A DNA stretch of 64,000 nucleotides, taken from the sequence record PQ511146.1. One strand, written 5' to 3'. Position numbers and translations under genes: made by a program. This DNA comes from Escherichia phage NHEP1. How positions within the stretch are numbered: the first letter of the stretch is position 1; every line of letters starts with the position of its first letter. Positions 1 through 64,000 of this stretch are shown piece by piece. A model generated the notes under the pieces. That model was not told where the DNA came from. It saw only the letters and a program-made list of their open reading frames with translations, and did no database searches.

Positions 1-85
1 CTCATCTTAAAGCCCCCTTTTTCGCTTAGTTGAGACTAGTTTACTTTATTGATGGCCCTGGAGTCAAGGCCATCTAAAAATAAAC

Positions 86-490
86 TTAATAAGTTTTCAG
101 TACTTTACCGTCCAACCTGTCAAGCTGGATCTCAATAGCTGCAGAAAACCTATTGTACACCACGTCGCCCATGGAATCCAACCAGTCTATGACGTTATAC
201 ACCTGCTCTTTGTTCTTGCAGGTCCGGATCCGTTTCATGATGTAAGCCGGATCAATATTGGTACTTTCGTTGGTGTTCCCCTGTACCTGATTTGCCGTAT
301 TAGTTACATCTTTAATGGCCTTTACCACCACCTGGAAGGGCTTTAAGGTGCCTTTTGCGTTCATCTCACGCACTTTTGCGGCGCGGTTGTTATAGGTTAC
401 ACAACGGCGGCAAATGTTCACTAAGTGCATGTCAATAATTTTTTCATCGTTTGCCAGTTCGTTCATGATGCGGCGTACGTTCTTATTCAT
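86..490 (-). CDS. hypothetical protein (134 aa)
   Basis: ATG with AAGGA SD about 8 nt upstream; no recognisable motif. Confidence 0.6.
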   Translation of the reverse strand: MNKNVRRIMNELANDEKIIDMHLVNICRRCVTYNNRAAKVREMNAKGTLKPFQVVVKAIKDVTNTANQVQGNTNESTNIDPAYIMKRIRTCKNKEQVYNVIDWLDSMGDVVYNRFSAAIEIQLDRLDGKVLKTY

Positions 491-510
491 GATCTTTTTC
501 CTTTGTGTTG

Positions 511-533
511 GCGGGAAACATTCCCGCCTTTTG
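511..533. promoter_or_regulatory. GC-rich hairpin GGCGGGAA-aca-TTCCCGCC in 5'UTR of gene 86..490
   Basis: 8-bp inverted repeat seen in sequence; followed by T-rich tract on plus strand. Confidence 0.3.
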
Positions 534-538
534 TGATT

Positions 539-566
539 AGTTTACTTGAATTTTGCAGCGTGTCAA
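539..566 (-). promoter_or_regulatory. sigma70-like promoter (TTGACA-16-TAAACT)
   Basis: -35 consensus hexamer with acceptable -10 upstream of gene 86..490. Confidence 0.3.
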
Positions 567-572
567 CAATTT

Positions 573-971
573 TTATTCGTGGGCGCATGTTACAATGTGC
601 TTTTTATAGCCCAGGTGGTTAGCAAGTGCCGACAAAAACTCTTCTTCATAGATCCAGCCGTTGGCAGTGATCCCCATAGCATTTAATGCGCTCTCAAGTG
701 CTGCATTAGCTTTATCGTAACCGTGACCGCTCGCCTTCCCGCCAGTATAACCGTACTTATTGTTCTTGTTGTCGTGAATCCAAAAAACACAGTATTGAGT
801 GTTCCCGCTGGCGGCGGCATAATACCGGATCTCAGCTACTTCGTGCAAATTATTGTCATCGTCCAGGCCCACCAGATTATAAGCCTTGTAAAATCCACGA
901 TCACGGCGGCAGTTCTTGACATCAGAAAAAGAAAAGTCCGCATTATCAAAATTAAAGGTAGTGGTTTTCAT
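573..971 (-). CDS. hypothetical protein (132 aa)
   Basis: ATG with AAGAGGA SD 7 nt upstream. Confidence 0.6.
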   Translation of the reverse strand: MKTTTFNFDNADFSFSDVKNCRRDRGFYKAYNLVGLDDDNNLHEVAEIRYYAAASGNTQYCVFWIHDNKNNKYGYTGGKASGHGYDKANAALESALNAMGITANGWIYEEEFLSALANHLGYKKHIVTCAHE

Positions 972-1003
972 GATTTTATCCTCTTAGTGTCTTTTGTGCT
1001 TTT

Positions 1004-1032
1004 AGTGTATTTGGTGTCAGAATGTATGTCAA
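1004..1032 (-). promoter_or_regulatory. sigma70-like promoter (TTGACA-17-TACACT)
   Basis: consensus -35 with weak -10 upstream of gene 573..971. Confidence 0.3.
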
Positions 1033-1035
1033 TAC

Positions 1036-1233
1036 TTATTTTTTATTAAACCAGTGGTTGATCTGGCCTTTTGTCAGGGCGCAACGATTAAGCTGTTGCC
1101 GGGTGTAGCTCTGACCGCGACGGAATTTATAAAGGCCTTGCCCGTTGTTGATGGTTACGTCCACCTGGCAAATCATTTGATCGGTGACGGCCTGGCGAGT
1201 GTTGCGACGTACTTTAATTCCGTAGGCGTTCAT
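1036..1233 (-). CDS. hypothetical small basic protein (65 aa)
   Basis: ATG with GAGAGGA SD; R/K/Q-rich. Confidence 0.55.
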   Translation of the reverse strand: MNAYGIKVRRNTRQAVTDQMICQVDVTINNGQGLYKFRRGQSYTRQQLNRCALTKGQINHWFNKK

Positions 1234-1285
1234 GATTTTTATCCTCTCTGTTAATTAGTGTGGTGTTGTTCACCTTGCGAGGATA

Positions 1286-1313
1286 AGAATAACAGAACTA
1301 TCCGAGCTGTCAA
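1286..1313 (-). promoter_or_regulatory. sigma70-like promoter (TTGACA-16-TATTCT)
   Basis: consensus -35 upstream of gene 1036..1233. Confidence 0.3.
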
Positions 1314-1633
1314 CCATTAGTTAGAATTATTTTTTGGGCAGAATTCTCCAGCCGCCGCCACTGCCAGGTTAACCATCATTTTTTCGTACTCTTCTTTATG
1401 TTCCAACGCTCCCGCCATAGCCTTTTCAACCAGGGCGATAGCCTCAGCGTCATTAATCGCTACATTTTCCAGGGGGGATCCTATTACCTTTCATTTTTGT
1501 ACCTCTTCTTCAGTTGTTGCCTACCCTGCATAGGCCCACCAGGTTTGCAAGCCTTCATTCTCCCCTACCTGGTCAGTTAGGTCCTGCCAGGCTGGCCCCG
1601 CCAGGTTGCAACGGTTAGCGCATCAGGTTAGAA

Positions 1634-1647
1634 TTTTTTTTTTTTTT
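1634..1647 (+). repeat. homopolymeric T14 tract
   Basis: 14 consecutive T seen in sequence, immediately upstream of a TTGACA hexamer (possible UP element). Confidence 0.9.
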
Positions 1648-1654
1648 GAAAGTG

Positions 1655-1683
1655 TTGACAGCGGCCCCGCCAGGTGGCACAAT
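1655..1683 (+). promoter_or_regulatory. candidate plus-strand promoter (TTGACA-17-CACAAT) with upstream T-tract
   Basis: consensus -35, weak -10; no downstream ORF, would drive a non-coding transcript. Confidence 0.3.
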
Positions 1684-1754
1684 ATACCTATCGAAAGGAC
1701 GGCAGGCACCGGTGACGGGGGAGACAACCACCGGGGATGGGCGCTGCATAAAAT

Positions 1755-1773
1755 GAGAACGGTTATCATTATC
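1755..1773. promoter_or_regulatory. Fur-box-like site (GATAATGATAACCGTTCTC on minus strand)
   Basis: 11/11 contiguous match to the left half of the E. coli Fur consensus GATAATGATAATCATTATC, 16/19 overall. Confidence 0.35.
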
Positions 1774-1890
1774 ATTTAAAAATTTATGCAAAAAATCCTT
1801 GCTCTCTTTGTCCTGTGTGATACTATAATAACAAGCCGGGGCAACAGGGGCCGGGAGACAATCACCGGGGGTGCCTGTTATTCTGCAAAC

Positions 1891-1907
1891 GAGAATGATT
1901 ATCATTC
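1891..1907. promoter_or_regulatory. Fur-box-like perfect palindrome GAGAATGATTATCATTC
   Basis: 7-bp inverted repeat GAATGAT/ATCATTC; 14/19 to Fur consensus. Confidence 0.35.
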
Positions 1908-2029
1908 AAAATTCTAAATGAGAACTTCTCGCATTTCATAAATTTAATTAGCATGCTAATTACCTACCGTGACAATTCTATATAAAATAATACCTCCTTA
2001 AGTATTTCCATATACAAATTTTAAAAATC

Positions 2030-2210
2030 CATTTCCGAAAACGAAAAATCGCTTTCGTTCCCAAAAATTTCAGGTCGAGCGCCGGAACGATTTCCAGAAA
2101 ATCTGATTCAGAAAACGAAAAACAGATCGAGTACTGAGAAATTTATCGAGAAAAATTTTCAGAAAATTCAATCTTTGAAATGAAAAACAGATCGAGTACT
2201 GAGAGAGATG
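2030..2210. repeat. A-tract rich array with 23-bp perfect direct repeat GAAAAACAGATCGAGTACTGAGA (2117-2139 and 2182-2204)
   Basis: direct repeats 65 bp apart plus repeated GAAAACGAAAAA motifs; iteron-like. Confidence 0.6.
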
Positions 2211-2512
2211 TGCCTAAACTTCCTGATAATGATGGGCTTATTGTTATAAAAGGCCAGAAGTAAGTTGGGAAAGTTCTGGTAGATGGGTGAGAGTGTGTGC
2301 GGAAAATCTGGAACGGTGATTTGAAGTACGGTGCGAATGATAGAATGAGTAGCGCAGCTTATCGTGCCTGTCTTGAAAAAATCCATTTTAGTTTTCGATC
2401 CATTTTCTGATTTTCTAAGAATTTTAAAATATCCGACTAGGTAAAATATCAAAAGGAGGAAATCTATTTTAGAAACCCTCCTTATACTTGATGTGCCAGG
2501 GATTTTCAAGTA

Positions 2513-2842
2513 TCAACTATCTTTGTTTTTAGGCTTGTACATGCGTAGAGGTATAGTTTTTATAACACTCCATCTCCCCAGCCCTTCCCAGTTCCAGTTG
2601 TGGGCATGGTACCCGGTTATGCATGCACTGCTGGCGTGATCATAAGCATAAGAGAACGCTATGCGTAACAAACGAGGCCAGTCTTTCCATGGTTGTGGTC
2701 CGTAAGCTTTTCTCCAACACCGACACAAACTAAATGTCTCAAGAATAGGCAGGATAACAAATCCATACACCGCCACCAGAATGGTCAGCGCAATGATTGT
2801 CAGGAATACATACCCTGCAGTTGAAATAATGATCTCTGTCAT
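2513..2842 (-). CDS. hypothetical membrane protein (109 aa)
   Basis: ATG with AGGGGA SD; hydrophobic N-terminal helix; ATGA overlap with upstream gene. Confidence 0.55.
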   Translation of the reverse strand: MTEIIISTAGYVFLTIIALTILVAVYGFVILPILETFSLCRCWRKAYGPQPWKDWPRLLRIAFSYAYDHASSACITGYHAHNWNWEGLGRWSVIKTIPLRMYKPKNKDS

Positions 2843-3036
2843 TTGTCATCCCCTTTCTTACGGATATAGATGTGAGAGCCTGCTTGTACATAAATTTCCC
2901 GACCATCTTCTGCAAAGATGTGGAATACACGGTCACCTTCGTATTCAATACGAGATATCTTCATAACGGTCTTCCCACCCGGAATGCGGATCTCATCGCC
3001 TACAGCAATGTTCCATGCAGATTTAAGCTTAAACAT
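2839..3036 (-). CDS. hypothetical protein (65 aa)
   Basis: ATG 6 nt after AAGGAGG; track start GTG at 3042 sits directly on the SD. Confidence 0.55.
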   Translation of the reverse strand: MFKLKSAWNIAVGDEIRIPGGKTVMKISRIEYEGDRVFHIFAEDGREIYVQAGSHIYIRKKGDDK

Positions 3037-3274
3037 CGTCACCCTCCTTTGGGAACTTGAACTCTGGCATAGCCATATACGCTACAACAGGGTTGTGATC
3101 AAAGTAGAACTGACCATTAATTATCCCAGTTTTTTGCACATAGTCACCAGATCCTGCAAGAACAACCTCGCAAGCTCCGAAATCTACATTGCCATTCTCG
3201 TCAGCCATGGCTACGATATACTTTCCGAGAGGCATGTTTTTAACGCCGTCTACAAATGTCCACCCTTTGTTCAT
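3029..3274 (-). CDS. hypothetical protein (81 aa)
   Basis: ATG with GGAGA SD. Confidence 0.6.
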   Translation of the reverse strand: MNKGWTFVDGVKNMPLGKYIVAMADENGNVDFGACEVVLAGSGDYVQKTGIINGQFYFDHNPVVAYMAMPEFKFPKEGDDV

Positions 3275-3294
3275 ACTTTATCTCCTGCACTTTC

Positions 3295-3627
3295 TTAAGG
3301 TAACCAGTAAACAATCTCGCCTTTCAGTTCCATACCATTACCTACATAAATTTGCCAGCCATCCATCTTAGCTGCTGCAGGAGTAAAATCTTCAGAGCCT
3401 CTAACCTCTTTCCATGAGCCATAGTCTGGCTGCCAGATATAAAATCCACCTTCTTTGTCCCATGCGCAATACACCACGTTCAACCAGTTACCCATTGCAA
3501 CAATGGTGGGCCGTGGGAATAATACATCTACAGATGCGCAGCAATATCGGGTATCTTTTAAATTGCAATCCCAAAAGATGTCTGCCAGTGTGGCGGCGAT
3601 AGCTTTACGTCTTTCTAATGTTACCAT
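3295..3627 (-). CDS. hypothetical protein (110 aa)
   Basis: ATG start; operon context. Confidence 0.55.
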   Translation of the reverse strand: MVTLERRKAIAATLADIFWDCNLKDTRYCCASVDVLFPRPTIVAMGNWLNVVYCAWDKEGGFYIWQPDYGSWKEVRGSEDFTPAAAKMDGWQIYVGNGMELKGEIVYWLP

Positions 3628-3637
3628 GGTACGATAC

Positions 3638-3829
3638 TCACTTGTTGTTAAGAAGTTCTAAAACTTTCTGTTTTACTTTATCAAGATCTGTTGATTCAAA
3701 AACTGTGCGATATCCCCAACTTTGCCCATAGGAATGACTGCAATCACCGTAACACCATTGCTCAACCTGATAGTATTCAAGGAATGGGTGCTGTCTAACT
3801 ATGATACCGTCTCGATTAAAAATTACCAT
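3638..3829 (-). CDS. hypothetical protein (63 aa)
   Basis: ATG with GAGAGGGA SD. Confidence 0.55.
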   Translation of the reverse strand: MVIFNRDGIIVRQHPFLEYYQVEQWCYGDCSHSYGQSWGYRTVFESTDLDKVKQKVLELLNNK

Positions 3830-3860
3830 AATTTATCCCTCTCTGCTAGTTTATGTTTAT

Positions 3861-3888
3861 ATTATATACCGCAGTTTTCAGATGTCAA
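3861..3888 (-). promoter_or_regulatory. sigma70-like promoter (TTGACA-16-TATAAT)
   Basis: both hexamers consensus; intergenic, upstream of gene 3638..3829. Confidence 0.5.
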
Positions 3889-3892
3889 CCTT

Positions 3893-4087
3893 TTACAGGT
3901 TACTCCAGTATACTCGGCATTTACACTTCGGGCAATGAGGTTCTTTTATGTAATAACCGTCAGTCTTTGGAACACTTTTTGGTGCAGTTTTAAGATTGTA
4001 CCGAGTAAAGCAACGGAAGCAGGTTACCTCTCCTACCTGTTGATCGTTTATCCACTCGCCAGAGTAAAGCTCTTTCTTGTTTCTCAT
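3893..4087 (-). CDS. zinc-ribbon protein (64 aa)
   Basis: ATG with GGGGAGA SD; CxxC...CxxC; track GTG extension to 4144 is less likely. Confidence 0.5.
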   Translation of the reverse strand: MRNKKELYSGEWINDQQVGEVTCFRCFTRYNLKTAPKSVPKTDGYYIKEPHCPKCKCRVYWSNL

Positions 4088-4089
4088 AA

Positions 4090-4284
4090 TTATCTCCCCA
4101 AGCCTCTGCAATCTTCTACCAGAATCTCCAGCCAGAAAGCACACGGGAACACTTTGATGATTGAATCTTCACTCGGCTCGGAAGTTCTTTTTCCGTAGGG
4201 CAGGTAGAAATACCCTCCTGCAGATTCAAACATGGCTCCTTCTGTTGTATCTATCACAGCTAGAATTAAGATTTTAGTCTCCAT
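4090..4284 (-). CDS. hypothetical protein (64 aa)
   Basis: ATG with GGGGAG SD. Confidence 0.5.
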   Translation of the reverse strand: METKILILAVIDTTEGAMFESAGGYFYLPYGKRTSEPSEDSIIKVFPCAFWLEILVEDCRGLGR

Positions 4285-4313
4285 AGTGCTCCCCTGTCTT
4301 AATCGTTGTGGTG

Positions 4314-4342
4314 ACTATACCACCTTAAAATATAGCTGTCAA
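4314..4342 (-). promoter_or_regulatory. sigma70-like promoter (TTGACA-17-TATAGT)
   Basis: consensus -35 and 5/6 -10 upstream of gene 4090..4284. Confidence 0.5.
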
Positions 4343-4797
4343 CACTCTTTGTACTCCACCACGATAATATCTATATCAAAAGTGGCAAGGTTAATAATGT
4401 CCTCTACATGTTCCCACTTCAAACCGCCTATGCCGCACCCGATCTTAGGGATGTAGAATGGTAAAATCGACCCCTCAAATACTTCATTGACTCGCTCAAA
4501 TCCTTTCAGTATTGAGAAATATTCAGCATTAGGCCCTGGGTAGAACTGAGTATACAGATTTATTCCGTAGACAATACCTCTCGGAGATAAGTGCTCCCAG
4601 CGGGAGAACGCGCCCAGTTTACTTAGGCAACCGTGCATAGTCATTTTATCAGCTTCCAATGCTTGAGGGAACTCACGGGCAATCTGTTTTGCTACACCCT
4701 TACCCATTGTGTGGAAGCAGTTACAACCGTGGATCAGGTGACCATCACCGCTCTTAAAAAGGGAGATTAAATCTCCCTCTACAGTATCAATAATCAC
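4339..4797 (-). CDS. macro-domain (ADP-ribose binding/processing) protein
   Basis: IVIIDTVEGDL...HGCNCFHTMGKGVAKQI fits macro-domain N(x5)GxGVAxxI pattern; likely GTG start at 4797 after AGGAG, overlapping upstream stop; track ATG at 4878 lacks an SD. Confidence 0.5.
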   Translation of the reverse strand: MIIDTVEGDLISLFKSGDGHLIHGCNCFHTMGKGVAKQIAREFPQALEADKMTMHGCLSKLGAFSRWEHLSPRGIVYGINLYTQFYPGPNAEYFSILKGFERVNEVFEGSILPFYIPKIGCGIGGLKWEHVEDIINLATFDIDIIVVEYKEC

Positions 4798-5212
4798 GAT
4801 ATTCCAGCTCCTCTTCCACAATTTCAAAAAACTCAGTCCAGCACTGTGGCATATTGGAGTTACCGAAGTGGCTTTCATAGTAAAGGTTTTTACCGCTCGG
4901 AAGATAAAAATCTGTTACCTCATAAAATCCACAATCGTCGCACTCTCCCTCTTCAAACTTGGCCTTAACCTTAATGCCGAGGAAGGTGAAAAGTTTATGG
5001 ATATCTTCGGTCTCGAACTCCCAATTAATGTTGTTTTCCGCATCGGTGTAAAACTGGATCAGTAGGCCATCATCCATTTTTCCAAAATATTCTGTGAAGT
5101 AGCTTCCTTCCCAGAAGTCTTTGTGACAAATAATATCCATGCGCTTGCCCATAATAAAGGTGTGGGCGTTTCGTGCATCGTCACGAATCAGTTTTGGCAT
5201 TTCATAAATCAT
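4787..5212 (-). CDS. hypothetical protein (141 aa)
   Basis: ATG start; operon context. Confidence 0.6.
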   Translation of the reverse strand: MIYEMPKLIRDDARNAHTFIMGKRMDIICHKDFWEGSYFTEYFGKMDDGLLIQFYTDAENNINWEFETEDIHKLFTFLGIKVKAKFEEGECDDCGFYEVTDFYLPSGKNLYYESHFGNSNMPQCWTEFFEIVEEELEYRDY

Positions 5213-5277
5213 CGTAGTTCTCCAGGATCAATAGGTGGTGCTACAGGAAGATCATAAAACATGGCGATCACATTCTC

Positions 5278-5475
5278 TTACGCAGGGATTGCTTCAAACA
5301 GGCCGTTATCGATACCATCCTTCAAGTAAAGATTATACTCTATGTCAGTATCTGTGTAAAGGGCAGCATCTAGCATTCTATCTGTTAGTCCATCCATTGG
5401 GTGGAGAAACCACCACCCACGCCAGTCAAAGTAACAACCTGGTGCATCTTCTCTCACACGGATTCGATAAATCAT
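5278..5475 (-). CDS. hypothetical protein (65 aa)
   Basis: ATG with AGGAGG SD. Confidence 0.45.
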   Translation of the reverse strand: MIYRIRVREDAPGCYFDWRGWWFLHPMDGLTDRMLDAALYTDTDIEYNLYLKDGIDNGLFEAIPA

Positions 5476-5571
5476 GGGCAGTGGCCTCCTGTTAGTTACA
5501 CATCCCAGTTTTCTTCGTTCATTACATCCTCCAGCTCAACAAGGTTATAATTGCACACCTTACAACCCGTG

Positions 5572-5988
5572 TCAACAGAAAACTTCAACAAATTCTTCCA
5601 CAGTTTTAATGTCGTGGGAAAAAGGTTTGCGGCTATAACGGGCAATAGCACTGTCAACCACCGCCCGGTACTCCAAATCTTCAGAATATTTCATGAAGCA
5701 TTGCAACGTCTCTGGACAGATAGCCAGATAGCTCCACCACCCCTCTTCAGATTGGTAGTCAAATCCCATACTCTCTAGCCACGAAGCGTATACACCTGCA
5801 CCTTCCAGCCAGTGAGTATTTTCATCAAGGAACTTGTTCACAGTCATGTGAGCTTCTAAGCATTTATCCAACTCTTTTCCGTTAACCAGCCACGCACTGA
5901 CAGTGGCGCATCCAAGGTCCACAGATTGGGTTGATAGATTGTATTGGTCATAGTTCTCAGGTTTAACAATGATATCTTCTAATGTCAT
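5572..5988 (-). CDS. hypothetical protein (138 aa)
   Basis: ATG with AGAGAGGA SD 7 nt upstream. Confidence 0.6.
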   Translation of the reverse strand: MTLEDIIVKPENYDQYNLSTQSVDLGCATVSAWLVNGKELDKCLEAHMTVNKFLDENTHWLEGAGVYASWLESMGFDYQSEEGWWSYLAICPETLQCFMKYSEDLEYRAVVDSAIARYSRKPFSHDIKTVEEFVEVFC

Positions 5989-6005
5989 TTTTCAGTCCTC
6001 TCTAT

Positions 6006-6035
6006 ACAAAAATGCCCCACCCTTTCGGGCAGGGC
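6006..6035 (-). terminator. rho-independent terminator (GCCCUGCCC-GAAA-GGGUGGGGC + U-run)
   Basis: 9-bp stem with GNRA tetraloop followed by AUUUUUG on minus strand, just downstream of gene 6051..7277. Confidence 0.6.
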
Positions 6036-6050
6036 TATGTTGACTAGATG

Positions 6051-7277
6051 TTAAAAAGGTATGTCATCATCAAAGGCGTACTGTGCCGGATTCTGATCCA
6101 TCGGGTCGTCTTCCGCATCATCTACAGGAGGAGCGTCTACAGTGTTTTGCTGTGGGGCGGCTTCCTGTTTGGCAGCTTGAGGCTCTTGATGGTCAGTGAC
6201 TCCAGCACCGTTCTTGATCCAATCATACAACGGTTCAGCAAGATTAGTCAAGACATCTTTTGCCTCTGCAGTAATTGCTACTGCAAAATCATCAACTTTC
6301 GTTTTCTTGTCAATACGGCGACAAGCGTTCAATACCGCATTACCAACACTGGCACCTACTTCATCTTCAGTTCGGTTAGTGGCTTGAGCGTACTCTTTCT
6401 TAAGCTCGATGGTGACCACGTGCAGTGTTTTAGCCACATCTAAAGGACTGTCAATCTTAAACCCGCGATCCAGGATGATCTGCAATGCATTGATACTGTG
6501 CCCTGTCTCTACACCGATGGGGTCGTAAGAGGATTTACGCTTACCACCAGAACCTTGTGTACCGTTCTCTGCTTTAGGCGGGTAGGCCTTGAAGCCGCTG
6601 ATAATATTCCCGGTGTCTTTGTCAACAATAGCTGCAACACGACCACCTACCACCAGGTCTTTAAGCTGCTCATCAGAGACAACCATAGCACCTTCACCAA
6701 TCTTGTGATCATTGACAGTAACCACGTTGCCAACAATCTGAGTCACATCGCCATAGATGCGTAAAACGTCCTGATTGGCATTCTGCTGAGGTTTCTGCTT
6801 CTGGCCTTGTGATTGTGCACCTTGTTGCTGTTTTTGCTGCTGAGTCGCTGCTGGAGCCTCTCCTGCACCCAGCTTGACCATCTTAGCCAGGGAGCCTTTG
6901 TAATAGATCTTACCGTTATGCTCGTTTGCCTTCAAAGGGATATTTACGATCCATCCTGGCGTTACAGTTTCCCACTTGTCATCAATTTTAACAGAGACAG
7001 AGTCTTGATGACCCGGTTTAAGCAGCTTATCACCCATACTGATCCAAACTTCTTCACCACCTTGAAGCAGGTTATCAGAGGAATCCAGTTCAGAAATCAG
7101 TAAAGAGATGGTGTGGCTGGATTCAATTTTCTTACCTTGCCACACAGTGGTTTTAATACCTGTTGTAGGATCAGCACCTTTGATAGGCTTGATGCTGACA
7201 CGTTTAATCATGCCGTGAGCCAGTAAAACAGTTTCACGCGGATTCATCGGGTTAGCGAATTGTTGAATAACGCTCAT
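6051..7277 (-). CDS. putative ssDNA-binding / replication accessory protein with SSB-type C-terminal tip
   Basis: 408 aa; Q/G-rich low-complexity linker; ends ...QYAFDDDIPF, matching the E. coli SSB tip (DDDIPF); N-terminal fold not identified. Confidence 0.45.
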   Translation of the reverse strand: MSVIQQFANPMNPRETVLLAHGMIKRVSIKPIKGADPTTGIKTTVWQGKKIESSHTISLLISELDSSDNLLQGGEEVWISMGDKLLKPGHQDSVSVKIDDKWETVTPGWIVNIPLKANEHNGKIYYKGSLAKMVKLGAGEAPAATQQQKQQQGAQSQGQKQKPQQNANQDVLRIYGDVTQIVGNVVTVNDHKIGEGAMVVSDEQLKDLVVGGRVAAIVDKDTGNIISGFKAYPPKAENGTQGSGGKRKSSYDPIGVETGHSINALQIILDRGFKIDSPLDVAKTLHVVTIELKKEYAQATNRTEDEVGASVGNAVLNACRRIDKKTKVDDFAVAITAEAKDVLTNLAEPLYDWIKNGAGVTDHQEPQAAKQEAAPQQNTVDAPPVDDAEDDPMDQNPAQYAFDDDIPF

Positions 7278-7642
7278 TATTTATCTCCTTGTTCTTCGTT
7301 AGTGTTTGCCGTGTGTGCAAACCCTGCTTGAATTAATTTGTCCTGAACTTGAGCCAACAGGCCCATTGCAAAACTTGTGGTCCCAGAGAGGGCCATCAGC
7401 ATATCTCGTTGTTGAGCTACCCAACCTAAGGCATAGTCCAAACGACGATATTTTTCTTCTTCACGCAGAGCCTGGAATAATTGTTCAGCCTCTGGCTGTT
7501 GTGTAAGCTCCTGAAGTCTTCCCATGAAAGAAGAAAGCACTAGCAGAAGAGACACTTGATCTTTACTTAACCCTAAGAAAAATTCTTGAGGTTGTTCTTG
7601 CTCGTTCATCGCAACCGACGCTTGATCGTTCATTTGTTCCAT
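7277..7642 (-). CDS. hypothetical protein (121 aa)
   Basis: ATG 8 nt after GGAG; track TTG extension to 7753 covers hairpin and promoter-like sequence. Confidence 0.5.
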   Translation of the reverse strand: MEQMNDQASVAMNEQEQPQEFFLGLSKDQVSLLLVLSSFMGRLQELTQQPEAEQLFQALREEEKYRRLDYALGWVAQQRDMLMALSGTTSFAMGLLAQVQDKLIQAGFAHTANTNEEQGDK

Positions 7643-7686
7643 TATGGAATCTCCGATTTTATTTGAACAACATAGAAGGAGACACC

Positions 7687-7715
7687 ATTTTAGCATCTCC
7701 TTCTGCAAATTACAA
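7687..7715 (-). promoter_or_regulatory. candidate promoter (TTGTAA-17-TAAAAT) overlapping an inverted repeat
   Basis: hexamers derived from minus-strand reading; GAAGGAGA/TCTCCTTC inverted repeat overlaps. Confidence 0.3.
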
Positions 7716-7725
7716 CAGGTATTTG

Positions 7726-7971
7726 TTAGCCAATTACTTCGAAAGTACCCCAACTCCCGTTCAGCAGGCAGGTGATCGGATCACCATCATCGTCAATTAT
7801 TTCAAAGTTTTCAACATCCAGAATATGGTCATCGAACACAATGCTCTTATCGCCACCACCAGAAATAACAGCGTATTCCTTACCTTGTGTTAGGTTCTGG
7901 CAACCTTTGCCGCCGAAACCAACTTCAACACAACGTACTTTCTGTCCTGCGCGAGCAACTACTCCAGCCAT
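7726..7971 (-). CDS. hypothetical protein (81 aa)
   Basis: ATG start; operon context. Confidence 0.55.
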   Translation of the reverse strand: MAGVVARAGQKVRCVEVGFGGKGCQNLTQGKEYAVISGGGDKSIVFDDHILDVENFEIIDDDGDPITCLLNGSWGTFEVIG

Positions 7972-7988
7972 CTTAAGGTCTCCTGATA

Positions 7989-8291
7989 TTAATCGTCAAG
8001 TTCAAAATAGATTTTAACAGCTTCATCAAAGATTGGAATCCCGATGTTGTTGATAAGCTGCCAAACTACCATATCTTTTCCTGGATCTGGGAGAATGTCA
8101 ACCTTTCTCCATGCGCTATATATCCAGTTCGGACCGCCTTCTGCACTAACTGGTAGATTTTCACCAGCTTCTTGTAAATACTTATACAGCAAAAGGTATT
8201 CTGGGTACTCTAGAACACTGTCCTCTGTAGTATATAGCAGTTCACGGTATACTTTCAAGAATCCTGTTGGGTTGATGTTTTCAGTCTTCAT
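7989..8291 (-). CDS. hypothetical protein (100 aa)
   Basis: ATG 8 nt after AGGAGA; track start 8309 lacks an SD. Confidence 0.5.
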   Translation of the reverse strand: MKTENINPTGFLKVYRELLYTTEDSVLEYPEYLLLYKYLQEAGENLPVSAEGGPNWIYSAWRKVDILPDPGKDMVVWQLINNIGIPIFDEAVKIYFELDD

Positions 8292-8682
8292 TTGCTGCTT
8301 CTCCTGCATTCATCAGATCTGCCATAGCGTCACCAACGAAGAGGACAACCACGTCGTTGACAGCGTCAGCATCATCTTTATTGATGTTGCTGAATTTGGG
8401 GCACACTGCAATGACCATATAGACCCCGTTGCCCAACTGAACAGTGCGTGTAGTGCACATTAGTGTGGTGCTTGTGCCTTCTTTAAAGGCAAATCCTTGC
8501 AGACGTTCTTCCAGAGAGTCACCTGTGGATTTCAACAAGGCAAGATCGCCCAATGCGTAGGTAGTGTCCTCATAGGTCAGTCCAGAGGTCAATGTTGCCT
8601 TTCCATCAGAAACTATAATAACCCCATCGGCACCGTCAAGCTCAGAGGCTTCAAAGATATTAATATCCCAAATGTTTTTCAT
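8281..8682 (-). CDS. hypothetical protein (133 aa)
   Basis: ATG after GAGGAA; overlaps upstream stop. Confidence 0.55.
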   Translation of the reverse strand: MKNIWDINIFEASELDGADGVIIVSDGKATLTSGLTYEDTTYALGDLALLKSTGDSLEERLQGFAFKEGTSTTLMCTTRTVQLGNGVYMVIAVCPKFSNINKDDADAVNDVVVLFVGDAMADLMNAGEAANED

Positions 8683-8942
8683 CACGCTTCCTCGTCATCT
8701 AATGGGTTGAAGATTTCACCGAAGTATTCTAAGACTTCCAGCTCACGGGTGGTGCAGAAAACACAGTCCCCGTTGTCATCTTCGATAACGGCCTCTTTAC
8801 CAAGAACATCAACTTCAAATTCGTCGTTTAACAGAACGGAACCTGTGTAAACTTTATCTGCCGTGCAGTCCCGAAAAGCAGAGTCCTTCTCCAAGTAGTC
8901 TGGCTTAACCTTGGCTTTAATTCGTTGATATTGTTTGGTCAT
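8682..8942 (-). CDS. small protein, paralog family A (86 aa)
   Basis: ATG downstream of promoter; shares AF(R/K)DCT...DD(N/E)GD.V(F/W)CT motif with gene 9006..9260. Confidence 0.5.
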   Translation of the reverse strand: MTKQYQRIKAKVKPDYLEKDSAFRDCTADKVYTGSVLLNDEFEVDVLGKEAVIEDDNGDCVFCTTRELEVLEYFGEIFNPLDDEEA

Positions 8943-8973
8943 TGCTGTGGTCCCCTTTCGTTTTGATAGGGCC

Positions 8974-9002
8974 ATTATATTAGGCCCTATCGCTATTGTC
9001 AA
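8974..9002 (-). promoter_or_regulatory. consensus sigma70 promoter (TTGACA-17-TATAAT)
   Basis: verified through translation of the track ORF: its TTG 'start' is the -35 hexamer; spacer and -10 lie within palindrome ATAGGGCC...GGCCCTAT. Confidence 0.6.
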
Positions 9003-9005
9003 GTA

Positions 9006-9260
9006 TTAATGCTCAGGTTTTACAAAAACTACTTCGTTAACAGTGCACCAGACAGAATCCCCTTCATCATCTTTAAAGGTAAGACACTGGGCCGAGTTTT
9101 CCAACTCATCAAGTTCTTCTTGTGATAAATAGGTCCCTTCTTCCAGAAGGGCTTTTACCAGAGGGTTCTCACAAAACTCTGCTTCATAAATTGCACCGAG
9201 TGTGCAATCTTTAAAAGCTCGGTCATTTGCAACGCATTCTGGCTTCAAAGTAATTTTCAT
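9006..9260 (-). CDS. small protein, paralog family A (84 aa)
   Basis: ATG start; paralogous to gene 8682..8942. Confidence 0.55.
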   Translation of the reverse strand: MKITLKPECVANDRAFKDCTLGAIYEAEFCENPLVKALLEEGTYLSQEELDELENSAQCLTFKDDEGDSVWCTVNEVVFVKPEH

Positions 9261-9310
9261 CTTGGCGGTCTCCTTAATTATTTAAAATCAACGCTCTGTC
9301 TGTGTGGGGT

Positions 9311-9339
9311 ATCTTACATCTACCCCAACTTGTTGTCAA
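9311..9339 (-). promoter_or_regulatory. sigma70-like promoter (TTGACA-17-TAAGAT)
   Basis: consensus -35 overlapping stop of upstream gene; same -10 as the plus promoter at 29441. Confidence 0.45.
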
Positions 9340-9707
9340 CGACTATTTTCAATCATCCACCAAGGATCGAGATAAGTTTGTTGACTTTTTGCCCACTGGC
9401 AAACTTCATTGTACATCTGGATCTCTTTGTCCGTCAGTTCACGAATAGGCTCATCTATACCCTCATTTTTGTGGTAATCCCAGTCGGCATCGATTTCCCA
9501 CAACCATGACTTACGATCTTCACGTTTACGCACACAGAAGTCCCCAGGACGGCCTGCCAGTGCATTTAGGAACTCGTTCTCCGCTCGCTCCTGGAGAATA
9601 CTAAGGAGCAAAACGTTGGAGCATGACCGTAAAATATGCTTCAGCTCACAATCATCGATCTCAACTTCAATACGTTGCTTGACTGTGTGGGTACCTTTTA
9701 CTAACAT
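9336..9707 (-). CDS. hypothetical protein (123 aa)
   Basis: ATG 4 nt after GAGGAGG; track TTG start at 9734. Confidence 0.55.
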   Translation of the reverse strand: MLVKGTHTVKQRIEVEIDDCELKHILRSCSNVLLLSILQERAENEFLNALAGRPGDFCVRKREDRKSWLWEIDADWDYHKNEGIDEPIRELTDKEIQMYNEVCQWAKSQQTYLDPWWMIENSR

Positions 9708-9717
9708 TCTACCTCCT

Positions 9718-9912
9718 CTAGACGAACTCTGCAAGGGTTGTGTTGTTCACTGCACCGCAGTAGATGGAGTATCCCAACCCGTTAGGGTGTAGAAACCACG
9801 GCACACCTTGATCATCCTTCACGTATACATCTCCATTTTCCGTAAAGGGCCAATACTCTTCTCCAAGGGTAAAATACCTACTCATACCTTCAGCCAGATA
9901 CTTTACTTTCAT
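9718..9912 (-). CDS. small protein, paralog family B (64 aa)
   Basis: shares G..Y.V...D..G..WF/WY motif with the next two genes. Confidence 0.5.
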   Translation of the reverse strand: MKVKYLAEGMSRYFTLGEEYWPFTENGDVYVKDDQGVPWFLHPNGLGYSIYCGAVNNTTLAEFV

Positions 9913-10136
9913 AGATCCTCTTCAACAGCTACAAACTTGGCAAGTAGGGTGGTTCCATAGATATGATACTCACCGTTTGCCAGATGGGAGATAAACCAGG
10001 CAACACCGTCCTCGTCTTCGATCATATTGTTTCTGCGATCCTCGTCGTAATAAACCTTGTAGACCTTACCTTCTTCAAAGAATGATAGGTCTGTCATCTT
10101 CTCTTCTACAAATGTCGCTTTAACCAAAGTTGTCAT
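9909..10136 (-). CDS. small protein, paralog family B (75 aa)
   Basis: ATGA overlap with neighbours; paralog motif. Confidence 0.5.
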   Translation of the reverse strand: MTTLVKATFVEEKMTDLSFFEEGKVYKVYYDEDRRNNMIEDEDGVAWFISHLANGEYHIYGTTLLAKFVAVEEDL

Positions 10137-10417
10137 TGATCTGCCTCCTTCTTGTTGAGCCGGAACACTGCAATAATAGCATTTCCAAGATGCAGTGTCA
10201 AATCATTTCCCAGATACCATAACATTCCACGGTCATCTTTAATGAAAGGGTAACAATCCGGTGCCTTCCAGACATTATACACTTTGCCGACCTGAAAGAA
10301 ATCAGGCCCTGTTGGAATTTTAGTACCGGGCCATACTTGGGACACCTGAACGCATTCTACCTGCATAATGACAGGGATAGTCATGGAGGTAAATGTTTTT
10401 GTTGGTTCTACTACCAT
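10133..10417 (-). CDS. small protein, paralog family B (94 aa)
   Basis: ATG after GAGAGGAGA; track extension to 10507 would overlap the polymerase 3' end. Confidence 0.5.
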   Translation of the reverse strand: MVVEPTKTFTSMTIPVIMQVECVQVSQVWPGTKIPTGPDFFQVGKVYNVWKAPDCYPFIKDDRGMLWYLGNDLTLHLGNAIIAVFRLNKKEADQ

Positions 10418-10466
10418 AAAAGTCTCCTCTCTGTCTAACAACACTTCCGTGTGTTGATAGTTTACA

Positions 10467-13400
10467 TTAGTGACAATCACCCCAGTTACGACCGCACAAG
10501 TATTCACCTGTGATCTGGAACGGAACGCCCATCATTTTAGAAGCCTGCCAGAAGCAATGCACCACCATTTCGCCCACAGGGCTCCAGATAAGCTCAAGCT
10601 TTCCGTCATCATTCAAGATAGGATCGTATACCGTATTTCCATCCTTGTCAACCACTTCGTTTCCGTCCTCATCTTTGCGTGCCTTTTTGTACTTATGACC
10701 GTCGAACACATGAAGTTTAGCCTCTTGTTGGGCTTTAAATGTTTCCAGCTCTTCAATTGTGTCGAAGGTGTATACGGTTTTATACTTAGGTGTGTCAGGC
10801 ACTTGAAGCTGATATTCGTCATGGTAATAGATAATACGACGAACACCCTCATCATACCATCCACGCTTCACCATCTGGTGGTGCATGAGGATTCCGACCA
10901 AGTCGCACAACGATGCACCGCCATTTTGCTGATATGCATTAAGCAAAGAGTGTTTAGAGCGGGTCCAAATGGCATGCCCGTCAAAAGAGTAGATAAATTT
11001 CTTACCTGTTGCTTCCCAGAATTTCTCCAGATCCTCTTTACGCCCCTTAAGGCCCGGGTTGGCATCCCAGAGAGCATCAATTACTCTCTGTCCAAGTTCT
11101 GGAGAGATATCTAGCATATCTGCAACTTTATCTTTTTGTGCCCCGTACATAACCCCATATGTGACAGGCTTACCATCGTTACGGGAAATCTCCTTGCCTG
11201 CTACAGAAGAGTAAGCTTTGGCGTTATTACAGTTACCGCACACTGCCACTTTACCATTCCTTCTCACAATGATTGCTCCAGAAGGGACGGTAACGCAATA
11301 AACCAAAGAACCGCTCACCTCGACAGACTCTTTAGATAGTGTCAGCAACCCTGCTCTCTGTTTGCTACCAATCGTGATTCTGTGCTGTACGGAACGACCT
11401 TTTTTGTGAATCGCCACCGTATTATTCCGTAAACCACACTGAGTAGCCAGCGCAGACACAACCTCTACAGATTTCTTCCTGCACCCGGCCTGAGAGTAGT
11501 AGGCAACTTTTCCACCTTCGGAAGATACCCACCCGTCCCAGTTAGATAAAGAAGCTATAAACAGGTTTTTAGATTCTTTATCAAGGTCCATCAGGTTGTA
11601 GGTGAAATCCTTATTGCTGTCCAAAAACTCAAATACCCAGGACGGAACGTGGAATTGGAACCTTCTCGCCAGTAAGCCCCCTTTTGTGGTTTTCCCGCTC
11701 TGCTCTACATAACTAAGGCTTAGAGCAGAAAAAGTATCTAAAAGCGTTGCAACTTTTCTGCCCTTCCCGACCTGAATCCTGCACACGATGCTGCCGTCCT
11801 TATTTGTATGCAAGTGCCCATCATCGTGAATAGCAATAAGCAAATTAACCTGGGCAGGAGATAAGGTTGTATTCCCATAAAACTCTGCCGCATGGATAAA
11901 CCTTCTTCCTGAATTAGACCCTTTACCTGCTTTCAGGTCTTTTGCCAAATCTTCAAACAATTTATTGCTTCTGTGATCCACGGTCAGCATCCTGTGTTGA
12001 TCTGTAACCATAAAATCCACACTGCTGTTGTGGAAATGATACATATCCCCACAATAACTACGCTTAACGTAATTTAATGGAGTAACAAGGTTCATCGACG
12101 AGGTGTTGTGATCGTACTGGAACACCTGTGTTCCCGGATCAAGATCTTCAAACCTCACCCACCCTTTCTCCGTGAGAATTTGTGTATCTCCTGAATAACA
12201 GTGTGCATCGCCGTTACTTACAACATCATAATACAGACCGTTGTCAAACTCAAAGGCACCCCAGGCCCCGATGAGCTGCTCTAAGTTGGACCCGTCAATA
12301 CCGATCTCAAAGTATCCTGGAGGAACACCCCACAGACTACGCATCTCTTTACCCATAACCACTTTAGGAGATGGTTTAGGCATGTTTGCACAAATACTAT
12401 GTTTCTGTCTGGAAGTGTTTGTTAATCCAGAACTTTTAGCAGGAAGCTTGTGGTCAATCTTCAAACGTGGATGATTAAGAAGACCAGTATCAACCTTATC
12501 TTCCTTGATTGGATCAAGGACCGATCTGCGGTTTCGCAATGATAACCACAAAACGATATCTTTAGCCATCTCTCCGTTCAATTTTTCAAGATTCGGGCAC
12601 AGGTGTCCAAACGTATCTTTCAGTTGCGGAGAAGTAATAAGCGCTCTGGCTTTTCTACGTATCTTCCCAAACACTTCCTTTTTAATCCTTTCTGAGTTAG
12701 GGAAGCTTCGGAACTTATGCACAGTTGTCTGGAACTTGGCATCAGTTTTGTTCCAGAAGTTGATAATTAGATCACAATACTCTGACTCCAAAAGCTCGTC
12801 CATATATGCATATACTCGTGCATCAACATCTGCATCAGGTAAAGCTTTCTTCTTGCTGTCTTTAGTTACATCTTTAGTTCTCCACATTGTTGGGAGCCAA
12901 CCAGCACTGATCAGGTATCGCTTGATGTCGTCCTGATTGCTGATTTTCATAGGTATCTTGCAGTCAGGCATTCGCTTCTGCTGTAGGTCACTTATCGCCT
13001 GATCCATCAGCTCTTTAGGTAAAGGGTGTGGTGTAGAAGTTCCTTTGATATACCCCCTCAAGAAATCAGCCATCTTATCGGGGTCTTTACAGCCCATCTC
13101 TTCACACCATTTTATCCCCATCTTACTTACATCCCCTGTGGAGGTAAATGCTCGCTTAGGAGGAGCTTTGAACTCTAAAGCACTCATGTCCACAGGGTAG
13201 CCAAGCTTGTCTTTTAACCATTTCCAACCATTATTGGAGATTGTCCCATCTTGGTTAAACGGCTTTTCAGGGAACTTAGGCCGCTGAGACATTGATAACT
13301 CTTTTAAAGGAAGTTGTGGTTCAACACGATCAGCGATCTCTTTCATCCACGCATCGCAACGGTCACGTAAAGCAATAGCCCCATCTATGTCGAAATACAC

Positions 13401-14213
13401 CCCCTGTCGAGCCTGCAGCTCCATCAGGAAGTGCTGTAACATGCCTCGGCGTAATGCGTTCTTCCAGGTGATCTTCTTGAAGCCTTTCGGCTTCTCTTTG
13501 GCAGGATCGTACATAAAGTTCTGCATGTCAGATTTGCCGTAGAATACACCTTTTGATTCCGCTACCAACTCCTTCCAGAGCAACTCCTGGATGATAACGT
13601 CCTCGAACACACGATCCACATACTTCCACAGTGGAAGCTCACGCCAGTCATCGATTTGAACTTTCTGGTTACCAAGGGCATAGCCCCATGCCATAAGGCC
13701 ATGAGGCCCAACAGGCTGCATTTTCTTGGTAACTGGATTGAATACTGCGTCCGGACAACCTTTTGGCAAAGGGCGGTCAGGCCACAAGATTCGGCTCATC
13801 GCTAACGTATCAAACAGATTAACCGGGTGGTCGTTGATAGTCCCCATGCATTTAGGATCACGGAACATATCAAAATGAATACCGGATAATCTTTCCATCA
13901 GCATAAAGTCGTAACTGTAGCAGTTATGACAGTTCAAAGCCGTAGGTGACCAGTCTGAATTGCCTGTAAGCCAACCTTCCAACTCTGAAAAATCTGCTAT
14001 GCGAGCCTCAAAATCTGTATAAAGGGTCTTCTTTGCCAGAATGAAGTTCTTAGCTTTCTCCACATCCTCTTCAGAGTAGTGTGTGCGGTCATTTAGAGGA
14101 AGGAACAGCATAAAACGGTTCTTATTCAGCTCTTTAAACAAACCGCAGTGATAATAAAGATCTGGGTCTTCCAGCAGGCCAGAGGCCTCAAAATCGAACG
14201 ACCACATGCTCAT
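10467..14213 (-). CDS. family A DNA polymerase (3'-5' exo + pol) interrupted by an intein
   Basis: Exo I FDFEASGL; motif A IGIDGSNLEQL; motif B KPVTYGVMYG; motif C YYHDEY; AAGGAG SD; 1248-aa precursor. Confidence 0.9.
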   Translation of the reverse strand: MSMWSFDFEASGLLEDPDLYYHCGLFKELNKNRFMLFLPLNDRTHYSEEDVEKAKNFILAKKTLYTDFEARIADFSELEGWLTGNSDWSPTALNCHNCYSYDFMLMERLSGIHFDMFRDPKCMGTINDHPVNLFDTLAMSRILWPDRPLPKGCPDAVFNPVTKKMQPVGPHGLMAWGYALGNQKVQIDDWRELPLWKYVDRVFEDVIIQELLWKELVAESKGVFYGKSDMQNFMYDPAKEKPKGFKKITWKNALRRGMLQHFLMELQARQGVYFDIDGAIALRDRCDAWMKEIADRVEPQLPLKELSMSQRPKFPEKPFNQDGTISNNGWKWLKDKLGYPVDMSALEFKAPPKRAFTSTGDVSKMGIKWCEEMGCKDPDKMADFLRGYIKGTSTPHPLPKELMDQAISDLQQKRMPDCKIPMKISNQDDIKRYLISAGWLPTMWRTKDVTKDSKKKALPDADVDARVYAYMDELLESEYCDLIINFWNKTDAKFQTTVHKFRSFPNSERIKKEVFGKIRRKARALITSPQLKDTFGHLCPNLEKLNGEMAKDIVLWLSLRNRRSVLDPIKEDKVDTGLLNHPRLKIDHKLPAKSSGLTNTSRQKHSICANMPKPSPKVVMGKEMRSLWGVPPGYFEIGIDGSNLEQLIGAWGAFEFDNGLYYDVVSNGDAHCYSGDTQILTEKGWVRFEDLDPGTQVFQYDHNTSSMNLVTPLNYVKRSYCGDMYHFHNSSVDFMVTDQHRMLTVDHRSNKLFEDLAKDLKAGKGSNSGRRFIHAAEFYGNTTLSPAQVNLLIAIHDDGHLHTNKDGSIVCRIQVGKGRKVATLLDTFSALSLSYVEQSGKTTKGGLLARRFQFHVPSWVFEFLDSNKDFTYNLMDLDKESKNLFIASLSNWDGWVSSEGGKVAYYSQAGCRKKSVEVVSALATQCGLRNNTVAIHKKGRSVQHRITIGSKQRAGLLTLSKESVEVSGSLVYCVTVPSGAIIVRRNGKVAVCGNCNNAKAYSSVAGKEISRNDGKPVTYGVMYGAQKDKVADMLDISPELGQRVIDALWDANPGLKGRKEDLEKFWEATGKKFIYSFDGHAIWTRSKHSLLNAYQQNGGASLCDLVGILMHHQMVKRGWYDEGVRRIIYYHDEYQLQVPDTPKYKTVYTFDTIEELETFKAQQEAKLHVFDGHKYKKARKDEDGNEVVDKDGNTVYDPILNDDGKLELIWSPVGEMVVHCFWQASKMMGVPFQITGEYLCGRNWGDCH
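11232..12200 (-). other. intein (about 323 aa) within DNA polymerase, with LAGLIDADG-like endonuclease insert
   Basis: N-terminal CYSGDTQIL after extein ...GDAH; block B TDQH; block F VYCVTV; C-terminal ...VCGN followed by +1 Cys; LLIAIHDDGH and LFIASLSNWDGW resemble LAGLIDADG motifs. Confidence 0.7.
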
Positions 14214-14271
14214 ATACAGTTCTCCTTAAAGGGGAGGCGGTTGTACTACCCCTCCCACTCTTGGTTAAACA

Positions 14272-16350
14272 TTAAAAAGGTGTTTCGTCGTCTTCAAAAC
14301 CAGGAACGTGGTTAGAGGACGGATCATCATACTGAAGGTCTTCCTGTGTGTCAACAGGGTTAACAGCAGGGGTTATAACCTTATCAGCCACAACCTTGCC
14401 CACAGGTGTTTCTACAACTGCATGCTCCTGATCCTCAAACATAGCCTGAGGTCTCCAAACAACCTCCCCACCTTCCCCGTCTGTAAACATCTGCATTTCT
14501 TTGTCCCAGTACCAGTTGCTGGCATCATAGAACTTGCCTGTGTGGGGATCCATAACTAGAGTGTCCGCAATACCTAAGGTTTTTGCTGGGCGGTTTTTAA
14601 GACCTACCAGTCGGACACGTCCACGGGAACGATCCACCATCTCCTCTGCCTCTACCCCGACAACCACCCAGCTAAGTTGCTCCAATCCGGCACTACCGCG
14701 AAGGTTCTCTTTTCGTACAGGGTACCAGAAAGGTAACGGATTTCCATCCTTATCCTTCGGAGGTACAATCTCTGTGCGCTTCAGGTGAGCAATCACCAAG
14801 ATAAACACATTAAACTGCTTACAGAACGCGGCTAGTTGAGTCATAGCCATGTCAAGCTCTTTACGCTCATCCTTAACATTAAGCCCTGAAATCACCATAG
14901 ACAGGTGATCCAGCACAATGTAACGGCAGTGATACAGGCACACCATTTGTTTAAGCTTAGTGATCAGCTCATCTACAGGGATGGAGCCGAAATGCTTGAA
15001 CACTTTGATTTTTCCGGCCTTGGCCCAAGATTGATGAATCTCAGCGTGCTCCTGATCGGTCAGGAACTGACTGGGGTCTTCAACAAACTCTTTAACATCA
15101 AACCCCAGCTGGTTAGCGTACAGAGAGTTGATTGCTTCCTCAGGATCCTCTTCAAGGTGAATCAGGCACAGGCGATCATCCTCTTCATAATCATCAGCTT
15201 TAGGGCATGTTGGATCCATCAAGTATCTTGCAATGCAATGTTCCAGCTTCTTGGCTACAGTTGTTTTACCACCGCCAGACGGGCCTGTCAGCATCATCAA
15301 GGTGCCTTTGTGGAGTCCTTTCAGCATCTTCTGCAGTTTAGGGAACTCTGCACTGATATCTACGCCATTGGAAGTCTTCTTACGAAGAGATTCAATGGAG
15401 AAGTCTTCTAAATCAGATACAGCATCAGGCACATATTTGACTGGGTGACGGAACATGTTGACAATATCTTCCAGCTTTTTAGCCTTCAGCATGTCACGAA
15501 TATCTTTTACACCATCAGGGTCGTTTACCTCACCCGGGTATTCCACGTGGTAAACGTTATCAGCCATCAAAAATGCTGCGATATTATGTGTGGCTTCAAC
15601 ACCTTTAATAACGTGTTTTTGCTTCTCTACCTCGTTAGCTGCATCGTTGTCCATTGCAAGGACCACTGTTCCGTAGCTACGGATAAATTTCTCATTGTTC
15701 GCAAAAGTGTCTACGGCGTTTGCACACCCACAGTTAATTCCAACAAAAGGCAGGCATGGTTTTCCTGCCAGATCCCCGCCGTTGATAACTGCATCAATCC
15801 CATCCTGGACTTCTTTAGCCCACTGCTTCACCTTCGCTGGGGCTTTAGCATTGGTGAGAATTCCTTTTACTTGTATCTGATATGCAGCCTGCCACGCTGC
15901 AATAACATCTCCTTCTCCCTCACAAACGTTAATCTGCTTACGGTTGTTGGAGGATGCACACAGCTTTTGACCAAACATCTGGGAGTTGGCCTTTACTATG
16001 CCAACAACCGAGAAATGGCCCCTTTGCTCTTTAGGGATTGTCCAGTCACGCTTTTTAAAGCCAGATAGATTACCGTAGCGGTCATAATACGGAAAGTAGG
16101 TGGCAGTAACAGTTACACCATCCTCTTGGGATAGCGATGATCGTACACCAAAATATTGTGCAGCCATCAGTCCAATATTTTGTTGTGGAACAGGGACAAT
16201 TTTAGTGTTTTCTAAAACAGTCTCCACAGTTTCAACTTCTTTTTCATCACGATAGTCTCGTTTCACACTCCCCCCACTTTTATACTTAGTTGCTTTCGGG
16301 TTTGGCTCACCGAAACGGTTGTATGCAGATGCCATGAATTTACTGCCCAT
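14272..16350 (-). CDS. T7 gp4-like DNA primase-helicase
   Basis: TOPRIM-like VCEGEGDVIAAW; DnaB-type Walker A GPSGGGKTT and Walker B IVLDHL; acidic C-terminus ending DDETPF; AAGGAGAAG SD; no Cys4 zinc-binding domain seen. Confidence 0.85.
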   Translation of the reverse strand: MGSKFMASAYNRFGEPNPKATKYKSGGSVKRDYRDEKEVETVETVLENTKIVPVPQQNIGLMAAQYFGVRSSLSQEDGVTVTATYFPYYDRYGNLSGFKKRDWTIPKEQRGHFSVVGIVKANSQMFGQKLCASSNNRKQINVCEGEGDVIAAWQAAYQIQVKGILTNAKAPAKVKQWAKEVQDGIDAVINGGDLAGKPCLPFVGINCGCANAVDTFANNEKFIRSYGTVVLAMDNDAANEVEKQKHVIKGVEATHNIAAFLMADNVYHVEYPGEVNDPDGVKDIRDMLKAKKLEDIVNMFRHPVKYVPDAVSDLEDFSIESLRKKTSNGVDISAEFPKLQKMLKGLHKGTLMMLTGPSGGGKTTVAKKLEHCIARYLMDPTCPKADDYEEDDRLCLIHLEEDPEEAINSLYANQLGFDVKEFVEDPSQFLTDQEHAEIHQSWAKAGKIKVFKHFGSIPVDELITKLKQMVCLYHCRYIVLDHLSMVISGLNVKDERKELDMAMTQLAAFCKQFNVFILVIAHLKRTEIVPPKDKDGNPLPFWYPVRKENLRGSAGLEQLSWVVVGVEAEEMVDRSRGRVRLVGLKNRPAKTLGIADTLVMDPHTGKFYDASNWYWDKEMQMFTDGEGGEVVWRPQAMFEDQEHAVVETPVGKVVADKVITPAVNPVDTQEDLQYDDPSSNHVPGFEDDETPF

Positions 16351-17104
16351 TAATTCTTCTCCTTACTGCAGGCTCGTTTGCTAAGAATACAGCTCTTGCC
16401 CAGCCACGTGGTGTAAGGCTTCGAATCATCTTCGTCCTTGCACTCTTTCCACCTAGCTTAGCGTGTTGCATGGAATAACCACTAACCGCATCAACTATTT
16501 GCGGGACAGGTTTTGTGGCGGGGATTATAAATCCATTGCCTATCCAACCGCAAGTTATTTTTGGGTAGGCATCACGTGGAGCTATAAATTCAGGAAACCA
16601 TGGGTTTACATCATCCTCTGGTAAATACCCACCATAATCCGAAGGATGAAAACGGTAATCAGGTTTTCGCCACAGTGTTGACATAACTCCTACAGGGTTC
16701 TCTACATGCCACGGGCAATCGTAAATCTCTCCCAACTCTTCTGCAACCCGAGCATCTTTCACAGCATTAATTTGGATCAGAGGATCCTTAGCCAGCTTTT
16801 TCTTAAAGTGTGCAGCTCCGGATACTGCTAAATGCGTGCACGGAGGAAATGCAAGAATAAAGTCTGGAGCCGGATACATGCAAAAAGTTTCTTGAGGGAA
16901 CCATGGATCAATCCAATAATCCACATAGTGAATGTTAGGATGATCGGTTATCACCTCTACATAACTACCGTGGTCAGCACCTTCTGCATTAAAGCACAGG
17001 CACAGGTACCCAGCTTTTGCCCAGTCAATAACTGCACCACCGGACCCGTCAAATAGACTCCACACGACACCTTTGTGGTAGTGTTCTTTGTAGATAAATT
17101 TCAA
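16340..17104 (-). CDS. DNA (cytosine-5)-methyltransferase-like protein
   Basis: motif I FDGSGG, motif IV FPPC, motif VI HVENPVG; TTG start 7 nt after AGGAGA; track GTG at 17134 lies inside the terminator hairpin. Confidence 0.5.
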   Translation of the reverse strand: MKFIYKEHYHKGVVWSLFDGSGGAVIDWAKAGYLCLCFNAEGADHGSYVEVITDHPNIHYVDYWIDPWFPQETFCMYPAPDFILAFPPCTHLAVSGAAHFKKKLAKDPLIQINAVKDARVAEELGEIYDCPWHVENPVGVMSTLWRKPDYRFHPSDYGGYLPEDDVNPWFPEFIAPRDAYPKITCGWIGNGFIIPATKPVPQIVDAVSGYSMQHAKLGGKSARTKMIRSLTPRGWARAVFLANEPAVRRRINGQ

Positions 17105-17120
17105 TTTGCTGTCTCCTAAT

Positions 17121-17149
17121 GCAAAAAGCCCCACCCTTTCGGGCAGGGC
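17121..17149 (-). terminator. rho-independent terminator (same GAAA-loop hairpin as at 6014)
   Basis: GCCCUGCCC-GAAA-GGGUGGGGC + UUUUUG on minus strand downstream of gene 17156..17638. Confidence 0.55.
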
Positions 17150-17155
17150 ATAGTG

Positions 17156-17638
17156 TTAAACCCGGATACCTATTGTATACTCGGTGGATACCAATGTCAA
17201 ATCTAAATTTAAAATTTCTTGCATCTCATAGTATGCGTCCAGGGTGAGATACATTTCACCATCCTTTTCTACATACTTGTCAAGGTGTTTTAGGCACTTT
17301 GGATAGCTATCAAGGGCAGCCTTTAGGCACTCAAACTCCGTGCTGTTGATGAATCCTTCCATCTTGGCTACCCGTTCCGGAGTAACGATAGCACTGTAGT
17401 GAGATTTAGCTTCCTGAATGCAATGGGTCCAAGCATCAACTTTCTCTTCGAAAAGTCCGAAGAACTTCTTCTTGGTGAGCTTCAGATTCTTTAAGTGCTT
17501 AAGAACTCGGTTGCCGATTACAGACACATCACGAAACTTAAGGATCACTTTGTCAATATCCTCGCGGCCTATTTTCACAAAGCAGGCCTCACACATTTCA
17601 GGAGAGGCATAGCCTACTTTCCACATAAAATCTGACAT
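17156..17638 (-). CDS. hypothetical protein (160 aa)
   Basis: ATG start; operon context. Confidence 0.6.
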   Translation of the reverse strand: MSDFMWKVGYASPEMCEACFVKIGREDIDKVILKFRDVSVIGNRVLKHLKNLKLTKKKFFGLFEEKVDAWTHCIQEAKSHYSAIVTPERVAKMEGFINSTEFECLKAALDSYPKCLKHLDKYVEKDGEMYLTLDAYYEMQEILNLDLTLVSTEYTIGIRV

Positions 17639-17650
17639 AGCACTCCCTCC

Positions 17651-18049
17651 TTATTCCTGAAAAGCAACGATATCGTATGAGCTTGCAGACGAGCCGGGGG
17701 AAGAGTGACTCCAGTCTAGATCATCAGAGAAGTCAGCATACTGTGCACCACTCCGCAGTTTATATTTTACCCACTTACCTGGTGCAGGGTTTTCACCACC
17801 CTCCCATACTTCCCAACCTTCTGGCAAGCCGTTATCTTGGGAGTAACCATCAACTTCACTAGTGATCTCTGGGTTTGGCACCAAGATCCATGCAGGCTCT
17901 TCCTTCTTAGCAAGTGTCCACACAATGTATGTGTCTGAGCAGGAGCATGTCAGTAAAGTATACCCACTGTTCAGAACTTCTGCAAGCTCTTTTTCAGCAT
18001 CTTCTAATTTGGTTAGGTGGTATTGGATAATCTTCACATCTGTAATCAT
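17651..18049 (-). CDS. hypothetical protein (132 aa)
   Basis: ATG start; operon context. Confidence 0.6.
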   Translation of the reverse strand: MITDVKIIQYHLTKLEDAEKELAEVLNSGYTLLTCSCSDTYIVWTLAKKEEPAWILVPNPEITSEVDGYSQDNGLPEGWEVWEGGENPAPGKWVKYKLRSGAQYADFSDDLDWSHSSPGSSASSYDIVAFQE

Positions 18050-18351
18050 TAGAAGCCTCCTACTTCTTCAGCAAATGCTGCCGCTGTCGTCGCTGCATCC
18101 AGATAGGACTCTAGTTCACGTGCTGCACGTTTGTAAATCGAGTGGCGCAGATCGTTTGGTAACTGGTGAAAATCCACCTCTTCTCCGTTGTGGTAAACAT
18201 GCACATCAGTAATCTGTCTAAATCCATAATAATCAACATCAGAATCACGGCACTCCAGATCTGGCAACTGGACAACTGCCTGAGCCTCTACAGTGAGCAT
18301 ATCGTCAAGTTCGAAATCGATTTCAAAAGTGTATGGTTTATAACGCTTCAT
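18049..18351 (-). CDS. hypothetical protein (100 aa)
   Basis: ATG with AAGGAGAA SD. Confidence 0.55.
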   Translation of the reverse strand: MKRYKPYTFEIDFELDDMLTVEAQAVVQLPDLECRDSDVDYYGFRQITDVHVYHNGEEVDFHQLPNDLRHSIYKRAARELESYLDAATTAAAFAEEVGGF

Positions 18352-18410
18352 TATTCGGTGTTCTCCTTATCTTGTGTGAAGAGTAGACCTCTCCTTCGAT
18401 ATTTTAAATA

Positions 18411-19754
18411 TTACTCTAAATCTTCTTCTGAGTCAAGCTTATCTTTCACAGCTAAATTAGGGGCAAGTTTGTAATAGCGAAAGCCCCCACCGCCTTGCCA
18501 GTTTACAGATTTAGAAATACCACTTTGATCTTCACCATCGATCACTTTTTGCAAGCGTGGAATAATATGGGTATGACAATGATCTCCTAGCTCAACCGAG
18601 ATCCAACGTCTTTTCATCTTGTGAGCTACAGCAGCAGTAGTTCCAGAACCACCAAATGAATCCAATACTAAATCTCCTTCTCGCGTACACATTTCTAAAA
18701 TCCGCTTCAAAAGCGCTTCAGGTTTTTTTCCATTTTTGAAACTAACGCCCCCTTCATTTGCTATTCCATTCCAACTAATGTCAGTCCAAACATCAGTTAT
18801 TAGTTCAGCAGGCTGCATCTCACCGTCAATTTCCAAAAGCCTGTTGGAATAAAAGACCATTTGCCTACCATTTGCGATATAAAAGCCTTCGACATCCTCA
18901 TTTGGATGTACATAAACCTTATCCCTATCTTTCTTTGACTTCTCGATAGTTTCTTTTCTCTTTATTTTGGCACCACCGCCAATTGCAACGGATTGAAATA
19001 CACGTTCTGCATTATCAATTGCAAATTGTGCTAATTCATCATCAAATGTATCAGGCAGTTTTTTCTTGGCTTCTTTTGTATCTTTATAGCCATTGGCCTT
19101 TGCAAACGCATCGGCAATACCGCACCACGTCCAACTTTTATAATGGTCATCTGGGTTTAATAGATATTTGTTATATCCCGTATCATACTCTTTAGGTATA
19201 TAGATTTTGTTAAGTGGTTTCTTGGTACGATCTTTTGCATATACAAGCAAAAAGTTTGCTGTGGAGAAAACTGTAGTTCCTGTTGCCTTAAAGCCTGAAG
19301 GGCAATTTGTAGTCATCGATATGGTATTTAACTGATTTGCACGACCAAAAATCTCGTCCATCAAGACTTTTAAATAAGCCATTTCGCAGTCATCTAAGTG
19401 AACGAATATCACTCCATCATCGCTTAGCAGATTACGAATTATTTCTAATCTGTCCCGCATTAAGCCCAGCCAAAGGGAGTGCTCCAGGCTATCATCGTAG
19501 TGCTCAAAATCCCTTCCGGTATTGAATGGCGGGTCTATGTAAACACACTTCACTTTGCCTGCATACTCTTGCTCTAGTGCCTTCAATGCCAGTAAGTTAT
19601 CTCCAAAAATCAGTTTATTATCAAAAATATCGTTTTCGGTCACCTTTTTACTGGCGTGATAAGACTTGCTCGAATCTTCTAACAAAATGTGAGGCTCTAG
19701 CTTTTTGCGCTCGTTCTTACCTATCCAGGTAAGTTCTAATTTGGTTTTACTCAT
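18411..19754 (-). CDS. DNA N6-adenine/N4-cytosine methyltransferase (beta class)
   Basis: motif IV CVYIDPPF precedes motif I VLDSFGGSGTT; AAGGAGAG SD. Confidence 0.75.
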   Translation of the reverse strand: MSKTKLELTWIGKNERKKLEPHILLEDSSKSYHASKKVTENDIFDNKLIFGDNLLALKALEQEYAGKVKCVYIDPPFNTGRDFEHYDDSLEHSLWLGLMRDRLEIIRNLLSDDGVIFVHLDDCEMAYLKVLMDEIFGRANQLNTISMTTNCPSGFKATGTTVFSTANFLLVYAKDRTKKPLNKIYIPKEYDTGYNKYLLNPDDHYKSWTWCGIADAFAKANGYKDTKEAKKKLPDTFDDELAQFAIDNAERVFQSVAIGGGAKIKRKETIEKSKKDRDKVYVHPNEDVEGFYIANGRQMVFYSNRLLEIDGEMQPAELITDVWTDISWNGIANEGGVSFKNGKKPEALLKRILEMCTREGDLVLDSFGGSGTTAAVAHKMKRRWISVELGDHCHTHIIPRLQKVIDGEDQSGISKSVNWQGGGGFRYYKLAPNLAVKDKLDSEEDLE

Positions 19755-19780
19755 CGTTTGGTGCTCTCCTTAGTTTTTGT

Positions 19781-19798
19781 GGGGAGGAGTGCCTCCCC
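19781..19798. promoter_or_regulatory. GC hairpin GGGGAGG-AGUG-CCUCCCC in 5'UTR of methyltransferase gene
   Basis: 7-bp stem; T-run follows on the plus strand only. Confidence 0.3.
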
Positions 19799-19815
19799 TT
19801 TATACTCACATCTTA

Positions 19816-20157
19816 CTACTCAAGGTCTTCAGAGTCAAGCTCAAAAAGAATCAAACTGTGCATGCCTGCAGAGAGATCAACACACCCTGCAACAATAAGG
19901 GTTTGATAGTAAGGTTCAGCACCCTCAATATCTTCGTTAAAATCCACAACAAGGTAGTCACCTTTGTTAAAGGTGTATTTGTCCGATGTAAACGCAAAAC
20001 CTGCCCAGTCCCCTACTGCAGGATCTTTATCAGTCACCTTTGTTAGCAGTAGATCTTTTTCACGAGATCTTTTAGTAAAATCGTGAATCACAACATCCTT
20101 CTCTTCAGGAGTCGGATTGCCACACACGTAGTTAACGATATTTCTCCACAAACTCAT
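19816..20157 (-). CDS. hypothetical protein (113 aa)
   Basis: ATGA overlap with helicase gene. Confidence 0.55.
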   Translation of the reverse strand: MSLWRNIVNYVCGNPTPEEKDVVIHDFTKRSREKDLLLTKVTDKDPAVGDWAGFAFTSDKYTFNKGDYLVVDFNEDIEGAEPYYQTLIVAGCVDLSAGMHSLILFELDSEDLE

Positions 20158-21524
20158 ACGTCCCCCTTTTCTGCTCTAGTTTCAAAATCTTTCCTGACTT
20201 TCTCGTCTAAGCCAGGGAAAGTTGTATTATAAAACTCTACGACTCTCGGGTCAACAATAATATCCACCTCTCTTAATGGACGCAACAAGTTTATTCCTTG
20301 TATCGTCTTAACCCGACTCAAGGCAACATACGTCATTCCGGGAGAGAAAGCTCCGTTCTTTCCGAGGTCTAGGTTGTAACAATCTAACGTAAGTCCTTGA
20401 CTTTTATGCGATGTTACTGCGTACCCAGATTTCAAAGGAAGTTGCTCATAAGACCCGATCACAACCCTCTCTATGAACTTCTCCATCTTCCTTTCGGCAA
20501 TATTGTACCTCTGGGAAGGTTTGTACTCGTTATTCTCCCACAATCTCGGCTCAATTTCAACCTGTGTCCCGTCTTCCAGCTCAACCACCACAGACTTGGT
20601 CTTGAATTTTACCACTGTGGCGCGTGTCCCGTTGACATAGTACGGAACTTTATGTGTCGGGTCAACATCGTTTGAGGTTATCATAACCTTCATCCCTATC
20701 TTCAGCCTCATTTCCTGCTCCACAGGCAGTGTGGAGGGGAACTTACCTTTCATTTTACCAATGTAGGTCTTCTCTGGGGCCTTGATGGCATCATAGAAAC
20801 GTCTGTTCACCTCCTCTGCTTGCTTATTGGTGGCACAGATGGTCAAGGCATCTGTTGGGACACCACCATGATAGCAACGAGTGTTAAGCTCTGCTACAAC
20901 CTCTTTTATGCGACGACCTTCACGAACACAGTTCAACATTGTGGCGAAGCGAACAGATTCCTGACGGAACTGGTCTACTAATGCTATATTGTGAAGATTA
21001 AGATCCTCCCAAGATTTTGTATAGCAACACAGGTCTGTGTGGTAGAAGTTGAAGTAGGCTTCTTTCTCCATAGAAGAGACAACTGGGGGTGCTTGGTAGA
21101 AATCTCCAAACAATAGCACCTGAATGCCTCCGAAAGGTTTGTCATTTTTCCGAAGAAAGCGGAGTTTTCTATCCATCTCTATGAACTTGTCAGCACGGAT
21201 CATAGAGATTTCATCGATAATTAGGATGGTAAATGCCTTGCTTTTCAGAGGCTTTGCTGTTTTTGCCCTTATTGCTGTCCAGTCTGACTCCATGCTCACA
21301 CCTGCGGCAAGATCGAAAGTTCGGTGCGCTGTTGCTCCATTAACGTTTAAAGCGGCTACCCCTGTCGGGGCAACCGTTATGCAAGAGTCTCCATACATGG
21401 ACTGGATCATGTTGATAAGATATGTCTTCCCGGTTCCACCGGGTCCACTTACGAAGACATTCTCACCACTCATGATTGCAACAAGGGCAGCATCTGTGCC
21501 TACATCGTACTGCCCTTTTTCCAT
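20154..21524 (-). CDS. SF1B DNA helicase (Dda/RecD/Pif1-like)
   Basis: Walker A GPGGTGKT, Walker B IIDEISM, C-terminal TSHKSQGLTLD and YVALSRVK motifs. Confidence 0.85.
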   Translation of the reverse strand: MEKGQYDVGTDAALVAIMSGENVFVSGPGGTGKTYLINMIQSMYGDSCITVAPTGVAALNVNGATAHRTFDLAAGVSMESDWTAIRAKTAKPLKSKAFTILIIDEISMIRADKFIEMDRKLRFLRKNDKPFGGIQVLLFGDFYQAPPVVSSMEKEAYFNFYHTDLCCYTKSWEDLNLHNIALVDQFRQESVRFATMLNCVREGRRIKEVVAELNTRCYHGGVPTDALTICATNKQAEEVNRRFYDAIKAPEKTYIGKMKGKFPSTLPVEQEMRLKIGMKVMITSNDVDPTHKVPYYVNGTRATVVKFKTKSVVVELEDGTQVEIEPRLWENNEYKPSQRYNIAERKMEKFIERVVIGSYEQLPLKSGYAVTSHKSQGLTLDCYNLDLGKNGAFSPGMTYVALSRVKTIQGINLLRPLREVDIIVDPRVVEFYNTTFPGLDEKVRKDFETRAEKGDV

Positions 21525-22729
21525 TACGCCTCCTCGTAGATAATGTCGATAGTATTACCGTCGCGGTCAACCACGTACTCAATTGGGTCGCCATCTTTGC
21601 GTGATTCTGGAGCTACTACGATTTCGTAGCGGCATGCACGGCACTTGGCGCTGTTGTGTTGGTAAGGTACACTAACTACATCAGCAGGGTCAACCATGAC
21701 CGTCATCACAGTTCCGTAGCTCTTTGCATACTCTTTGCTGGCACAGTGCAGGCCATAAGAGCATGCAGCTTCCGGATCATCCTCTACAAAGTTACGGGGC
21801 ATGGATACAAAAGCTCCCTGGTATTGTGGGACTTTACCACTGTGCCAATCCACCCACTTGTCGCCGTTAAACTGAACCCCTTTGTAGCAAATGATTCGAC
21901 CATCTTCTGCAATCTGAATGTCGTTTGCCTGCATAAAATCGTAGAGCATGTTTACAGATTTTGCAGAAGGATTGCGTAGCAGGCGAACGAGGAATTTCAC
22001 ATAGCGGTCATCCAGTGTTCCGTCTGCATAATCTTTCTCAATTTTCTTTGCAATGGTGGATCGCATCTCTACACCGTAGTAGTAGAGCTTACCATCTTTC
22101 ATGATCAGGTTGTCTGCAAGTGTGGTGAACTCATTCTTGCGTTCCAGCCAGACAAGGATTTCACCAATTGCCTCGTCATATTCCTGAACAGAGATATGGT
22201 CGAAGACTTTCTGGTAAACTTCCTCACTTTCACTGCGGCGAATTTCAAAAATACCTTCGTTGCAGGTGATCTGGAGGAGTTCCCCGCAAATAACCACCAA
22301 AGGCTCGATGCTTCGGGTCTGTTGCTGAGACACACTGCTCACCACCTCCAGCACCGGGTCTTTTACTTCTACTAAAGGTTCTTCTGACTTGATTGCTACC
22401 CCAGTGAACCCTACACCGTGAACAACACACAGTGGATATACCACACCCCAACGTTTAACGGAACCTTCTCCTGAATCTAAGATCATGGCGTACTTACCGT
22501 TATCTTCCAGCCCATATCGAAATAAACGGGCCTCTTCACGGGTTTCAAAATCCTCACGGGTGTAGCAGACGCTGTCACGGTCAGGATCGAACAACTCTGG
22601 GGCACCTACTGCCAGTGTCCAGGTTGTGTTACCTTTCTCAATAGCGCATGTGAAACCCTTCTTCTCAAGCTCTGCACGGCGGTCACGTGCTTCTTTACGA
22701 GTTTTGAAATGTTCGTAGATGAAAATCAT
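21524..22729 (-). CDS. rIIB-like partner protein (putative) with tandem N-terminal repeats
   Basis: immediately follows the GHKL ATPase; ATG 5 nt after AGGAGA (track TTG at 22765); two about 45-aa repeats at N-terminus; assignment by synteny only. Confidence 0.4.
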   Translation of the reverse strand: MIFIYEHFKTRKEARDRRAELEKKGFTCAIEKGNTTWTLAVGAPELFDPDRDSVCYTREDFETREEARLFRYGLEDNGKYAMILDSGEGSVKRWGVVYPLCVVHGVGFTGVAIKSEEPLVEVKDPVLEVVSSVSQQQTRSIEPLVVICGELLQITCNEGIFEIRRSESEEVYQKVFDHISVQEYDEAIGEILVWLERKNEFTTLADNLIMKDGKLYYYGVEMRSTIAKKIEKDYADGTLDDRYVKFLVRLLRNPSAKSVNMLYDFMQANDIQIAEDGRIICYKGVQFNGDKWVDWHSGKVPQYQGAFVSMPRNFVEDDPEAACSYGLHCASKEYAKSYGTVMTVMVDPADVVSVPYQHNSAKCRACRYEIVVAPESRKDGDPIEYVVDRDGNTIDIIYEEA

Positions 22730-22739
22730 CTTGGTCTCC

Positions 22740-24722
22740 TTATTTGATGTTATTCTTTGTATCAATCAGTTCACGGTATTCAATCATAGCAGGAGTGTCC
22801 CAATATTTCAAGCCTACATGCTTCAAAAGTGGATATTTCTTTTCCAATCTTGCAATATAGGCCTTCCCGCACTTAACCCGGTTGGCGATTAAGATTTTGG
22901 CACGATGATTTAGCTCACCGTACTTCCACGTGGTGCTACCTTCCCACTTGTGGAAATGTGGCCGATAACTTCCAAAATCCTGCATGGGGATAATTTTACC
23001 TAACTGTCTGTACAGGCTGTCATATGAAGTTTCATTTGCTGCGCGAGTTAGTAAGAATTTCCAAGCATCCTCTTTCAACAAATGTTCCACATTCTTCTCT
23101 GTAACATATTGGCAATCAGGATCAGTCCAAAGCAGACGAGATTCCGACACCAGGTACAGATCTTCCCCTTCAGGAATCTGGAGTGCCGCACGCACACGGT
23201 CATAATCTTGCTGGTAGATGTTGCTCATCTGCCCTAGCCAACAACTTCCGCGTTGGATATCCCCCTCATACGGTATGCAGTGCTTAATCTTCCTGAACTC
23301 TGCCTTAGTAATACGCTCACGCCGGAAGTAACCATCCTTCTCAAGTTTTTTAACCCAATAGCCTGGTTCGTAACGGGTTTTGGTTTCACCTTTCTTCGTA
23401 GGTCGGCGTGGAAGCTCCGATAACAATTTGACCGTATCTGCAAAAAACGGATGGTGTGCCGCCTCTTTAAACTCTTTCACCAGATCCGTGTTACGGCAAT
23501 AGAAAACGTTGCGTCCGGTAATCTCGCTTAAGTAGTTACACTTATTCCGGTTATATTTGCCGTCTCCGTCGTTAAATACTAAATAAACTCCCCGTAAGAA
23601 TTCTACCTTTCCGTAGCAGGCGTAACCTATGCGGCCTTTATTTAAGCCGCCAGCGAAGATCTCGCAGTCCCCCAAATTTCCTAGCCCTGTTTCTTCCCAG
23701 CGGTCATACATAAAATTCTTACCGAAGATGTGCCCGAACACTCCACTGTTCTTCATCATCTCGCGTGCTTCTGAGGATGTTTTTGCTGTCTCCAGTTCTG
23801 CAACAACTTCTGCTCCACGAAGGCGAATGCCTTCTTTGACAAAAGCTTCCAAACGCTCTTGGAATCCACCATCGTCGTGACCTTCTATGGTCCATTCACG
23901 CCCTGGGTTAATATTGCAATCTCCGATAGGGATCTCTACACAAATTGCAGGATAATCTATTAGTGTCTCCAGGAACTTAGAACGGTAAGGTTGGTGACCC
24001 ATTACCACACGACTCTCGTCAGAGCTGGTATAACCCTTCAGGATGGTCATCTTCCAACCATCTTTTTCATAATAATACTGCGCCTCTACTTTGTCTCCCT
24101 CCAGCATCTTGCTCGTCATCGGGTCGGTGACAGTGAACGGAAATTTTGCATAGCGCAGGCATGATGCAATAGCGGTGCGATATTTCAGAACATGCTCTTT
24201 CTTAACATGAAACTGAACTTTTACCCCGTTGTGCTCTTCAGTCTTCCGCTCACGGATCTTGGTGACATTTGGGATACCCTGGTCCAAGAACAATAGGTAT
24301 GTGCTTTCCACACCGTTGTGCACACTGATTACATCGAAAGTGTCCACCATACTGAACGGGGCCTTTGAACCAACACCTTTATTGCCTACCAGAGCGTTGC
24401 TGTTGCGCTTGGTTGACTCTCCGAGGTTCATGAAGGTGTTGCGGACCATCTCTTCTGACATGCCTAATCCAACGTCCTGCACAAAGAAGTATGGTTCAAG
24501 GTCTGTAGGAGAGTGAATGATGATCGGAACATCACCCCGTCCAGACTCAACATGGGAGTCCACAGCATTGAAGATCGGTTCACGGCAGCTTGCCAGCACC
24601 TTATCTTCATAAATCCCTTTGATGATTAGCCCAAAAGTCTCTTTGTTCAGAGAAATTGATCCCCTGGTTACCTCCATATTCCCAGTTAGCACCGCTTTAG
24701 TTTCACTGCTGTTTACAATCAT
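22740..24722 (-). CDS. GHKL-family ATPase, rIIA-like
   Basis: Bergerat-fold motifs: N-box EPIFNAVDS, G1 VQDVGLGM, G2 NKGVGSKAP; 660 aa. Confidence 0.6.
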   Translation of the reverse strand: MIVNSSETKAVLTGNMEVTRGSISLNKETFGLIIKGIYEDKVLASCREPIFNAVDSHVESGRGDVPIIIHSPTDLEPYFFVQDVGLGMSEEMVRNTFMNLGESTKRNSNALVGNKGVGSKAPFSMVDTFDVISVHNGVESTYLLFLDQGIPNVTKIRERKTEEHNGVKVQFHVKKEHVLKYRTAIASCLRYAKFPFTVTDPMTSKMLEGDKVEAQYYYEKDGWKMTILKGYTSSDESRVVMGHQPYRSKFLETLIDYPAICVEIPIGDCNINPGREWTIEGHDDGGFQERLEAFVKEGIRLRGAEVVAELETAKTSSEAREMMKNSGVFGHIFGKNFMYDRWEETGLGNLGDCEIFAGGLNKGRIGYACYGKVEFLRGVYLVFNDGDGKYNRNKCNYLSEITGRNVFYCRNTDLVKEFKEAAHHPFFADTVKLLSELPRRPTKKGETKTRYEPGYWVKKLEKDGYFRRERITKAEFRKIKHCIPYEGDIQRGSCWLGQMSNIYQQDYDRVRAALQIPEGEDLYLVSESRLLWTDPDCQYVTEKNVEHLLKEDAWKFLLTRAANETSYDSLYRQLGKIIPMQDFGSYRPHFHKWEGSTTWKYGELNHRAKILIANRVKCGKAYIARLEKKYPLLKHVGLKYWDTPAMIEYRELIDTKNNIK

Positions 24723-25219
24723 TTATTGCGCTCCTTGTAGTAGATATGACTCCCGAATTGAGCTGTCCTCTGCATCTTTTTTGCCCATTTCGGTCGTACT
24801 TTTGTTGTATGGTAGTGTGTTGCTCCGCCTGTTATATCCATAGCCATGTATGCAACATGGTTGTTATTATAGACCTTTAGAAGCATCTTTGCAAGACTTT
24901 TAGCGTGATCCCATGAATCTTTTTCTGTCACCTTAAAAGTTTTGCCGTGGTTTGTCCACGAAAACTGGTTAGGTTGGTAGACAATCTTTCTTATAGTGTC
25001 TGGGTATTTGGGGTGAGATTTCCTGTTTAGTGTGGCAAACCCAGATGCCAGCATACCCATCGTGCCATCCCCTCTAGCCTCCCTGTAGATATTGCATGCC
25101 AGAATGTTTTCCTTAGTATCCGACGGCTTGCAGGTGTGATATACTTTTTGTTTTGGTGCTGCAACAACAGGCAGCGATAAAAATGCGCTCAAAATAATAG
25201 CAAAGATCTTAGTTTTCAC
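24719..25219 (-). CDS. secreted cell-wall hydrolase (SleB/CwlJ-like, Hydrolase_2 family)
   Basis: signal peptide MKTKIFAIILSAFLSLPVVAAP; NIYREARGDG...ATLNR...IVYQPNQFSW motif; GTG start after GGAG. Confidence 0.65.
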   Translation of the reverse strand: MKTKIFAIILSAFLSLPVVAAPKQKVYHTCKPSDTKENILACNIYREARGDGTMGMLASGFATLNRKSHPKYPDTIRKIVYQPNQFSWTNHGKTFKVTEKDSWDHAKSLAKMLLKVYNNNHVAYMAMDITGGATHYHTTKVRPKWAKKMQRTAQFGSHIYYKERNK

Positions 25220-25230
25220 AATAGCTCCAA

Positions 25231-25256
25231 ATAGAAAATCCCCGCCGAAGCGGGGT
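25231..25256 (-). terminator. rho-independent terminator (CCCCGC-UUCG-GCGGGG + U-run)
   Basis: 6-bp GC stem with UUCG loop followed by AUUUUCUAUUU on minus strand. Confidence 0.55.
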
Positions 25257-25268
25257 GTGTCTTAGAAA

Positions 25269-25649
25269 TTAATCGTAGTGTGCCAAAATCTCTCCATCGT
25301 TGCAAGTCCCCTCTACGAAGTTGTGAAGATTCATGCATTCATCTTGATAGAAGAATTTACCGCTTTTCAGCCGTAGACCAAACAACTCCGCATCTCCACG
25401 ATGGCAAGCCTCTACAAGTTCATAGATTTCATACGGTAACTCTCCATCGTCATGGAAGAACCCCGCTTTATCGTTGACATAGATGAAGAAATAGTCACTG
25501 CTGTCGCAAGCGTCCAGTATTTTAAACCAGATTTCATCCACATCTTTTTCTCGGATATCGATCACACAAGTGGAGCTGCATTCGTACTCCTTCTCCGGCT
25601 CCTCGGTCAATACCACCAAGTAGTTTCCCCGCTTACCTACTTTAGCCAT
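25269..25649 (-). CDS. hypothetical protein (126 aa)
   Basis: ATG start; operon context. Confidence 0.6.
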   Translation of the reverse strand: MAKVGKRGNYLVVLTEEPEKEYECSSTCVIDIREKDVDEIWFKILDACDSSDYFFIYVNDKAGFFHDDGELPYEIYELVEACHRGDAELFGLRLKSGKFFYQDECMNLHNFVEGTCNDGEILAHYD

Positions 25650-25658
25650 ACAACCTCC

Positions 25659-26843
25659 TCAAGCTTTAGCTAAAATGGCGCTAAACTCTTCACCAAACTC
25701 TTTTACAATCTTCATCAGGTTTGGGTATGCTTTGATCAGCTGAGCGACGATCTTGTCCCTGCCTTTACCAATAAGTAAGGCATTTCCTAAGGCGTTAGGT
25801 TTCATCATCGCCATAAAGACTGAGAATACAAAGTCTCGGTTCTCATCCTTGAAATTTTCCCAAAGGAAATCAAGGAAGTTTGCCACACAGCTGACAAGAT
25901 CTTCGTCGGAGATACTTGCATTTTCCATCATATTACGAATAGCGATACAACCTTCTGACCCCAGAATCCACAAGATGTCTGGCTGCTTAGGACCTACATA
26001 TTCTTTGCAGCCTCCTGCCATAATCCGACCGATTTCTGGCAAGTTTCGTTTCTTGGTGTGGTAGGTCCAAATTTCTACCGCTGCAGTGTGACCAATTGCA
26101 CCTTGTAGAAGGACACGGGCCATAGCGTCAGAAATAATACCGCTGTCAAAATCGTGCAGGATGTCAGATGCAGCAACCCAAGATCGCGGTGTGGCAAAAG
26201 ATGGACAATTAATCTCAGCCATGGCCTCATAATTATCAATGGCTGATGGGACTCTTTTCAGATATCCAATTACAGAGGAGTGCACCCCATTAAGGAATGC
26301 ATAGTCCTCAATAAACACCTCTGCACTGCTTGTAACTTCTACAATGATAAAGCGGTTAGCTAGAGGAGCTTCGAGCGCCGAAAGAACAGCACCGTCTGTA
26401 GCACGGTTACCTGCAGCTACAAAAACAGAGCCCTTAGGAAATGCATAGGTGCCGCACTTGTGGTCGAGCATAATTTGCATTGCAACCTTCTGCAGGTAGT
26501 TATCTGCATGAGTAAGCTCGTCTAGAAAGATAATTCCGCTCCAGTCCGGATCTGCAGGCCAAAATTCTGGAATTGCAAACACTGTACGTGTAGTCCCATC
26601 CGACTCTACAGGGATAGGTAGCCCAGATAAGTCAGCAGGGTCTTTATCTGACAGTCGCACGTCAACAAGGTTGTCATCTCGCTCACCGAACATATTATCA
26701 GCGATCTGCTTCATCACCTGACTTTTACCCACACCCATTGGTCCCAAAATTAGGACAGATCGGCTATGACGTTGGGCAAACTGAATAATGGCTGGCAACT
26801 CACGGACAGTGATTTGACCACTTTCGAATACGTTTCTTGACAT
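25659..26843 (-). CDS. MoxR-like AAA+ ATPase
   Basis: Walker A GPMGVGKS, Walker B IFLDELTHAD, sensor AAGNRATD; 394 aa. Confidence 0.8.
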   Translation of the reverse strand: MSRNVFESGQITVRELPAIIQFAQRHSRSVLILGPMGVGKSQVMKQIADNMFGERDDNLVDVRLSDKDPADLSGLPIPVESDGTTRTVFAIPEFWPADPDWSGIIFLDELTHADNYLQKVAMQIMLDHKCGTYAFPKGSVFVAAGNRATDGAVLSALEAPLANRFIIVEVTSSAEVFIEDYAFLNGVHSSVIGYLKRVPSAIDNYEAMAEINCPSFATPRSWVAASDILHDFDSGIISDAMARVLLQGAIGHTAAVEIWTYHTKKRNLPEIGRIMAGGCKEYVGPKQPDILWILGSEGCIAIRNMMENASISDEDLVSCVANFLDFLWENFKDENRDFVFSVFMAMMKPNALGNALLIGKGRDKIVAQLIKAYPNLMKIVKEFGEEFSAILAKA

Positions 26844-27112
26844 TAGTAAAAGTCCTCTACTTGTGTGTAAGTGTTTTCAAAGTTTTCCAAAACAGATGTC
26901 ACATCGGATCTGTCAATATCGTACACAACTTCCCAGTTGTATGCAACCCTTTCTGCTGTTGCTTCTTCGGGACTTAACCGCCTACTGGGGTGAAAGAATG
27001 TTGGAGTGCACTTTCTTAGCTGTTTCCCGATTTTCCCATAACAATACCTGTGGATAATTTTGTCAAAATTTAACTCTTTTTCTGCACAAAGTTCATGTTT
27101 CTGGTATAGCAT
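26843..27112 (-). CDS. hypothetical protein (89 aa)
   Basis: ATG after AAAAGAG; track GTG at 27145. Confidence 0.5.
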   Translation of the reverse strand: MLYQKHELCAEKELNFDKIIHRYCYGKIGKQLRKCTPTFFHPSRRLSPEEATAERVAYNWEVVYDIDRSDVTSVLENFENTYTQVEDFY

Positions 27113-27151
27113 GTTTATTACTCTTTTAAGTGGCCTCCTTGCCACTACCTG

Positions 27152-27532
27152 CTAGAATGCAGTTCGAATCCAAACAAGGTTTTTATCTGCCCAATCATAA
27201 AGGCAAGTCATTGCACTGTTGAATTGCTCGCATGGTGGATAATCCTCTTCCATTCGGCGCATACCAGAACCTTGAGGGAAAAGACTCATTGCTGCAAACC
27301 ACGAATCGTAGTCATCCACAGTGTCGAAGTAGTATACAACATCCTCCAATTCAGGGTCGAATTTTAAATTATCAGGATCCAGCAGCTCAGGAAACTTGGC
27401 ACGTAACTTGCCAGCTACGATACTTGCCAGCTCGCTAACATGCTTGTTGTCCCAATCTACCAGTTTCCCGTCTTCATCGATGCGTCCTAGCCACTGTTCA
27501 TGGAGATCAACTGTTGTCTTCCACTGTGCCAT
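27152..27532 (-). CDS. hypothetical acidic protein (126 aa)
   Basis: ATG start; operon context. Confidence 0.6.
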   Translation of the reverse strand: MAQWKTTVDLHEQWLGRIDEDGKLVDWDNKHVSELASIVAGKLRAKFPELLDPDNLKFDPELEDVVYYFDTVDDYDSWFAAMSLFPQGSGMRRMEEDYPPCEQFNSAMTCLYDWADKNLVWIRTAF

Positions 27533-27534
27533 TA

Positions 27535-27792
27535 TCAGTCTACCTCTTCTTCCCGTTGCAGCTCAAGATACCCATAGGTCTGGATATCTTCAAGGGTGTG
27601 AAACTCCCCGTCAGCAGCCAAGGCGCGAACAACTTGGCGCAAAACTTTATGAGGGACTTCATCCAGCCCTAGATTCAGTGCAGGAAACACCTTATCTAAG
27701 TCAACAAAATAAACGAACTGTAGTTCACCAGCTTCAAAAGGTGTATCTTCAATAAACATCTTCTCGGCATTGGTCAAGATCTGCACTTTCAT
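27535..27792 (-). CDS. hypothetical protein (85 aa)
   Basis: tightly packed, 1-nt overlap. Confidence 0.55.
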   Translation of the reverse strand: MKVQILTNAEKMFIEDTPFEAGELQFVYFVDLDKVFPALNLGLDEVPHKVLRQVVRALAADGEFHTLEDIQTYGYLELQREEEVD

Positions 27793-28148
27793 TATTCTAC
27801 CCCCTCTTCTTTTTCTTCAGCATTAGTTTCAGTGCTACCCCACTCTGGAGTTTCCACCTCGATAGTAAACTCACGCACTACACGGTAATTGCCCATGAAG
27901 CGCTCCACTTCTTCAAGGCTTATGGAGAGGCCATTGGCAACCAAGTCTGCAGCACCCTTCTCTACCAGGTAGTCCAGATTGGCTTCCAAGGCTTCAGGCT
28001 CAAACCCTGTCAATGCAATCATATAACCTTCCCCTTCATCAGGGAGGGCAATACAGCCCAACTGATTTTCTTTAAAAAAGCAGTGACCATCATTATTGAT
28101 TGGGTGCTCATTGCAGTAAATAGCTGCACGATAAGTAACTTTAGACAT
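27792..28148 (-). CDS. hypothetical protein (118 aa)
   Basis: operon context. Confidence 0.55.
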   Translation of the reverse strand: MSKVTYRAAIYCNEHPINNDGHCFFKENQLGCIALPDEGEGYMIALTGFEPEALEANLDYLVEKGAADLVANGLSISLEEVERFMGNYRVVREFTIEVETPEWGSTETNAEEKEEGVE

Positions 28149-28160
28149 TGATAGGCCTCC

Positions 28161-28439
28161 TTAGGCAACTGTCATTTTACATTCTTTGAATTTTAGCACA
28201 AGACGGTGATTGTGTCTAGTGTCTAAAAAGATTTTTTCAACCATCAGGCACACGGTGTAACCGTCCATCTTATTGACAACAAAATCTCCAGGGTAAGGGA
28301 GAATGTCACCTGGACTGGGGAAACATAGCCCACTCAAGAAGGCATCGTCGGTGGTGGATTTAATGGATTTCCACACACTGTCTGCCTGAATATTTTCACC
28401 CACATAATATACACTACCACATGCCTTCATCATAGTCAA
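28161..28439 (-). CDS. hypothetical protein (92 aa)
   Basis: ATGA overlap with upstream gene. Confidence 0.55.
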   Translation of the reverse strand: MTMMKACGSVYYVGENIQADSVWKSIKSTTDDAFLSGLCFPSPGDILPYPGDFVVNKMDGYTVCLMVEKIFLDTRHNHRLVLKFKECKMTVA

Positions 28440-29335
28440 ATCTCCGCGTAAATTAAACTGGAATCAGTATACTTCTTTAGTGGGTAAATATCCTGTCCAT
28501 AGATGCCGTCATTAAACACCTCATCTACCCAAAGGCTACACTTATATCCCATCATCTCTAAAACACCCATCTCTTCTTCGGTAAACTTATCACCGCTCTT
28601 GCAAGATGTCAATACCTCATTCTGTACTCTTGCCACCTCGAAGCGGTTATTGGCAATATCGCTATTAGCGATCAAATACTCACCCAAAGGGTGTGCGGCA
28701 TTAAAGATGCACAGTGGACGGTTGACGTAATAGTCTCCAGGTGTATAAAAATTATTGAGGTCTTTCACTAGAACATTCTTATCAGTCACTTCATTCATAA
28801 CATCATGCATATCGCACATCTTTATATGTTTGAGGATTCCATCCCCCATCACAAAATAAAAACTTGCTGAAACACTTTCGGCATAGATCTTACTAGATCC
28901 GTTGTAGTTGTATTTTACTCGGATGCTAACGGGGGTTTTTCCTGTCGCGTTAGCCATCATCCAAAGAAATGGCAGCTCATACTTCTCCTCTGAGGAAACA
29001 AAAGGTGAAGTTGCCAGAGATCGGAAACCTCCAGAGAAGTTGAAAGTTACAGAACCGCTCCGGCGGTATGATACTGCGTATTCCACTTTTATATCAACAT
29101 ATCCGTTGGAGTAAGTATGCCCTCCATTATCAAGGTATGTCCACTTATCGGACCCAGATACCAACCTCCGCTCAATTACCTTCATCACTACAGGGATTAG
29201 CGGATTAGTACAAACCGATTTTGAAGTAGCTTTATCATCCAAAGCCTCGTAAATTGCAGAAAGGATATCACCTGCTGAGAGATTGGTTGTGATATCTTGT
29301 TTCCACCTGGTGCTAAAACTGTTAAGATTTGCCAT
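28436..29335 (-). CDS. hypothetical protein (299 aa), first gene of the long minus-strand operon
   Basis: ATG with AGGAGC SD directly downstream of promoter 29376..29404. Confidence 0.65.
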   Translation of the reverse strand: MANLNSFSTRWKQDITTNLSAGDILSAIYEALDDKATSKSVCTNPLIPVVMKVIERRLVSGSDKWTYLDNGGHTYSNGYVDIKVEYAVSYRRSGSVTFNFSGGFRSLATSPFVSSEEKYELPFLWMMANATGKTPVSIRVKYNYNGSSKIYAESVSASFYFVMGDGILKHIKMCDMHDVMNEVTDKNVLVKDLNNFYTPGDYYVNRPLCIFNAAHPLGEYLIANSDIANNRFEVARVQNEVLTSCKSGDKFTEEEMGVLEMMGYKCSLWVDEVFNDGIYGQDIYPLKKYTDSSLIYAEI

Positions 29336-29375
29336 GAGTAAGTGCTCCTATGTTAGTTTTCTTTTGAATGGGTGC

Positions 29376-29404
29376 ACTATATCGTGGATTTAGAGTAAAG
29401 TCAA
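29376..29404 (-). promoter_or_regulatory. sigma70-like promoter (TTGACT-17-TATAGT), divergent partner
   Basis: hexamers seen in the intergenic strand-switch region. Confidence 0.55.
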
Positions 29405-29417
29405 CACGTTTTTCAGG

Positions 29418-29446
29418 TTGACATCTTCTCAGGCACTTGGTAAGAT
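29418..29446 (+). promoter_or_regulatory. sigma70-like promoter (TTGACA-17-TAAGAT), divergent partner
   Basis: the track TTG 'start' at 29418 is the -35 hexamer; real ATG is at 29478. Confidence 0.55.
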
Positions 29447-29477
29447 TTCTCCACCCACAGAGAACAAGAGACAACTC

Positions 29478-30467
29478 ATGAATCTTGAAAAATATTATAC
29501 ACCAGAAGAGTTAGAGCGCTTGCTCAAAAAATACAGACGCAAACAGAATAACGCACGGAAACGGGATATAGAGTTCAACCTGTCATGGGAAGAATATCTC
29601 CTATTTGGTAAAAAACTTTTAGGAGAGGGAGTATGCGACTATACCCTTATACCTTTCGACATGCACACAGATGAAAACGGACTGGGAAATCCTTTCTACC
29701 CATCTCTGGAGCGGATAGATGATGAAGGTCCTTATGCGGTTGACAATTGTTGTGTGGTGGGATTGAGATGCAACTCCCTAAAGGACTGCCTGGTAGATAA
29801 AAAGACCGCAGTCTTGATTAAAGACAAAACTGATCGAAAAATTGTCCAGCAGATGATGCTCCACCTGAGCGAAGAGCGTATGGAGAAATTGAAAGGTGAT
29901 TACACTTTTGAAGATTTCATCTTGCAATATGGAACGGAAGAGGATAAACTAGCACTCTTTGACGAAGAATGGGAGGAAGATATGTCACCGATGCAGGATT
30001 TTAAAAACTTCATGGCTAATCGTGGAGCCAACAAGCACATTTCTGACATTGTAAACGAGCCTGTAGTAGAGGAGATTGGAGAGATGACGCAACAGGCTTA
30101 CGAAGAGGAAAAAGAGCCTCAAGTGGTCGAAGAAGAGCTTACAGAAGAGGTTCCTGCACTGCCTGACGATGTTGAGATTGCCAAAGCTTACACTTTCTAT
30201 TGCCAGACGTTCTACGATGCAGGTATGAAAGTTGATCTGTCATTCAGCCAGTTTAAGAGCACATACATTCGAAAATGTTGTGCTTTAACTGGTGAACGTC
30301 TCGGTGCCGGACTTAAACCCCTATTAGTTACCGACTGGAACAAAGGTTTCACCAAAGGTAACTTCATGGTAGTATCTCCAATCATGGAGAAGGCTATGAC
30401 AGACCTTATGAAGACCACTCGCATGACAATGACCGAGTTGGCTGGTATTTTCAAGCACGTTAAATAA
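29478..30467 (+). CDS. hypothetical protein, possible HNH-like nuclease (330 aa)
   Basis: ATG 8 nt after AAGAG; F.LSWEEY...C.YT and SLERIDDEG...DNCCVVGLRCNSLK resemble HNH_3 / endonuclease VII-type motifs, with R in place of the catalytic H. Confidence 0.55.
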   Translation: MNLEKYYTPEELERLLKKYRRKQNNARKRDIEFNLSWEEYLLFGKKLLGEGVCDYTLIPFDMHTDENGLGNPFYPSLERIDDEGPYAVDNCCVVGLRCNSLKDCLVDKKTAVLIKDKTDRKIVQQMMLHLSEERMEKLKGDYTFEDFILQYGTEEDKLALFDEEWEEDMSPMQDFKNFMANRGANKHISDIVNEPVVEEIGEMTQQAYEEEKEPQVVEEELTEEVPALPDDVEIAKAYTFYCQTFYDAGMKVDLSFSQFKSTYIRKCCALTGERLGAGLKPLLVTDWNKGFTKGNFMVVSPIMEKAMTDLMKTTRMTMTELAGIFKHVK

Positions 30468-30471
30468 TGAC

Positions 30472-30488
30472 AGGGGCCATTGGCCCCT
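30472..30488 (+). promoter_or_regulatory. intergenic hairpin GGGGCC-ATT-GGCCCC (possible attenuator)
   Basis: near-copy of the bidirectional terminator stem at 36187 but without a clean U-run. Confidence 0.3.
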
Positions 30489-30500
30489 TCTGGAGTTTTA

Positions 30501-31961
30501 ATGGATAGCAGAAGTTCAGAAATCATTACCGCACAAAAAGATGATGCCTTGCGAATGCTGCAGGCCGCTCGCATGTACCTTCTTGAAAAGCTGCCGTTTT
30601 ATGGCACACTGTTGTCAGGGTTGCAGTTCGTAGAAAACCACACATGGTGCTCCACTATGGCAACAGACCATAAACGCATCTACTACAGCCCTGAGTTCAT
30701 TATGGGGTTGGCAGATGAGCGTAAAACCATTCTTAAAGCATCTCTGACTGACAAGCAGTTTGAGATGGCTGAAGTTTTCTATTCCCCAAAATCTGTGAAA
30801 GAGGTGGCCTTTCTTCTGTCACATGAGGTGGGGCATATTATCTGTGATCATCTGGTCCGTGGTAAAAGCTTTGAGCCGGAACTGTTCAATATTGCTTGTG
30901 ATCACGTTATCAACACAGGTCTTGTGGTTGACTTTAGCAAGCCTCCTTGTGTTTTCTTCCCGAAGGGGAAAAGCACTGAGTTCGTAAAAGGTAAGCCTTT
31001 TGGCTTCTTAGCTAATTGCTACTGCGACATGAAGTTTCATGGATGGATTGCGGAGAACGTCTATGCAGTTCTTGATAAACAAAGAGATCAGAATGGCGGT
31101 AAAAGTAAGAACGGTAAAGGTGAGAACTCCCAAGGAGATAAACGACAAACCGATGATCACATGAGCGGGAACGGTGGCACTAGTGATGATCTTGGAAAGG
31201 CTATGGGGTATGATCAGCCGCAACCAGTAATCAGTCAATCGGATAAAGATCAGGCCATGCAGGACTCTGGTGACATGTTGGAAGCAGCAATGCAAGCTTC
31301 AGGAGGTCGTTGCCCCGAGGCGGTGCGCGAGTTTGTCAAAAACAGAGGCAAGCCTGTAATCAATTATATAGATATTATTAAGCAACGTATGTTATCTAAA
31401 AGAAAGGCTGAGTTAACCTACAGAAAACCTGGTCGCCGATCTGGGTCTTTGACCACCACAATGCGAAAAGTTGGAGCTATAAACAAGAATCAACACGTTA
31501 TTGTTCCTGGTCGTAATCCGGAAAACACTATAGATATTGTAGTGGCTTTAGACGTTTCTGGGTCGATCTCACAAAGAACTTTAAAGAAAATGTTCAATGA
31601 GATCACCGGGTTGTGCAATTTGTATAAAGAGTTTAAGGTTACGATGTTCTGTTGGTCAACCGAGGTTGGAGAGGTTAAAGTATACACTCGCGGTAACATC
31701 GATGAGATGATCAACTATGAGGTCCACTCAACATGGGGCACAACAGCCGCCTGCGTGTTCGAGTATCTTGATGCTAACATACCGAATGCAAAAGATGTCA
31801 TCGTCCTTACCGACCTCTACTTTGAGCATAACTTTGAACAAAAGGCTGTTGACAACAAGTGGAAAAAGTACGATACTTTATGGGTTCTCACCGAAGGGTA
31901 TAATAAAAATTATATCCCGAGCTTTGGGAAAACTGTGGAATTAATCGAGTACGCTAAGTAA
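30501..31961 (+). CDS. DUF2201-type putative metallopeptidase + VWA domain protein
   Basis: N-terminal TMATDHKRIYYSPEF, HEVGHIICDH (HExxH) and NIACDHVIN; C-terminal VWA with MIDAS-like DVSGS; ATG after GGAG (track TTG at 30480). Confidence 0.8.
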   Translation: MDSRSSEIITAQKDDALRMLQAARMYLLEKLPFYGTLLSGLQFVENHTWCSTMATDHKRIYYSPEFIMGLADERKTILKASLTDKQFEMAEVFYSPKSVKEVAFLLSHEVGHIICDHLVRGKSFEPELFNIACDHVINTGLVVDFSKPPCVFFPKGKSTEFVKGKPFGFLANCYCDMKFHGWIAENVYAVLDKQRDQNGGKSKNGKGENSQGDKRQTDDHMSGNGGTSDDLGKAMGYDQPQPVISQSDKDQAMQDSGDMLEAAMQASGGRCPEAVREFVKNRGKPVINYIDIIKQRMLSKRKAELTYRKPGRRSGSLTTTMRKVGAINKNQHVIVPGRNPENTIDIVVALDVSGSISQRTLKKMFNEITGLCNLYKEFKVTMFCWSTEVGEVKVYTRGNIDEMINYEVHSTWGTTAACVFEYLDANIPNAKDVIVLTDLYFEHNFEQKAVDNKWKKYDTLWVLTEGYNKNYIPSFGKTVELIEYAK

Positions 31962-31976
31962 GAGAGGATGGTATTT

Positions 31977-32234
31977 ATGGCAACAGAGGTAGTAATTAAA
32001 GCTGAACGCCCAGTTAAAAAAGCTATCAACACGTTCCCTGTAGGAACCATTGTGAGCATGATTACAGAGTCAGGCCGTGTATCTACACTGCTAATCGTGA
32101 AATCTGCATGCTCATCTTGTGTGTGGGCATACGATCTTGACGAGAAAGAACTGAAAGATTTTGTCGGGGAGCTGAAAGCAACAGAGCTTGACGCTCGTAT
32201 CGAAGTATTTGGTGAAACTATGAAGGAAGAGTAA
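31977..32234 (+). CDS. hypothetical protein (85 aa)
   Basis: second ATG, 9 nt after GAGAGG; first ATG at 31968 abuts the SD. Confidence 0.5.
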   Translation: MATEVVIKAERPVKKAINTFPVGTIVSMITESGRVSTLLIVKSACSSCVWAYDLDEKELKDFVGELKATELDARIEVFGETMKEE

Positions 32235-32497
32235 TGACTACAAAAATCACTATTGCAGAACCGAAAGCTAACACGCAACCTATCGAAAAGTTTAAATGCG
32301 GCGAGGTGGTAACATTTACACCAGATAATGAAGATGCTAAGATTTTTGCCATGGTAACAGCCGAGTGGATGTGTGACAATACCACACAGGTGCTGCGTTT
32401 TGACACCTATCTTACAGATGAAATCAGGAACGACAAGATCGTGACTGGTGTGGATACTGAGATCATTTTCTACAAGAGCTTTTTAGAGGGTTTCTGA
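32234..32497 (+). CDS. hypothetical protein (87 aa)
   Basis: TAATG overlap with upstream gene. Confidence 0.55.
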   Translation: MTTKITIAEPKANTQPIEKFKCGEVVTFTPDNEDAKIFAMVTAEWMCDNTTQVLRFDTYLTDEIRNDKIVTGVDTEIIFYKSFLEGF

Positions 32498-32498
32498 T

Positions 32499-32732
32499 AT
32501 GGCAAAAATTCGTAAATTATCCAGCAATCAGGTTGTGAAAGACTTTGAATCTGGAGAGATTCTGTATGTTCGTGATGCAGATGATGAAGGTGAAGATCTT
32601 GTTATGCTGGTAGGGCACGCTGAAGACGGATGCATCCAGGCTGTTTTTCTTGAAACAGCTGTGGTACACTGGATAGAGCTGGACCTGAAAGCACGAAAAC
32701 CTAAAGCAGAAATCATTATTTACGAAGATTGA
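32499..32732 (+). CDS. hypothetical protein (77 aa)
   Basis: ATG 8 nt after GAGGG. Confidence 0.55.
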   Translation: MAKIRKLSSNQVVKDFESGEILYVRDADDEGEDLVMLVGHAEDGCIQAVFLETAVVHWIELDLKARKPKAEIIIYED

Positions 32733-32748
32733 CAAAAAGGAGAGAGCC

Positions 32749-33198
32749 GTGTTGAGCAAACGTGAATGCGACAGCATTAGTCTGAATTCCTATAAGAAAC
32801 AATGGTTTGGGGTAGAAGTTTGCCGACTGCGGCTAGGCTCCTACTTGAACTTCGTCTATTATGAGAGTGACAGCCGTATCGTCTCTTATGAAGTGTTCTA
32901 CACTAAGAATACATTCGAGCTGAGACGTAAGGTGGATGGCGGGAGATCTACCGCCCAGAATAATTGGGAAACTATTCTACCTCCAGATGTTATAGGAAGC
33001 CCCCTGAATGTATCTGAAGATGAAAATCTTATGGTTCATGCTATGATGGGACTTGACAGCTTAGAGCTGGCGATCTATGATATGTCTATCGAAGCAGTTA
33101 AGCTGGACTACATCGAAAACACTTTAGAGGAAGGTATCAAGAAGTTTCTCGGTGAGAAATTGAAAGCCCACTTTCATAAGGAGCTATATCTGTTATGA
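32749..33198 (+). CDS. hypothetical protein (149 aa)
   Basis: GTG after AAAGGAGAGAG. Confidence 0.55.
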   Translation: MLSKRECDSISLNSYKKQWFGVEVCRLRLGSYLNFVYYESDSRIVSYEVFYTKNTFELRRKVDGGRSTAQNNWETILPPDVIGSPLNVSEDENLMVHAMMGLDSLELAIYDMSIEAVKLDYIENTLEEGIKKFLGEKLKAHFHKELYLL

Positions 33199-33440
33199 AG
33201 ACCCGTAAAGAACGTAACAAGATTTTACCTGGCGCTCTCGAACACATGATGAAGTGCAGATCTATCTGGCACTCTGCCAAGGAGGGGCAGCATGTGGTCG
33301 TGGTTAGTGATAATGCCAACCCATTCGGTGATTATGTCACCATGATGACTCCATACATCCGCGACGGTGTTGTGGAAGTGGTTCCTTATAACGGTCTGCA
33401 TGAGAGGCATTTTGAGAGCACTTTGCTAGTGGAGCTATAA
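33195..33440 (+). CDS. hypothetical protein (81 aa)
   Basis: ATGA overlap with upstream gene. Confidence 0.5.
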   Translation: MKTRKERNKILPGALEHMMKCRSIWHSAKEGQHVVVVSDNANPFGDYVTMMTPYIRDGVVEVVPYNGLHERHFESTLLVEL

Positions 33441-33442
33441 TC

Positions 33443-34009
33443 ATGGCGGTCAATGTGGCTTACAACACAGGAAAGCTTGACAGAGACATTGGGTGTCTTG
33501 TCCTTTCAGATACAGAGGAGTATTGGGGTTATGGGTTGCTGTCAGACCCACACCCGAGCAACCTTGTATCAACAGTGCTATATCGCTACGACCCTGTACC
33601 AACGGTACACGACAAAGACATTCACGACCTTCGGATCAAGTGTCTGGAAGATCTTCTGAACAATGGCTGCAACGATCTGCGGGTAGCCAAGGAGAAGCTT
33701 ACAAACATTCACAAAGAGGAAGTGATGAGCACCCTCAGTAAGAGATCAGTGCACAAAAAGATGATGCTGAACTTTGCAATGGGTATCTACATGGATGGGT
33801 ATAAGGGAGGGGATCCGATCCTCAAGCTTCGCTGCCCAACACTGTGGGAAAGAGTGGTTGACAGTAAGGACGGTACTGCCCTGCTAGAACTCCACACTGC
33901 AGGTTGGATTTGGCGGTATGTAGACGGATACCCTCTGTGGGCATGTGGGCCCGGTGAGTTTGTTGACAGACCTAGCGCGGTAGTGGATTTGCTATTGCAG
34001 TTTGAATAA
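33443..34009 (+). CDS. hypothetical protein (188 aa)
   Basis: ATG 8 nt after GGAG. Confidence 0.55.
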   Translation: MAVNVAYNTGKLDRDIGCLVLSDTEEYWGYGLLSDPHPSNLVSTVLYRYDPVPTVHDKDIHDLRIKCLEDLLNNGCNDLRVAKEKLTNIHKEEVMSTLSKRSVHKKMMLNFAMGIYMDGYKGGDPILKLRCPTLWERVVDSKDGTALLELHTAGWIWRYVDGYPLWACGPGEFVDRPSAVVDLLLQFE

Positions 34010-34065
34010 AAGGTGAGTTATAAAGCATTCATACACCTATCAACAATACAACAAGAGAGACTGAG

Positions 34066-34341
34066 ATGACGAAAGAAGAAGCTGACGTATTAGACTTTGC
34101 ACTAGAGGCTACGCAAGAGGCTCTAGTGTTAGCTTGGAAAATGAACCAACGTGCTGCAGAATGCAACCGCCGAATCAATGAGATCCTGGGTATGTCTATG
34201 TATGATTTCACCATGCATGCTGGAGAGATTCCTGAATTAACTGCTGAGATGAATGATCTTGACAATAAAATTAATATCATTCTGAAGACAGCAGAAACAA
34301 CTCACCAAACCGCCCGTAAATTTATCAACGAGAAGGTGTGA
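34066..34341 (+). CDS. hypothetical protein (91 aa)
   Basis: ATG after AAGAGAGA. Confidence 0.5.
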   Translation: MTKEEADVLDFALEATQEALVLAWKMNQRAAECNRRINEILGMSMYDFTMHAGEIPELTAEMNDLDNKINIILKTAETTHQTARKFINEKV

Positions 34342-34343
34342 AT

Positions 34344-34817
34344 ATGGACTACAGCTACTGCGGAGAAGAAGTACCTTTTAACTACAGCAATCTCGCCACG
34401 AGTAATCCATATGAGACTCGTCACGGCACACACATCATTGCTATTGACTTTGATGGAACGTTTAATGCGAGCCCTTTCATCTTCTCCCGCCTTATTAAGG
34501 ACCTGAAGAAGGAAGGGTGGACAGTCTATCTTGTGACTTTCCGATTCATCACTCAAGACAACGTGGACATCGAATACTGGCGCAAGGAGTTAGATGTTGG
34601 AGTGTTTTATACTGGAGGCGTTCAGAAGGCCGCTTATCTGGCGCAGTTTGATATCTACCCAGACATCTGGGTTGATGATTCTCCAGCTTGCATTCCGGCT
34701 AAGAATCAGTTAGAGTTTGCAATGAAGGAGATTGAGTATAAGTCTGACGCTAAGCGTAACGGATGGCCCTTTATTATTGAAGATTACCCAGATCCTGAAC
34801 CGGAGAAAGAACCATGA
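34344..34817 (+). CDS. HAD-superfamily phosphatase (putative nucleotidase)
   Basis: motif I IAIDFDGT, motif II LVTFR, motif IV IWVDDSP; ATG 7 nt after GAGAAGG. Confidence 0.55.
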   Translation: MDYSYCGEEVPFNYSNLATSNPYETRHGTHIIAIDFDGTFNASPFIFSRLIKDLKKEGWTVYLVTFRFITQDNVDIEYWRKELDVGVFYTGGVQKAAYLAQFDIYPDIWVDDSPACIPAKNQLEFAMKEIEYKSDAKRNGWPFIIEDYPDPEPEKEP

Positions 34818-34984
34818 AACGAAGATACCATTACGTGATGTGGAAGTTATATCATGGTGCTGCTAAGGCTTATCGAGCCGTGTTTGGTAATGACAATCAC
34901 TGCATTATGTTACACCTTACATCCATTGAGCATCACAATGAGTGGATTCGTGCAATCGTAATAGGTGACAAAGACTTTAAGTAA
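34814..34984 (+). CDS. small hypothetical protein (56 aa, not in ORF track)
   Basis: ATGA overlap with upstream stop suggests translational coupling; below the track length cutoff. Confidence 0.35.
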   Translation: MKRRYHYVMWKLYHGAAKAYRAVFGNDNHCIMLHLTSIEHHNEWIRAIVIGDKDFK

Positions 34985-35014
34985 AGTATGGCTTTCGAGA
35001 TGGAGACTGACTAA

Positions 35015-35398
35015 ATGTGCAAGTGTAAATCTTATAATTGGAAAGTGAAAGGTGCCAAGCATCCAAATGTTATCGTTGATGTGCCTAAAAAGCTCCGTGA
35101 CGGCAAAAAACGTGTGTGCCTTGATAAGTGCATGGCTAAACCTATCATGAGCCTATGGGCGGCAGGATTGAAGACCTTAAACTGCTGCTGTGGTCATAAC
35201 AAACGCCCACCAAGCATTATCATACCGGAGAATGCAGATCCTAAAGCATATGCCAAGATACTGACCCGCTACTACAGCACCTTCTTGATTGGAAAATGGT
35301 GCCACGATGAACTCCAGTGGTGGATAGCGTATGGCGGTCTTGGTGCTGCTTTAGGTTTCCCAGCTTTATCAGATAAATCTGTCAAGGTATCGTCGTAA
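35015..35398 (+). CDS. Cys-rich hypothetical protein (127 aa)
   Basis: ATG 8 nt after GGAGA; CxCx...CLDKC...CCCGH. Confidence 0.5.
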   Translation: MCKCKSYNWKVKGAKHPNVIVDVPKKLRDGKKRVCLDKCMAKPIMSLWAAGLKTLNCCCGHNKRPPSIIIPENADPKAYAKILTRYYSTFLIGKWCHDELQWWIAYGGLGAALGFPALSDKSVKVSS

Positions 35399-35502
35399 CC
35401 TATTTTAAGGCCTCAAACGAGGCCTATGCCTTCATAAACTACCTGCCTCTGTGTGATTACCCTTCTAAATAAAATACCCTCTCAAATTGCTTAAAATTAA
35501 GC

Positions 35503-35531
35503 TTGACATCAACACCAGATTTATATATGAT
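35503..35531 (+). promoter_or_regulatory. sigma70-like promoter (TTGACA-17-TATGAT)
   Basis: intergenic; consensus -35, 5/6 -10; the track TTG start at 35487 lies upstream of it. Confidence 0.55.
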
Positions 35532-35561
35532 TATCTCATCAACCAAGCAGAGGAGATTGTC

Positions 35562-35969
35562 ATGGATAATCTTGCGAGTGTGAACGTCGAAATTGTTAAA
35601 CTAAAGTTCTTGGGCTTTCGAGACCCTAATTCTCTAACAGCTATACTGATGGATACCCACTTCACACCTGGGAAAGAGTACACTGCCTTCCGTTATATTT
35701 GTGGAGATCACGAATCGGCCTATAGTGTGAATACAAACCTCGGCGAGGGATATTTCATCAAAGATATCACAGATCACTTGTGGGGTATGTGGGAATTGGT
35801 GGAAGAAGAGAATAAATCCCTTCCCAAAGAGATTTGGGTGCACACCTTCCACACAGGTAAGTTCGGAGGTACGGAACATAAGTCTATCCACTATGAAGAA
35901 GAAAGTGCCATCAAACAACAAGCTGTGCTTGGTGGATCTGTAGAAAAATTTGTTAAATGCGAGGACTGA
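35562..35969 (+). CDS. hypothetical protein (135 aa)
   Basis: ATG 5 nt after AGGAGA. Confidence 0.55.
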   Translation: MDNLASVNVEIVKLKFLGFRDPNSLTAILMDTHFTPGKEYTAFRYICGDHESAYSVNTNLGEGYFIKDITDHLWGMWELVEEENKSLPKEIWVHTFHTGKFGGTEHKSIHYEEESAIKQQAVLGGSVEKFVKCED

Positions 35970-35972
35970 GAA

Positions 35973-36173
35973 ATGGCTGATTTTTGTAAAGATTGCTCTG
36001 AAGAGTTGTTTGGCTTTGACTGCAAAGATTTGGAAGGTCTGATCACTGAGGATCAGTGGAAGGAAGGCTATGCAGCACCTGTTATTTGTGAAGGTTGTGG
36101 CTATACCTATGTTGACCATAAAGGTAAGCGCGTCAAGCCGTCTGAAGATGGGGCATGTTGGGAGTATTACTAA
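35973..36173 (+). CDS. zinc-ribbon protein (66 aa)
   Basis: ATG 7 nt after GAGGA; CKDC...CEGC. Confidence 0.5.
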   Translation: MADFCKDCSEELFGFDCKDLEGLITEDQWKEGYAAPVICEGCGYTYVDHKGKRVKPSEDGACWEYY

Positions 36174-36176
36174 CTA

Positions 36177-36210
36177 TAAAAAGAAAGGGGCCATTTGGCC
36201 CCTTTTTTAT
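36177..36210. terminator. bidirectional rho-independent terminator (GGGGCC-AUUU-GGCCCC flanked by A-run and U-run)
   Basis: lies between the convergent plus module (ends 36173) and minus structural operon (ends 36221). Confidence 0.7.
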
Positions 36211-36220
36211 CTACTACTTG

Positions 36221-39200
36221 TTAAAGAGAGAAAGTCGCGTAGGCTCCCAGACGATACTGCTGATCACCAGGGAACATAACACCTATAGAGGCTGTCCCTA
36301 GAATCCTGCCTTCCTTTCCAGACTCCATTCTGAACCCTACCCATCCGGAACTCCTTGCAGCCTCGATGTTGTCGCTATACCCAAAAGTGGCAAGCTCGTC
36401 AACACCAGCTCCAAACAGCAACTGAAGCTGACTTCTCGGAAGCCCTATAATTTCAGGAATATATGCACCAAAGTACACCATCTGCCCTACCTTAGGACCG
36501 CTGCCGTACTCCATCGGCTTGCTTGTAGAGAAAGTCTTCATACCAGAAGTCCCTGCCGGATTAGGGTATGCCCCGTTTGTTGCTGTGCCTATCCACATTC
36601 TCCACTGAGGTGCCATCTGTCTGACAGTGAAAGATGTTGAAGACGTTTTGCGGCCTGCATCATCCGTAACTACAAACTTTATAGTGACATTACCAGGGGC
36701 TTTAAATGTTACCAATCCTGTGGTAGCATCCACTGTTGCAATGTTAGTATTACTACTTTCCCAAGTCTTTCTAATCCCTGGCACATTGGAAGGGGTAATA
36801 GAAGGTTCCTGCATCTGCAGTTTACCGCCCACAATCCCTATGCCGTTACCTGGATTATACAACGCACCAACTTCATCTACAATGTTACCTGCCTTGAGGC
36901 TGTACTTTTTAGAGAAGTTGTAAGTGCCGTTATATGCGTGTGTCCCTGAGAAGGTTACATCTGCCTTGCCGTTGGAGATGCAAACCAAAGCATACTTCCT
37001 GTCAGGCAACTGTGCCCCAGTTTCTGGGTGAGTTTTACCCACCTGGAACACGCTCGGGTCAGTAGAGTCGTGGCTATCACTAACAGAGCTTGGACCACCC
37101 ATCAACTGTGACAAGCAATTCCTTACCCATGTCCAGTTATTGTCACTGGAGAAGTCTACAGTCAAATCAAACACAACCCACTCATTTGGCTTCCACACAG
37201 GTGTTGTGATCAACTTACCAACACCCCCACCCTGAAGAGTAGGAGATTGTTCAGTGATCAGGGCAGAGTATGCCAGAGTGCCCAACTGCATAGTCTGGCT
37301 TGCTGTCCTCACTACCTTAGAATCAGCATCTGTGAAGTTGTTGATGATCTGGAATGTGCCATAAGTGTTTTTACAGGTAATTCTGGCGTTCAGTGTGTCA
37401 ATCTTCCTCACATCTGCCATAGCAGTGTTAGACACAGAGAAGTCAGAAGCTTTAGCTGAGTTTGCTGCAACAGCCGGATCAACGTTGAGGGTTGCGTTGA
37501 ACTGGCAGGCAGGAGTAACCAGCAGCTTGTTATCACCTATTTGCTTCCATGAAACACTTTGAACAGGGAGATTCCATTTAATACCTGAGAAAACTTTAGC
37601 AACCCTTGGTCCCAGAGCTCCCGTCCTGTTGTCTTTACAGCACATGGACATAGTGATCGTTGACGGGGTGGCCTGACCAAACAATTGTTGTGCTTTTGCA
37701 GAGGACATGGTGTAGAAATTGTCCTTAACAAACTCATCAGCCGCTAACGATCCGTCAGATCTCCACCATTGCACCTGGTACCCAGTCTTATCCCAGCCAC
37801 CGACCTGCTTTAAGTCCTCCCAAGAGATTTCCAAATCTCCGGTGGTAGGGTTAATTGCCGCAGTTCCTGGTGTTCCAGATGACCATATTGGGATATCGAA
37901 CCACGCTGGTTTAACAGACTGCACTGCGTTAGGTCCTATTGCAGCAGCAAGTTGTTGACCCATCAATACGCGAGCATCTTTCACCAGACCCCACTCAATC
38001 ATAGACCCAGAGTAACCCTCTTTCTTATATGCGGATGACCCATTCAAGTGAATAAGTCTACTTGTGCCGAAGTTATGTGCTCCACCGCCGTTGTCGTCTG
38101 CAAAATTGGTTATGATTCTATCCCTGATGTTTTTCCATGCCCTGCCCCCAATCTCGTAGTCATGGTCATAACATCTTTGCAGCGTTGTCCAGCAAATGAT
38201 CGCCATCCTTCTGCCGTTACTGAAGCCAAAAGCCTGATCGTTAAGCTCTCTCCACAAATAGCAGTTAGTGGTCCACATAGCTCTGTGAATGTTGAACCAG
38301 TTTATAGACTTGGCTGAGTTATCCCACTGAGTCCCAGGTAATTCAGGCCACACTGCATTAACCAGCATGTCTTCTGTTCCTGCATCAACCAAGAACCCTC
38401 TTACCTTTTTACCCATGCCTACCCTGTCTTTTGCAATCCAACTGCCAAACAATCTCAGTTTTGGACCGTAAACAACATCTTCCGGATGCTCAAAAGAGAC
38501 ATACTTCAGATATACTGTAGGGTCACCATAGGTGCCATCACAAACAGCTTTGTGCATGTTCTCGCCAAGGTCTAGACGAAGTCCTGTTACAACTTTTGAC
38601 GTGTCGGTGAATTTGTCTGTTAAATCAAATTCATACCACCACCAACCTGCACCCAACAATACCTTCTTACAACGCTGCGCATCTGTATCAGATATTCTCT
38701 TATCTCCTGAAAAAGGTGAGTCAGCAAACTGATAGTGCAGAGCAATTTCAAAAGGATGTGTGGAGGTCCCGTTTTCTGCAAGGACTTGTTTACCTATTAA
38801 GTCACACTTAATAATCATCACAACACGTTTGTACCCATTTGTTACTGGGATCTGCATAGACATAGATGTCCCGTCCATGTTTGATCTCAGCGCAGTCATG
38901 ATGATATAAGGATCAACGGCATTACCAAGAGTTTCAGGCCCTGGAATTATCTTATACTTCTTAACCTGCCCCATGATGTAATCACTGGCGTAAGTTGCAG
39001 CCTCGAAGCAAGATCCCCCGTTAGGCAGTTCCCCTGGCCCCCAGAAAAATGCGCCATAACAGTTATAAAACCACTTGTTAGGGTCGTATTTGTTCTTGAA
39101 GGTCTGAACCTCGTTGGCCTGTTTTGTCAAGAAAACCTGCGTATCTGTAAAGATTGCAGGGTTTACTCTTGACTGTCGATTAGCATACCCGGTTTGGTTA

Positions 39201-41854
39201 AACCATTGATTGCAAGAGTAATCCCTCATATAATCGTAATCAGAGTATTTGTTTGCATCCTCGTTCCAACACATGTTGAGGTTGGTGCCGCCCATGCATA
39301 CAATATATTCTTCAACGTATTTATCACTTCGAGTGGGAATTCCTATGAACCATCTGTTAACAGGCTCGTCCCAAGCGGTACGTTCATCTTTAACGCAGAT
39401 TGCAATCCAGTCATGTGTCCCTGTTTTCTTGCACACATCCCGTTTCATACCGTAGTAGAATTCTTTGGTATTTGGCTCAGGTGCGCTTATCAGGTAGCTC
39501 CACGCTTGGTCTGCATAGGTTCCGTCAGTGCGTGGGTCGTGATCAAAGGCGTACATGATGATCCTTTCCCCGCCAAGATGTTCACCAAGAGTAACTTTGA
39601 TGTTCACATCTCCGTAACCGTTGCGAACAACATCCATATTGTCAATAGAGATGCCTCTAGGGGTGTAGGCAATTTTCAGTGAGTTATCCTCACTGGTGCC
39701 CCCAAGTGTAATCCCTATGTTGTTTGTTGTCCCGTCGGCATATCTTACTGTGGCTTCCCAGCGTATTCCGAAATATCCTGCATCATGGCTGACAATTTTC
39801 AGTGTACGAGCACCTGGGTGAGGTTTTCCAGGATCAGGCCAAGGGTCTGGGTGTTCGTGGACAGTCAACGACGTTCCGTTTTGCTCGTTAACCTGCAACA
39901 TTTTACCACCTCTGCCGTTAGGGTTGAACTCCCATACGGCCTGTGTCTGCACTAAGTTGTTGTAGGTATTTCGTCTCTGATCATAAATCTCTTGGGTAAC
40001 ATCATAAGTGACTGATCCAGCATCCATTCTGTGGAGTCGGACCATATACGATGTATCTCCTTCTACCGCAGGCTGAGTCCCATTCAGCCCGAAGTATACA
40101 GTGTCATTAACATGGAACTGTTTGTTTCTACCGACAGTATGCCACTTACCGTCAGAAGGATACGCAGGAACTATGGTGTTCCAGTTCAAGGTCCTTGTCG
40201 TGTGCGTTCTGCCTGTGCCATGCTTGTCATGATAGGTTATTTTTACAGAGTACAGGCCACGTCTGTTCACATTCCTGTTATACTGAGTAACAACAACTTC
40301 GTTGGCCCCGCCGTGGTTCCAGTTGGTGGAGAATTGGTAATTTGCATCTGTAACAACCGTACCTGCAGCATTTACCAGTTCAATCTTGTCAATAATGAAC
40401 GTAGCTCCCTCTGGCTGAGGCTTCAATTTCATCTTGACCGTGTCACCAATGTAGATATTGCTAACGCTGCTAACACCGTTAACGTCAAAAATATCATCAA
40501 CACCCCAACTATCTACTGGGACATTTTTATACCAATTCTCAGGAACCTCTGTGAACCCTTGACTATTAAGTCTGCCACCAAACAGGTTATTAGAACCTGC
40601 AAAACTTCCCCTTGGGATGCCTGACCACCAAAGTTTACCATTAACAACAGTAAAGGTCCCTAAGAAACCTTCTCTGTGAATGCCTTGGAAATAAACACTC
40701 TCTGTCCAGCTAACTGGGAGGCGTTGCTCAACGTATTTAGCCGTAGCAAGGGCCTGGTAATGAACAAAATCGGCACGGGGGTTATTGTTTGCAGATTGTG
40801 CGCCAATATCGTTGCACAGGTTTCGAGAGAAGCCACGATACTGCTTAGTACCATTGTTGAAGAAAATGCCACTTGTGCCGTACCCACGAGCCATTATCAC
40901 CTCATGGGTGTAGGTTATATTCAAAGCACGCCAGGCATCATCCCCCCAAACGTTTTGACCATAAAATACGTTAACAAGTTGTTGGTCATCAGGTCTGTGC
41001 ATTCTTTGTGTTGCAACCACTGCCCCGTTCGGACCACACATGAATCCTTTCCACTCCTCATCTGCAGGAATGCCTTTCAAATCGTTGCGAGTAATCTGAG
41101 CAGGGGGCCAAACAAGGTCGTTTCTACTGTTGTTTCTCAGAAAGTCGTATCCAGCAATCCAAAAACCTCTAGGCCCACCGAAAATAACAGAGTTGTCATG
41201 CACCTCGCAGTTGATACTTGGGTTTTTCCAAGGGCCTGTTTCAGGATTTTCTGATGTTTCACCAATCTTTACAGGAGTTGCATGCTGGTTCTTATCTACA
41301 TGTAAAGATCCGTAGGTGTTGTTACCAGACCCGTACAGGTGTAAAATGCCGTCACCCTCAGCCTCTGCCATAACCCAAACAGTGTTGTTAATACCACCCA
41401 TTACCTCGATAAGGCGCTCTGGGTGGGTGTCAAGGTGCAATCCTTGAACAATCTGTTCCGGAAGAGGTGTCCACTCGTTTACGCAAACATCGTTACCACC
41501 TGCCGCAGTGGATCCGATAAGACCTGCAGTGCAACCGATGTAGAAAAACTGGTTATCAAAAGTCCGGATCACAAACGCACGGTCTGCTCTCCACACATGA
41601 TCAACATTCCAGGCCGTCTCGCTCGGGTAGTTTATAGGGTTACGATCCCCAGTGCGACACTCCCCGAACTTGTTATAGCCAGTAATATTAAGCTGACCGT
41701 CGTCAAAAAGTATAGCTAAGCTATTTACATAAGCTACTGTAGTGCTTGTACCGTCACTGTTGTCTATTGGGTATGACAGAACAGCAAGTTCCTTAACTCC
41801 ACCCCTCTTATCGAGGAAATGACGACCAAGTTTTAGCAAAGGGATTGGAAGCAT
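36221..41854 (-). CDS. giant tail fibre / adhesin-like structural protein (1877 aa)
   Basis: ATG 6 nt after GGAG; Big_2-like Ig segment near C-terminus; RCC1-like glycine-rich repeats near N-terminus; last gene of structural operon. Confidence 0.7.
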   Translation of the reverse strand: MLPIPLLKLGRHFLDKRGGVKELAVLSYPIDNSDGTSTTVAYVNSLAILFDDGQLNITGYNKFGECRTGDRNPINYPSETAWNVDHVWRADRAFVIRTFDNQFFYIGCTAGLIGSTAAGGNDVCVNEWTPLPEQIVQGLHLDTHPERLIEVMGGINNTVWVMAEAEGDGILHLYGSGNNTYGSLHVDKNQHATPVKIGETSENPETGPWKNPSINCEVHDNSVIFGGPRGFWIAGYDFLRNNSRNDLVWPPAQITRNDLKGIPADEEWKGFMCGPNGAVVATQRMHRPDDQQLVNVFYGQNVWGDDAWRALNITYTHEVIMARGYGTSGIFFNNGTKQYRGFSRNLCNDIGAQSANNNPRADFVHYQALATAKYVEQRLPVSWTESVYFQGIHREGFLGTFTVVNGKLWWSGIPRGSFAGSNNLFGGRLNSQGFTEVPENWYKNVPVDSWGVDDIFDVNGVSSVSNIYIGDTVKMKLKPQPEGATFIIDKIELVNAAGTVVTDANYQFSTNWNHGGANEVVVTQYNRNVNRRGLYSVKITYHDKHGTGRTHTTRTLNWNTIVPAYPSDGKWHTVGRNKQFHVNDTVYFGLNGTQPAVEGDTSYMVRLHRMDAGSVTYDVTQEIYDQRRNTYNNLVQTQAVWEFNPNGRGGKMLQVNEQNGTSLTVHEHPDPWPDPGKPHPGARTLKIVSHDAGYFGIRWEATVRYADGTTNNIGITLGGTSEDNSLKIAYTPRGISIDNMDVVRNGYGDVNIKVTLGEHLGGERIIMYAFDHDPRTDGTYADQAWSYLISAPEPNTKEFYYGMKRDVCKKTGTHDWIAICVKDERTAWDEPVNRWFIGIPTRSDKYVEEYIVCMGGTNLNMCWNEDANKYSDYDYMRDYSCNQWFNQTGYANRQSRVNPAIFTDTQVFLTKQANEVQTFKNKYDPNKWFYNCYGAFFWGPGELPNGGSCFEAATYASDYIMGQVKKYKIIPGPETLGNAVDPYIIMTALRSNMDGTSMSMQIPVTNGYKRVVMIIKCDLIGKQVLAENGTSTHPFEIALHYQFADSPFSGDKRISDTDAQRCKKVLLGAGWWWYEFDLTDKFTDTSKVVTGLRLDLGENMHKAVCDGTYGDPTVYLKYVSFEHPEDVVYGPKLRLFGSWIAKDRVGMGKKVRGFLVDAGTEDMLVNAVWPELPGTQWDNSAKSINWFNIHRAMWTTNCYLWRELNDQAFGFSNGRRMAIICWTTLQRCYDHDYEIGGRAWKNIRDRIITNFADDNGGGAHNFGTSRLIHLNGSSAYKKEGYSGSMIEWGLVKDARVLMGQQLAAAIGPNAVQSVKPAWFDIPIWSSGTPGTAAINPTTGDLEISWEDLKQVGGWDKTGYQVQWWRSDGSLAADEFVKDNFYTMSSAKAQQLFGQATPSTITMSMCCKDNRTGALGPRVAKVFSGIKWNLPVQSVSWKQIGDNKLLVTPACQFNATLNVDPAVAANSAKASDFSVSNTAMADVRKIDTLNARITCKNTYGTFQIINNFTDADSKVVRTASQTMQLGTLAYSALITEQSPTLQGGGVGKLITTPVWKPNEWVVFDLTVDFSSDNNWTWVRNCLSQLMGGPSSVSDSHDSTDPSVFQVGKTHPETGAQLPDRKYALVCISNGKADVTFSGTHAYNGTYNFSKKYSLKAGNIVDEVGALYNPGNGIGIVGGKLQMQEPSITPSNVPGIRKTWESSNTNIATVDATTGLVTFKAPGNVTIKFVVTDDAGRKTSSTSFTVRQMAPQWRMWIGTATNGAYPNPAGTSGMKTFSTSKPMEYGSGPKVGQMVYFGAYIPEIIGLPRSQLQLLFGAGVDELATFGYSDNIEAARSSGWVGFRMESGKEGRILGTASIGVMFPGDQQYRLGAYATFSL

Positions 41855-41902
41855 TGTGTTCTCCAGATAAGAAAACCGCCCCGTCAGGAGCGGTCAGATA
41901 TA

Positions 41903-43648
41903 TTAACGTTGTGCAATAACCACATCCACAATATCACCAACACCACAATATGTCAATTGTAGCAAGGTGACACTGTTGGCTTTGTTGTTAATAACAGGAG
42001 TAGCCGACAGTATGGCATATTTATCGTGTAAGGTCACGTTGTGGCCTACAGCATCCTGAATGACATAGATGATTGCAGTGAACGGGTAAGGTTTATCTTC
42101 AGCCGATGTTCCAGGCCATTGCCCTATTGTAAAATCCCCTTTCGCGTGGACAACATACATATTGGCCTGCCCGTTAGGTGTCCATGTCCCACTAGATGCG
42201 TCAGCCTCCTCTAAGTCAAACTCCACCTTCCCTGCATGGAAAGCAGGGGCAGTAATAGTTTTACCAGCTTCAATTTCTTGAGAGGTGGTTATCTTGCCAC
42301 TGGAGTTAATGCCATTACAGACAAAGTTGACATTAGAGAAGTCTGGCAGCCACCCAGTCACTGTACCTGATATTTCAAGGTTGTGAAGGTAGGTGGTGCC
42401 CGTCCCTGCTGCGTTTAAACTAACATCTCCATTTACCTGCAAGTTTCTGGTAACGTTGCAGTTTTCAGAGTTTGCAGTTGTTGCAGTTAGAGTGGTGGTT
42501 GTCAGCTCGGTAATTGCACCTTTGTTGGCTGTAAGCCCTTCTCCTTCAAAAGTGGCACGCTCATTCACCCTCAGAGTATTTAAAGATATGTTCTGGACAG
42601 ATGCTGTGCCACGAATGACTATAGATCCGCCAACCTCTAAATCTCCATTGATCAGTGCATCTCCCGTGCTTTCAATATAGCTAGGGTAGATCATGGTGCC
42701 ATCTACAGAGTAGGTTATCCCTGTAACGGTGCCTGTCACCTCAAGGTTCTTAACCCTGGTGGTCCCATCAACCTGCAATGTCGGTTCGGTGGCTGCCTTC
42801 ATGGCATTACCGCGAATGTACACGTAGTCAAAAAAGTTATTACCTAGACCATCAAAATGCACATCGTTGTTATTAGCCACTGGTTTCCCAGAAGTTATAG
42901 TGTCAGCTATAGCTCTGTGAGTTGATACTTCATGAGGTTGCAGCTCTGTGCTTCTCCAGTCTGCATGCTTAGGATCGCTCCACGCAAAGGTTAGTGTAGA
43001 AGTATTTGCAGTAAGGATTAGGTTCCTGAAGCGTGCAGTAGAATCTGCTCCATTAACAGGCCCGTGTAAGGTAAGGGTGCCCCCAACTATGGTGTTGGCA
43101 AGTTCTGTAAGACCTTTTACCACCAAAGATCCTACAGTAACTTTCATCCCCTCCATGGCTTTAAATATGCTATCCACATAGTCAACAACAAACTCTGTGT
43201 TTGCTATAGATTCGGACTTATCGTCCATTGGAGGTGTAGGTACTCTCGGGTCACCTTCGAACCTTGGACTGTTAAGTTTTGCGTAGTATTTTGCCATTAC
43301 TGCAGAATCGGTATATAATCTCCAGTTCGGAGATCGTGAAGGATCTGCTGGCATCCTAACCGGGTTAGATTTTGATGCTGCTGGGGCGTACCACCACTGA
43401 GTGCCTGTATCCCCTTTAAACTCATACAACTGGTTAAAAACTGTTGTGGATGCACCATACGCCCAAGGGATTGGTGGCGTTTTAAAATAAAGGGTGTCAA
43501 GCATGGCTTTTCGTACCGTAGGGATGGTGGTCCCATCCTCTACGACAACTTCATCCACAGCGTTACCGTTGACAATCAAGTGCAAACGTTCAGAATCAAC
43601 AATTACTTGATCTACCGCCTGCTCAAAGCTTGTCATGTCTTGCGCCAT
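41903..43648 (-). CDS. tail fibre/spike protein (581 aa)
   Basis: beta-rich repetitive sequence typical of fibre shafts; position in tail module. Confidence 0.6.
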   Translation of the reverse strand: MAQDMTSFEQAVDQVIVDSERLHLIVNGNAVDEVVVEDGTTIPTVRKAMLDTLYFKTPPIPWAYGASTTVFNQLYEFKGDTGTQWWYAPAASKSNPVRMPADPSRSPNWRLYTDSAVMAKYYAKLNSPRFEGDPRVPTPPMDDKSESIANTEFVVDYVDSIFKAMEGMKVTVGSLVVKGLTELANTIVGGTLTLHGPVNGADSTARFRNLILTANTSTLTFAWSDPKHADWRSTELQPHEVSTHRAIADTITSGKPVANNNDVHFDGLGNNFFDYVYIRGNAMKAATEPTLQVDGTTRVKNLEVTGTVTGITYSVDGTMIYPSYIESTGDALINGDLEVGGSIVIRGTASVQNISLNTLRVNERATFEGEGLTANKGAITELTTTTLTATTANSENCNVTRNLQVNGDVSLNAAGTGTTYLHNLEISGTVTGWLPDFSNVNFVCNGINSSGKITTSQEIEAGKTITAPAFHAGKVEFDLEEADASSGTWTPNGQANMYVVHAKGDFTIGQWPGTSAEDKPYPFTAIIYVIQDAVGHNVTLHDKYAILSATPVINNKANSVTLLQLTYCGVGDIVDVVIAQR

Positions 43649-43657
43649 GATTTCTCC

Positions 43658-43924
43658 TTAAGCTTTTTGCTCTTCGTTTTTAACGTGGTCAGGGTGCTGG
43701 CAACCCCACCGGAGCGAGATGAATTTGCTAATAAGCTGGGGGCAAGCTACCGAAGGTGCGTATATCCACGCATACCATTCAGGAAGCGTATCATTGTACC
43801 CCATATGAATAAACACCCCAGTCATCACTGCCATGCCTATGTTTGACCATAGCTTAGATTGGGACACTTTCGTAGGGTCATCAGATGCCGCAACCAACCC
43901 CCATAAAAACTGAGTTAATTTCAT
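43658..43924 (-). CDS. small membrane protein (88 aa)
   Basis: hydrophobic segments; function not assigned. Confidence 0.45.
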   Translation of the reverse strand: MKLTQFLWGLVAASDDPTKVSQSKLWSNIGMAVMTGVFIHMGYNDTLPEWYAWIYAPSVACPQLISKFISLRWGCQHPDHVKNEEQKA

Positions 43925-43933
43925 TTACCCTCT

Positions 43934-44977
43934 TTAAGCATAAGATATGGTGATCCATTGACCGTTTACAAATTTTTGAATAGCACCAGTCCAATAGTCA
44001 CCTTGATACGGGTGTTTATAGGCGTAATTGCCGGAGCACATTACATGCCCAGGGTATACTCTTGATTCTCTGTAGGTGGTTCTGAAACGGTTTGCTATCC
44101 TTACATCTTCAACACCCCTACTAGGCATAGGGATAGTAAGGTTACCACTGCTATCTGCGCTACTACCATTTACCCTGCGGACCACGTTTCTCCCACCAAC
44201 TGTTGCATATTGACCCCTGGCGGTTTTATCGTTACAATCTACTCTTCCACCTATTTGAGCGCTGCCGCAGGATTGTTGTCCATTAACAGTGGCTCTTGGT
44301 ATCGTTACCGCATTGGCATTTGCAGAGGAGCTTTTTGCATCATTGCATTCAAGATTTCCTTGGATAGCCAGTCTTGCACGGTTGGCAGTTATAGCATTGA
44401 GCTTCATAGCCGAAAACACAGGCTGCCCACCAGAAGGTTGAAATCTCCAACGGAAACCGTCTATTTGGTGAGAAGGATCATCAAGGTCTGTGCCGTCAGC
44501 GCCACCGATGTTGTCCATAATCCAGAAATCCATCATCGTCTTGTCTGGAGTTATGGTGGTGTATATCGCCGCATTGTCTGTTGACGCAGATGCAAACTCA
44601 ATTCTTTGAAGACCTAAAGTTTGAGTCTGGATCATTGTGTCTCCAGTCTTGTCAACATAAAGGTCATCCATTTCTTCAGGCGAGTATACATTGAGAACTT
44701 GACGTGCAGCAGCTTTGTCTGGAACGTCTGCCAGATTATTAGTGACCCTTAAGAATCTATTATCCCATCCAGGGACAACATCTTCTGTTAAATGCTTTAG
44801 CCACGCAGAGAGCATGTGGAGTTCAAAGTTAACAACTTCACATGCTATCCTTTGTGTCACATCCCAACCTTTCAATCTCTCTTCTTTGTTCGGTTGAGAT
44901 TTGTTCAACTCTCCTGTATTTTCAAGCACAACATCCTGATTGGCCCAAATATCGAGAGGGATAACTGGTTTAGTCAT
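43934..44977 (-). CDS. tail fibre protein, paralog 1
   Basis: ATG 5 nt after AGGAGA; N- and C-terminal similarity (...VNGQWIT.SYA) to gene 45993..47033. Confidence 0.65.
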   Translation of the reverse strand: MTKPVIPLDIWANQDVVLENTGELNKSQPNKEERLKGWDVTQRIACEVVNFELHMLSAWLKHLTEDVVPGWDNRFLRVTNNLADVPDKAAARQVLNVYSPEEMDDLYVDKTGDTMIQTQTLGLQRIEFASASTDNAAIYTTITPDKTMMDFWIMDNIGGADGTDLDDPSHQIDGFRWRFQPSGGQPVFSAMKLNAITANRARLAIQGNLECNDAKSSSANANAVTIPRATVNGQQSCGSAQIGGRVDCNDKTARGQYATVGGRNVVRRVNGSSADSSGNLTIPMPSRGVEDVRIANRFRTTYRESRVYPGHVMCSGNYAYKHPYQGDYWTGAIQKFVNGQWITISYA

Positions 44978-45036
44978 CACGTTCTCCTGAGAAAATTCCT
45001 TAAGGACTATTTTAACACTTTAGAGAACAAAATGCA

Positions 45037-45058
45037 AGAACGGCATCCTTGCCGTTCT
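45037..45058 (-). terminator. putative terminator hairpin (9-bp stem, AGGA loop, U-rich tail)
   Basis: AGAACGGCA-ucc-UGCCGUUCU followed by UGCAUUUUGUUCUCU on minus strand. Confidence 0.45.
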
Positions 45059-45067
45059 GACCTTTGT

Positions 45068-45382
45068 TTACCTTTTACTATGCTCTACAAGCATGTGTAA
45101 AATCTTTTGTACATCAGCTCTGATACCGGAGACATCTGTCCTGACATCTTGCTTAAGGTCGTTAATATCGGCCTCTAGCTTACTTAGCCGGGTCTCAATA
45201 ATGGAATCAAGTCTATCTTTTGTAACCATGCTATTTTTCACTAAAATGAGGTCTTTCTCCAGCTCATCCAGCCTCTTGGAAATGCCTTTCCATTTGGTGT
45301 GCCACTGGTTGAAAGCCCATACACAGATCGGGACAACGGTACCCATGCAGATACCGTACAGTGCCGCCAAATCCAACTCCAC
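45068..45382 (-). CDS. small membrane protein (104 aa)
   Basis: GTG 4 nt after AAGAGGAGG; N-terminal TM helix then coiled coil. Confidence 0.5.
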   Translation of the reverse strand: MELDLAALYGICMGTVVPICVWAFNQWHTKWKGISKRLDELEKDLILVKNSMVTKDRLDSIIETRLSKLEADINDLKQDVRTDVSGIRADVQKILHMLVEHSKR

Positions 45383-45393
45383 AACACCTCCTC

Positions 45394-45978
45394 TTAGAGG
45401 GTAGGTCGTTCCGGGAAGAAAATGTCAGGGGCTTTAGATGTATCTATTTCAAGAAGTTTTACCCTGTACATTTTCAAATCTCTGATGTTGCGTTTTTGGT
45501 CATCAGTGAGATCGTATTCAAGGTCAATCATGTCTTGATAGGCACCAATTCTAGCAGTAGCCCAAGCAAGTTCTGTCTCTATGACACCCTCTGCCTGTTG
45601 AACAAAGAATTCATTGTCTGTGACAAATTCATCACCAACTAAACGCAAAGCGTCGTGGTGGAGCATAATGTTTTCTGGTACCTCTTCTTTTTTGGCGATA
45701 ACCACACGAAGACCTGGAGCAGGCCACAAGGCATCGGGTTCTTCTGTAGATGTCTTAAGAATACCCTTCTCGTCAACAAGTAGGAAGATACAACCCGGAT
45801 TTTCTTGTCGTAATGCTCGTGATTGCACATACCAATCGCCATCATCATTACGTAAAAAATATCCAGTGTATGCCGTGTAATCCTCAACCTCCTGAGGAGT
45901 CAACTCCTTGGTCTCCTTGTTGGTGTAGTATTCGCCAGATCCCGGCTGGTAAAGCTTAAACTCTTGAAGTATTTTCAT
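45394..45978 (-). CDS. tail fibre assembly (chaperone) protein
   Basis: about 190 aa directly downstream of a fibre gene; C-terminal pattern ...W...YR..L..ID..APDIFFPERP typical of Tfa proteins. Confidence 0.55.
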   Translation of the reverse strand: MKILQEFKLYQPGSGEYYTNKETKELTPQEVEDYTAYTGYFLRNDDGDWYVQSRALRQENPGCIFLLVDEKGILKTSTEEPDALWPAPGLRVVIAKKEEVPENIMLHHDALRLVGDEFVTDNEFFVQQAEGVIETELAWATARIGAYQDMIDLEYDLTDDQKRNIRDLKMYRVKLLEIDTSKAPDIFFPERPTL

Positions 45979-45992
45979 GCTAGTCCTCCGAT

Positions 45993-47033
45993 CTACGCAT
46001 AATTAACAGTGATCCATTGACCATTTACAAGTTTTTGTAAAGGACCTGCCCAGTAGGTTGAACCACGCATCTCTTTTTTATCACCAAAATGCCAACCTGT
46101 GACAACGTAGCCGTTGCGAACTGGAGATTCAGAAACACCATCAACAAGTCTTGCACCGATTCTGATATCCTGTACCCCTGTCTGCGGGATGGTGATCGTT
46201 ACATCGCCGTTACCGTTAGCCGTCACTCCATTCACAGAGCGCACCACATTTCTGTTACCGACAACACAGTGCTGGCTTCTTACAACCATACTGTCACAAC
46301 TTGCGCCGCCATTAACATATACTGACCCAGCCGTCAACTGACTAGCTACATTGCAGTTGGTGAATGTTGCTGTGCTGCTAATGGTGAGGTTATTACATCG
46401 CATGTTATCAACAACTTCAACATTGCCCACCACTTTCAACAACGCACGATTAGCCGTGATCGCGTTCAGGTACATCAGAGTGAACTCTGGGTTAATGTCC
46501 GGCTGAGTTGGCTGGAATCTCCAACGGAACGCATCTACTGTAGATGTACCACCATCATCGAACGCCCCAATATTATCACTTAACCCAAAGTCAAGAGTTG
46601 TCTTATCTGGGCCAATAGTTGTCTCTATCCAAGCCTTATCTGTCTCGGCAGCTTTAAAGTTGATACGTTGCAAACCCAATGGGCCTGTCATTGTATCACC
46701 TGTAACTTTTACATACCTGGCGTCTGCCTCTTCCTTAGTAATAATCCCAAGGTTTCTACGGGCAACAGGGATGTTTAAAAGATCACTCAAGTTATTATCA
46801 CGTACCAGATAACGCCCTTCTTGAGCGGGGATCTGCTCGTCAGCAATGTATTTTGCCCAAGTTCCGAGCATATTGAAAATATAGTTAAGTTCTTCACAGG
46901 ATGGCTTTTGACCAAGATCCCAACCTTTTCTCCACAAATCATCAATCGGGCGTAGCCTGTTCTGTCTGTGGGTGTTAGGCAGAACCTGATCCTCCTCTGC
47001 CCAAATCTCTAATGGAAAACTAGGTTTTGACAT
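45993..47033 (-). CDS. tail fibre protein, paralog 2
   Basis: paralog of gene 43934..44977; AGGAGA SD. Confidence 0.65.
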   Translation of the reverse strand: MSKPSFPLEIWAEEDQVLPNTHRQNRLRPIDDLWRKGWDLGQKPSCEELNYIFNMLGTWAKYIADEQIPAQEGRYLVRDNNLSDLLNIPVARRNLGIITKEEADARYVKVTGDTMTGPLGLQRINFKAAETDKAWIETTIGPDKTTLDFGLSDNIGAFDDGGTSTVDAFRWRFQPTQPDINPEFTLMYLNAITANRALLKVVGNVEVVDNMRCNNLTISSTATFTNCNVASQLTAGSVYVNGGASCDSMVVRSQHCVVGNRNVVRSVNGVTANGNGDVTITIPQTGVQDIRIGARLVDGVSESPVRNGYVVTGWHFGDKKEMRGSTYWAGPLQKLVNGQWITVNYA

Positions 47034-47045
47034 TTTATCTCCTGA

Positions 47046-49118
47046 TTATGAGAAGTCTGGCGGAACAACATCTTCTACATACCCTTTCAGAGCAACCTGT
47101 CCCATATGCAGAACAGTAGAATCTCTGGCGGTAACAGTGATGCTGTCAGACATTACTTGCGGGTATGCCCACACATACTGTTTTACCTCAGGGTATCTAT
47201 ACTCTATGGTTGCCATGTTTCCGCAGATACATCTCCATAAAAATTCTTGGTAATTCCTGGTTGGGTCGTAGCCATATACCGGAGCAAGCTCTTTGCTAGG
47301 AACGAACCCTGCAAGGTATTGTATTTCAGACGGTTGCCAACCTAACTTAACGATAGGTATGTTTACAGACTCTTTTGCCTTTTCAATACCGCCCTGCATC
47401 ACCCAATCGTAGCACTCGGTGCAGAAGAAATCAAGAGCGCCTGCTTCCTTTTTATATTGGTCGGCAAGGTTCAGTTTTTGCGTAAGCTCGGTTTCCATAA
47501 TGGTCGGGAAAAACAGCAAAGCTGTCATCTGAGCCGATGCAGCATGTGCTTTTATTGCCTTTGAAATAGCTGCAATACGAGCTCCAAGCTTACCACGACA
47601 AAATGCTACATACTTGTCATAAACACCGCCAGTTTTAGGATCGTCAATAGTCCCAATGTCTAGTGCATATTCACCAGTCTCATCATAAAACGCCTGCTTT
47701 GTAGGGTAGTCATAAATACAAGGCTTACGAGTATCGGTATTGAACCACCACCACGGTTCACCAATCTGCATAATCACTGGCAGGTTGTTTCTCATAGCGG
47801 CTGATGCAAAATTCTTAAATACTGCAGTAAGGAAATTCATACCCTCTTCAATGGTTGGAGACAGGAGGTAACTACAAGGCGTATAGCCTGTTTTAGCATA
47901 GTTATCGTTCCAGTCTCTCTGGGTCCATTCCAACGGACAGGCATCGCTATAAAGCTCAAAGCTTACAGACTGCATAACGTCGAAGTCATGTCGTTTGGCA
48001 TTGTACATAAAATCATCATGCCATTTATAAGCTGCAGCGTTTAGAGCTCCTGTTTTGTTTATAGACCATTGGGTTCCTGACCATGTGTAGTCATAATAAT
48101 GGCTCATACCAACATAATGGTTTATGGTTCCTGTATAGCCCAGACGCTTGATATTACTCAACACCCTTAAAGGGGATACGTTCCACATATCGTCATATGC
48201 TGTGCAGATCCCAACATCGTGTTCTTTCACCTGAATATTGTTAAGTTGCATCATTTTCCAGCCTGTGTCCGGCTGAAGAAGATCTAGACGCAACTCACAC
48301 TCTACATTTTCCGTTCTCGGGTCTGTGCTATTACCTACCCAATCTTTAGGCATAAGTGGTATTAGAATCCTTCTCACCTGCCGGGGATCAACACCCATCA
48401 TGTTGTTGTTCTGGTCCATCCCGACGCAGTCCTCGAAATCAATATGAATTTCTGCAACATTCTTATCCTCTGAGATGCTGACAGCATATTGAGCTAAAGG
48501 AACATAGATGATTGTACCATCAACAAGGTCTACAGTCATAATCATCTTTTCAGGGGTGGAGAAGTTGCTGGCATTGGTTATTGACATTCTGAACCAAAGC
48601 TTGGTGTTTCTCATCTCGTAGTGATCATCAAATCCAATGCCGAAATGGTCATACTTGTCAACTGTTTCCCAAATGCACCCAGCCATGCCCCCATATGTTC
48701 TTGACACTAAACGATTAATACAGCAGTTATTATCCGCAACAATACAGGTGCTTTCAGTCTGCTGTGTGGTTGTAACCCAGTATCTTGGGTGAAACATTCT
48801 CTCCTCAACGGTATCCCAAGATATTCTGTCAAGATTTTCATCTGAAACTATTGTACATTTCGCTCTTTGTGTTCCAATCATAACCCCTTGGGAGTTTGAT
48901 GAAAACTCCATAAAGAAGCTCCTTGGCAACCTGTTTGGCAATTTGTCAACAATTTCTACAGGGATCTCGATACTGGTTGCCCCAACCGGGATAGTTACAT
49001 CGCCCTCAACATGATCATAATCCCTACCCGGAACTGCAGTATCCTGAACTGTGCGGTAATGAAACCGTGCAGCCATTGTAGAGTAATCACGGTAAGGTTT
49101 AAAAACAGCTGTTGCCAT
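47046..49118 (-). CDS. tail/baseplate-associated structural protein (690 aa)
   Basis: large ORF inside the structural operon; no diagnostic motif. Confidence 0.6.
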   Translation of the reverse strand: MATAVFKPYRDYSTMAARFHYRTVQDTAVPGRDYDHVEGDVTIPVGATSIEIPVEIVDKLPNRLPRSFFMEFSSNSQGVMIGTQRAKCTIVSDENLDRISWDTVEERMFHPRYWVTTTQQTESTCIVADNNCCINRLVSRTYGGMAGCIWETVDKYDHFGIGFDDHYEMRNTKLWFRMSITNASNFSTPEKMIMTVDLVDGTIIYVPLAQYAVSISEDKNVAEIHIDFEDCVGMDQNNNMMGVDPRQVRRILIPLMPKDWVGNSTDPRTENVECELRLDLLQPDTGWKMMQLNNIQVKEHDVGICTAYDDMWNVSPLRVLSNIKRLGYTGTINHYVGMSHYYDYTWSGTQWSINKTGALNAAAYKWHDDFMYNAKRHDFDVMQSVSFELYSDACPLEWTQRDWNDNYAKTGYTPCSYLLSPTIEEGMNFLTAVFKNFASAAMRNNLPVIMQIGEPWWWFNTDTRKPCIYDYPTKQAFYDETGEYALDIGTIDDPKTGGVYDKYVAFCRGKLGARIAAISKAIKAHAASAQMTALLFFPTIMETELTQKLNLADQYKKEAGALDFFCTECYDWVMQGGIEKAKESVNIPIVKLGWQPSEIQYLAGFVPSKELAPVYGYDPTRNYQEFLWRCICGNMATIEYRYPEVKQYVWAYPQVMSDSITVTARDSTVLHMGQVALKGYVEDVVPPDFS

Positions 49119-49804
49119 TAACCCTCCTGTCTAGTTGCGTTTACTGTAATACTTTCACAATAAATGGTTGTAGTGTCCCAATCAGGTCTTACGTCAGGAA
49201 CATATAACAAAGTAGCCAGCCCACCAACCCCGAACTGATTTTCTTCCCACACTGATCCAAAGCCGAGAGCTGTAGAGTCCCCTTCAAAACCAAAAGCTTG
49301 CCCTTGCGACTCCGTAAGACGCAAATGACAAGGCAATGGCAGCATATCCAAGATCTGGTCGATAGACTGCAATATGTCAAAGCAAGTTTTTCTAATGTTT
49401 ATGTCAAACCTGAAATTGTCACCTTTCCACGTATCGAAATTATCTCTTCCGAACAACTGTCGTAAGGTGGAGATGACATCTTCGCGAGTACCACCTCTTG
49501 ATGATGCTGCCTGCTGAATAATCAGTGTAGCACGAAAATCCGCATCTGAAAGCCCATTCCGAAGAATACCAAGTTGATTACCAACTTCGTCAAGGTATCT
49601 TCCGCTGGCATTGTTAAGCAGTCTTCCTTCAGCCAAACCTACCAGCATCTTATCAACATTCTCCAACCTTTTAAGGTACACGGTTAAGAATGTGACTAAA
49701 TTAACCTTCTCAGCCAGAAAATCTCCAGGTAGGTAGTCAAGACCCCCCTGAACAAAATCTGGCAGAGTGTGGATGTGGTTGACATCCGACTTAATCTCTG
49801 CCAT
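49118..49804 (-). CDS. structural protein, possibly baseplate gpI-like (228 aa)
   Basis: size and position after a J-type baseplate-like gene; tentative. Confidence 0.45.
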   Translation of the reverse strand: MAEIKSDVNHIHTLPDFVQGGLDYLPGDFLAEKVNLVTFLTVYLKRLENVDKMLVGLAEGRLLNNASGRYLDEVGNQLGILRNGLSDADFRATLIIQQAASSRGGTREDVISTLRQLFGRDNFDTWKGDNFRFDINIRKTCFDILQSIDQILDMLPLPCHLRLTESQGQAFGFEGDSTALGFGSVWEENQFGVGGLATLLYVPDVRPDWDTTTIYCESITVNATRQEG

Positions 49805-49815
49805 ATCTCGCCGCC

Positions 49816-51306
49816 TTAAATAGTTTGTTGGAAAGTTATATTACTTTCGTCGAGGTCAAACACCTCGGTCATGTTTGCAACAATATCGTTTGTAGTGTAA
49901 GCTTCGTCAGAGGCTCCTACAGGTTTAACTTGAATTACCAATCTGTTAAATCTGCCTATCGACACAGCAGCGGATGCAGCACCTACCAATTGGATATTGT
50001 ACAACGTATCGGCGACATCCAAGCCGTTAACAACCTGTAAAAGAGCCTCTACAATGGCATCTTTTTCGGTTGTGGAAAGCGCAGCACCTGAGTAGGTAAT
50101 TCTTACATCTAGGCGGTAGGTATTTGCCTTGGAGTAATAAATCCTTTCAGTCTGACCGTCTGATGTGGTAATATCGTAGAAGATATTCCCATAAGTTCTG
50201 TTTGTGCAAGCTATGGTTTGATACAGTGCCTGACAGATATCCTCTGTTGCACCACCAAACACCACCACTTGAAACTTATAAGGTGGTATACCTTTCGCAT
50301 CCGTTTTATCGGTGTTGTTGGAGAACACTCTTACTTTCTCAACACCTTTCACCTCGCTTACAGCGCTAAGGATTGCAGGACGGGTAGCTTTAGATGTCAG
50401 CTGTTTAGTGCTGGAAGCTCTTAAGCGATACTCAGAGTCTTTCTCAACATCCCTACCCTCATTGAATCTTTCTCGGTTGGTAAGCTTGATAAATCCACTG
50501 GGAGTAGGTGACATTGTTGTCACGGTTTCTGCCTCTCTTGACAGCTCACCAGCCTCGTTAGCGATAACATCTAGGGTGATAGTTCTTTCCCCTACAATCG
50601 GGGATACTCTGAAATCTACCCTGCTATTAAGTCCAACTTGATCAAGATTCGAATTGTACCCTATCCACAACGTCCCTGTCAACATATCTATCTGAATTAG
50701 ATCATCATTCAGCAGGGTTGTATTATCGACAATGAATTGCTTAATCTCGCCGTAAAAGCTTGGCAAATCAGAAGAGTCCAGAGCCTTATCTGTTAAAACC
50801 AGACTTTTTGTTTTGATACTTCCGTCTGTCTGGTTGGTAATTTGAAAGTTGTATTTCCCAATTCTTAGGTCTGGAGCGTTTATTCTGTGAGCAATAAGAT
50901 TTCCCGCCACCTGCACATCGTTGCTAAGAACAAAGTTGCCACTGTCCAGCGTATAAGTTTTGGAATCATAAATCATATTGTACGGCACAGTTGTGTTGAT
51001 TGTCAACTGGCAGGTACCTGATGATTTAGAACGGCCTCTTCGGTAAATACCCTGTCTTCCAAGAAGCTCATCCAGGTAAATACCTTCTGCCCCATATAGC
51101 GTCTGTGATGCGTATACAGATGCTGCCATAAGAATAAGTTGATATTCTCGCTCGTTGAAAATAGTGGTCAGCTTATCTGCAACTGAGTTACTTTGTACGT
51201 TGAAGTTTTCGCCAAAAGCACGGATCAGGCTTTGCTTAGTTTCAACGATTAGGTCATTTAGGGTTGGTATAACGAAACCAGCCTCTGTCAATCCATACTT
51301 AGCCAC
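49816..51306 (-). CDS. structural protein, possibly baseplate J-like (496 aa)
   Basis: GTG 4 nt after GGAGGAG; first gene after internal promoter; tentative family call. Confidence 0.5.
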   Translation of the reverse strand: MAKYGLTEAGFVIPTLNDLIVETKQSLIRAFGENFNVQSNSVADKLTTIFNEREYQLILMAASVYASQTLYGAEGIYLDELLGRQGIYRRGRSKSSGTCQLTINTTVPYNMIYDSKTYTLDSGNFVLSNDVQVAGNLIAHRINAPDLRIGKYNFQITNQTDGSIKTKSLVLTDKALDSSDLPSFYGEIKQFIVDNTTLLNDDLIQIDMLTGTLWIGYNSNLDQVGLNSRVDFRVSPIVGERTITLDVIANEAGELSREAETVTTMSPTPSGFIKLTNRERFNEGRDVEKDSEYRLRASSTKQLTSKATRPAILSAVSEVKGVEKVRVFSNNTDKTDAKGIPPYKFQVVVFGGATEDICQALYQTIACTNRTYGNIFYDITTSDGQTERIYYSKANTYRLDVRITYSGAALSTTEKDAIVEALLQVVNGLDVADTLYNIQLVGAASAAVSIGRFNRLVIQVKPVGASDEAYTTNDIVANMTEVFDLDESNITFQQTI

Positions 51307-51339
51307 GTCACTCCTCCGGTATGAAAATCTCTACAAGGT

Positions 51340-51368
51340 ATTTTACCAAATTTTGTAACAATAGTCAA
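51340..51368 (-). promoter_or_regulatory. sigma70-like promoter (TTGACT-17-TAAAAT) inside the structural module
   Basis: hexamers between terminator 51376..51404 and gene start 51306. Confidence 0.55.
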
Positions 51369-51375
51369 TCTGAGC

Positions 51376-51404
51376 ATAAAAATAAACCCCGCCGAAGCGG
51401 GGCT
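51376..51404 (-). terminator. rho-independent terminator (CCCCGC-UUCG-GCGGGG + U-run)
   Basis: same hairpin as at 25240 and 57198; follows the J-like gene. Confidence 0.6.
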
Positions 51405-51411
51405 TTAAAGG

Positions 51412-54400
51412 TTAGTCGTGAGACTCGTTCCAAGGTCCCTGGAAGCTTGAGTTAGAACGACTAACGATCACAGTGGGACAGGAGATTGTGACACCTGTCA
51501 CGCTAGACGTTGACCACGGTGTGTAAATCTCGATAACAATGTCTATAGTTTGTTCACCCAGACCTGTTATCCCTACCGCACACATGCCGTTGTTGTCGTT
51601 AAAATACTTCTTGCCAGCAAGGATCTGATGACCAGCTATCCATGCATTCAGCTGGGAGCTGGCAAGAGTACCATTCAGTTTAAAGAAGAATGTTACGTTC
51701 TTACCCTGACCTGAAACGTTATCTACGTATCTCCACCTCCAACGGCAAACCCTTTGCCGGGAGTTGTATACTGGAGCACAATCTCCGTAAGTCCTGTGTG
51801 CAACAATCGCACCTTCGAACTGGTTAGCACGGATAACGGAAGCTTCTACACGTCCACGGAATGTACCTCCTGTTGCATCTATGGTTCCTCTAAAGCTACC
51901 GTTGTTGGCATAAACATCCCCACGGAAGGTGCCACTGGTAGCGTTAACTGCCCCTGTGAAGTTACCTGCACTAGCGTTGATGTTACCTTTCACCCACACA
52001 TCCATAAACTGGGCGTGCCCGTTCTTGTTAATATACCAACCGTATTTGTGGTACCCGTTGCCATCGTAGTTGTTTGACGAAATTTCTTGCGCGATCTTGG
52101 CAGAAGAGATCGTGCCGTTCTCTATAAAAGCGTCTTTCAAGAACGCTTGGTTGTTCTTGATTGCGAAAGCAAGGGTTGCTGTTCCATTGCCTGGGTTGTA
52201 TACCGCAAAGTTGTTTGCGCTAACCATGAAATATGACTGAACTTGGCCTCCAGAGCCTTCCATGCCTAACTGGATACCTGCCACATACTTATTCCCTGCG
52301 GAGTCTACCTGTATTTTTGTGCCCCATTGAGCATTTACTTTGCCCTCTAAGTCGGTCACAGCCTTAGATGTTGTAGCCACTGCAGCTCTGAGTTCGGTCA
52401 CATCTCCAACATCATCAATAATCTCCTGCTTAGCAACAGCAAGTTCTTGACGAATAGCTGACGCTGTGCCATTAATAAGGTCAACAGTAGACTTATTAGT
52501 TTCAGAAATATTCGCAGACAATTCTTTCTTAGTCTGAGTCAGCTTATTATCCAACCCGTTAATGTTATTGGTGTTGGTTGTAATCTGCCCTTTAGCAGTG
52601 GTTAACTGCTCAGTCAAAGCTGCCGTTTTCTGATTCAATAGGTCAGTTGTGGCCTTGTTGGTGGTAGAAATCAACGTATTAAGATCAGACTTGGCGGTGT
52701 TTATCTTACCATCAAGCGTGGTGTAGTTTTTGGACACTGTGGCGTTGGTCTGGCTAATCTTCTGGTCAAGAGTCTCAGAAGTTCTGTTCAGCAAGTCCAC
52801 AGTGGCCTGGTTAGTGCTCAGAATGCTCGCATCCAACTCAGATCTTTGAGTATTCAACTTGCCCTCTAGGCTCTTATCACCAGCCAGATAGCCTTTTTCA
52901 ACATCTCCGATCTGCTCAGTCAACTCTCCCTGTGCAGCAACCAGTTTTTCATCCAACGCCTCTGTTTTCTTATTAAGAAGATCAGTGGTGGATTTGTTGG
53001 TTGACTCAATCAAGGATGATAGTTTAGCACTCTCATTTTGCAGGTTGTTGGTCAACTCACCTTTCGTTGCTGTCAGCTTGTTATCTAAAGCCTCAGTTTT
53101 CCGATTAAGGAGATCTGTAGTCGTTTTATTGGTTGAAACAATTAGAGAGTTCAGCTCAGAGCTTTCCTGTGCCAAAGCATCTTCCAATTCACCCCTTGTT
53201 GAAACAATCTTCTCGTCCAAAGCTTCAGTTTTCTGATTTAACAGATCGGTTGTAGCTTTGTTAGTGGTCTGTATTAGAGAAGTCAGCTTACCACTTTCTT
53301 TAGAAAGATCATCTGCAAACTTGTTCTGAGTGGCTACCAGTTTCTGGTCTAGAGTGGTAAGCGTTCCATTAACGTCCTGGAAGTTGTCGTGGGTTTCTTG
53401 GATGAATATTCCAACCCTATTCCCCAACTGAGCATACAGCTTGTCTACTCTAGAGAACTCACCTTCCATGTGGTCAAAAGCCTCGTCAACTCTACCATCC
53501 ATGTACCTGTTAAGTTCTGTGACACGATTTTCAACCTCTTCAATAGAGGAATCTAAAGTGCTCATCAACTCTTTATAAGTTTCTGTCTTTTTAAATTCAG
53601 CATCTATCTGAGGCATCAAATCTTCAATAGAGGTGTAGCAGCGTGCAGCGCATTCTATAAACTGAGAACTACCAAAAGCGTTTGTGGTTCGAATATACCA
53701 ATAATAGATCTTATCGTTCTGCAGACCTTCAGATGTCCAAGTTGAACCAACACCCATACGAGTGGCTTTTGAAGTAACGGTTGCATCACTTGTGTCTGGC
53801 AACCTTGTCATACCAGATGTCCAAAAGTCATACTGGGTGCTTACACTTGCTAAGTCCCTGCTGTGCGGAATCAAGGTGATAGCAAAGTATCCCTGCTTAA
53901 CTTCTACAGAAACCGGAGCTTCAGGTGCCTGAATGTTAAACTCGCAGTACGCTTCTGGAGATACACCACCTTTATAAGATGTTGCAACCACGGTTGCTGT
54001 GTATGACCCTTTGGTCAATCCTTCTACACGGACAAACTGCTCTACTGTTTGTGCTGTCCAAATAATTTCTCCGTTCTTTCTTACCTGCACAATATTTTGA
54101 GCATAAGTTCCAACGTTGTCCCAAGCCAAAACACCATGAGTTACTTCCCCAGCTTGAAGAACAGAGTATCTGAAGTTTTGCGGTTGAGCTACGCCGGACG
54201 GGGATATCGGAATATCCACATCGCCAGAATCCGGAAGTTGCCCTGTGGCATCATTCCACTCTTTAGCATCTTGACGGAGTTTTACCTTGACACCGCCCTT
54301 TTTGGTGAACTCCCACTCAAGAACCCTCATTTCTTGGCCCACTATACCAATACTTGGAAGGTCCATCGTAACGTAACGCCCAGGCTTAAATTTAAAACCC

Positions 54401-55557
54401 CGCATATTGCAGGTTACTTCAATAATCCTACCAGCTCTGGCACGTCTTAAGAAGATTGCAGAAACACGCTGAGCTTGATAAGGACTGGTAACAAAGCGAT
54501 AATCTATATCGATTATCTTTCTTTCTCCATCCTTCTCTATCCACTCTGGGACAAACACTGATGGAAAATCTGTTTCAGAATATCCTTTAGCCGGACTAGT
54601 GAATCTGCCAGTTATTGTGTTGGATCTTTTGTCGAAGGAGGCTTCAGGATAGATCTTAACCTCACCGCAAACACAGTCCTCACTCAGTGTCATTGTTGCC
54701 GGGCCATAGTATGCACCTACCAGCAGACCATATTTGCCAGCTACATAGCTAAGGTCTGCACCACAAGCTTTCAGCATCTCTGCCATAATGCTTGCTGGTG
54801 CTTCATCCATGTCGAACTCGCCATTAATGGTGTAACGGCGCTCACTGGTTCCGTCCGCGTTTTTTACAGCCTCGTCGCATATGTTGGCAGCTTCCTTGAA
54901 GGACTCCCAGTTGATGGTTTCGTCAGGACATTTAAGGTACGTTCTTAGATAGTCCAGAATCACCAAGGCAGCGTTGTTGGTATACACCTCTTTACTGATA
55001 CGAGGATCATAACATTTTTTACCAACCTTGACGAGTGTAACGTTTGGCAACCCAAAAGGAAACTTGTTAGGGTCAAACTTAAAGCTGGCACGTAGCCAAC
55101 TGATCCCTCTACCTATCATGTCTGGTGACCACGAAGGGCAGTGTGTGCCCATGAAAGGATCAGAGGTTTTCCTGTCGTTATGCAACTCCCACGATACCAA
55201 ATCCCCATACGAGGAAATAGGATTACCGTCGATAAGTATATCTTCTATACCTTCCAAGGGATGATTGGCAAGAACAATAGCACAATGAAGGGTTCTGTCC
55301 CTGTCCTGCTCTAAAAACGCAAGCAATCCAGATGTGCGTGTCTTCCCATATACTACAGAGCAAGGTGCAGCAGAAGATCTGAGAAGTTTTTGTCTATCTT
55401 GTTGACTTCTGTAAGATTTGTTGCCTTCGAAAATCTTATCAAGGGTTCTGGTGGTAACAGTGTTCAGGCTGTCAGCCAGAGCTGCCTTGGATGCGTTCCA
55501 GTCATAGCTCGAAGATCTTGCAGAAGCAACGATGTTATCAATCATTGCAATTGGCAT
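51412..55557 (-). CDS. lambda J-like tail tip / host-specificity protein (1381 aa)
   Basis: segments APEAPVSVEVKQGYFAITLIPH, DFWTS, YYWYIRTTNAFGSSQFIE parallel lambda gpJ as recalled from memory; GGAGG SD; internal coiled-coil repeat array. Confidence 0.65.
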   Translation of the reverse strand: MPIAMIDNIVASARSSSYDWNASKAALADSLNTVTTRTLDKIFEGNKSYRSQQDRQKLLRSSAAPCSVVYGKTRTSGLLAFLEQDRDRTLHCAIVLANHPLEGIEDILIDGNPISSYGDLVSWELHNDRKTSDPFMGTHCPSWSPDMIGRGISWLRASFKFDPNKFPFGLPNVTLVKVGKKCYDPRISKEVYTNNAALVILDYLRTYLKCPDETINWESFKEAANICDEAVKNADGTSERRYTINGEFDMDEAPASIMAEMLKACGADLSYVAGKYGLLVGAYYGPATMTLSEDCVCGEVKIYPEASFDKRSNTITGRFTSPAKGYSETDFPSVFVPEWIEKDGERKIIDIDYRFVTSPYQAQRVSAIFLRRARAGRIIEVTCNMRGFKFKPGRYVTMDLPSIGIVGQEMRVLEWEFTKKGGVKVKLRQDAKEWNDATGQLPDSGDVDIPISPSGVAQPQNFRYSVLQAGEVTHGVLAWDNVGTYAQNIVQVRKNGEIIWTAQTVEQFVRVEGLTKGSYTATVVATSYKGGVSPEAYCEFNIQAPEAPVSVEVKQGYFAITLIPHSRDLASVSTQYDFWTSGMTRLPDTSDATVTSKATRMGVGSTWTSEGLQNDKIYYWYIRTTNAFGSSQFIECAARCYTSIEDLMPQIDAEFKKTETYKELMSTLDSSIEEVENRVTELNRYMDGRVDEAFDHMEGEFSRVDKLYAQLGNRVGIFIQETHDNFQDVNGTLTTLDQKLVATQNKFADDLSKESGKLTSLIQTTNKATTDLLNQKTEALDEKIVSTRGELEDALAQESSELNSLIVSTNKTTTDLLNRKTEALDNKLTATKGELTNNLQNESAKLSSLIESTNKSTTDLLNKKTEALDEKLVAAQGELTEQIGDVEKGYLAGDKSLEGKLNTQRSELDASILSTNQATVDLLNRTSETLDQKISQTNATVSKNYTTLDGKINTAKSDLNTLISTTNKATTDLLNQKTAALTEQLTTAKGQITTNTNNINGLDNKLTQTKKELSANISETNKSTVDLINGTASAIRQELAVAKQEIIDDVGDVTELRAAVATTSKAVTDLEGKVNAQWGTKIQVDSAGNKYVAGIQLGMEGSGGQVQSYFMVSANNFAVYNPGNGTATLAFAIKNNQAFLKDAFIENGTISSAKIAQEISSNNYDGNGYHKYGWYINKNGHAQFMDVWVKGNINASAGNFTGAVNATSGTFRGDVYANNGSFRGTIDATGGTFRGRVEASVIRANQFEGAIVAHRTYGDCAPVYNSRQRVCRWRWRYVDNVSGQGKNVTFFFKLNGTLASSQLNAWIAGHQILAGKKYFNDNNGMCAVGITGLGEQTIDIVIEIYTPWSTSSVTGVTISCPTVIVSRSNSSFQGPWNESHD
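52400..53300 (-). repeat. intragenic tandem repeats encoding about 33-aa coiled-coil units (S.L.SLI..TNK.TTDLLN.KTEALD.KL)
   Basis: at least six repeat units in the translated J-like protein; bounds approximate. Confidence 0.5.
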
Positions 55558-55982
55558 TAATACCTCCAGACATCAACAACGATAGAATCTTTCATGTCGA
55601 ACATAAAGATCCCTTTATCACCTTTCGCCCAAATCTGGTTGTTCCAGAACACACCAGCGGTGAGCCCGTTCAGACCTTCGAAAATAACAATATCACCACG
55701 CTGAACCTGTTTAGGAGTATCCAGTCGAGTCAAAAAGAGATCAAAAATAGTAGGCAGATGTGTGGTTTTGAAACGAAGCATGCACCATCTCTTGCTTTCC
55801 AACTCTGTTTTATACGTTCCTTCAAAGTTAGAAAGAAAATCTGTTCCGTATTGGGCATCAACACACTTAGCCGCAAAAGTGCAGCAATCGTGGAATCCCC
55901 ATTCAAACGGGATGGTGGCTTCTTCGTCAAACACTTTCCACAATCTTTCTTGCCAGTCCACTAAACGAGGGTGTGTGCTCAT
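55557..55982 (-). CDS. tail tip-associated protein (141 aa)
   Basis: ATG 4 nt after GGGAGG (track TTG at 55994); FHDCC segment, peptidase assignment not supportable. Confidence 0.5.
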   Translation of the reverse strand: MSTHPRLVDWQERLWKVFDEEATIPFEWGFHDCCTFAAKCVDAQYGTDFLSNFEGTYKTELESKRWCMLRFKTTHLPTIFDLFLTRLDTPKQVQRGDIVIFEGLNGLTAGVFWNNQIWAKGDKGIFMFDMKDSIVVDVWRY

Positions 55983-56533
55983 TAAACCTCCCAAATGATC
56001 GGGCGGCTTGCCACCTGATCCACATATTTAAAAAATCTGTCATTATCGTTTCTTGAGCTATGGCTCTCCTCTGTGTACCGATAAGGAAAACCTCTTAACC
56101 AGCTGTTGAAGATGGAAGATATGGATATGGACAAAGCACTATTCTCCCCTGTCTGAATAGCCATGTCTGTTATAAGGCCGTCAAACAAGCCATTGGTTGT
56201 AACAGGTAAACCATTCTCCATAGCTGTGATATACAACGTGGCACGACAACCCGAATACTCCGTCTTCAGCAGATCACCTACATACTTGGGATCAAACCCG
56301 TTCAATGTTGCTACCACAGATCCGAAGTTGGTGGCATCTTTCTCAGACACAGCAGTCAATGTTGCTGATCCACCTATCCCTATAAAATGTTGCCCCTCAA
56401 TCACCACAACACCAGTTCCTGAGCACACCCTGACAGTCCCTGTTGGTAGCTCTAGCTTTGCAGCAATTAAGATCTCAACACTATCAAGCTCCAGCTTTTC
56501 AAGAAATAAATTATCTAATGGCGCTCTAATCAT
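55982..56533 (-). CDS. tail tip-associated protein (183 aa)
   Basis: ATG 8 nt after GAGGA (track TTG at 56548). Confidence 0.5.
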   Translation of the reverse strand: MIRAPLDNLFLEKLELDSVEILIAAKLELPTGTVRVCSGTGVVVIEGQHFIGIGGSATLTAVSEKDATNFGSVVATLNGFDPKYVGDLLKTEYSGCRATLYITAMENGLPVTTNGLFDGLITDMAIQTGENSALSISISSIFNSWLRGFPYRYTEESHSSRNDNDRFFKYVDQVASRPIIWEV

Positions 56534-56534
56534 C

Positions 56535-57125
56535 TTAGAAATCCTCAAAGAAGTTGATAACTATATTATCACCTTTTTGCATAGCATCGACTTTTTGCTT
56601 AATTTTATAAATATCTCTGATATGAAACCTACCCTTTGGGGATTGAGTTATTATCTTCATAGTGTCCCCTGCGGCAATAGGTTTTCTAAGTCTTGGAGAT
56701 ATGCTTATAACAGCAGACCCAACACCATCGCTGCGCACTGGAGCTGTTACCACTTTCAATTCATCGTTAACAGATATTTTATCCCCAGCTCTGGCTATGT
56801 CTCTGTTTGGCTCCCATCCGACCGTCTTCAAAAAATCGTCGTTACCAGTAGGCCCAAGGGCGATTGGCTCATTAGCTGTTACTGAGTGACCGTACGTTTT
56901 AATAAGAAAAATGTTCCCATCTTTATACACCTGATCAACAAAGCTCTTAAGCTCTAGCAGTTGTGACTCGCTGATATTGGAAACCGTCAAAGTGCCTTTC
57001 CAGTTAGGTGTGGCATAGGTCACTTTTTGCGTTTTACCTGTAAACGGACTTTTAAACGTAACAATATCTGCCAGCAGCTCCAATCTGATGTCTGGAAGGT
57101 ATCTAGGCCTTTCCCATAAAAACAT
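56535..57125 (-). CDS. tail tip-associated protein (196 aa)
   Basis: ATG 4 nt after GGAGG; first gene after terminator 57187..57217. Confidence 0.55.
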   Translation of the reverse strand: MFLWERPRYLPDIRLELLADIVTFKSPFTGKTQKVTYATPNWKGTLTVSNISESQLLELKSFVDQVYKDGNIFLIKTYGHSVTANEPIALGPTGNDDFLKTVGWEPNRDIARAGDKISVNDELKVVTAPVRSDGVGSAVISISPRLRKPIAAGDTMKIITQSPKGRFHIRDIYKIKQKVDAMQKGDNIVINFFEDF

Positions 57126-57186
57126 TGTGCCTCCAGGTTAAACAATCATGATAGTTATTTTACCAGATTTTGAGTTAATACGCAAT

Positions 57187-57217
57187 ACAAACAAAAAGCC
57201 CCCGCCGAAGCGAGGGC
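57187..57217 (-). terminator. rho-independent terminator (GCCCUCGC-UUCG-GCGGGGGC + U-run)
   Basis: hairpin and UUUUUGUUUG on minus strand after the 1272-aa fibre gene. Confidence 0.6.
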
Positions 57218-57224
57218 AAAACAG

Positions 57225-60200
57225 TTACTTCAGTTTCTCTTGCAGCCCAGTAACAACCTCTGTCAATTTTTTAACCTGTTCCTCAAGGGCGGTTATTTTA
57301 TCATCCTGTTCCCTACAAACTTGGACAAGCAAGCCTGTCACAGCTGCGTAATCCACGCTGTAGAATCTTTCCTCTGTTATCAAAGGAGTTCCATCTTGCG
57401 TGGGATCAGGAGCCTCTTTCCTTTGCACGAAAGATCCAACCGCTTCAGGTAATGCTTCCATAACCTCTTGAGCAATTACCCCTGCGTAAGGCATACCATT
57501 CTCTTTTAAAGTGTAGGTATAGCCATTCATCTTCCGGATAGCTTCTAACGCGTTAGGAATAACTTCTATGTTATCCTTCAGGTCGCGGTCAGAGTTTTGG
57601 TTCACGGATACACAGTTTACTGCACCGTTTACAGAAAGATATCTTGATTTATCCGGCAAGGTACCACAATGCCATACCCAATTTGCTTGAGAATCGTCAA
57701 GAACCTTAAACTCCAACACGTTTGGACGATTTCCTGTGCTGCCGTTGCCCCAATAGTGCATATGAGCGCTATTCGCAGGCATGTTGCCACCGTTATTAGT
57801 GACATGGCTTCCAGAAATATATACCTTTAACTCTGGGGTCGGTATTTCCCCTTCTGGGGTTGTTCCTCCATACCTGAAGCTAACACCGTTACCGCCTGTT
57901 TGGGTCCACGGTCCCCAAGTAAAGACCTGCTTCACCATATTCCCATAACGTATAAATCTATCGCCGTGATAGGTAATATACTCTTGAACACACCCATTAC
58001 CGTTATTGGCGTTATTTTGTAACACAATGAGTGTCCCGGCCTCATTTACGGGATAATGACGATCATTTGTTGCATCATTATTTGCAGGCTGATGGTAAAT
58101 ACCCTCCCACAATCCGTGATAGGTATTAAGGTCTGAAGTACCAAGGCCTTGACCCCTGTGCTGCATGGCCTTATTCCAGGGGTGATGATTACCACCTTCT
58201 ATAGACCTGGTGTATAAGTTACTTTGTCTGCCAGCAATCTGGAAAGCGTAGTTTCCTGAGAATCCTACAGATAAGCCACCTACAACCATGGTGTCTTGTG
58301 GACCGTTAACATTACCAGCTATTATTTTTGACGGGTTGTTAGGCCCGAACTGGTTGTTCCAGTCTGCACCAGTATGACATACAAAACCACCAGGAGCTGA
58401 GAAAGTACCGTCCTTGTTGAAGTTGTAGAATCTATGAGCTGTGCCTACCACATCACGAACAATAACTTGACCAGCCTCTGGGGTGGATCTGAACTCTGCC
58501 TGTCCTTGCAGTCTTGCACCATTACCACATTTAGAGGTAAAGGTGTTGTTGATCAGATCCTCTGTTCCTTCCGATGCAGCTTGGAACCCTGCGTTAGAGA
58601 ACAGTGCTTTCCTGGTGGTTTGGCTACCTGGACAAATGTAGTTAAGACCATTATACCACATCTCTACAGGAGGCATCTCTGTCTTACTCATCAGAACCAT
58701 TCTGTCAGGTGTGCCTATATAGTGCCAGCCTGCGCCACCCCCAGTATAGAACCCTGATGTTCCCTTGAACTCAGCAAGAGGTCTGGTGTTTGTTACATCA
58801 TCACCTTTAATTGCAAGACTTAAATTATCTGATGCAAGAGGGGCGCAAAACTTGACACCATCTTGGTTGTTAGTTACATTCCCTACCTGCCAGTCATTTT
58901 CTCTGGTAAATACCTCAAGAACGTTTCTGCTTGCGTAGATACTAACAGGGAAAGCACGCGCCTCAACATAGAATGCAACATACTCCTGCTTTCCTCTGGT
59001 TGGAGCTATGCACCCAAGAATTGCTTTCTCGTTTTGGTAGAAATTAATAACACCTTGGAAAGAATCCCCCCTATCCGTCCAGCCACCAGTTCTGTAGTGA
59101 CACTGCAAGGTAGCACAGTTCATAGGGTCATTTCCAGATGAAGATCTGGTGACTATAGTAATATCCGTACCTGTCGAAGGGGCGTAATACGGATCTGTTC
59201 TAACGATGATTGGGTAGTATTTCCCATCTTCCATCCCTGCGGTTCTTGGCAGTGTTAAGAAATCTTTTACACCTGCTGCTACAGGAACTCTAAACATATT
59301 CTGAGCTTCTGCCAGAGTTGTAACCCCAGTACCACCTGCTGCCTGAGGTAAAGGTTCCCACTTGGCCTTCCGGTTGTTATAAACACCCCATTCCAGAGTA
59401 CCATTACCGGATTCATCCATCCCTCCATCCCAGATTACCATTTTTGCGGCTTTCTTGGATCCCCAGAACCCTCTTTCTGCTCCTGAACTACGGATCCATT
59501 CTCCGAGTCCCCAGTTTGTCAGCTGACCAGTAAGATCCCCAACCTGCATGTATTTAGGACAGTCTAATACGCCGTCTTCGCGGAAACCTAAATATCTATG
59601 GGTTTCAGATCCTTTTGCACCTTTGTGTAGGTGGATTGTTAACCACGCCTTATTGTCGTTTCTTACCTCGGAATAGATCCTATACCCATGCTCAAGGACA
59701 CCGTCAGCACTGTATTTGTCCCCGTGAACAATGCCAGATGCCGACTTGACATCAGCAGAGCTTTGAGACAGGTAAAGGTGCCCGAAGGTAGGAGAATTCC
59801 TAGACCCAAGACCTATGTGCGATCTAAAGGTCTCATCGTTACGAGGTCTGACCATCGGCTGCCATGCAGTCCACTGGTTTGTGTTGGCCTGATAAGTTCT
59901 CAAATACCAAACATCTACGTTAGAGAATGGGTAGTATTCCTGACGACAGCCTGTGCCGCCGTTAGCATTGTTCTGCCAAACAATTAGGTGACCCGCACCA
60001 GAACCTGCAGGGTAACCATTTGCCTCAGTTGCATTAGCAGTCATCGGCTGGTAGTATACACCATCCTGATTACCAGTCAAGTTATTGATATTGAAATTTG
60101 CCTCAAGGGCTGCACGTTGCTTATAGAAAGCCCCTAAGTTAATGCGTGCACCTGCGGCATCTTTGGCCCCTGTACCACCCTGCTCTATAGCAAGAGGTTG

Positions 60201-61043
60201 CCACGAAGCTGTTTGTTGGTTCCACATACCCCAACGGCCTGTTGCATCAAGCTGCAAGTACCCTGCCGTGTTTAAATCATCTCCGGCACGGATAACTGTT
60301 CTTGTTGGGTTGTTTGCCTCCAGGCGTTTAAATTCGTCACGAAGTGCTATTCTTTTTGTTGTTGCTACACCGTTGGTTACTGCAATGGTATACATGGCTC
60401 CAGAGGTAGCGCCACGGAAAATGCCATCAACAGTTGTAGTATCACGACGAGATACCACACCGTTCAGAAATTTTTCACCAGCTGCTTCAGAAGGGTAGTT
60501 AGTAGTTCTTCCCTCTTCAATAACTGCAGGACCAACAAAGTTGACAAGGTGAATAACATCACCTACAGTATGCACTGTACCAAAATCTACCCGCTGTGCA
60601 AGTGCTTTAGCATCGTTGGCTGTCTGAACAGTAACATCCATTACATCCTGGACAGACTGCCCTTCGGCTGTCATGATCATAGATGCGCCAATGGTAGATT
60701 CTAGCTCCTCCCTTAGGGACGGGTCAGTATATACCATCCACGCAGCGTCAGTAATCCCACCGTCAGAATATGGTGAAGACAGTGCAGGGACAGTGTGTGG
60801 AAATTCGCCTTTCCAACGCAGGTATAGATCTTCCTCTTCGAAGTAGGCAAAATCCATTGGGCCGTTTAACTTACCACCTTCCTTAAAGGAGATTACATGA
60901 GAAACAGTCCCATCCACATGGACAACATCGCCAATTTTTACACGACGGGTCAGGTCTGGTTGTTGAACAACCAGGTAATCATCCTCTGTCACTGCGGTAG
61001 TGGCAGGAAGAGATTCAATTCTGACAACTTTAATATCAGCCAT
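57225..61043 (-). CDS. long tail fibre with C-terminal intramolecular chaperone (peptidase S74-like) domain
   Basis: C-terminal ...NSDRDLKDNIEVIPNALEAIRKMNGYTYTLK...AGVIAQEV...PEAV signature (about 57228-57650); AGGAGA SD. Confidence 0.7.
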   Translation of the reverse strand: MADIKVVRIESLPATTAVTEDDYLVVQQPDLTRRVKIGDVVHVDGTVSHVISFKEGGKLNGPMDFAYFEEEDLYLRWKGEFPHTVPALSSPYSDGGITDAAWMVYTDPSLREELESTIGASMIMTAEGQSVQDVMDVTVQTANDAKALAQRVDFGTVHTVGDVIHLVNFVGPAVIEEGRTTNYPSEAAGEKFLNGVVSRRDTTTVDGIFRGATSGAMYTIAVTNGVATTKRIALRDEFKRLEANNPTRTVIRAGDDLNTAGYLQLDATGRWGMWNQQTASWQPLAIEQGGTGAKDAAGARINLGAFYKQRAALEANFNINNLTGNQDGVYYQPMTANATEANGYPAGSGAGHLIVWQNNANGGTGCRQEYYPFSNVDVWYLRTYQANTNQWTAWQPMVRPRNDETFRSHIGLGSRNSPTFGHLYLSQSSADVKSASGIVHGDKYSADGVLEHGYRIYSEVRNDNKAWLTIHLHKGAKGSETHRYLGFREDGVLDCPKYMQVGDLTGQLTNWGLGEWIRSSGAERGFWGSKKAAKMVIWDGGMDESGNGTLEWGVYNNRKAKWEPLPQAAGGTGVTTLAEAQNMFRVPVAAGVKDFLTLPRTAGMEDGKYYPIIVRTDPYYAPSTGTDITIVTRSSSGNDPMNCATLQCHYRTGGWTDRGDSFQGVINFYQNEKAILGCIAPTRGKQEYVAFYVEARAFPVSIYASRNVLEVFTRENDWQVGNVTNNQDGVKFCAPLASDNLSLAIKGDDVTNTRPLAEFKGTSGFYTGGGAGWHYIGTPDRMVLMSKTEMPPVEMWYNGLNYICPGSQTTRKALFSNAGFQAASEGTEDLINNTFTSKCGNGARLQGQAEFRSTPEAGQVIVRDVVGTAHRFYNFNKDGTFSAPGGFVCHTGADWNNQFGPNNPSKIIAGNVNGPQDTMVVGGLSVGFSGNYAFQIAGRQSNLYTRSIEGGNHHPWNKAMQHRGQGLGTSDLNTYHGLWEGIYHQPANNDATNDRHYPVNEAGTLIVLQNNANNGNGCVQEYITYHGDRFIRYGNMVKQVFTWGPWTQTGGNGVSFRYGGTTPEGEIPTPELKVYISGSHVTNNGGNMPANSAHMHYWGNGSTGNRPNVLEFKVLDDSQANWVWHCGTLPDKSRYLSVNGAVNCVSVNQNSDRDLKDNIEVIPNALEAIRKMNGYTYTLKENGMPYAGVIAQEVMEALPEAVGSFVQRKEAPDPTQDGTPLITEERFYSVDYAAVTGLLVQVCREQDDKITALEEQVKKLTEVVTGLQEKLK

Positions 61044-61078
61044 TCTTTCTCCTGAAAGGGGGCAAACAGCCCCCTATG

Positions 61079-63676
61079 TTAAAGGTACAATCCACGGTAT
61101 TGAGCATAAAGTCCCAGACCGCGAAGGATTTCGCCAGAGTGATAGCCTACCGGATCAGAAACTGCCCAGCAGCCGTTTAAAACATTATCCCCGTTAATGA
61201 AGTGGTGCTTTTGCAGTAACTTCATACAGGCTTCTACAACAATATCTATTTGAGGTATTGTCTCTGAATACCCGCAAAGACCTAGCCAGCAGCAACCTGC
61301 AAGCCATTCACCTACCACCCACATCCTGTCTCCTCTGTCCTGATAAGAGTATCCTCCAGAGGTGTTAAAGTCTGTAGGTAGATTTCCTGAATGAGATGAC
61401 TGGAATCTGTTGAGGAACCATGCCCATTTCTGGCAGAACAGGAACAGTCTTTCATCAACAGGTTCTTTATGTTTCTTGAGCTCATATATTGTGCGGCACG
61501 CAGCAACAAAAGATCTTGACTGGAGCTTAGAGTTATCTACCATCTCCCACCAACCAGTCAACCCTTCATTACCTCTTTGCCATACATAACGTGAGGCAAC
61601 TGGACCCTCTGTCTTAAATGTATTATTATACCAGACTTGAGAGTCGTACAGAAAGCCTATTGTATTTGACAATCTATGGCGATCTATGTTTTCTGCACCC
61701 ATGCAGTAGACTGCTGGGTATTGCATGCCAGGGTAGGGCCAATTTGGCTTTTCCTCTAAGAGATAGTTTTCCTTATCTATCACCTTCCCAGCAGGGAACA
61801 CACCAGGAGTGTGTCTGTATGCTCCTTGCTTGTAGTTTCTGACATAGCAATCACCAACCTTGGCGGTTGATTCTGTCTTGCTTGCCATCCATACACTAAA
61901 CCAGATCAGATAAGCATCCCTATCTGCAACATAAAATTGCGGCAGCGTGTTGACGCAATACAGATCGAACAAGCCATTGCCTATCTGCCTGTCGCTCAGA
62001 CTGAAATCTACAGAGGTAATTCCTTTAGGGTTAGCAAAGAAAGGTTTAATCTCATCTTCTGTGTGATGAGGTTGTGTTGGGTCTAGTTTAAAATCGCCCA
62101 GGGTAAGAGTTTCTGTTATCCATTGCCCGTTAGTAGCATATAGATCAGCATACCATAACCAACGGTCTTTGTCAAGAAATTTGACCCTTACCATCTCATC
62201 ATCTGACCGATAAGTCACTGAGTTTAAAGAAATCTCTCTTCCAAAATTGAAAGTTACCTTGCCTCTTACTATGTTGCAACGGGTGAAGTTGTCAGAGTGG
62301 TTGTAAATGTCGGTATCATACTGCATACTGACACTCGCGCCACCGCTTACGGTAATGTTTTCCTCTTTTGGCAAGAGATACGGGTTACCGTCTTTACCAA
62401 CCACCTCCACGAAATCGGTGACCTTGGCAACTGTCTCTGTTACCTCTGACCCTCCAAAAGGGACCCCTATCCTATACTGTTTTTTGTTATTGTTGCCATC
62501 ATTAAGGATGAAATGTGGCTGAAACAGAACCCCTTCTCCTCCGAAATTCATAACAATTTCAGCATCTCTGCCTATTTTGTATGTAATCCCTTTTTGGATT
62601 ATTTCGCAAGGCTGGCGTGCGTTCATTCTAAAATTGATATATCCGTCACTATCCCTACTCATGACAGGTACTGTTCCTGCAACTAGACAGGTGCCATCTG
62701 TGAACGGAGCCTTAATCAACGTGGTCTTTCTAAACAGTTTGTCGTAGGCATTTATATCACTGAAATTAAGCAGCTTGTTGTAAGATTGCTTAAACGCTGT
62801 GTAATACTTTTCCTCACCTGTCAAGGTATAGAGTTGATAACAAGCGTCACACCACATTTCTTCCCCGTCCAACTCTGGGGCTTGATTGTCTGCAACCACG
62901 TTTATAGGATTTACAATTACAGGGGATCCAGCAGGTATCACCGATCCACCCTGCTCTTGTGGCAATCTCACACAGTAGGTTACCTTGTGGCTGCCTGTAA
63001 CACCCTTATCCTGCAGTTGGATTGTGCCGAACTCTGCAGACGTATGACCACTATCGGCTATGCTACCATTGGCCCAATAGCGGTTACCATCCCATGCTAT
63101 ATACCACTCAACCCACCAACTTAATCCAGATGTTGTCCAATTTGGGTTAGCATCTGTGCCGCCGTAAACATCAGAGTCTACAGTGTTTCTTCCTAGCACA
63201 CCGTTATACGCTTGGAATGCCTTGTCTAAGTATTCTCCCCATGTCGGGGATCCAGCTGGGATTTTTCCTCTACCATTGGTGAAAGACACCACTACATCTT
63301 TAAACCCACCATGTGATGGAACCCCATCTGTGGATAACGGGTAGTGGGACAATCTTTGCATTTTACTTTCTACTGCATATACGCCCAGAAGATGACTGTT
63401 GTAGGCTTCCCAAGCCTCTTTGGCCCTATCTAGATAAAAATCGCTTTTTGATGCCCTGTATGCCTCAATGTACCCCAGAATCAACACAGCCTGAGCTTCA
63501 TGCATTGCCCAATCATTATTTATCTTACTCCCTGACCAACCTGACGCTATAAGTCCATCCTGGTTTACCAGTTTGTTCTGCGTGGGGAGATTGGTAATGC
63601 CTGTGTTGTTATCGAGGCACTTCCTGTGCCCCTCAATCATCTGAAATACGTTATCAATGTTGTGTTGAATACGCAT
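61079..63676 (-). CDS. large tail-associated protein (865 aa), possibly a glycan-binding/degrading spike
   Basis: AGGAGC SD; aromatic/Trp-rich; no diagnostic catalytic motif. Confidence 0.55.
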   Translation of the reverse strand: MRIQHNIDNVFQMIEGHRKCLDNNTGITNLPTQNKLVNQDGLIASGWSGSKINNDWAMHEAQAVLILGYIEAYRASKSDFYLDRAKEAWEAYNSHLLGVYAVESKMQRLSHYPLSTDGVPSHGGFKDVVVSFTNGRGKIPAGSPTWGEYLDKAFQAYNGVLGRNTVDSDVYGGTDANPNWTTSGLSWWVEWYIAWDGNRYWANGSIADSGHTSAEFGTIQLQDKGVTGSHKVTYCVRLPQEQGGSVIPAGSPVIVNPINVVADNQAPELDGEEMWCDACYQLYTLTGEEKYYTAFKQSYNKLLNFSDINAYDKLFRKTTLIKAPFTDGTCLVAGTVPVMSRDSDGYINFRMNARQPCEIIQKGITYKIGRDAEIVMNFGGEGVLFQPHFILNDGNNNKKQYRIGVPFGGSEVTETVAKVTDFVEVVGKDGNPYLLPKEENITVSGGASVSMQYDTDIYNHSDNFTRCNIVRGKVTFNFGREISLNSVTYRSDDEMVRVKFLDKDRWLWYADLYATNGQWITETLTLGDFKLDPTQPHHTEDEIKPFFANPKGITSVDFSLSDRQIGNGLFDLYCVNTLPQFYVADRDAYLIWFSVWMASKTESTAKVGDCYVRNYKQGAYRHTPGVFPAGKVIDKENYLLEEKPNWPYPGMQYPAVYCMGAENIDRHRLSNTIGFLYDSQVWYNNTFKTEGPVASRYVWQRGNEGLTGWWEMVDNSKLQSRSFVAACRTIYELKKHKEPVDERLFLFCQKWAWFLNRFQSSHSGNLPTDFNTSGGYSYQDRGDRMWVVGEWLAGCCWLGLCGYSETIPQIDIVVEACMKLLQKHHFINGDNVLNGCWAVSDPVGYHSGEILRGLGLYAQYRGLYL

Positions 63677-63677
63677 C

Positions 63678-63965
63678 TTAGATAGCTCCTGCTATAATCA
63701 GTGCCCCGTACCAAGTTAGCCCGTTGTCGTAGGTTTCTAACTTGAAAATATCTGTTGCACCAGCTGTAAATGTTAGGATAGGATCTCTTCCGTATGCCCA
63801 TTTAACATTATCAGGCCAATAGACTTTGTTACCGCCAGAGGTCTGAGTAATGCATACGGTTATAGTTCTCGCTACCCCTTCAAGACCTTCTGTCTGATTT
63901 TCAAAAGAGATTGTGGTATTTGAAGTTAGTCGAACTTTAAAAGTGTCCGCAACTTCAAGATCCAT
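63678..63965 (-). CDS. hypothetical structural protein, possibly 5'-truncated by window edge
   Basis: no SD before the ATG at 63965 and the frame stays open upstream to 64000. Confidence 0.4.
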   Translation of the reverse strand: MDLEVADTFKVRLTSNTTISFENQTEGLEGVARTITVCITQTSGGNKVYWPDNVKWAYGRDPILTFTAGATDIFKLETYDNGLTWYGALIIAGAI

Positions 63966-64000
63966 ATCAAGCTGACCACCAATAGATCCGTAATCAACTA

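Follow-up and report, generated by a model that had tools for sequence, protein, structure and literature searches.

An SSB-like gene closes the replication block of phage NHEP1

The DNA analysed here, hereafter the window, is a 64,000-nucleotide stretch of Escherichia phage NHEP1 (PQ511146.1). An open reading frame (orf) at positions 6051–7277 encodes a 408-aa product, referred to here as the SSB-like protein; the initial annotation had located the orf correctly and left its strand unstated, which is minus (Table 1). The gene starts with an ATG (7277–7275) that overlaps the upstream orf's stop codon (TAATG), and it ends in a stop codon at 6051–6053, 16 nt ahead of a strong terminator-like hairpin. 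The replication genes of the window, namely those encoding a PIF1-like helicase, a gp4-type primase-helicase, and a DNA polymerase, several small orfs, and the SSB-like orf, are all on the minus strand. The SSB-like gene closes this block downstream of the primase-helicase and the polymerase and is followed by the terminator, a layout that is shared with PVP-SE1, CR3, and the phi92-like phages. The gene for the PIF1-like helicase (20154–21524, minus strand; E = 1e-33) is additional to that for the gp4-type primase-helicase. Two genes downstream of the SSB-like gene is a 179-aa orf with a Macro domain (4339–4878, minus strand; E = 2e-7), whose counterpart in FV3 is annotated as 'phosphatase'.

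Vequintavirus comprises rV5/FV3-like myoviruses of ~136 kb. A megablast search with positions 5000–17000 of the window matched 125 phage records, nearly all of them Escherichia Vequintavirus, at 90–99% identity. The homologs of the SSB-like protein are listed as 'hypothetical protein' in essentially all Vequintavirinae records, and no SSB is named among the 218 CDS that RefSeq annotates in the related FV3 genome; the phi92-like homolog is named SSB in two GenBank records. The NHEP1 protein matched the profile of PHROG 4477 ('unknown function') over its full length (residues 1–408, E = 3.3e-171), as did phi92-like and metagenomic relatives, and a literature search found no paper on this family. 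About 20 of the records are named 'Campylobacter phage' with C. jejuni as the host (e.g., MG065666, MG065690, MG065672, MG065682, and MG065656); they have 97% protein identity to E. coli Vequintavirus and phi92-like phages, and their C. jejuni host labels look doubtful.

Table 1. Features of the SSB-like gene, its product, the associated replication genes, and the capped relatives. Coordinates without a prefix refer to the window; those with an L prefix refer to loci in related sequences.
Feature	Coordinates	Strand	Basis or remark
Gene for the 408-aa SSB-like protein, PHROG 4477	6051..7277	−	Homolog of rV5 gp209, FV3_00195, and PVP-SE1 gp038
GGAG ribosome-binding site	7285..7288	−	Seven bases upstream of the SSB-like start
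Intrinsic-terminator-like hairpin	6014..6035	−	9 pairs, 7 of them G-C, then a T run
aa 1–140, all-beta N-terminal domain, predicted OB-like ssDNA-binding core	6858..7277	−	AlphaFold model
aa 141–169, Q-rich disordered linker	6771..6857	−	13/29 Q, pLDDT <50
aa 170–235, small five-stranded beta barrel, OB/SH3-like	6573..6770	−	AlphaFold model
aa 251–357, four-helix domain	6207..6527	−	AlphaFold model, pLDDT ~90–92
aa 358–402, disordered acidic linker rich in D, A, Q, and P	6072..6206	−	Model and composition
aa 403–408, DDDIPF tip	6054..6071	−	Same six residues as at the C-terminus of E. coli SSB
gp4-type primase-helicase, 692 aa, ending in FEDDETPF	14272..16350	−	Tip codons at 14275–14292
DNA polymerase, candidate acidic-tail receptor by T7 gp5 analogy	10467..14213	−	Weak family A match
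Capped SSB-like genes	L001:4650-5918, L006:20001-21230, L002:3563-4510, L009:6001-7230		
Capped primase-helicase genes	L012:938-2992, L011:5001-7064		
Endonuclease genes starting inside the cap	L001:4055-4678, L012:2964-3425		29-nt overlap

The C-terminal tip is identical to that of E. coli SSB and is a hallmark of the family

The SSB-like protein ends in QYAFDDDIPF (longer end, ...DQNPAQYAFDDDIPF; tail peptide carrying the tip, PAQYAFDDDIPF), and E. coli SSB, whose query sequence matched PDB 1EQQ/4MZ9 at 100%, ends in PPMDFDDDIPF (...SNEPPMDFDDDIPF; also written ...EPPMDFDDDIPF). The last seven residues (FDDDIPF) are thus identical in the two proteins, which bears out the earlier claim that the host SSB tip is copied exactly at the end of the phage protein. 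Among the 280 window orfs of at least 50 aa, four have an aromatic end after an acid-rich stretch, and an acidic run with a PF end was found only in the SSB-like protein and the primase-helicase.

A word-indexed search returned 49 homologs of the SSB-like protein, and P407 and F408 were invariant in the 22 that were aligned, down to 35% identity. Among 1.84 billion cluster representatives, a profile search recovered 174 family members, which represent clusters at 50% identity, and tips were counted in the 131 near-full-length representatives (at least 220 aa) among them. Of these, 105 end in PF and 119 in an aromatic residue, and the tip consensus is D-F-D-D-D-[I/L/V]-P-F; 28 of the 131 end in DDDIPF and four in PPMDFDDDIPF, i.e., with 11 residues identical to E. 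coli SSB. Homolog P0047, from the word-indexed search, has 12 terminal residues in common with E. coli SSB. Outside the tip, the family members share only ~25% identity. When a 60-member family profile was compared with the PDB sequences, the core was without any match, and the best match, which was also the only one below E = 0.1, was the tail of E. coli SSB (E = 0.015). Likewise, the sole resemblance that a tblastn search with E. coli SSB found in the window and the FV3 genome was the tail of the SSB-like orf (E ~0.01).

Because P and F are invariant and DFDDD[ILV]PF is conserved in a family with so little identity elsewhere, the sequence comparisons place the tip ending far beyond chance. 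Low-complexity acidic tails are common and the tail-only tblastn E-value is modest, but a match by composition or chance is very improbable given the fixed last two positions, the family-wide motif, and a profile whose one match below the cut-off was the E. coli SSB tail; the initial annotation had named a purely compositional similarity as what would overturn its reading, and the conservation of the tip contradicts it. Recent capture of the 3' end of host ssb was considered as a source of the tip and rejected; a blastn search of 5,426 E. coli genomes with the last 150 nt of the gene gave no match, and the tip codons of host ssb presumably differ from those of the SSB-like gene. In three relatives (P0069, P0126, and L002:3563-4510), the tails alone also matched the C-terminal ends of PHROG 18154 (annotated SSB) and PHROG 2544 (unknown function), so the bacterial-type tip turns up repeatedly, on several phage protein families that are not otherwise related.

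Domain architecture and predicted fold

An AlphaFold2 model built from 22 sequences had a mean pLDDT of 72.9 and a pTM of 0.35, the low pTM being attributable to flexible linkers. In the model, the protein is divided into three folded domains, two disordered linkers, and the tip (Table 1). The N-terminal beta domain, basic with a pI of 8.8, occurs in most family members. The small barrel, whose strands 3 and 4 flank a short helix, is missing from the ~270–300-aa family members, of which there are many, and from the 315-aa phi92-like protein. It is connected by a short G/S/K linker to the four-helix domain, where conservation within the family is highest. The disordered acidic tail (residues 358–408) has a pI of 4.05, with 13 acidic residues versus one basic residue. 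A Q/G-rich linker like that of SSB had been noted previously; such a linker exists, but it is located between the two beta domains and is not adjacent to the tip.

A fold prediction had been suggested in the initial annotation as a check for an OB domain, and an OB fold is indeed predicted. Bacterial and mitochondrial SSBs were among the best fold matches of the SSB-like protein, and matches to RecO covered just 86–88 residues, corresponding to the OB part; the domain giving the OB matches was deduced from the aligned lengths rather than read from the search output. A Foldseek search against viral models returned family members, all of them 'uncharacterized', and marginal matches of the gp2.5/DUF2815 type (E ~6e-3). 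A separate structural search with the four-helix domain returned no informative relative, and RecO was not among its results.

The SSB-like protein differs from the known SSB families

Searched as a single sequence against Pfam, NCBIfam, and the PDB sequences, the SSB-like protein gave nothing above noise, and a Pfam scan of 60 family members found no match to SSB (PF00436), DUF669, DUF2815 (PF10991), or gp32. Alignment of the family with T7 gp2.5 using hhalign gave a probability of 0.2%. In tblastn searches of the window and FV3, the OB domain of E. coli SSB (residues 1–115) reached a best E-value of 1.6, and T7 gp2.5 gave E >2. By sequence, the SSB-like protein is thus not a member of the bacterial SSB, gp2.5/DUF2815, DUF669/N4, or gp32 families. 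Since bacterial and mitochondrial SSBs are among its best fold matches, distant descent from a bacterial SSB, with the tail retained, is possible.

Acidic tails that end in Phe are well known on phage SSBs and helicases, as are host-type tips on those phage SSBs that are homologs of bacterial SSB. The SSB-like protein resembles bacterial SSB (E. coli SSB, PF00436) in its predicted OB core, its disordered linker, and its acidic D-D-D-[IL]-P-F tip, in which seven residues are identical here and 11 in some family members. However, the two have no detectable sequence similarity in the core, the phage protein is far longer (408 aa versus ~178 aa for E. coli SSB) and has an additional small beta barrel and four-helix domain, and its Q-rich linker is internal. 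To our knowledge, no known SSB has these two extra domains. The SSB of phage HK620, in comparison, is a bacterial-SSB homolog, and its last six residues are needed to recruit the phage's own Sak4 (PMC5928155). With the T7 system, NHEP1 shares a gp4-type primase-helicase, a polymerase that is weakly of family A, and Phe-ended acidic tails on both the SSB candidate and the helicase; it differs from T7 gp2.5 in the mismatch of the family profile and the lack of a DUF2815 match, and the Foldseek matches to DUF2815-type proteins are marginal. The tips are also of different types, with the bacterial IPF in the PHROG 4477 protein versus GDF and TDF in T7 (gp2.5, ...ADEDGDF; gp4, ...WSNDTDF). Orphan phage SSBs such as N4 SSB (DUF669) and Enc34 SSB have highly diverged OB-folds and are identified mainly by an acidic C-terminal tail and the absence of another SSB (Kazlauskas et al., 2016; PMC4889955). 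These families are a precedent for the SSB-like protein; DUF669 matched none of the 60 family members, and the domain layout is different.

The primase-helicase has a related tail

The primase-helicase matched DnaB_C (E = 3.8e-13), AAA_25 (E = 1.6e-15), and PHROG 239 'DNA primase/helicase' (E = 3.5e-158), and its C-terminus is ...VPGFEDDETPF. As had been proposed earlier, this is an acidic tail with a terminal Phe, as in T7 gp4: of the 120 homologs, which reach down to 42% identity and include Vibrio phages, 112 have an acidic-x-PF end. The tail drifts among the homologs (e.g., DLDSDSPF, DFDNDTPF, EDEDCPF, and EEDDEPF), whereas the tail of the SSB-like protein stays host-like. The match of the polymerase to family A is weak (21.4 bits against a cut-off of 34.3 bits). 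Judged from these matches, the replication genes look T7-like.

The polymerase gene of NHEP1 is a single 1248-aa orf with an insert of ~324 residues (aa 672–995; window 11229–12200, minus strand). The insert begins with CYSGDTQILT, ends in ...VAVCGN ahead of a Cys, and resembles an intein that has LAGLIDADG-like motifs; among the Pfam matches listed at E <= 0.001, there was none to an intein. The polymerases of FV3, JEP1, and PVP-SE1 are without this insert and are split further downstream (after ~aa 1131) into two orfs, between which HNH or LAGLIDADG endonuclease genes are located in FV3 and PVP-SE1.

In some relatives the tip is capped

Some relatives continue for ~15 residues past PF, with AP[I/V]GLQY and seven to eight residues more, an extension that we refer to as the cap. 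Capped SSB-like proteins were found in JEP1, PVP-SE1 (gp038), the phi92-like ESCO32, P0044, P0049, P0052, and P0104, and the capped tail of JEP1 and PVP-SE1 is ...DDDIPFAPIGLQYGRNFIHCI. The same cap follows PF in two primase-helicase homologs (...NDTPFAPIGLQYANHAIYVL and ...DDDTPFAPIGLQYAKHAIYVI), and it is absent from both the SSB-like and the primase-helicase genes of the window. Capped tip variants thus exist, which is a new observation.

In JEP1, a gene annotated as 'endonuclease VII' starts inside the cap with a 29-nt overlap. The window phage has neither cap nor endonuclease, and in PVP-SE1, ESCO32, and the contig of the metagenomic relative P0044, the cap is present with no endonuclease downstream. 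The first seven cap codons differ between lineages almost only at synonymous positions, which indicates that the cap peptide is under selection. We considered whether the JEP1 cap is a mere by-product of endonuclease insertion and rejected this as a full explanation because of the caps that occur without an endonuclease and the synonymous-only codon variation. At one of the capped primase-helicases, a gene starts 29 nt before the stop codon, and over the first 48 residues of its product, which are Cys-rich, there is 65% identity to the N-terminus of the JEP1 endonuclease; the endonucleases at L001 and L012 have this N-terminal part in common and differ in their C-terminal parts. The other capped primase-helicase is followed only by a decayed remnant of the endonuclease start (L011, ~7040–7064). 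In the window, the last 12 bases of the SSB-like and primase-helicase genes, stop codon included (6051–6062 and 14272–14283), are nearly identical (ATACCTTTTTAA and ACACCTTTTTAA) and could be a shared homing site. The simplest reading of these sequences is that the DNA encoding the tip, in both genes, is the target of a homing-endonuclease cassette, which carries the conserved cap along.

The partners of E. coli SSB have pockets that bind the last Phe of the tip by its free carboxylate. In the capped relatives, this Phe is not C-terminal, which does not fit the E. coli mode and counts against a simple free-Phe mechanism. The viability of phages with a capped tip points to one of two things: the Phe need not be terminal and free in every case, or the cap is itself functional.

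The PHROG 4477 protein as the probable SSB of the phage

An SSB gene is usual in large lytic phages with a polymerase and a primase-helicase of their own, and SSBs whose OB fold has diverged are known to go undetected (PMC4889955). We consider it probable that orf 6051–7277 encodes the phage's own ssDNA-binding protein, belonging to the uncharacterised PHROG 4477 family and carrying a bacterial-type SSB tip. In favor of this assignment are the identity of the tip and its status as a family hallmark, the succession of a basic beta domain and an acidic tail, the position in the replication block, the lack of any other recognisable SSB, the conserved tail of the primase-helicase, and the two GenBank records that use the SSB label. 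Several observations speak against it: the core is linked to no SSB family by any of the sequence methods tried; the best-conserved part is the four-helix domain, which is without a known counterpart in SSBs and gave no informative fold match; and in the capped relatives the Phe of the tip is not terminal.

From these data we infer ssDNA binding, the partners of the tip, and the role of the helical domain as follows. The N-terminal OB-like beta domain would coat ssDNA at the phage replication fork, and in NHEP1 the second small beta barrel may assist in this. Self-association or partner binding is the probable role of the conserved four-helix domain, and the long disordered acidic tail would present the bacterial-type tip (DFDDDIPF) as a docking peptide. 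Within the phage, the tip may contact the T7-like replisome, whose primase-helicase bears the related DDETPF tail. In T7, gp2.5 uses its acidic tail to bind a basic patch on the polymerase and cannot do without the last Phe of that tail, and gp5 has been seen with a DTDF peptide from the gp4 tail bound to it (PMC12339929; bioRxiv 10.64898/2026.02.22.705581). By analogy with gp5, the NHEP1 polymerase might be the common receptor of both tails, and the phage replisome might be assembled via acidic tails, as the initial annotation had envisaged. The tip may also engage the host partners of SSB (e.g., chi, PriA, RecQ, RecJ, ExoI, RecO, Ung, and DnaG), which would be brought to, or diverted from, phage ssDNA. 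The tip of E. coli SSB is a docking site for many genome-maintenance proteins, with DnaG and chi as documented cases (PMC3632105 and PMC5872125), and by this analogy the capture of host SSB partners is plausible. That the tail of the SSB-like protein has stayed host-like while that of the primase-helicase drifts hints that the tip may serve host partners as well.

Two other functions were weighed against that of an SSB. The host-type tip could make the protein a decoy or hub that soaks up or redirects host SSB-interacting enzymes, e.g., nucleases and helicases that attack phage DNA or serve host replication, with DNA coating not its main job. Such a role would suit a tip that has remained strictly host-like (DFDDDIPF, with up to 11 identical residues) next to a primase-helicase tail that has drifted, and a protein whose best-conserved part is a helical domain of unknown role rather than the OB domain. 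We nevertheless regard it as unlikely, for the predicted OB fold sits where the core of an SSB is expected, no other SSB is recognisable in a phage that brings its own polymerase and primase-helicase, and a folded body of 350 residues would be needless for a decoy. Alternatively, the protein could be a recombination mediator, a single-strand annealing protein, or a helicase loader with an SSB-like tail; an OB domain together with a helical one is reminiscent of RecO, and annealing is also among the activities of T7 gp2.5. To this we give little credence: the RecO matches are confined to the OB part, the separate search with the helical domain did not return RecO, and RecO binds SSB tips and does not carry one. 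A mediator or annealing role would, moreover, be compatible with that of an SSB, the function that we prefer.

Significance

What is new here, as far as the literature searched shows, is a large unnamed family that combines an unrecognisable core and two extra domains with an exact bacterial tip. The PHROG 4477 protein probably supplies the missing SSB of the rV5-, PVP-SE1-, and phi92-like phages, and naming it would fill this slot in phages that are widely used as candidates for therapy and biocontrol. A more far-reaching proposal, which we put forward tentatively and consider rather doubtful as a whole, is that PHROG 4477 constitutes a distinct and widespread class of phage SSBs (OB plus four-helix) that plugs phage ssDNA into the host SSB interactome, that the cap switches access to both tips, and that the homing cassette spreads the cap. 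Phage SSBs trigger several defence systems, including retron Eco8, Hna, AbpAB, and DARNA, so an unrecognised SSB family would matter for predicting which defences sense these phages. With a non-homologous core joined to the exact host SSB tip, the family is a natural experiment on tip function, and the capped variants, together with an endonuclease cassette located exactly after the PF codon of two genes, are a natural tip-masking series. The SSB-like protein also offers direct access to the question of whether host enzymes docking on SSB are borrowed or blocked by lytic phages.

Follow-up and report, generated by a model that had tools for sequence, protein, structure and literature searches.

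A cluster of small β-rich domain genes beside the DNA polymerase gene of an rV5-like phage

In replication modules of the T7 type, the polymerase gene is succeeded by small genes, and the class II products of T7 encoded after gene 5, gp5.5, gp5.7 and gp5.9, bind the host proteins H-NS, sigma-S and RecBCD. The likeness of these T7 genes to the locus described here is one of gene position: in both cases small proteins are encoded immediately 3′ of a family-A DNA polymerase gene. Paralogy, which links the proteins of our locus, is absent among those of T7. DUF7244 of T1-like phages is a small (~60 aa) standalone β-protein that has been assigned to the SH3 clan, and its gene adjoins the lysis cassette of Drexlerviridae; a role of the standalone protein in lysis has been put forward as a hypothesis only (PMC13164509). 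The proteins studied here share this small, standalone, β-rich character, whereas their genes are located in a replication block.

Two further groups of phage proteins are comparable. T1 gp58, gp68 and gp7 and ORF47, ORF60 and ORF61 of Edwardsiella phage MSW-3 come from unrelated siphoviruses and share the domain family described below, at less than 25% identity to our proteins, and all are annotated as hypothetical. T1 gp7 is a two-domain protein, MSW-3 ORF60/61 form an adjacent pair, and T1 gp68, unlike the proteins of our locus, has at its C-terminus the hydrophobic segment LFNLAASLVLLVAAISLLSIM, which we read as anchoring it in a membrane. The multi-repeat proteins of the phrog_3523 type (P0049 and P0057; Enterococcus phage PBEF129 QPW37231 and SZ1 XCH00523) are built from this domain unit, both motifs included, and are also encoded among early and replication genes. 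In contrast to our locus, with one unit per adjacent gene, they fuse 2–5 units through acidic linkers, often followed by a C-terminal K/E/L-rich helical tail, and they belong to phages of Gram-positive hosts.

The window analysed here is a 64,000-nucleotide stretch of Escherichia phage NHEP1 (PQ511146.1), which is a Vequintavirus of the rV5/FV3-like type. Its replication block, rich in sigma-70-type promoters, runs from a methyltransferase gene through a primase/helicase gene to the DNA polymerase gene, immediately 3′ of which lies an array of small genes on the minus strand. Nine genes lie between the DNA polymerase gene and 7.7 kb; six of these, all of them real protein-coding genes, are the subject of this study. 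They are listed here with one intergenic element; the E values refer to a repeat-unit profile introduced below.

10133..10417, minus strand: g5, 94 aa, orthologue of rV5 gp219, family 2; unit-profile E 3e-8; dN/dS 0.00–0.02
9909..10136, minus strand: g4, 75 aa, rV5 gp218, family 2; unit-profile E 1.4e-8; dN/dS 0.07–0.18
9718..9912, minus strand: g3, 64 aa, rV5 gp217, family 2; unit-profile E 8e-9; dN/dS 0.06–0.12
9006..9260, minus strand: g2, 84 aa, rV5 gp215, family 1; dN/dS 0.08–0.13
8965..9002, minus strand: g2–g1 intergenic element, sigma-70 promoter with −35 at 9002..8997 and −10 at 8979..8974
8682..8942, minus strand: g1, 86 aa, rV5 gp214, family 1; dN/dS 0.03–0.05
7726..7971, minus strand: gA, 81 aa, rV5 gp211, a further member of the domain family; unit-profile E 4e-6; dN/dS 0.05–0.10

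Genes g1 to g5 each have an ATG start and a Shine-Dalgarno-like sequence at the positions listed. The stop of g5 overlaps the start of g4, and the stop of g4 that of g3, in both cases as ATGA; the stop of g1 overlaps the start of the next gene (8281..8685). Compared with FV3, rV5 and A6-1, dN/dS across the six genes is 0.01–0.18, indicating strong purifying selection and dismissing the idea of spurious ORFs. Each gene has a full-length match to a PHROG family, namely phrog_4927 for gA (4e-26), phrog_11936 for g1 (3e-54), phrog_12544 for g2 (2e-57), phrog_12802 for g3 (9e-48), phrog_12623 for g4 (5e-50) and phrog_12922 for g5 (3e-67), all of them listed as function unknown; in more than 100 rV5-like genomes the six genes are deposited as 'hypothetical protein'. 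Five of the six proteins are acidic (pI 4.2–4.6), g5 being near neutral (pI 6.5), and no signal peptide or membrane segment was apparent on reading their sequences. Individual copies have their own elaborations: g5 has a longer N-terminal stretch than the other members of family 2, the two motifs of g2 are separated by a helical insert (NPLVKALLEEG...) of which insert-length variants occur (P0033, P0035 and P0036), and an insertion in gA duplicates the 'DD' strand.

The sequence-only reading had described two families of small paralogues in tandem, g1/g2 and g3/g4/g5, within the early region, and both families are confirmed by alignments and by PHROG cross-hits. With BLASTP, g1 and g2 are 30% identical over 77 columns, g3 and g4 35% over 55 columns, and g4 and g5 36% over 45 columns. 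When all 36 pairs among nine local proteins were compared by Smith-Waterman alignment against 2000 shuffles, the four claimed pairs ranked as the top four (z = 11.0, 7.5, 5.4 and 9.6; 0 of 2000 shuffles reaching them) and the next-best local pair had z = 4.2. Genes g1 and g2 match each other's PHROG families, g2 with cross-hits from phrog_12544 to phrog_11936 and phrog_17459, and g3, g4 and g5 share secondary matches to phrog_3249, phrog_3523 and phrog_12922. The motif proposed for family 1 is present in both members (AFRDCT...DDNGDCVFCT in g1, AFKDCT...DDEGDSVWCT in g2). That proposed for family 2 holds in g4 (GKVYKV...DEDGVAWF) and g5 (GKVYNV...DDRGMLWY) and departs in g3 (GEEYWP...DDQGVPWF), which has P at the V position. 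No DNA-level repeat was found in the array, which implies that the duplications are old and visible in the proteins only. As to the early region, the array sits in the promoter-studded replication block; taken from the promoters only, its expression would be early, and a search for a transcriptome with expression timing found none. The two-family description is nonetheless incomplete, since gA, which it had overlooked, belongs with family 2, and the two families probably form one superfamily.

The inclusion of gA and the wider reach of the family come from profile searches. A hmmsearch with a g3–g5 profile against 1.84 billion representatives retrieved the multi-repeat phage proteins P0049, P0052, P0053, P0055, P0056 and P0057, which hold 2–5 tandem copies of a ~70-aa unit with the signature FxTxGKxYxV ... 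IxDDxG. Three of the 15 significant matches were judged spurious and excluded, because each adds up many weak matches on unrelated repeats: P0048 (a β-helix with GW-type repeats), P0051 (113-aa low-complexity repeats) and P0054 (Fn3/Ig repeats). From 22 repeat units we built a unit profile containing no window sequence; against the 398 ORFs of the window it recovered g3, g4, g5 and gA only, at the E values listed above, the next ORF being at 0.38. By hhalign, the probability of a match to this profile is 97% for family 2 and 88–90% for gA. The multi-repeat proteins in turn match phrog_4927 of gA (1e-23), phrog_12802 of g3 (P0049 and P0052) and phrog_12922 of g5. As the repeat proteins had been selected with the g3–g5 profile, the match of the unit back to these three genes is partly circular, whereas the match to gA is free of this circularity.

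Each of the six genes encodes one copy of a ~60–80-aa β-rich domain, laid out as an N-terminal strand, a short helix and a β-hairpin flanked by two turn motifs, (F/W)xTxGKxYxV and (I/V)xDDxG. For g3, g4, g5 and gA, membership is secure in a domain family found across unrelated phages, including T1, Edwardsiella phage MSW-3 and Enterococcus phages of the Herelleviridae and of Efquatrovirus. In this family, a network around phrog_3523, phrog_4927 and phrog_10169, the domain takes the form of single small proteins, adjacent paralogous genes or 2–5 tandem repeats in one polypeptide. The Enterococcus phage members adjoin a DNA primase gene or lie near an SF3 helicase gene. Searches for loci related to those of P0055 and P0056 in viral contigs, and a tblastn of P0056 against phages, returned nothing.

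AlphaFold2 models of g4 (pLDDT 92.5; E2-10, H12-16, E25-31, E36-40, E46-48, E56-60, E64-71) and g1 (pLDDT 82; E4-12, H14-19, E31-38, E50-54, E60-64, E68-78) have a β-α-β-β-β-β order in common, with β1, a short helix, the motif-bearing β-hairpin and C-terminal strands. In the g4 model the conserved DDxG is placed in the β3–β4 turn and GK just ahead of β2. Foldseek against the PDB gave no match (best E 0.45) and no SH3 domain among the matches; in BFVD, matches at TM 0.7–0.8, the range found for g4, are numerous among small phage proteins yet to be characterised, one phage contributing several of them. Sequence searches of the PDB yielded nothing convincing, the best E value being 0.78 with the profile of family 2 and 0.0024 with that of family 1, the latter a zero-stretch match to a capsid protein. 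A zinc site formed by the cysteines of family 1 was also considered, on sequence grounds, and rejected, because C26 and C63 of g1, which alone are conserved between g1 and g2, are too few for one.

Whether g1 and g2 belong to the same family as the other four genes is a separate question, and we consider them probably a divergent branch of it. By hhalign, both motifs of family 1 align in register with the unit profile, AFRDCTxxKVY on fTxGKxYxV and IEDDNGD on IxDDxG, with a score of 22 (P ~5e-4) that lies ~7 sd above a column-permuted null of 8.5±1.9 and is reached by 0 of 150 permutations. The family phrog_17459 is matched by g1, g2 and P0056, hence from both sides, and MSW-3 ORF47 (HFRDLTPGKMY...ILQDDVGE) bridges the two families as an intermediate sequence. 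The alternative, in which g1/g2 have one fold, g3/g4/g5 and gA another, and 'GKxY ... DDxG' represents convergent β-hairpin turns in small acidic proteins, is doubtful, though it deserves to be taken seriously. The hhalign probability for family 1 is just 29–31%, the unit profile did not join g1 or g2 in an HMM-to-sequence search (E 1.2 and 4.3), the 50 best Foldseek matches in BFVD share no accession between g1 and g4, and the permutation null may be too lenient, because permuting columns destroys local β-strand periodicity. Besides the in-register motifs and the bridging sequences, the secondary-structure order common to the two models and the encoding of both families within one nine-gene cluster speak against separate origins.

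The family is probably also distantly related to DUF7244. Sub-threshold matches to this Pfam entry (PF23896) recur for gA, P0056, T1 gp7 and two Enterococcus proteins, the best of the window being gA at 15.0 bits (E 0.027), below the gathering score of 27 bits; the DUF7244 profile did not match g1 to g5 at E ≤ 1. T1 gp14, which we took as the DUF7244 gene solely from the position described in PMC13164509, aligns by hhalign to gA (P = 1.7e-4, probability 49%) and to the family alignment A4 (P = 0.003), and not significantly to family 1 or 2 alone. Its sequence (KIVKCI...FRVNQIYSV...FEIYDGRG...LEFIEI) is in register with the repeat unit, and, unlike in the window proteins, the GK and DDxG turns are not conserved.

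Within the genus the locus is stable. Of the 120 phage records matching a 7.3-kb query, in which the DNA polymerase gene and the 969-nt insertion it contains are included, 111 cover at least 80% of the query; by tblastn, g4, g1 and g2 are present in ~115 phage records, amino-acid identity is 81–100%, and gene order is the same in every canonical locus examined. Beyond the genus, tblastn of g4 and g1, one from each family, detected no member, and gC gave only one marginal match, to a Citrobacter phage. Word-indexed searches with g4, g2 and a 28-sequence family alignment found only Vequintavirus orthologues of >70% identity and no deeper alignment for structure prediction, and an anchor search of viral and metagenome contigs with the conserved 408-aa neighbour returned canonical arrays only. 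Downstream of the related polymerase genes of Klebsiella phage KB57 and Cronobacter phage GAP31, which are from other Vequintavirinae genera, and of Vibrio phage ICP1, no member was detectable. The position beside the polymerase gene is therefore not deeply conserved, and the idea of a deeply conserved polymerase-linked array was dropped.

In the divergent relative L012, four to five rearranged family-2 genes lie between conserved flanks, without a polymerase C-terminus preceding the array; these genes are only 25–59% identical to g3/g4, against 64–94% for the flanking genes, which indicates that the family-2 sub-array turns over between lineages. The proposal that the array evolves rapidly consequently applies to this sub-array in L012 and fails within the genus, where dN/dS, identity and gene order are constrained.

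We favour, with moderate confidence, a reading in which six single-copy domain genes arose by old local duplication, are kept by purifying selection and would encode protein-binding modules. Local duplication is suggested because the paralogues are ~30% identical and each other's closest relatives. The array would then have become fixed in Vequintavirus, and the family-2 part would have turned over in at least one sister lineage; since purifying selection appears to keep every copy, each may have its own non-redundant job. The proteins would be cytoplasmic and mostly acidic, transcribed by the host RNA polymerase together with the replication genes, with g5, g4 and g3 probably coupled in translation through their ATGA overlaps. 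The positions of DDxG and GK in the g4 model suggest that the motifs define the scaffold, in which case the variable strand faces would carry specificity. Acidic cytoplasmic proteins of this kind are most plausibly protein-binding modules, purely as we infer, each perhaps with a different host or phage partner, and a Rosetta-stone argument, taken from the relatives with fused repeats, suggests that they may act side by side as a multivalent set.

A bolder version, which we regard as speculative, makes the domain a binding scaffold specific to phages and without counterpart among solved structures. Many unrelated phages would deploy it as a small repertoire, rV5-like phages and MSW-3 as adjacent paralogues and Enterococcus phages as beads on a single polypeptide, its turns fixing the fold while its strand faces diversify for host proteins. 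If so, the six genes of rV5-like phages would form an invariant panel of binders for host takeover or anti-defence, and family 2 the site of lineage-specific expansion.

Tandem paralogues had been proposed as host-interaction or anti-defence factors, a role that found no backing in our searches: PADLOC (defence systems) and NCBIfam gave no informative match, the PDB none, and the literature searched contained no link. We judge it unlikely that the genes are dedicated anti-defence factors, each paralogue inhibiting a different E. coli immune protein under an arms race that diversifies the array. In its favour, the proteins are small, acidic and non-structural, stand under sigma-70 promoters and are confined to one genus at the sequence level; in L012 both the number and the sequences of the family-2 copies have changed between conserved flanks, and other phages have several copies of the domain. 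However, strong purifying selection and invariant gene content in canonical loci are unlike typical variable anti-defence islands, and the searches just named brought up no resemblance to a characterised anti-defence protein.

Less probable still is an accessory role in the DNA replication or nucleotide metabolism of the phage, in which the proteins would bind its polymerase, its primase-helicase or replication proteins of the host. Strict conservation would fit a core accessory role, and several members keep such company: the window genes and MSW-3 ORF47 lie directly 3′ of the DNA polymerase gene of their phage, an Enterococcus Herelleviridae homologue directly 3′ of a DNA primase gene, and T1 gp7 two genes from a DNA helicase gene. 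Adjacency is nevertheless weak evidence, because small phage genomes interleave early and replication genes, and T1 gp58 and gp68 lie away from replication genes, the related polymerases of KB57, GAP31 and ICP1 lack such neighbours, the L012 array lacks the preceding polymerase C-terminus, and the acidic charge speaks against direct DNA binding. A function as lysis-associated SH3 cell-wall-binding proteins, as proposed for standalone DUF7244, is very improbable despite the weak, recurrent similarity to this SH3-clan domain encoded beside the Drexlerviridae lysis cassette (PMC13164509), given that the six proteins have no apparent signal peptide or membrane segment, are encoded at a distance from any lysis genes, within the replication block, and fall short of the DUF7244 gathering score, and that the lysis role is itself a mere hypothesis in that paper.

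The present result is a family assignment, not a functional one. It turns six anonymous ORFs into one tractable question, that of mutually related genes, and joins them to a network of about two dozen PHROG families in T1-like, Edwardsiella and Enterococcus phages, in which the domain is seen in genes of its own as well as repeated inside one gene. A domain common among phages would be annotated by a single structure together with a single interaction screen; the Vequintavirus isolates of the BASEL collection offer a ready genetic system, and some rV5-like phages have been used against E. coli O157:H7 contamination in food.

The promoter just upstream of g1 has the perfect consensus TTGACA-17-TATAAT, and its −10 hexamer sits in the loop of a 9-bp hairpin (8991..8965) with an RNA fold of −17.4 kcal/mol (z = −5.1). 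Hairpin-loop promoters are not a general feature of the window, only 2 of 28 strong promoter-like sites having a flanking inverted repeat: 9002..8974, between g2 and g1 (9-bp arms), and 50027..50055 on the plus strand (6-bp arms). A weaker hairpin promoter, upstream of g2, shows no conservation. In the GenBank record of rV5, a sigma-70 promoter is annotated upstream of the g2 orthologue. In the g2–g1 hairpin, rV5 and A6-1 show a compensatory G-C to A-T change, and FV3 and Alma show wobble-compatible changes.

NHEP1 belongs to the rV5/FV3-like E. coli myophages (genus Vequintavirus), and 120 phage records match the 7.3 kb around its array of small genes at 80–99% identity. The region is transcribed from the minus strand, in the order DNA methyltransferase, primase/helicase, DNA polymerase, nine small genes (g5 to gA, equivalent to rV5 gp219 down to gp211), a 121-aa protein and a 408-aa protein:

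14272..16350, minus, primase/helicase
10467..14213, minus, DNA polymerase
10133..10417, minus, g5, 94 aa
9909..10136, minus, g4, 75 aa
9718..9912, minus, g3, 64 aa
9336..9707, minus, gX, 123 aa
9006..9260, minus, g2, 84 aa
8682..8942, minus, g1, 86 aa
8281..8685, minus, gC, 134 aa
7989..8309, minus, gB, 106 aa
7726..7971, minus, gA, 81 aa

A Shine-Dalgarno-like sequence precedes the ATG start of all nine small genes (GTG/ATG in gC). Genes g5 and g4 share an ATGA overlap, as do g4 and g3, and the stop of g1 overlaps with the start of gC. Compared with the FV3, rV5 and A6-1 orthologues, all nine show dN/dS of 0.00–0.18 at dS of 0.1–0.85, and they are genuine genes. One of them, gB, belongs to Pfam DUF7238, with a score of 30.6 bits where the cut-off is 27 bits.

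A sequence-only reading had described g1/g2 (family 1) and g3/g4/g5 (family 2) as tandem paralogues, and both families proved to be real. BLASTP aligned g1/g2 at 30% identity over 77 columns, g3/g4 at 35% over 55 and g4/g5 at 36% over 45. When all 36 pairs among the nine local proteins were scored by Smith-Waterman against 2000 shuffles, the four claimed pairs ranked first (z = 11.0, 7.5, 5.4 and 9.6; next pair 4.2). The PHROG profiles agree independently: g1 matches the family of g2 and vice versa, both match phrog_17459, and g3, g4 and g5 have secondary matches in common. Since no DNA-level repeat was found across the array, the duplications are old. The rV5 genome paper makes no mention of these paralogues.

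The observation can be extended to six genes, gA and g1–g5. Among 1.84 billion representative proteins, a profile built from the three sequences g3–g5 had 15 significant matches; besides orthologues, six of these are proteins of 179–571 aa with 2–5 profile occurrences each. Three other large matches were discarded as sums of weak matches on unrelated repeats. The 22 repeat units of the six proteins align cleanly around (F/W)xTxGKxYxV ... (I/V)xDDxG ... fExV. A unit profile built without any window sequence, run against all 398 window ORFs of at least 40 aa, recovered g3, g4 and g5 at E of about 1e-8 and also gA at 4e-6, the next ORF being at 0.38. The match back to g3–g5 is partly circular, because the repeat proteins were found with the g3–g5 profile; that to gA is not. 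By hhalign, family 2 matches the units at 97% probability and gA at 88–90%. In the reverse search, the repeat proteins matched gA's own phrog_4927 (down to 1e-23), the PHROGs of g3 and g5, and about two dozen further PHROGs. Elsewhere in the window, a 160-aa ORF at 35487..35969 (plus) contains HFTPGKEYTAF and gives a borderline family-profile match (E 0.05); it falls in other PHROGs (phrog_15992).

The AlphaFold2 model of g4 (pLDDT 92.5) has no match in the PDB (best Foldseek E 0.45, TM < 0.5), and sequence searches of the PDB with the family profiles gave nothing convincing. Among predicted viral structures, it matches dozens of uncharacterised 60–170-aa proteins at TM 0.7–0.8, mostly from T1-like phages; others belong to Cronobacter phage CR9, phAPEC8 and Enterococcus phages, and a single phage can supply several (NBD2 has 5 among the best 50). 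A family-profile scan of complete genomes identified T1 gp58, gp68 and gp7 (two copies) and an adjacent pair in Edwardsiella phage MSW-3, ORF60/61. The members in these two phages, all annotated as hypothetical, are:

3619..3993, T1 gp68
7387..7590, T1 gp58
46621..47037, T1 gp7
28455..28700, MSW-3 ORF47
39891..40310, MSW-3 ORF60/61

T1 gp68 has a hydrophobic C-terminal segment, which we read as a putative membrane anchor. No Pfam model captures the family. DUF7244 recurs just below threshold, for gA, the repeat protein P0056, T1 gp7 and two Enterococcus proteins, and T1 gp14, taken as a DUF7244 member, aligns in register with the family. According to a 2026 paper (PMC13164509), InterPro assigns DUF7244 to the SH3 clan; the lysis-accessory role that the paper suggests for T1-like phages is put forward without experiment. 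The family thus probably represents a small SH3-clan-like phage domain, of which it forms a divergent and uncurated branch.

Families 1 and 2 and gA probably form a single superfamily. The alternative, that family 1 lies outside the unit family, draws on HMM-to-sequence searches, which gave no significant match between the two, and on the g1 and g4 Foldseek match lists, which do not overlap. Against it stands an in-register hhalign alignment pairing AFRDCTxxKVY with fTxGKxYxV and (I/F)(E/K)DD(N/E)GD with IxDDxG (score 22, P about 5e-4, probability 29–31%), compared with 8.5±1.9 (maximum 14.2) for 150 column-permuted unit alignments and 9.5 for the reversed alignment. Moreover, phrog_17459 is common to g1, g2 and P0056, and structure prediction gave g1 (pLDDT 82.2) and g4 models with an identical order of secondary-structure elements. 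The best non-orthologous structural match of the g1 model beyond its own genus is the 81-aa MSW-3 ORF47, whose sequence (HFRDLTPGKMY ... ILQDDVGE) is intermediate between family 1 and the unit family. Among MSW-3 proteins it ranks first with the family-1 profile, and the unit profile matches it weakly.

The array had been presented as typical of rapidly evolving host-interaction or anti-defence factors, which is only partly supported. Inside the genus it is frozen: besides the low dN/dS, orthologues in FV3, rV5 and A6-1 are 81–100% identical, and gene order is unchanged in these phages, phage Alma and five metagenomic or viral-contig loci. The gA, g2 and g5 ORFs of Alma are truncated, which may reflect assembly frameshifts. 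In a g5 variant (P0045, 116 aa as listed, counted from an upstream start), 11 aa beside the DDxG turn are duplicated in tandem and in frame (KAPDCHPFIKE-KAPNCYPFIKD). Turnover does hold between lineages. A divergent relative (L012, a Logan SRR23924973 contig) keeps gX, g2, g1, gC, gB, gA and the 121-aa and 408-aa genes at 64–94% identity. Upstream of gX (386..1401 of the contig) it has a g3-like gene (59% identity) and then family-2 genes of 70, 68 and 76 aa, only 25–36% identical to g4. Its family-2 count is four, possibly five (the fifth short), in an order differing from the canonical array, and a g5 orthologue is absent. Because this set is rearranged and its flanks conserved, family 2 is where lineages change in copy number and diverge rapidly from one another; each lineage's set is conserved once established.

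In the g4 model, DDxG occupies the β3–β4 turn and GK immediately precedes β2, places that suggest that these motifs specify a scaffold rather than a binding site. Five of the six family proteins are acidic (pI 4.2–4.6; g5 is near neutral), no signal peptide or membrane segment is apparent in the six window sequences, and the unit domain is fused in 2–5 copies in other phage proteins. The most economical reading, which we hold tentatively, is that each protein would be a protein-binding module whose variable strand faces determine specificity. Each paralogue would keep its own partner, and g5, g4 and g3 would be made in a fixed ratio through translational coupling. The partners of such modules may be host defence proteins, other host factors or the phage replisome. 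Taken as an overall reading, binding of host defence proteins seems unlikely, and a replication accessory binding the phage replisome slightly less likely still. The array proteins have no match in NCBIfam or PADLOC. Homologue genes directly follow the DNA primase gene in Herelleviridae Enterococcus phages, lie among small early genes near the SF3 helicase gene in Efquatrovirus Enterococcus phages, and, as MSW-3 ORF47, directly follow a DNA polymerase gene. The gene upstream of the L012 array is not the polymerase C-terminus. Klebsiella phage KB57, Cronobacter phage GAP31 and Vibrio phage ICP1 have related polymerase genes, and no detectable members lie downstream of them.

In the g2–g1 spacer (8965..9002, minus), a promoter matches the sigma-70 consensus perfectly (TTGACA-17-TATAAT), and its −10 hexamer forms part of the loop of a hairpin with a 9-bp stem, GAUAGGGCC/GGCCCUAUC (−17.4 kcal/mol, z = −5.1). 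In rV5/A6-1 a stem pair has changed from G-C to A-T in a compensatory way, and the stem changes in FV3/Alma are wobble-compatible, which suggests that a conserved RNA or DNA structure overlaps the promoter. The window has 28 strong promoter-like sites, and only one other, at 50027..50055 (plus), is flanked by an inverted repeat, with 6-bp arms.

Relative to the 925-aa A6-1 polymerase, which lacks it, the DNA polymerase gene carries a 323-aa in-frame insertion (11232..12200, minus) that begins CYSGDTQILT, ends ...VAVCGN before a Cys, and appears intein-like; Pfam detected no Hint domain in it at E ≤ 0.001. The same region holds an HNH endonuclease gene in FV3 and split polymerase ORFs in rV5. 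Among 20 related records listed, coverage of the 7.3-kb query is 100% in only 6 and 86% in 14. Sixteen MG0656xx records labelled 'Campylobacter phage' (C7, A147, D1 and others; Campylobacter jejuni) are 85–98% identical here to rV5-like E. coli phages, and look like mislabelled or co-isolated coliphages.

Follow-up and report, generated by a model that had tools for sequence, protein, structure and literature searches.

Promoter-early stem-loop (PeSL) cassettes have been described in the T4-type phages RB49/phi1, PST and nt-1 (Arbiol 2010, PMC2839356; Comeau 2014, PMC4122927). Their layout runs from an upstream stop codon in AT-rich sequence through a sigma70 consensus to a stem-loop, and then to a Shine-Dalgarno sequence and ATG; the stem-loop lies most often between the two boxes or over the -10, G-T pairs have been noted in it, and the cassettes lie between ORFans and lowered read-through in a reporter assay (PMC2839356). 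Another described system close to the present locus is phage rV5, for which Kropinski et al. (2013) predicted 33 sigma70-type promoters across the genome and argued for reliance on the host polymerase, and which also encodes gp11, an Srd-like anti-sigma protein, its late genes being preceded by a T4-late-like motif (PMC3606486).

The stretch analysed here (“the window”) comprises 64,000 nucleotides of Escherichia phage NHEP1 (PQ511146.1) and is 93-99% identical to rV5/FV3-like coliphages. Over positions 7000-14500 there are 120 matching phage records (85-98% identity), almost all from rV5/FV3-like E. coli myophages (Vequintavirus), and the 201 nt around the promoter described below match 115 records at 87.6-99.5%. 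An earlier first-pass annotation, made from the letters only, had taken the reliance on strong host-type promoters to point to a gammaproteobacterial host, and the coliphage identity bears this out, as had been published already (PMC3606486). A side observation concerns 16 GenBank records (MG0656xx) entered as “Campylobacter phage” with host Campylobacter jejuni: they are about 95% identical to Vequintavirus over the region, which suggests mislabelled hosts or contaminating coliphages.

The locus of interest is a promoter filling the 63 nt that separate two small early genes, paralogues of one another, and its elements, with those of three further promoters to which it is compared, are the following.

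9006-9260, minus strand: upstream gene, 84 aa, homologue of rV5 ORF220, with its TAA stop 3 nt before the -35
8997-9002, minus strand: -35 hexamer TTGACA, invariant in 36/36 sequences
8983-8991, minus strand: left (5') arm of the inverted repeat, GATAGGGCC, at spacer positions 6-14
8974-8982, minus strand: loop, TAATATAAT, 9 nt, holding the entire -10
8974-8979, minus strand: -10 hexamer TATAAT, wholly in the hairpin loop, with a 17-nt spacer from the -35
8965-8973, minus strand: right (3') arm, GGCCCTATC, covering the discriminator and the predicted start, its first two G invariant
8967, minus strand: predicted transcription start, an A, placed 7 nt 3' of the -10 by the canonical distance
8951-8958, minus strand: Shine-Dalgarno sequence, AAAGGGGA, 9 nt ahead of ATG 8942, annotated as a ribosome-binding site in the Murica record
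8682-8942, minus strand: downstream gene, 86 aa from the real ATG start, homologue of rV5 ORF219
9305-9339, minus strand: TTGACA-17-TAAGAT, rV5 P220, with a 7-bp repeat TGGGGTA-N9-TACCCCA around the -10 (p = 0.018)
10165-10201, minus strand: TTGACA-17-TATTAT, rV5 P224, with an 8-bp repeat ACACTGCA-N18-TGCAGTGT (p = 0.002)
29418-29446, plus strand: TTGACA-17-TAAGAT, rV5 promoter P11 (P011), a 10/12 match ahead of the Srd-like anti-sigma gene

On the minus strand, positions 9002-8974 are an exact TTGACA-N17-TATAAT with ATAGCGATAGGGCCTAA as the 17-nt spacer, a 12/12 match to the sigma70 consensus, just as the first-pass annotation had read them. By our own arithmetic a match of this quality is expected about 0.01-0.02 times in the 128 kb of two strands; allowing at most one mismatch, the window holds 10 sites against 0.44 ± 0.64 in shuffles, and none of 100 shuffles reached 10. 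Conservation was followed in 36 sequences, namely the window and 35 relatives drawn from GenBank phages, two IMG/VR contigs, one gut-metagenome contig and 15 Logan/ENA/NCBI contigs located via the protein. Scanning IMG/VR and the metagenome collection with the 16-mer around the -35, a pattern too short for the purpose, gave about 200 loci, of which BLAST filtering left L165 as the only relative new to the set, L035 and L083 being duplicates of L003 and L002, respectively. The -35 is the same throughout, the -10 is TATAAT in 26 sequences and TACAAT in the other 10, and the GG directly 3' of the -10 is invariant, with spacer and discriminator variable around them. In the record of phage Gotham, the homologous 29 nt already carry a predicted-promoter annotation.

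We are confident from these sequences that 8974-9002 is a genuine early promoter, as predicted, for the host sigma70 RNA polymerase, and by homology it is the counterpart of what would be “P219” of rV5, a site omitted from the published rV5 promoter table. It is co-oriented with the downstream gene, and the Shine-Dalgarno sequence and ATG 8942 follow 32 nt 3' of the -10. The canonical spacing between a -10 and its start would place the start of transcription at about 8967. A literature search for experimental start sites or transcriptome data for Vequintavirus found none.

The mechanical open reading frame 8682-9002 begins at the TTG of TTGACA because the list of open reading frames picks the first start after a stop. 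That this TTG is an artefact, as had been proposed, is upheld by the Shine-Dalgarno sequence with ATG 8942 and by indels between the -10 and that ATG in Alma (-1), CM1 (+1) and L230/231 (+1), three independent events, all frame-breaking, which therefore exclude a conserved N-terminal extension and show the stretch between TTG 9002 and ATG 8942 to be non-coding. In L234, GTG replaces ATG at the 8942 position. On this comparison we are confident that TTG 9002 is not a start, its letters being simply the opening TTG of the -35 box, and that the predicted promoter drives a small genus-specific gene whose true start is ATG 8942. Public records use three different start codons for this gene: ATG 8942 (Gotham, Murica, nom and JEP1), the ATG contained in TATAATG, within the -10 box (rV5 ORF219, ECP32 and JES2013), and, in the FV3 record, an ATG created in the left arm of the inverted repeat. 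The point matters for annotation, since three starts compete in public and the commonest lies inside the -10 box, where the largest protein cluster begins (97 aa, 113 member sequences). Both readings, of the promoter and of the start-codon artefact, are thus well supported and mostly present already in public annotation.

The first-pass annotation had also seen the same artefact at 29418, and correctly so: the open reading frame 29418-30467 opens at the TTG of TTGACA in the same way as 8682-9002, rV5 annotates P11 there, and a relative that is 100% identical over a 171-nt query spanning 29418 has its annotated start at ATG 29478. Against rV5, the 60 nt between 29418 and ATG 29478 are much less conserved than the coding sequence that follows, and the true start of the anti-sigma gene is, on this sequence evidence, ATG 29478. 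As an aside, 29376-29446 holds divergent, back-to-back promoters whose -35 boxes are only 8 nt apart: TTGACT-17-TATAGT at 29404 on the minus strand (rV5 P010) diverges from 29418 on the plus strand (P011), the pair sitting between a fucosyltransferase-like gene and the Srd-like anti-sigma gene.

What sets 8974-9002 apart is the inverted repeat in which its spacer and -10 lie, as the first-pass annotation had noted; the stem (8991-8965) measures 9 bp, one pair more than the 8 given there. With both hexamers held fixed, none of 2000 shuffles produced a stem around the -10 that reached 9 bp, and the fold at the promoter reaches -17.4 kcal/mol (z = -6.65 against hexamer-preserving shuffles). For the 73-nt intergenic stretch the folding energy is -18.9 kcal/mol with RNA parameters (z = -3.55) and -9.1 kcal/mol with DNA parameters (z = -2.66). 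Across the whole window there are 8 perfect inverted repeats of at least 9 bp, with 4.5 ± 1.6 in shuffles; the unusual feature is the coincidence of a palindrome with a promoter, not the palindrome itself. Over positions 1-30000, Rfam gave no family at gathering score.

An intrinsic terminator was considered and rejected, as the U-run is absent: none follows the stem (the next bases are CAAAACGAAAGG; CAAAACG), and the terminator scan did not list the site. The real terminators of this phage are canonical, GCCCTGCCC-GAAA-GGGTGGGGC with a T-run at 17149 and 6035, and they share with the present hairpin a G+C-rich stem just after a stop codon; the hairpin at 8965-8991 differs from them in its missing U-run, in its 9-nt loop and in having escaped the scan. 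At 17200-17128 (minus strand), as a separate observation, an 11/12 promoter (rV5 P231) has this strong canonical terminator about 25 nt downstream, and only beyond the terminator come the Shine-Dalgarno sequence and start of the next gene, an odd order of promoter into terminator; the stem of 17149 recurs at 6035-6014 (minus strand).

Variation among relatives was analysed in 18 distinct 47-nt haplotypes. Although the relatives are about 95% identical, 14 of the 18 arm positions vary, and three pairs have had both partners replaced: in the rV5 clade G-C has become A-U (SYGMH1 shows the G.U intermediate), in CM1 A-U has become G-C by way of the common G.U form, and in L234 U-A has become C-G (L226-229 show the U.G intermediate). 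Standard pairs occupy 95.7% of pair cells, and shuffled 3' partners still give 94.2%. The covariation score is 0.241 against 0.202 ± 0.014 and was attained by 5 of 500 shuffles, a frequency that, by the caveat of the covariation tool, can arise in 5-25% of unconstrained related alignments. Disruptive variants are singletons and compatible ones are common haplotypes, and five haplotypes carry a broken inner pair. Promoter function, and not pairing, may explain why the GG of the right arm is invariant.

The two strands do not fare equally. On the sense strand a hairpin of -7.2 kcal/mol or better is found in every haplotype, with a mean of -12.3 kcal/mol against -9.35 kcal/mol on the antisense strand, where it can be as weak as -2.2 kcal/mol; most single changes give a G.U pair in the sense hairpin and an A/C mismatch in the opposite one. 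We do not trust the Wilcoxon p = 0.0026 for this asymmetry across haplotypes, because the haplotypes are related; the asymmetry depends largely on one shared A-to-G change, and a count of independent events gives about 6 wobble-creating against about 3 mismatch-creating transitions, which is not significant. Taken together, maintained pairing and the G.U bias are suggestive of a coding-strand structure, in RNA or in single-stranded form, and the inverted repeat is best seen, on these alignments, as a modestly conserved sense-strand stem-loop with a substantial chance of having no function.

How such a stem-loop might act follows from where the start is predicted. With transcription beginning at about 8967, inside the right arm, the hairpin would be absent from this promoter's own transcript, and therefore would form only in read-through RNA from the 9339 promoter, where it would sit 15 nt after the upstream gene's stop codon. 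There it would most likely serve as a weak attenuator and/or as a structure protecting the 3' end of the upstream message, and the embedded promoter would restart transcription for the next gene; formation of the hairpin in the transcript, and any influence on read-through or on the stability of the message, are what we infer from the arrangement. REP-type stabilisers are intercistronic stem-loops that shield upstream mRNA from 3' exonucleases, and the hairpin resembles them as a stable structure free of a U-run shortly after a stop in a polycistronic unit; the sequences are unrelated and the likeness is one of architecture only. On balance we lean towards a genuine sigma70 promoter with a PeSL-type sense-strand stem-loop that is not an operator, TTG 9002 being part of the -35.

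A plainer account keeps the promoter and denies the repeat any function, making it a chance product in an unconstrained spacer and discriminator that shared descent has preserved among relatives 88-99% identical. We think this somewhat improbable and still a serious contender: perfect inverted repeats of this length are more numerous in the window than expected, shuffled partners pair nearly as well as the true ones, the first-step transitions show no significant preference for wobbles over mismatches, five haplotypes have the inner pair broken, and the 34 rV5 promoters tested below have no general enrichment. Full compensatory replacement at three different pairs, with G.U intermediates also seen, speaks for constraint instead, as do the 5/500 covariation result, the restriction of disruptive variants to singletons, the compatible ones being the common haplotypes, and the presence of repeats around the -10 at two adjacent promoters, for which our own estimate from background is about 0.12 expected in the window. 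At the other extreme lies the view that even the hexamers are a chance match with no transcription start, the gene then depending entirely on the upstream promoter, with ATG 8975 or TTG 9002 as possible start codons. The site's absence from the rV5 table fits this, and so do the many public records with a 97-aa product that starts at the ATG inside TATAATG; yet the rV5 site is TACAAT (11/12) and the rV5 promoter screen was “stringently” done, a 12/12 match is hardly expected in two strands of this length, the hexamers hold as surrounding bases vary, and the frame-breaking indels rule out a conserved N-terminal extension. We consider such a coincidence extremely improbable.

The first-pass annotation had proposed that the inverted repeat may act as an operator, and this did not hold up. 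A dimeric phage or host DNA-binding protein would occupy half-sites over the -10 and silence the promoter once the early phase is over; dyads centred on a -10, as in lac O1, LexA boxes and lambda OR/OL, are the textbook arrangement for repression by occlusion, symmetric double changes would be expected here too if both half-sites must match, and rV5 encodes a putative GntR-like regulator elsewhere (ORF79). Unlike in those systems, the half-sites vary among close relatives, at the 14 arm positions already given, and do not recur: half-site ATAGGGCC is found 3 times in the 64 kb against 1.29 expected, two of the three being the dyad itself, and the dyad pattern GGGCC-N9-GGCCC twice against 0.72, neither beyond chance. 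Many variants alter one half-site only (G.T on one strand, A/C on the other), substitutions keep pairing and not sequence, and the inverted repeats at neighbouring promoters are different and unrelated, so that an operator seems to us quite unlikely. Still less probable is extrusion of a cruciform under negative supercoiling, with G+C-rich arms around an all-A/T 9-bp centre, masking the promoter or pre-opening the -10 and thus making the promoter supercoiling-sensitive. An A/T-only centre flanked by G/C arms would favour local opening, the hairpin under DNA parameters is the one of -9.1 kcal/mol given above, and Horwitz and Loeb reportedly engineered, in 1988, E. coli promoters regulated by cruciform extrusion. 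A 9-nt loop on a 9-bp stem is poor for extrusion, however, and common variants put A/C mismatches in the complementary-strand hairpin, which at worst weakens to between -2.2 and -3.5 kcal/mol (RNA parameters); a two-armed cruciform is therefore not maintained.

Returning to the PeSL-type stem-loop as the favoured reading, the likeness to the T4-type cassettes extends over an A/T-rich stretch holding the upstream stop codon, sigma70 boxes, a stem-loop of G-run and C-run arms over the -10 with G-T tolerated, a Shine-Dalgarno sequence and ATG at the 3' end, and a location in a recombining region with small early ORFans on both sides, the comparison for the hairpin at 8965-8991 being one of sequence layout only. 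The differences are that the phage belongs to another family, that its promoters have no shared extended sequence, and that just 3-4 of 34 rV5 promoters carry a strong inverted repeat. A shared cassette was rejected on the direct-repeat search, in which no repeat family joined the promoters, the hexamers being all they share. By its sequence, 8965-9002 thus appears PeSL-like in layout and outside any genome-wide repeated cassette family. With the rV5 predictions it shares genus and consensus, and the promoters at 9339, 10201 and 29418 (P220, P224 and P011) are tabulated for rV5, P220 in its Table S4; the published table, whose promoters are themselves predicted, lacks the site preceding the ORF219 homologue, and the stem-loop is undescribed there.

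To see the repeat against its genomic background, the 33 tabulated rV5 promoters, with the P219 site as a 34th, were set against 4000 random genome windows. The mean best stem is 4.88 against 4.77 in the background (p = 0.63), with no general excess among the 34, and rV5 promoter regions fold less well than the genome average; a general rule linking promoters with hairpins was rejected on this result. Only the tail of the distribution stands out, with stems of at least 8 bp at P219, P051 and P150, three against 0.77 expected. Outside the window, in rV5 itself, the repeat of P051 (L239 ~48276-48329), TGCACCATA-N20-TATGGTGCA, spans the -10/late-type motif, and that of P150 (L241 ~5-55), CACACAGG-N16-CCTGTGTG, spans the -35.

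The surroundings of the locus are those of a recombining region of small genes. It is mosaic at a scale of 100-300 nt, and no indel bounded by the promoter/stem-loop element was found. The flanking genes are genus-restricted ORFans: a Pfam scan of both gave no family, and homologues of the downstream gene were found only within Vequintavirus. The 84-aa and 86-aa products are paralogous at 29% identity. Beyond them, the small genes of 7726-10507 (minus strand) share motifs (AF[KR]DCT ... DD[EN]GD..[WF]CT; KDDQGVPWF, EDEDGVAWF, KDDRGMLWY) and resemble a tandem paralogue array, for which the paralogy statistics cover the 84-aa/86-aa pair (E = 1e-8). Seven array genes scanned against Pfam gave no family, the sole match being DUF7238 in the neighbouring gene 7992-8309. 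At the promoters just upstream, the hairpin of 9339 is present in the window and JEP1 and is not kept in most relatives, and the P224 repeat extends from the -35 to just past the -10.

As a tentative extension, more doubtful than the reading of the single locus, a few rV5-like early promoters, the present one among them, might carry a selected sense-strand stem-loop around the -10 that insulates small-gene modules against read-through and marks the boundaries of exchange, PeSL elements then reaching beyond the T4-type phages. If the stem-loop is functional, promoter/stem-loop modules would occur also in a family of large coliphages unrelated to the T4-type, which would bear on the insulation and shuffling of early ORFan genes; otherwise, the site is one further strong host-type promoter in a phage group known to use such promoters.

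Several observations elsewhere in the window may be recorded. At 2024-2204 (plus strand), a repeat search found two to three diverged copies of a 47-55-nt unit, 65-74 nt apart and 70-78% identical, in a stretch with a long A/T-rich hairpin; despite these copies, Tandem Repeats Finder called nothing over 1500-2800. The family-A DNA polymerase at 10467-14213 (minus strand, 1248 aa) has an intein-like insert beginning CYSGDTQILTEKGW...; relatives covering just 87% of the query have no polymerase insert, others have an HNH endonuclease gene there, and Pfam on the 1248-aa protein gave only a weak DNA_pol_A match.

Finally, just downstream of the window's other perfect-consensus promoter (3888) lies a 63-aa ORFan at 3638-3829 (minus strand), whose protein is 87-90% identical to that of a gene in the T4-type Krischvirus phages Phi1, Brandy and GEC-3S, Krischvirus being the group where PeSLs were described; the counterpart in Phi1 is ORF260 (L242 701-892). 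The DNA homology runs from the Shine-Dalgarno sequence and ATG to the ATG of the next gene, and the upstream promoters are unrelated, Phi1 having tandem copies of a TTGACAAGTACAACCGAAAATAAGTTG unit there instead. From this pattern, the ORFan looks like a recent exchange of a single-gene module between unrelated phage families.

Follow-up and report, generated by a model that had tools for sequence, protein, structure and literature searches.

A predicted mobile, self-splicing intein with a LAGLIDADG-type homing endonuclease domain in the T7-like DNA polymerase gene of Escherichia phage NHEP1

The polymerase gene and its in-frame insert

We analysed a window of 64,000 nucleotides from Escherichia phage NHEP1 (PQ511146.1), an E. 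coli phage of the rV5-like Vequintavirus group. The minus strand, on which all features described here lie, carries at 10467..14213 the gene for a 1248-residue precursor of a family A (T7-like) DNA polymerase. The gene was identified from the list of open reading frames, from matches of the precursor to PHROG DNA polymerase families (2.6e-134 and 3e-92), from nucleotide identities of 92-98% to Vequintavirus polymerase genes and from an alignment with T7 gp5 (E = 2.4e-13). The N-extein (12201..14213; polymerase residues 1-671) ends in NGDAH, is colinear with the polymerase of phage ECP2303 at 98.8% nucleotide identity, and contains motif A, IGIDGSNLE (residues 637-645; 12279-12305), whose Asp aligned to T7 D475. 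The C-extein (10470..11231; residues 995-1248), which begins with Cys+1 and is followed by the stop codon at 10467-10469, was placed by the T7 alignment and by colinearity with intein-less polymerases. The T7 alignment also located motif B, DGKPVTYGVMYGAQ, at 11136-11177 and motif C, YYHDEYQ, at 10809-10829. Motif C is uninterrupted in NHEP1; a group I intron occupies it in all six intein-bearing alleles from GenBank.

The two exteins are separated in frame by an intein of 323 residues (Cys1 to Gly322-Asn323; polymerase residues 672-994) at 11232..12200, which was recognized from its absence in relatives, its homology and its fold. An earlier note, made from the sequence alone, had described an insert of about 323 residues after GDAH; its coordinates and length were reproduced exactly, and every string that it had quoted was located (the start CYSGDTQIL, TDQH, VYCVTV, LLIAIHDDGH, LFIASLSNWDGW, and VCGN followed by Cys). 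The alignment with T7 gp5 also placed the insert between motif A and motif B, as that note had it. However, GDAH, which the note had assigned to motif A, aligned to the helix-N motif G-D-I-H506 of T7 gp5, approximately 30 residues downstream of motif A, and the insertion point fell between the equivalents of T7 His506 and Thr507. As judged from this alignment, the intein site lies in the dNTP-binding fingers subdomain of a T7-like replicative polymerase.

The intein was divided into three parts. The N-terminal splicing (HINT) half (residues 1-100; 11901..12200) was assigned from sub-threshold Hint profiles, a match to PDB 6zgq and conserved residues; it includes the Cys1 codon at 12198-12200 and block B, T66-D-Q-H69-R70-M71, with TDQH at 11994-12005. 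The C-terminal splicing part (residues 286-323; 11232..11345), assigned from conserved residues and its likeness to the AceL NrdHF intein, contains block F, LVYC302VTVPSGAIIVR (11262-11306), and block G, VAVC321-G322-N323, which together with Cys+1 spans 11229-11249. Between them lies the predicted LAGLIDADG homing endonuclease domain (residues ~101-285; 11346..11900), assigned from the fold model, Foldseek and Pfam matches of relatives. Its two LAGLIDADG helices are PAQVNLLIAIHDDGH with the acid D127 (11814-11858) and KESKNLFIASLSNWDGW with the acid D222 (11529-11579). The splicing centre contains four cysteines (C1, C302, C321 and C+1). It has neither a penultimate His, which is replaced by Gly322, nor an Asp at F:4, where Cys302 is found.

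Family membership and predicted fold

A homologous-protein search with the single intein sequence revealed no match at 1e-5, whereas a search with a family alignment as the query succeeded. Using tblastn, we found full-length matches to inserts in unrelated phage proteins with E-values down to 5e-25, and PHROG profiles of intein-containing PhoH and RNR families were matched at 2.6e-18 and 1.5e-7. The full-length homologues were inteins in RNR, NAMPT, PhoH, ThyX, helicase, methylase and other host proteins; all 15 aligned homologues, from at least 12 host proteins, had Cys at the start and G-N at the end, followed by C/S/T. The clade comprised 2116 representative clusters at E<=1e-10, and residue conservation was counted in 204 representatives of this family. 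Cys1 and His B:10 were present in all 204 and the Thr/Ser of block B in 203, and the terminal Asn followed by C/S/T at +1 was likewise found in the 204. Gly at the penultimate position G:6, which the earlier note had correctly read as a departure from the usual His, was the rule within the family (199/204). Acids were kept at the positions of D127 and D222 in 194/204 and 193/204 relatives, respectively, and Lys197 was near-invariant; Lys197 and both catalytic Asp residues are intact in the NHEP1 intein.

The profile searches suggested in the earlier note gave a divided result. The NHEP1 intein itself scored 23.6 bits against Hint_2 (Pfam cut-off 28.4 bits) and 14.4 against TIGR01445 (cut-off 24.5), the match to intein_Nterm was also sub-threshold, and a Pfam/NCBIfam scan of the NHEP1 intein sequence revealed no LAGLIDADG match at E<1. 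In contrast, relatives matched both kinds of domain: Pfam Intein_splicing was found in 2/16 relatives and LAGLIDADG_3 in 5/16 full-length homologues (best 6.5e-11), and the family profile matched I-Tsp061I (PDB 2dch) at 0.033. The endonuclease type was assigned from the matches of relatives together with the profile search against the PDB and the fold comparison.

The AlphaFold (AF2) model of the intein had a pLDDT of 91.2 and a pTM of 0.88. Against PDB inteins, Foldseek gave a best E-value of 4.7e-15 with TliVMA, PI-SceI and PI-PfuI among the matches, and the HINT fold was matched by 7qsu, 1vde, 1dq3 and 6zgq (TM on target 0.78). DSSP of the model revealed two alpha-beta-beta-alpha-beta-beta units, the helices of which at residues 115-127 and 208-221 are each terminated by Asp-Gly (..IHDD127-G and ..NWD222-G). 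I-DmoI was matched at ~5e-7 with a TM on target of ~0.6, and the endonuclease domains of PI-SceI and PI-PfuI were also matched. Because the model matched PI-SceI, PI-PfuI, the VMA inteins and I-DmoI, the segment was interpreted as a HINT splicing domain with a two-motif LAGLIDADG endonuclease. The PI-SceI, PI-PfuI and Tli/Pho VMA inteins share this architecture with the NHEP1 intein (Foldseek E-values of 4.7e-15 to 7e-12, TM (query) of 0.6-0.7, identities of 10-14%), although PI-SceI has an additional DNA-recognition region and the hosts of these inteins are archaeal or yeast. They carry the canonical penultimate His and an Asp at F:4.

Distribution and transfer among Vequintavirus polymerases

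The earlier note had proposed an alignment with intein-free polymerases of related phages, and approximately 110 closely related Vequintavirus polymerase genes were found to lack precisely the insert, to the nucleotide: they are without exactly 969 nt (2778 nt = 3747 - 969). The polymerases of ECP2303 and EduardKellenberger have 925 residues and are colinear with the NHEP1 exteins. The intein was carried by 7 of ~120 alleles, namely NHEP1 and six GenBank phages, and ~94% of the sequenced relatives were intein-less. In the six cultured phages, the intein sits in the sole replicative polymerase, and all six GenBank records are without an intein annotation. Two polymerases with tblastn matches from the junction were rejected as same-site carriers; PD06 has a different intein, one that follows motif A, and Epa24 carries no intein. 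The same insertion point, after the D-x-His of the T7 H506 motif, was occupied in the metagenomic polymerases P0046, P0051, P0053 and P0073 by inteins of the same family with 88, 35, 37 and 31% identity to the NHEP1 intein, while the host polymerases were only 75, 42, 45 and 24% identical to that of NHEP1. The three distant ones (P0051, P0053 and P0073) have Thr at +1, like T7 with its Thr507, whereas NHEP1 has Cys. Our literature searches revealed no paper naming a Vequintavirus or rV5 polymerase intein. Pectobacterium phage CB7 belongs to the same subfamily (Vequintavirinae), and selfish elements are described in its genome too: its helicase and NrdA are reported to contain LAGLIDADG inteins, and its DNA polymerase to carry group I introns associated with HNH; a polymerase intein is not reported there (PMC7344957).

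Comparison with ECP2303 and the intein-bearing alleles revealed a mosaic of the kind that recent horizontal transfer leaves in a population. The NHEP1 exteins were 98.8-98.9% identical to those of intein-less ECP2303, while the intein with its flanking tract was 99.1-100% identical to the intein-bearing phages, the exteins of which were merely 90-97% identical. The unit that moved together (11184..12212) consists of the intein, 12 nt upstream (12201-12212) and 48 nt downstream (11184-11231), the latter containing the TGT codon of Cys+1. This flanking tract differed from ECP2303 at 24/60 positions and from five intein-bearing alleles at none, and among 120 records it was confined to the six that bear the intein; a search of the same 120 records for a donor lineage, an intein-less polymerase with the intein-linked flank, revealed none. 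At the junction, the +1 residue is Cys in NHEP1 and Gln in the empty alleles; the intein-less junction reads GACGCGCAC before and CAAAACAATGC after the insertion point, and the ECP2303-type empty site reads AACGGGGACGCGCAC before and CAAAACAATGCTGAGGCATATAC after it. Because the exteins resemble intein-less ECP2303 while the intein and tract resemble the intein-bearing phages, the sequences point to a recent homing event accompanied by short co-conversion, in which the +1 Cys (Gln to Cys) was probably imported alongside. A short segment centred on the insertion site (-12..+48) is what co-conversion started by a break would be expected to leave; the segment could equally have been moved by ordinary recombination when phages co-infect.

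The earlier reading, of an intein in which a LAGLIDADG-type endonuclease is embedded, was backed by the presence/absence polymorphism, family homology, the predicted fold and the T7 alignment, and we consider it highly probable that a mobile intein, predicted to be self-splicing and to encode a two-motif LAGLIDADG homing endonuclease, lies in the fingers of this T7-like polymerase. The reading of the segment as an accessory polymerase domain that does not splice is favoured by the continuous open reading frame and nothing else, and its probability is negligible given the nucleotide-exact absence in ~110 close homologues, the full-length homology to inserts in >12 unrelated proteins, the HINT and LAGLIDADG folds of the model matched by Foldseek, and a position that would fall in the dNTP-binding fingers; the presence/absence data ruled out both such a domain and a chance open reading frame. 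A working splicing domain beside an inactive or decaying endonuclease, with persistence by vertical descent and ordinary homologous recombination instead of homing, is unlikely but deserves more weight. The support for nuclease activity is indirect, the NHEP1 allele has a private change (E239G) in the endonuclease domain, albeit at a non-conserved position, and the related polymerase intein of P0040 has clearly lost the LAGLIDADG motifs, which indicates that decay occurs in the lineage. However, both catalytic Asp residues and Lys197 are intact, and the stretch that was transferred, centred on the insertion site, is very short. Relative to the WM allele, the intein had a dN/dS of 0.083 and its endonuclease part one of 0.091 over a dS of 0.55, values from which the endonuclease part appears to be under purifying selection. 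This conservation and the mosaicism together suggest that the endonuclease is active.

The earlier note had also raised a regulatory checkpoint, for which we found no support: the element is sporadic and has the mosaic signature of selfish homing. A conditional switch that delays activation of the polymerase, for example a redox-sensitive one acting through C1, C302, C321 and C+1, would accord with the four cysteines of the splicing centre; part of the literature documents conditional splicing of other inteins, and variation of the penultimate residue has been speculated to tune the splicing rate (Kelley 2016, PMC5050341). With ~94% of the sequenced relatives replicating without the intein, a patchy distribution like that of a selfish element, and tested relatives that splice rapidly and completely, we regard such a switch as quite improbable.

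Splicing chemistry and significance

In the pathway that we propose for the self-splicing, homing intein, the gene would be translated as the 1248-residue precursor, and the HINT domain would excise itself and ligate ...GDAH to CNNAK.... The product would be a 925-residue polymerase, colinear with the intein-less homologues except for the Gln-to-Cys change at the junction. The chemistry would begin at Cys1 and/or the block-F Cys302 and proceed by transfer to Cys+1, in an order of nucleophilic steps that we infer, and Asn323 would cyclise without a penultimate His, probably aided by Arg70. Once freed, the intein would be expected to cleave intein-less polymerase alleles site-specifically in co-infection, and repair of the cut allele would copy in the intein with its short flank.

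The Bethlehem gp51 RDF intein, which also has a penultimate Gly, spliced fully in E. coli and became slower when His was restored (Kelley 2016, PMC5050341). In this tested relative, at least, the penultimate Gly is compatible with efficient splicing. The mycobacteriophage RDF inteins share with the NHEP1 intein Cys1, a TxxH-R block B, Cys F:4, a LAGLIDADG endonuclease and a C-terminal T/C-G-N end. They differ in their host, a metallophosphoesterase RDF with another insertion site instead of a family A polymerase, in having Thr and Ser where NHEP1 has Cys at G:5 and Cys+1, and in overall sequence (~21% identity). The 317-residue LilBib RDF intein matched the HMM of the family along its entire length (4.9e-40); judged by host protein and intein length alone, it is the apparent counterpart of the Bethlehem RDF intein.

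The best PDB sequence match was AceL NrdHF (6zgq; 1.8e-4 with the single sequence and 2.6e-10 with the family profile). AceL NrdHF-1-1 is a naturally split class 3 intein, its class proven by mutagenesis, in which the C124A/S and G145H mutants were dead (Hoffmann 2020, PMC7891396). Both inteins have H-R-M at B:10-12, Cys F:4, a block-F VP(x)G kink and a penultimate Gly, and both lack the F:13 His; the AceL NrdHF constellation is C124, P128-G129 and T144-G145-N146, and its class 3 triplet reads M-C-T. In contrast, AceL NrdHF has Ala1, is split, resides in an RNR beta subunit and is accompanied by a separate GIY-YIG gene, whereas the NHEP1 intein has Cys1, is contiguous and contains its LAGLIDADG domain. 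The block-F Cys and the link to class 3 inteins were overlooked in the earlier note.

Of the residues typical of class 1, the NHEP1 intein has Cys1, Thr66 (B:7) and His69 (B:10), with Cys302 in place of Asp at F:4 and Gly322 in place of His at G:6. [quoted passage not shown] A thiol relay or a route like that of class 3, in which the N-terminal junction is attacked by Cys302 in place of Cys1, or by Cys302 only once Cys1 has acted, so that a block-F branched thioester forms and the N-extein is then handed to Cys+1, is possible, although we lean against it. It accords with the family-wide Cys F:4 (201/204), T/S/C at G:5 (186/204) and Gly G:6, and with the fact that the closest solved sequence relative, AceL NrdHF, with the same H-R-M, F:4 Cys, P-x-G and T-G-N, is class 3. 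However, Cys1 in 204/204 representatives versus Ala1 in AceL NrdHF argues that Cys1 is needed, Thr at B:7 is of class 1 type, and B:12 is Met in NHEP1 (M/V/C in its relatives), not Trp. Class 3 inteins need, and usually have, no nucleophile at position 1, where NHEP1 has Cys, and the RDF, NT and DNMT inteins, which are members of this family, were handled as class 1 (Kelley 2016, PMC5050341). Our literature searches revealed no discussion of inteins having both Cys1 and Cys F:4. By its sequences, the clade seems to unite a class 1 nucleophile (Cys1) with the class 3 set (Cys F:4, Thr/Ser/Cys G:5, Gly G:6 and the block-B His-Arg). That this is a true dual set, with a nearest characterised relative of class 3 that differs essentially by Ala1, is a tentative reading and a rather doubtful one; if true, it would answer the objection that direct evolution from class 1 to class 3 is not possible (Beyer et al. 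2020, PMC7664689).

The family of phage inteins to which the NHEP1 intein belongs is very large, and this intein is typical of it; the finding is ordinary, though well supported. Phage replication genes commonly carry inteins, and the basic picture is unchanged by this one. In the six GenBank genomes and NHEP1, the gene is labelled just 'hypothetical protein' or 'DNA polymerase', and the lengths given are 323 residues too long; recognition of the intein corrects these gene models and polymerase phylogenies. The polymerase locus offers a clean natural example of probable intein homing in a lytic coliphage, in which the unit that moved is narrowed down to the intein and ~60 nt and the +1 nucleophile arrives with the element. 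Vequintaviruses are easily grown and crossed, so that homing, co-conversion and competition with the neighbouring motif C group I intron would be measurable, and an E. coli-phage member of the clade with Cys1, Cys F:4 and Gly G:6 would be a convenient system for the question of class 1, class 3 or hybrid splicing.

Location of the insert and its place in the polymerase

Translation of the ORF at window 10467..14213 (-) gave a protein of 1248 aa and placed a 323-aa insert at residues 672-994 (window 11232..12200, (-)). The insert starts with CYSGDTQIL and finishes with ...VAVCGN, followed by Cys; every motif quoted in the earlier note, which had placed an intein here, was present. PHROG profiles identified the flanks as phage DNA polymerase (2.6e-134 and 3e-92), and the insert alone matched PHROGs of intein-containing PhoH, RNR and thymidylate-synthase proteins (2.6e-18, 1.5e-7 and 6.9e-6, respectively).

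The polymerase gene belongs with rV5-like Escherichia phages (Vequintavirus), and megablast revealed 118 matching records. Six of these (Mangalyan, JEP1, 241Ecol014PP, YP-6, EPFV3-03/2025 and VB-EcoM-WM) contained the whole query, while the remaining records covered 73% of it and spanned exactly 2778 nt, which equals 3747 - 969. The 925-aa polymerases of ECP2303, the nearest intein-less allele, and EduardKellenberger were colinear with the window protein minus residues 672-994, and this comparison with intein-free relatives, proposed in the earlier note, revealed that the insert is optional. None of the six GenBank records carries an intein annotation, and we found no description of a polymerase intein in Vequintavirus in the literature searched. 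Related Certrevirus phages are reported to have HNH introns in their polymerase gene, as well as LAGLIDADG inteins in helicase and NrdA (PMC7344957). Additionally, 16 records labelled "Campylobacter phage" matched this E. coli-phage gene at 80-99% nucleotide identity by megablast, and one of them, phage C9, showed 94% identity to the window polymerase at the protein level, which suggests mislabelled or contaminating rV5-like genomes.

The spliced extein aligned with T7 gp5 at 2.4e-13, gap-free over the junction. In this alignment, IGIDGSNLE corresponded to T7 GIDASGLE, with the motif A Asp at T7 D475, the motif B O-helix was aligned by DGKPVTYGVMYGA, and motif C was YYHDE. The insertion point NGDAH/C corresponded to T7 NGDIH506/T507; thus, the insertion does follow GDAH, but the previous assignment of GDAH to motif A was slightly wrong. 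The helix-N histidine directly precedes the insert, and in T7 this residue touches the incoming dNTP phosphates in the ternary complex. A 323-aa domain here should block fingers assembly, and it is therefore reasonable to infer from this position that the unspliced precursor is inactive.

A further insertion, in motif C (YYH/DE), was found in all six GenBank intein-bearing alleles, where the ORF ends with YYHK and a stop, between the His and Asp of YHDE. For EPFV3-03/2025 (locus L003:4884-5119), the insertion matched the Rfam group I intron family RF00028 with a score of 64.7 bits; in the other loci it lies at ~4900-5733 (L002) or after locus nt 3986 (L022-L025). An HNH endonuclease ORF is annotated within or just after it in three of the six (Mangalyan, WM and 241Ecol014PP). 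The window polymerase contains the intein with an uninterrupted motif C, the intron-empty site being at ~10815-10820 (-). No Rfam family at the gathering threshold and no tRNA gene (ARAGORN) was found anywhere in the 64-kb window.

Fold and family of the insert

Against Pfam and NCBIfam, the insert sequence gave only sub-threshold matches to Hint_2 and intein_Nterm and no match to a LAGLIDADG profile. The HMM search suggested earlier was more successful among 16 family members, of which five matched Pfam LAGLIDADG_3 (best 6.5e-11) and two matched Intein_splicing. The best match to the family profile, at 2.6e-10, was the AceL NrdHF intein (6zgq), and a weak match to the LAGLIDADG enzyme I-Tsp061I was also obtained. 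An AlphaFold2 model built from a 39-sequence alignment (mean pLDDT 91.2, pTM 0.88) revealed two alpha-beta-beta-alpha-beta-beta units between the HINT strands; their first helices, 115-127 (...HDD-G) and 208-221 (...NWD-G), are exactly the two LAGLIDADG-like segments noticed previously. Foldseek against the PDB matched the model to TliVMA (4.7e-15), PI-SceI (1e-13), PI-PfuI (TM 0.71), PhoVMA, I-DmoI (~5e-7) and 6zgq. Taken together, the relatives' Pfam matches, profile search, model and Foldseek results make HINT plus LAGLIDADG a solid assignment, in agreement with the proposed intein with an embedded LAGLIDADG endonuclease.

By tblastn, the full-length insert (1-323) matched 207 phage records at 21-31% identity, with host genes encoding RNR alpha and beta, NAMPT, PhoH, ThyX, primase/helicase, RtcB, nucleotidyltransferase, DNA methylase, RNA ligase and metallophosphoesterase. 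All 15 fetched homologues had Cys first and Gly-Asn last, followed by Cys, Ser or Thr, and C1, H69, D222, C302, R313, G322 and N323 (intein numbering) were invariant in their alignment with the insert. Intein residue 239 (window 11484-11486, (-)), which belongs to an endonuclease-domain loop of low conservation, is Gly in the window only and Glu in all six GenBank alleles, including the WM type.

Movement and age of the element

The window was compared with eight alleles. Its exteins were most similar to those of intein-less ECP2303 (98.8% and 98.9% identity for the N- and C-exteins), compared with 93.6-96.7% and about 90% for the six intein-bearing alleles. In contrast, the intein was 99.1-99.8% identical to five of these six, and a 60-nt flanking tract (-12..+48) was 100% identical to the same five, whereas ECP2303 differed from it at 24 of the 60 nt. 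Beyond this tract, polymorphisms among the eight alleles were not linked to intein status, and among 120 records matching the region the tract was confined to the six with the intein. This is the footprint expected of break-initiated gene conversion, by which the intein would have entered an ECP2303-like polymerase with a short co-converted flank. Within this flank, the +1 codon (window 11229-11231, (-)) is TGT (Cys) in intein alleles and CAA (Gln) after GDAH in the empty ECP2303 and EduardKellenberger alleles; Thr takes this place in T7 and in distant hosts with an intein at the same site. The +1 Cys is therefore not native to the polymerase: its codon travels with the intein in the co-converted flank, so that the element brings its own splicing nucleophile, and a Gln-to-Cys scar is predicted in the spliced enzyme.

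A second circulating variant, the VB-EcoM-WM type, showed 12% nucleotide divergence. Between the two, dN/dS was 0.083 for the whole intein and 0.091 for its endonuclease part (dS 0.55), which argues that the nuclease is still under selection. The metagenomic polymerase allele P0045 (1132 aa) combined an extein 99% identical to that of the window with a WM-type intein (92% amino acid identity), further evidence suggesting that two intein variants are shuffled across extein backgrounds.

With the insert as query, a phmmer search of 1.84 billion representative proteins yielded 7650 matches at E<=1e-3, of which 2116 reached E<=1e-10. The metagenomic proteins P0046, P0053, P0051 and P0073 carry homologous inteins at the D-x-His site used in the window polymerase, with polymerase identities of 75, 45, 42 and 24% and intein identities of 88, 37, 35 and 31%, respectively; in the last three, more distant polymerases, +1 is Thr, as in T7. 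The metagenomic protein P0040 carries a same-family intein two residues upstream, with a decayed nuclease that has lost its LAGLIDADG motifs, and the PNLQN motif of family A polymerases is another site of the family (metagenomic P0078, P0122 and P0161). The window intein represents a single allele within a site-specific lineage of long standing and is not new in kind. The P0122 and P0161 inteins end with Gln rather than Asn.

Related elements were also observed nearby and in other phages. The primase/helicase gene neighboring the polymerase (window 14272-16350, (-)) has an empty site, ..RKENLRG/SAGLEQLSWV.., and the related Escherichia phage 19-1-2 (Avunavirus; L019:601-1524) has a same-family intein at the matching place, ..RKEDLRG/C...GN/SAALEQLSWV... 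The unrelated coliphage PD06 (Justusliebigvirus; L004:1475-4789) encodes an 1104-aa family A polymerase, annotated as hypothetical, with a different intein ~5 residues after motif A (residues ~577-821), recognised by its N- and C-terminal parts, which match the window intein weakly.

Splicing route and its implications

Residues were counted in 204 family members of full length, taken from the top-scoring representative matches and thus a sample biased toward query-like sequences. Cys at A:1 and His at B:10 were found in all 204, Cys at F:4 in 201, Thr/Ser/Cys at G:5 in 186, and penultimate (G:6) Gly in 199 and His in one. The penultimate Gly, described as unusual in the earlier note, is indeed present but is normal here, because 199 of 204 relatives share it and the Gly-bearing Bethlehem gp51 RDF intein splices completely in E. 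coli, and more slowly once His is restored (Kelley et al. 2016). The LilBib RDF intein, linked here to that of Bethlehem by their shared length of 317 aa, fits the family HMM at 4.9e-40 (CSW...TANHRV...VWCLRVPNG...LTGN/S).

Among solved structures, the closest relative is AceL NrdHF, which begins with Ala1, reads Ser/His/Arg/Met in block B, has Cys124 at F:4 and a Pro-Gly kink, lacks an F:13 His and ends with Thr-Gly-Asn. By mutagenesis it was proven to be class 3, with the F:4 Cys as the essential first nucleophile; its Arg69 aids Asn cyclisation, and the G145H substitution is lethal because it clashes with this Arg (PMC7891396). The window intein has the same set (T66, H69, R70, M71, C302, P306-S-G308 and C321-G322-N323) and, unlike AceL NrdHF, retains Cys1. 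The shared set favors a class 3 route or a relay in which both thiols take part, whereas the Cys1 kept throughout the family argues that this residue is needed; plain class 1-type entry through Cys1 has a roughly even chance, and these two alternatives together take up the remainder. A regulatory checkpoint had also been proposed. Conditional splicing is speculative: the active centre has four cysteines, but most relatives lack the element, which behaves like a selfish one, and tested relatives splice fast, and we found no evidence of such a checkpoint.

Motif label and regulatory speculation aside, the original observation is confirmed and its interpretation supported. The window intein, although previously unannotated, is typical of the phage LAGLIDADG inteins, a known and very large family to which it belongs, and the sequence comparisons provide unusually clear evidence suggesting recent homing. 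We found no discussion of an intein clade with both Cys1 and Cys F:4 in the searchable literature. A dual-nucleophile clade would bear on the argument of Beyer et al. (2020) that class 3 is unlikely to have arisen directly from class 1.
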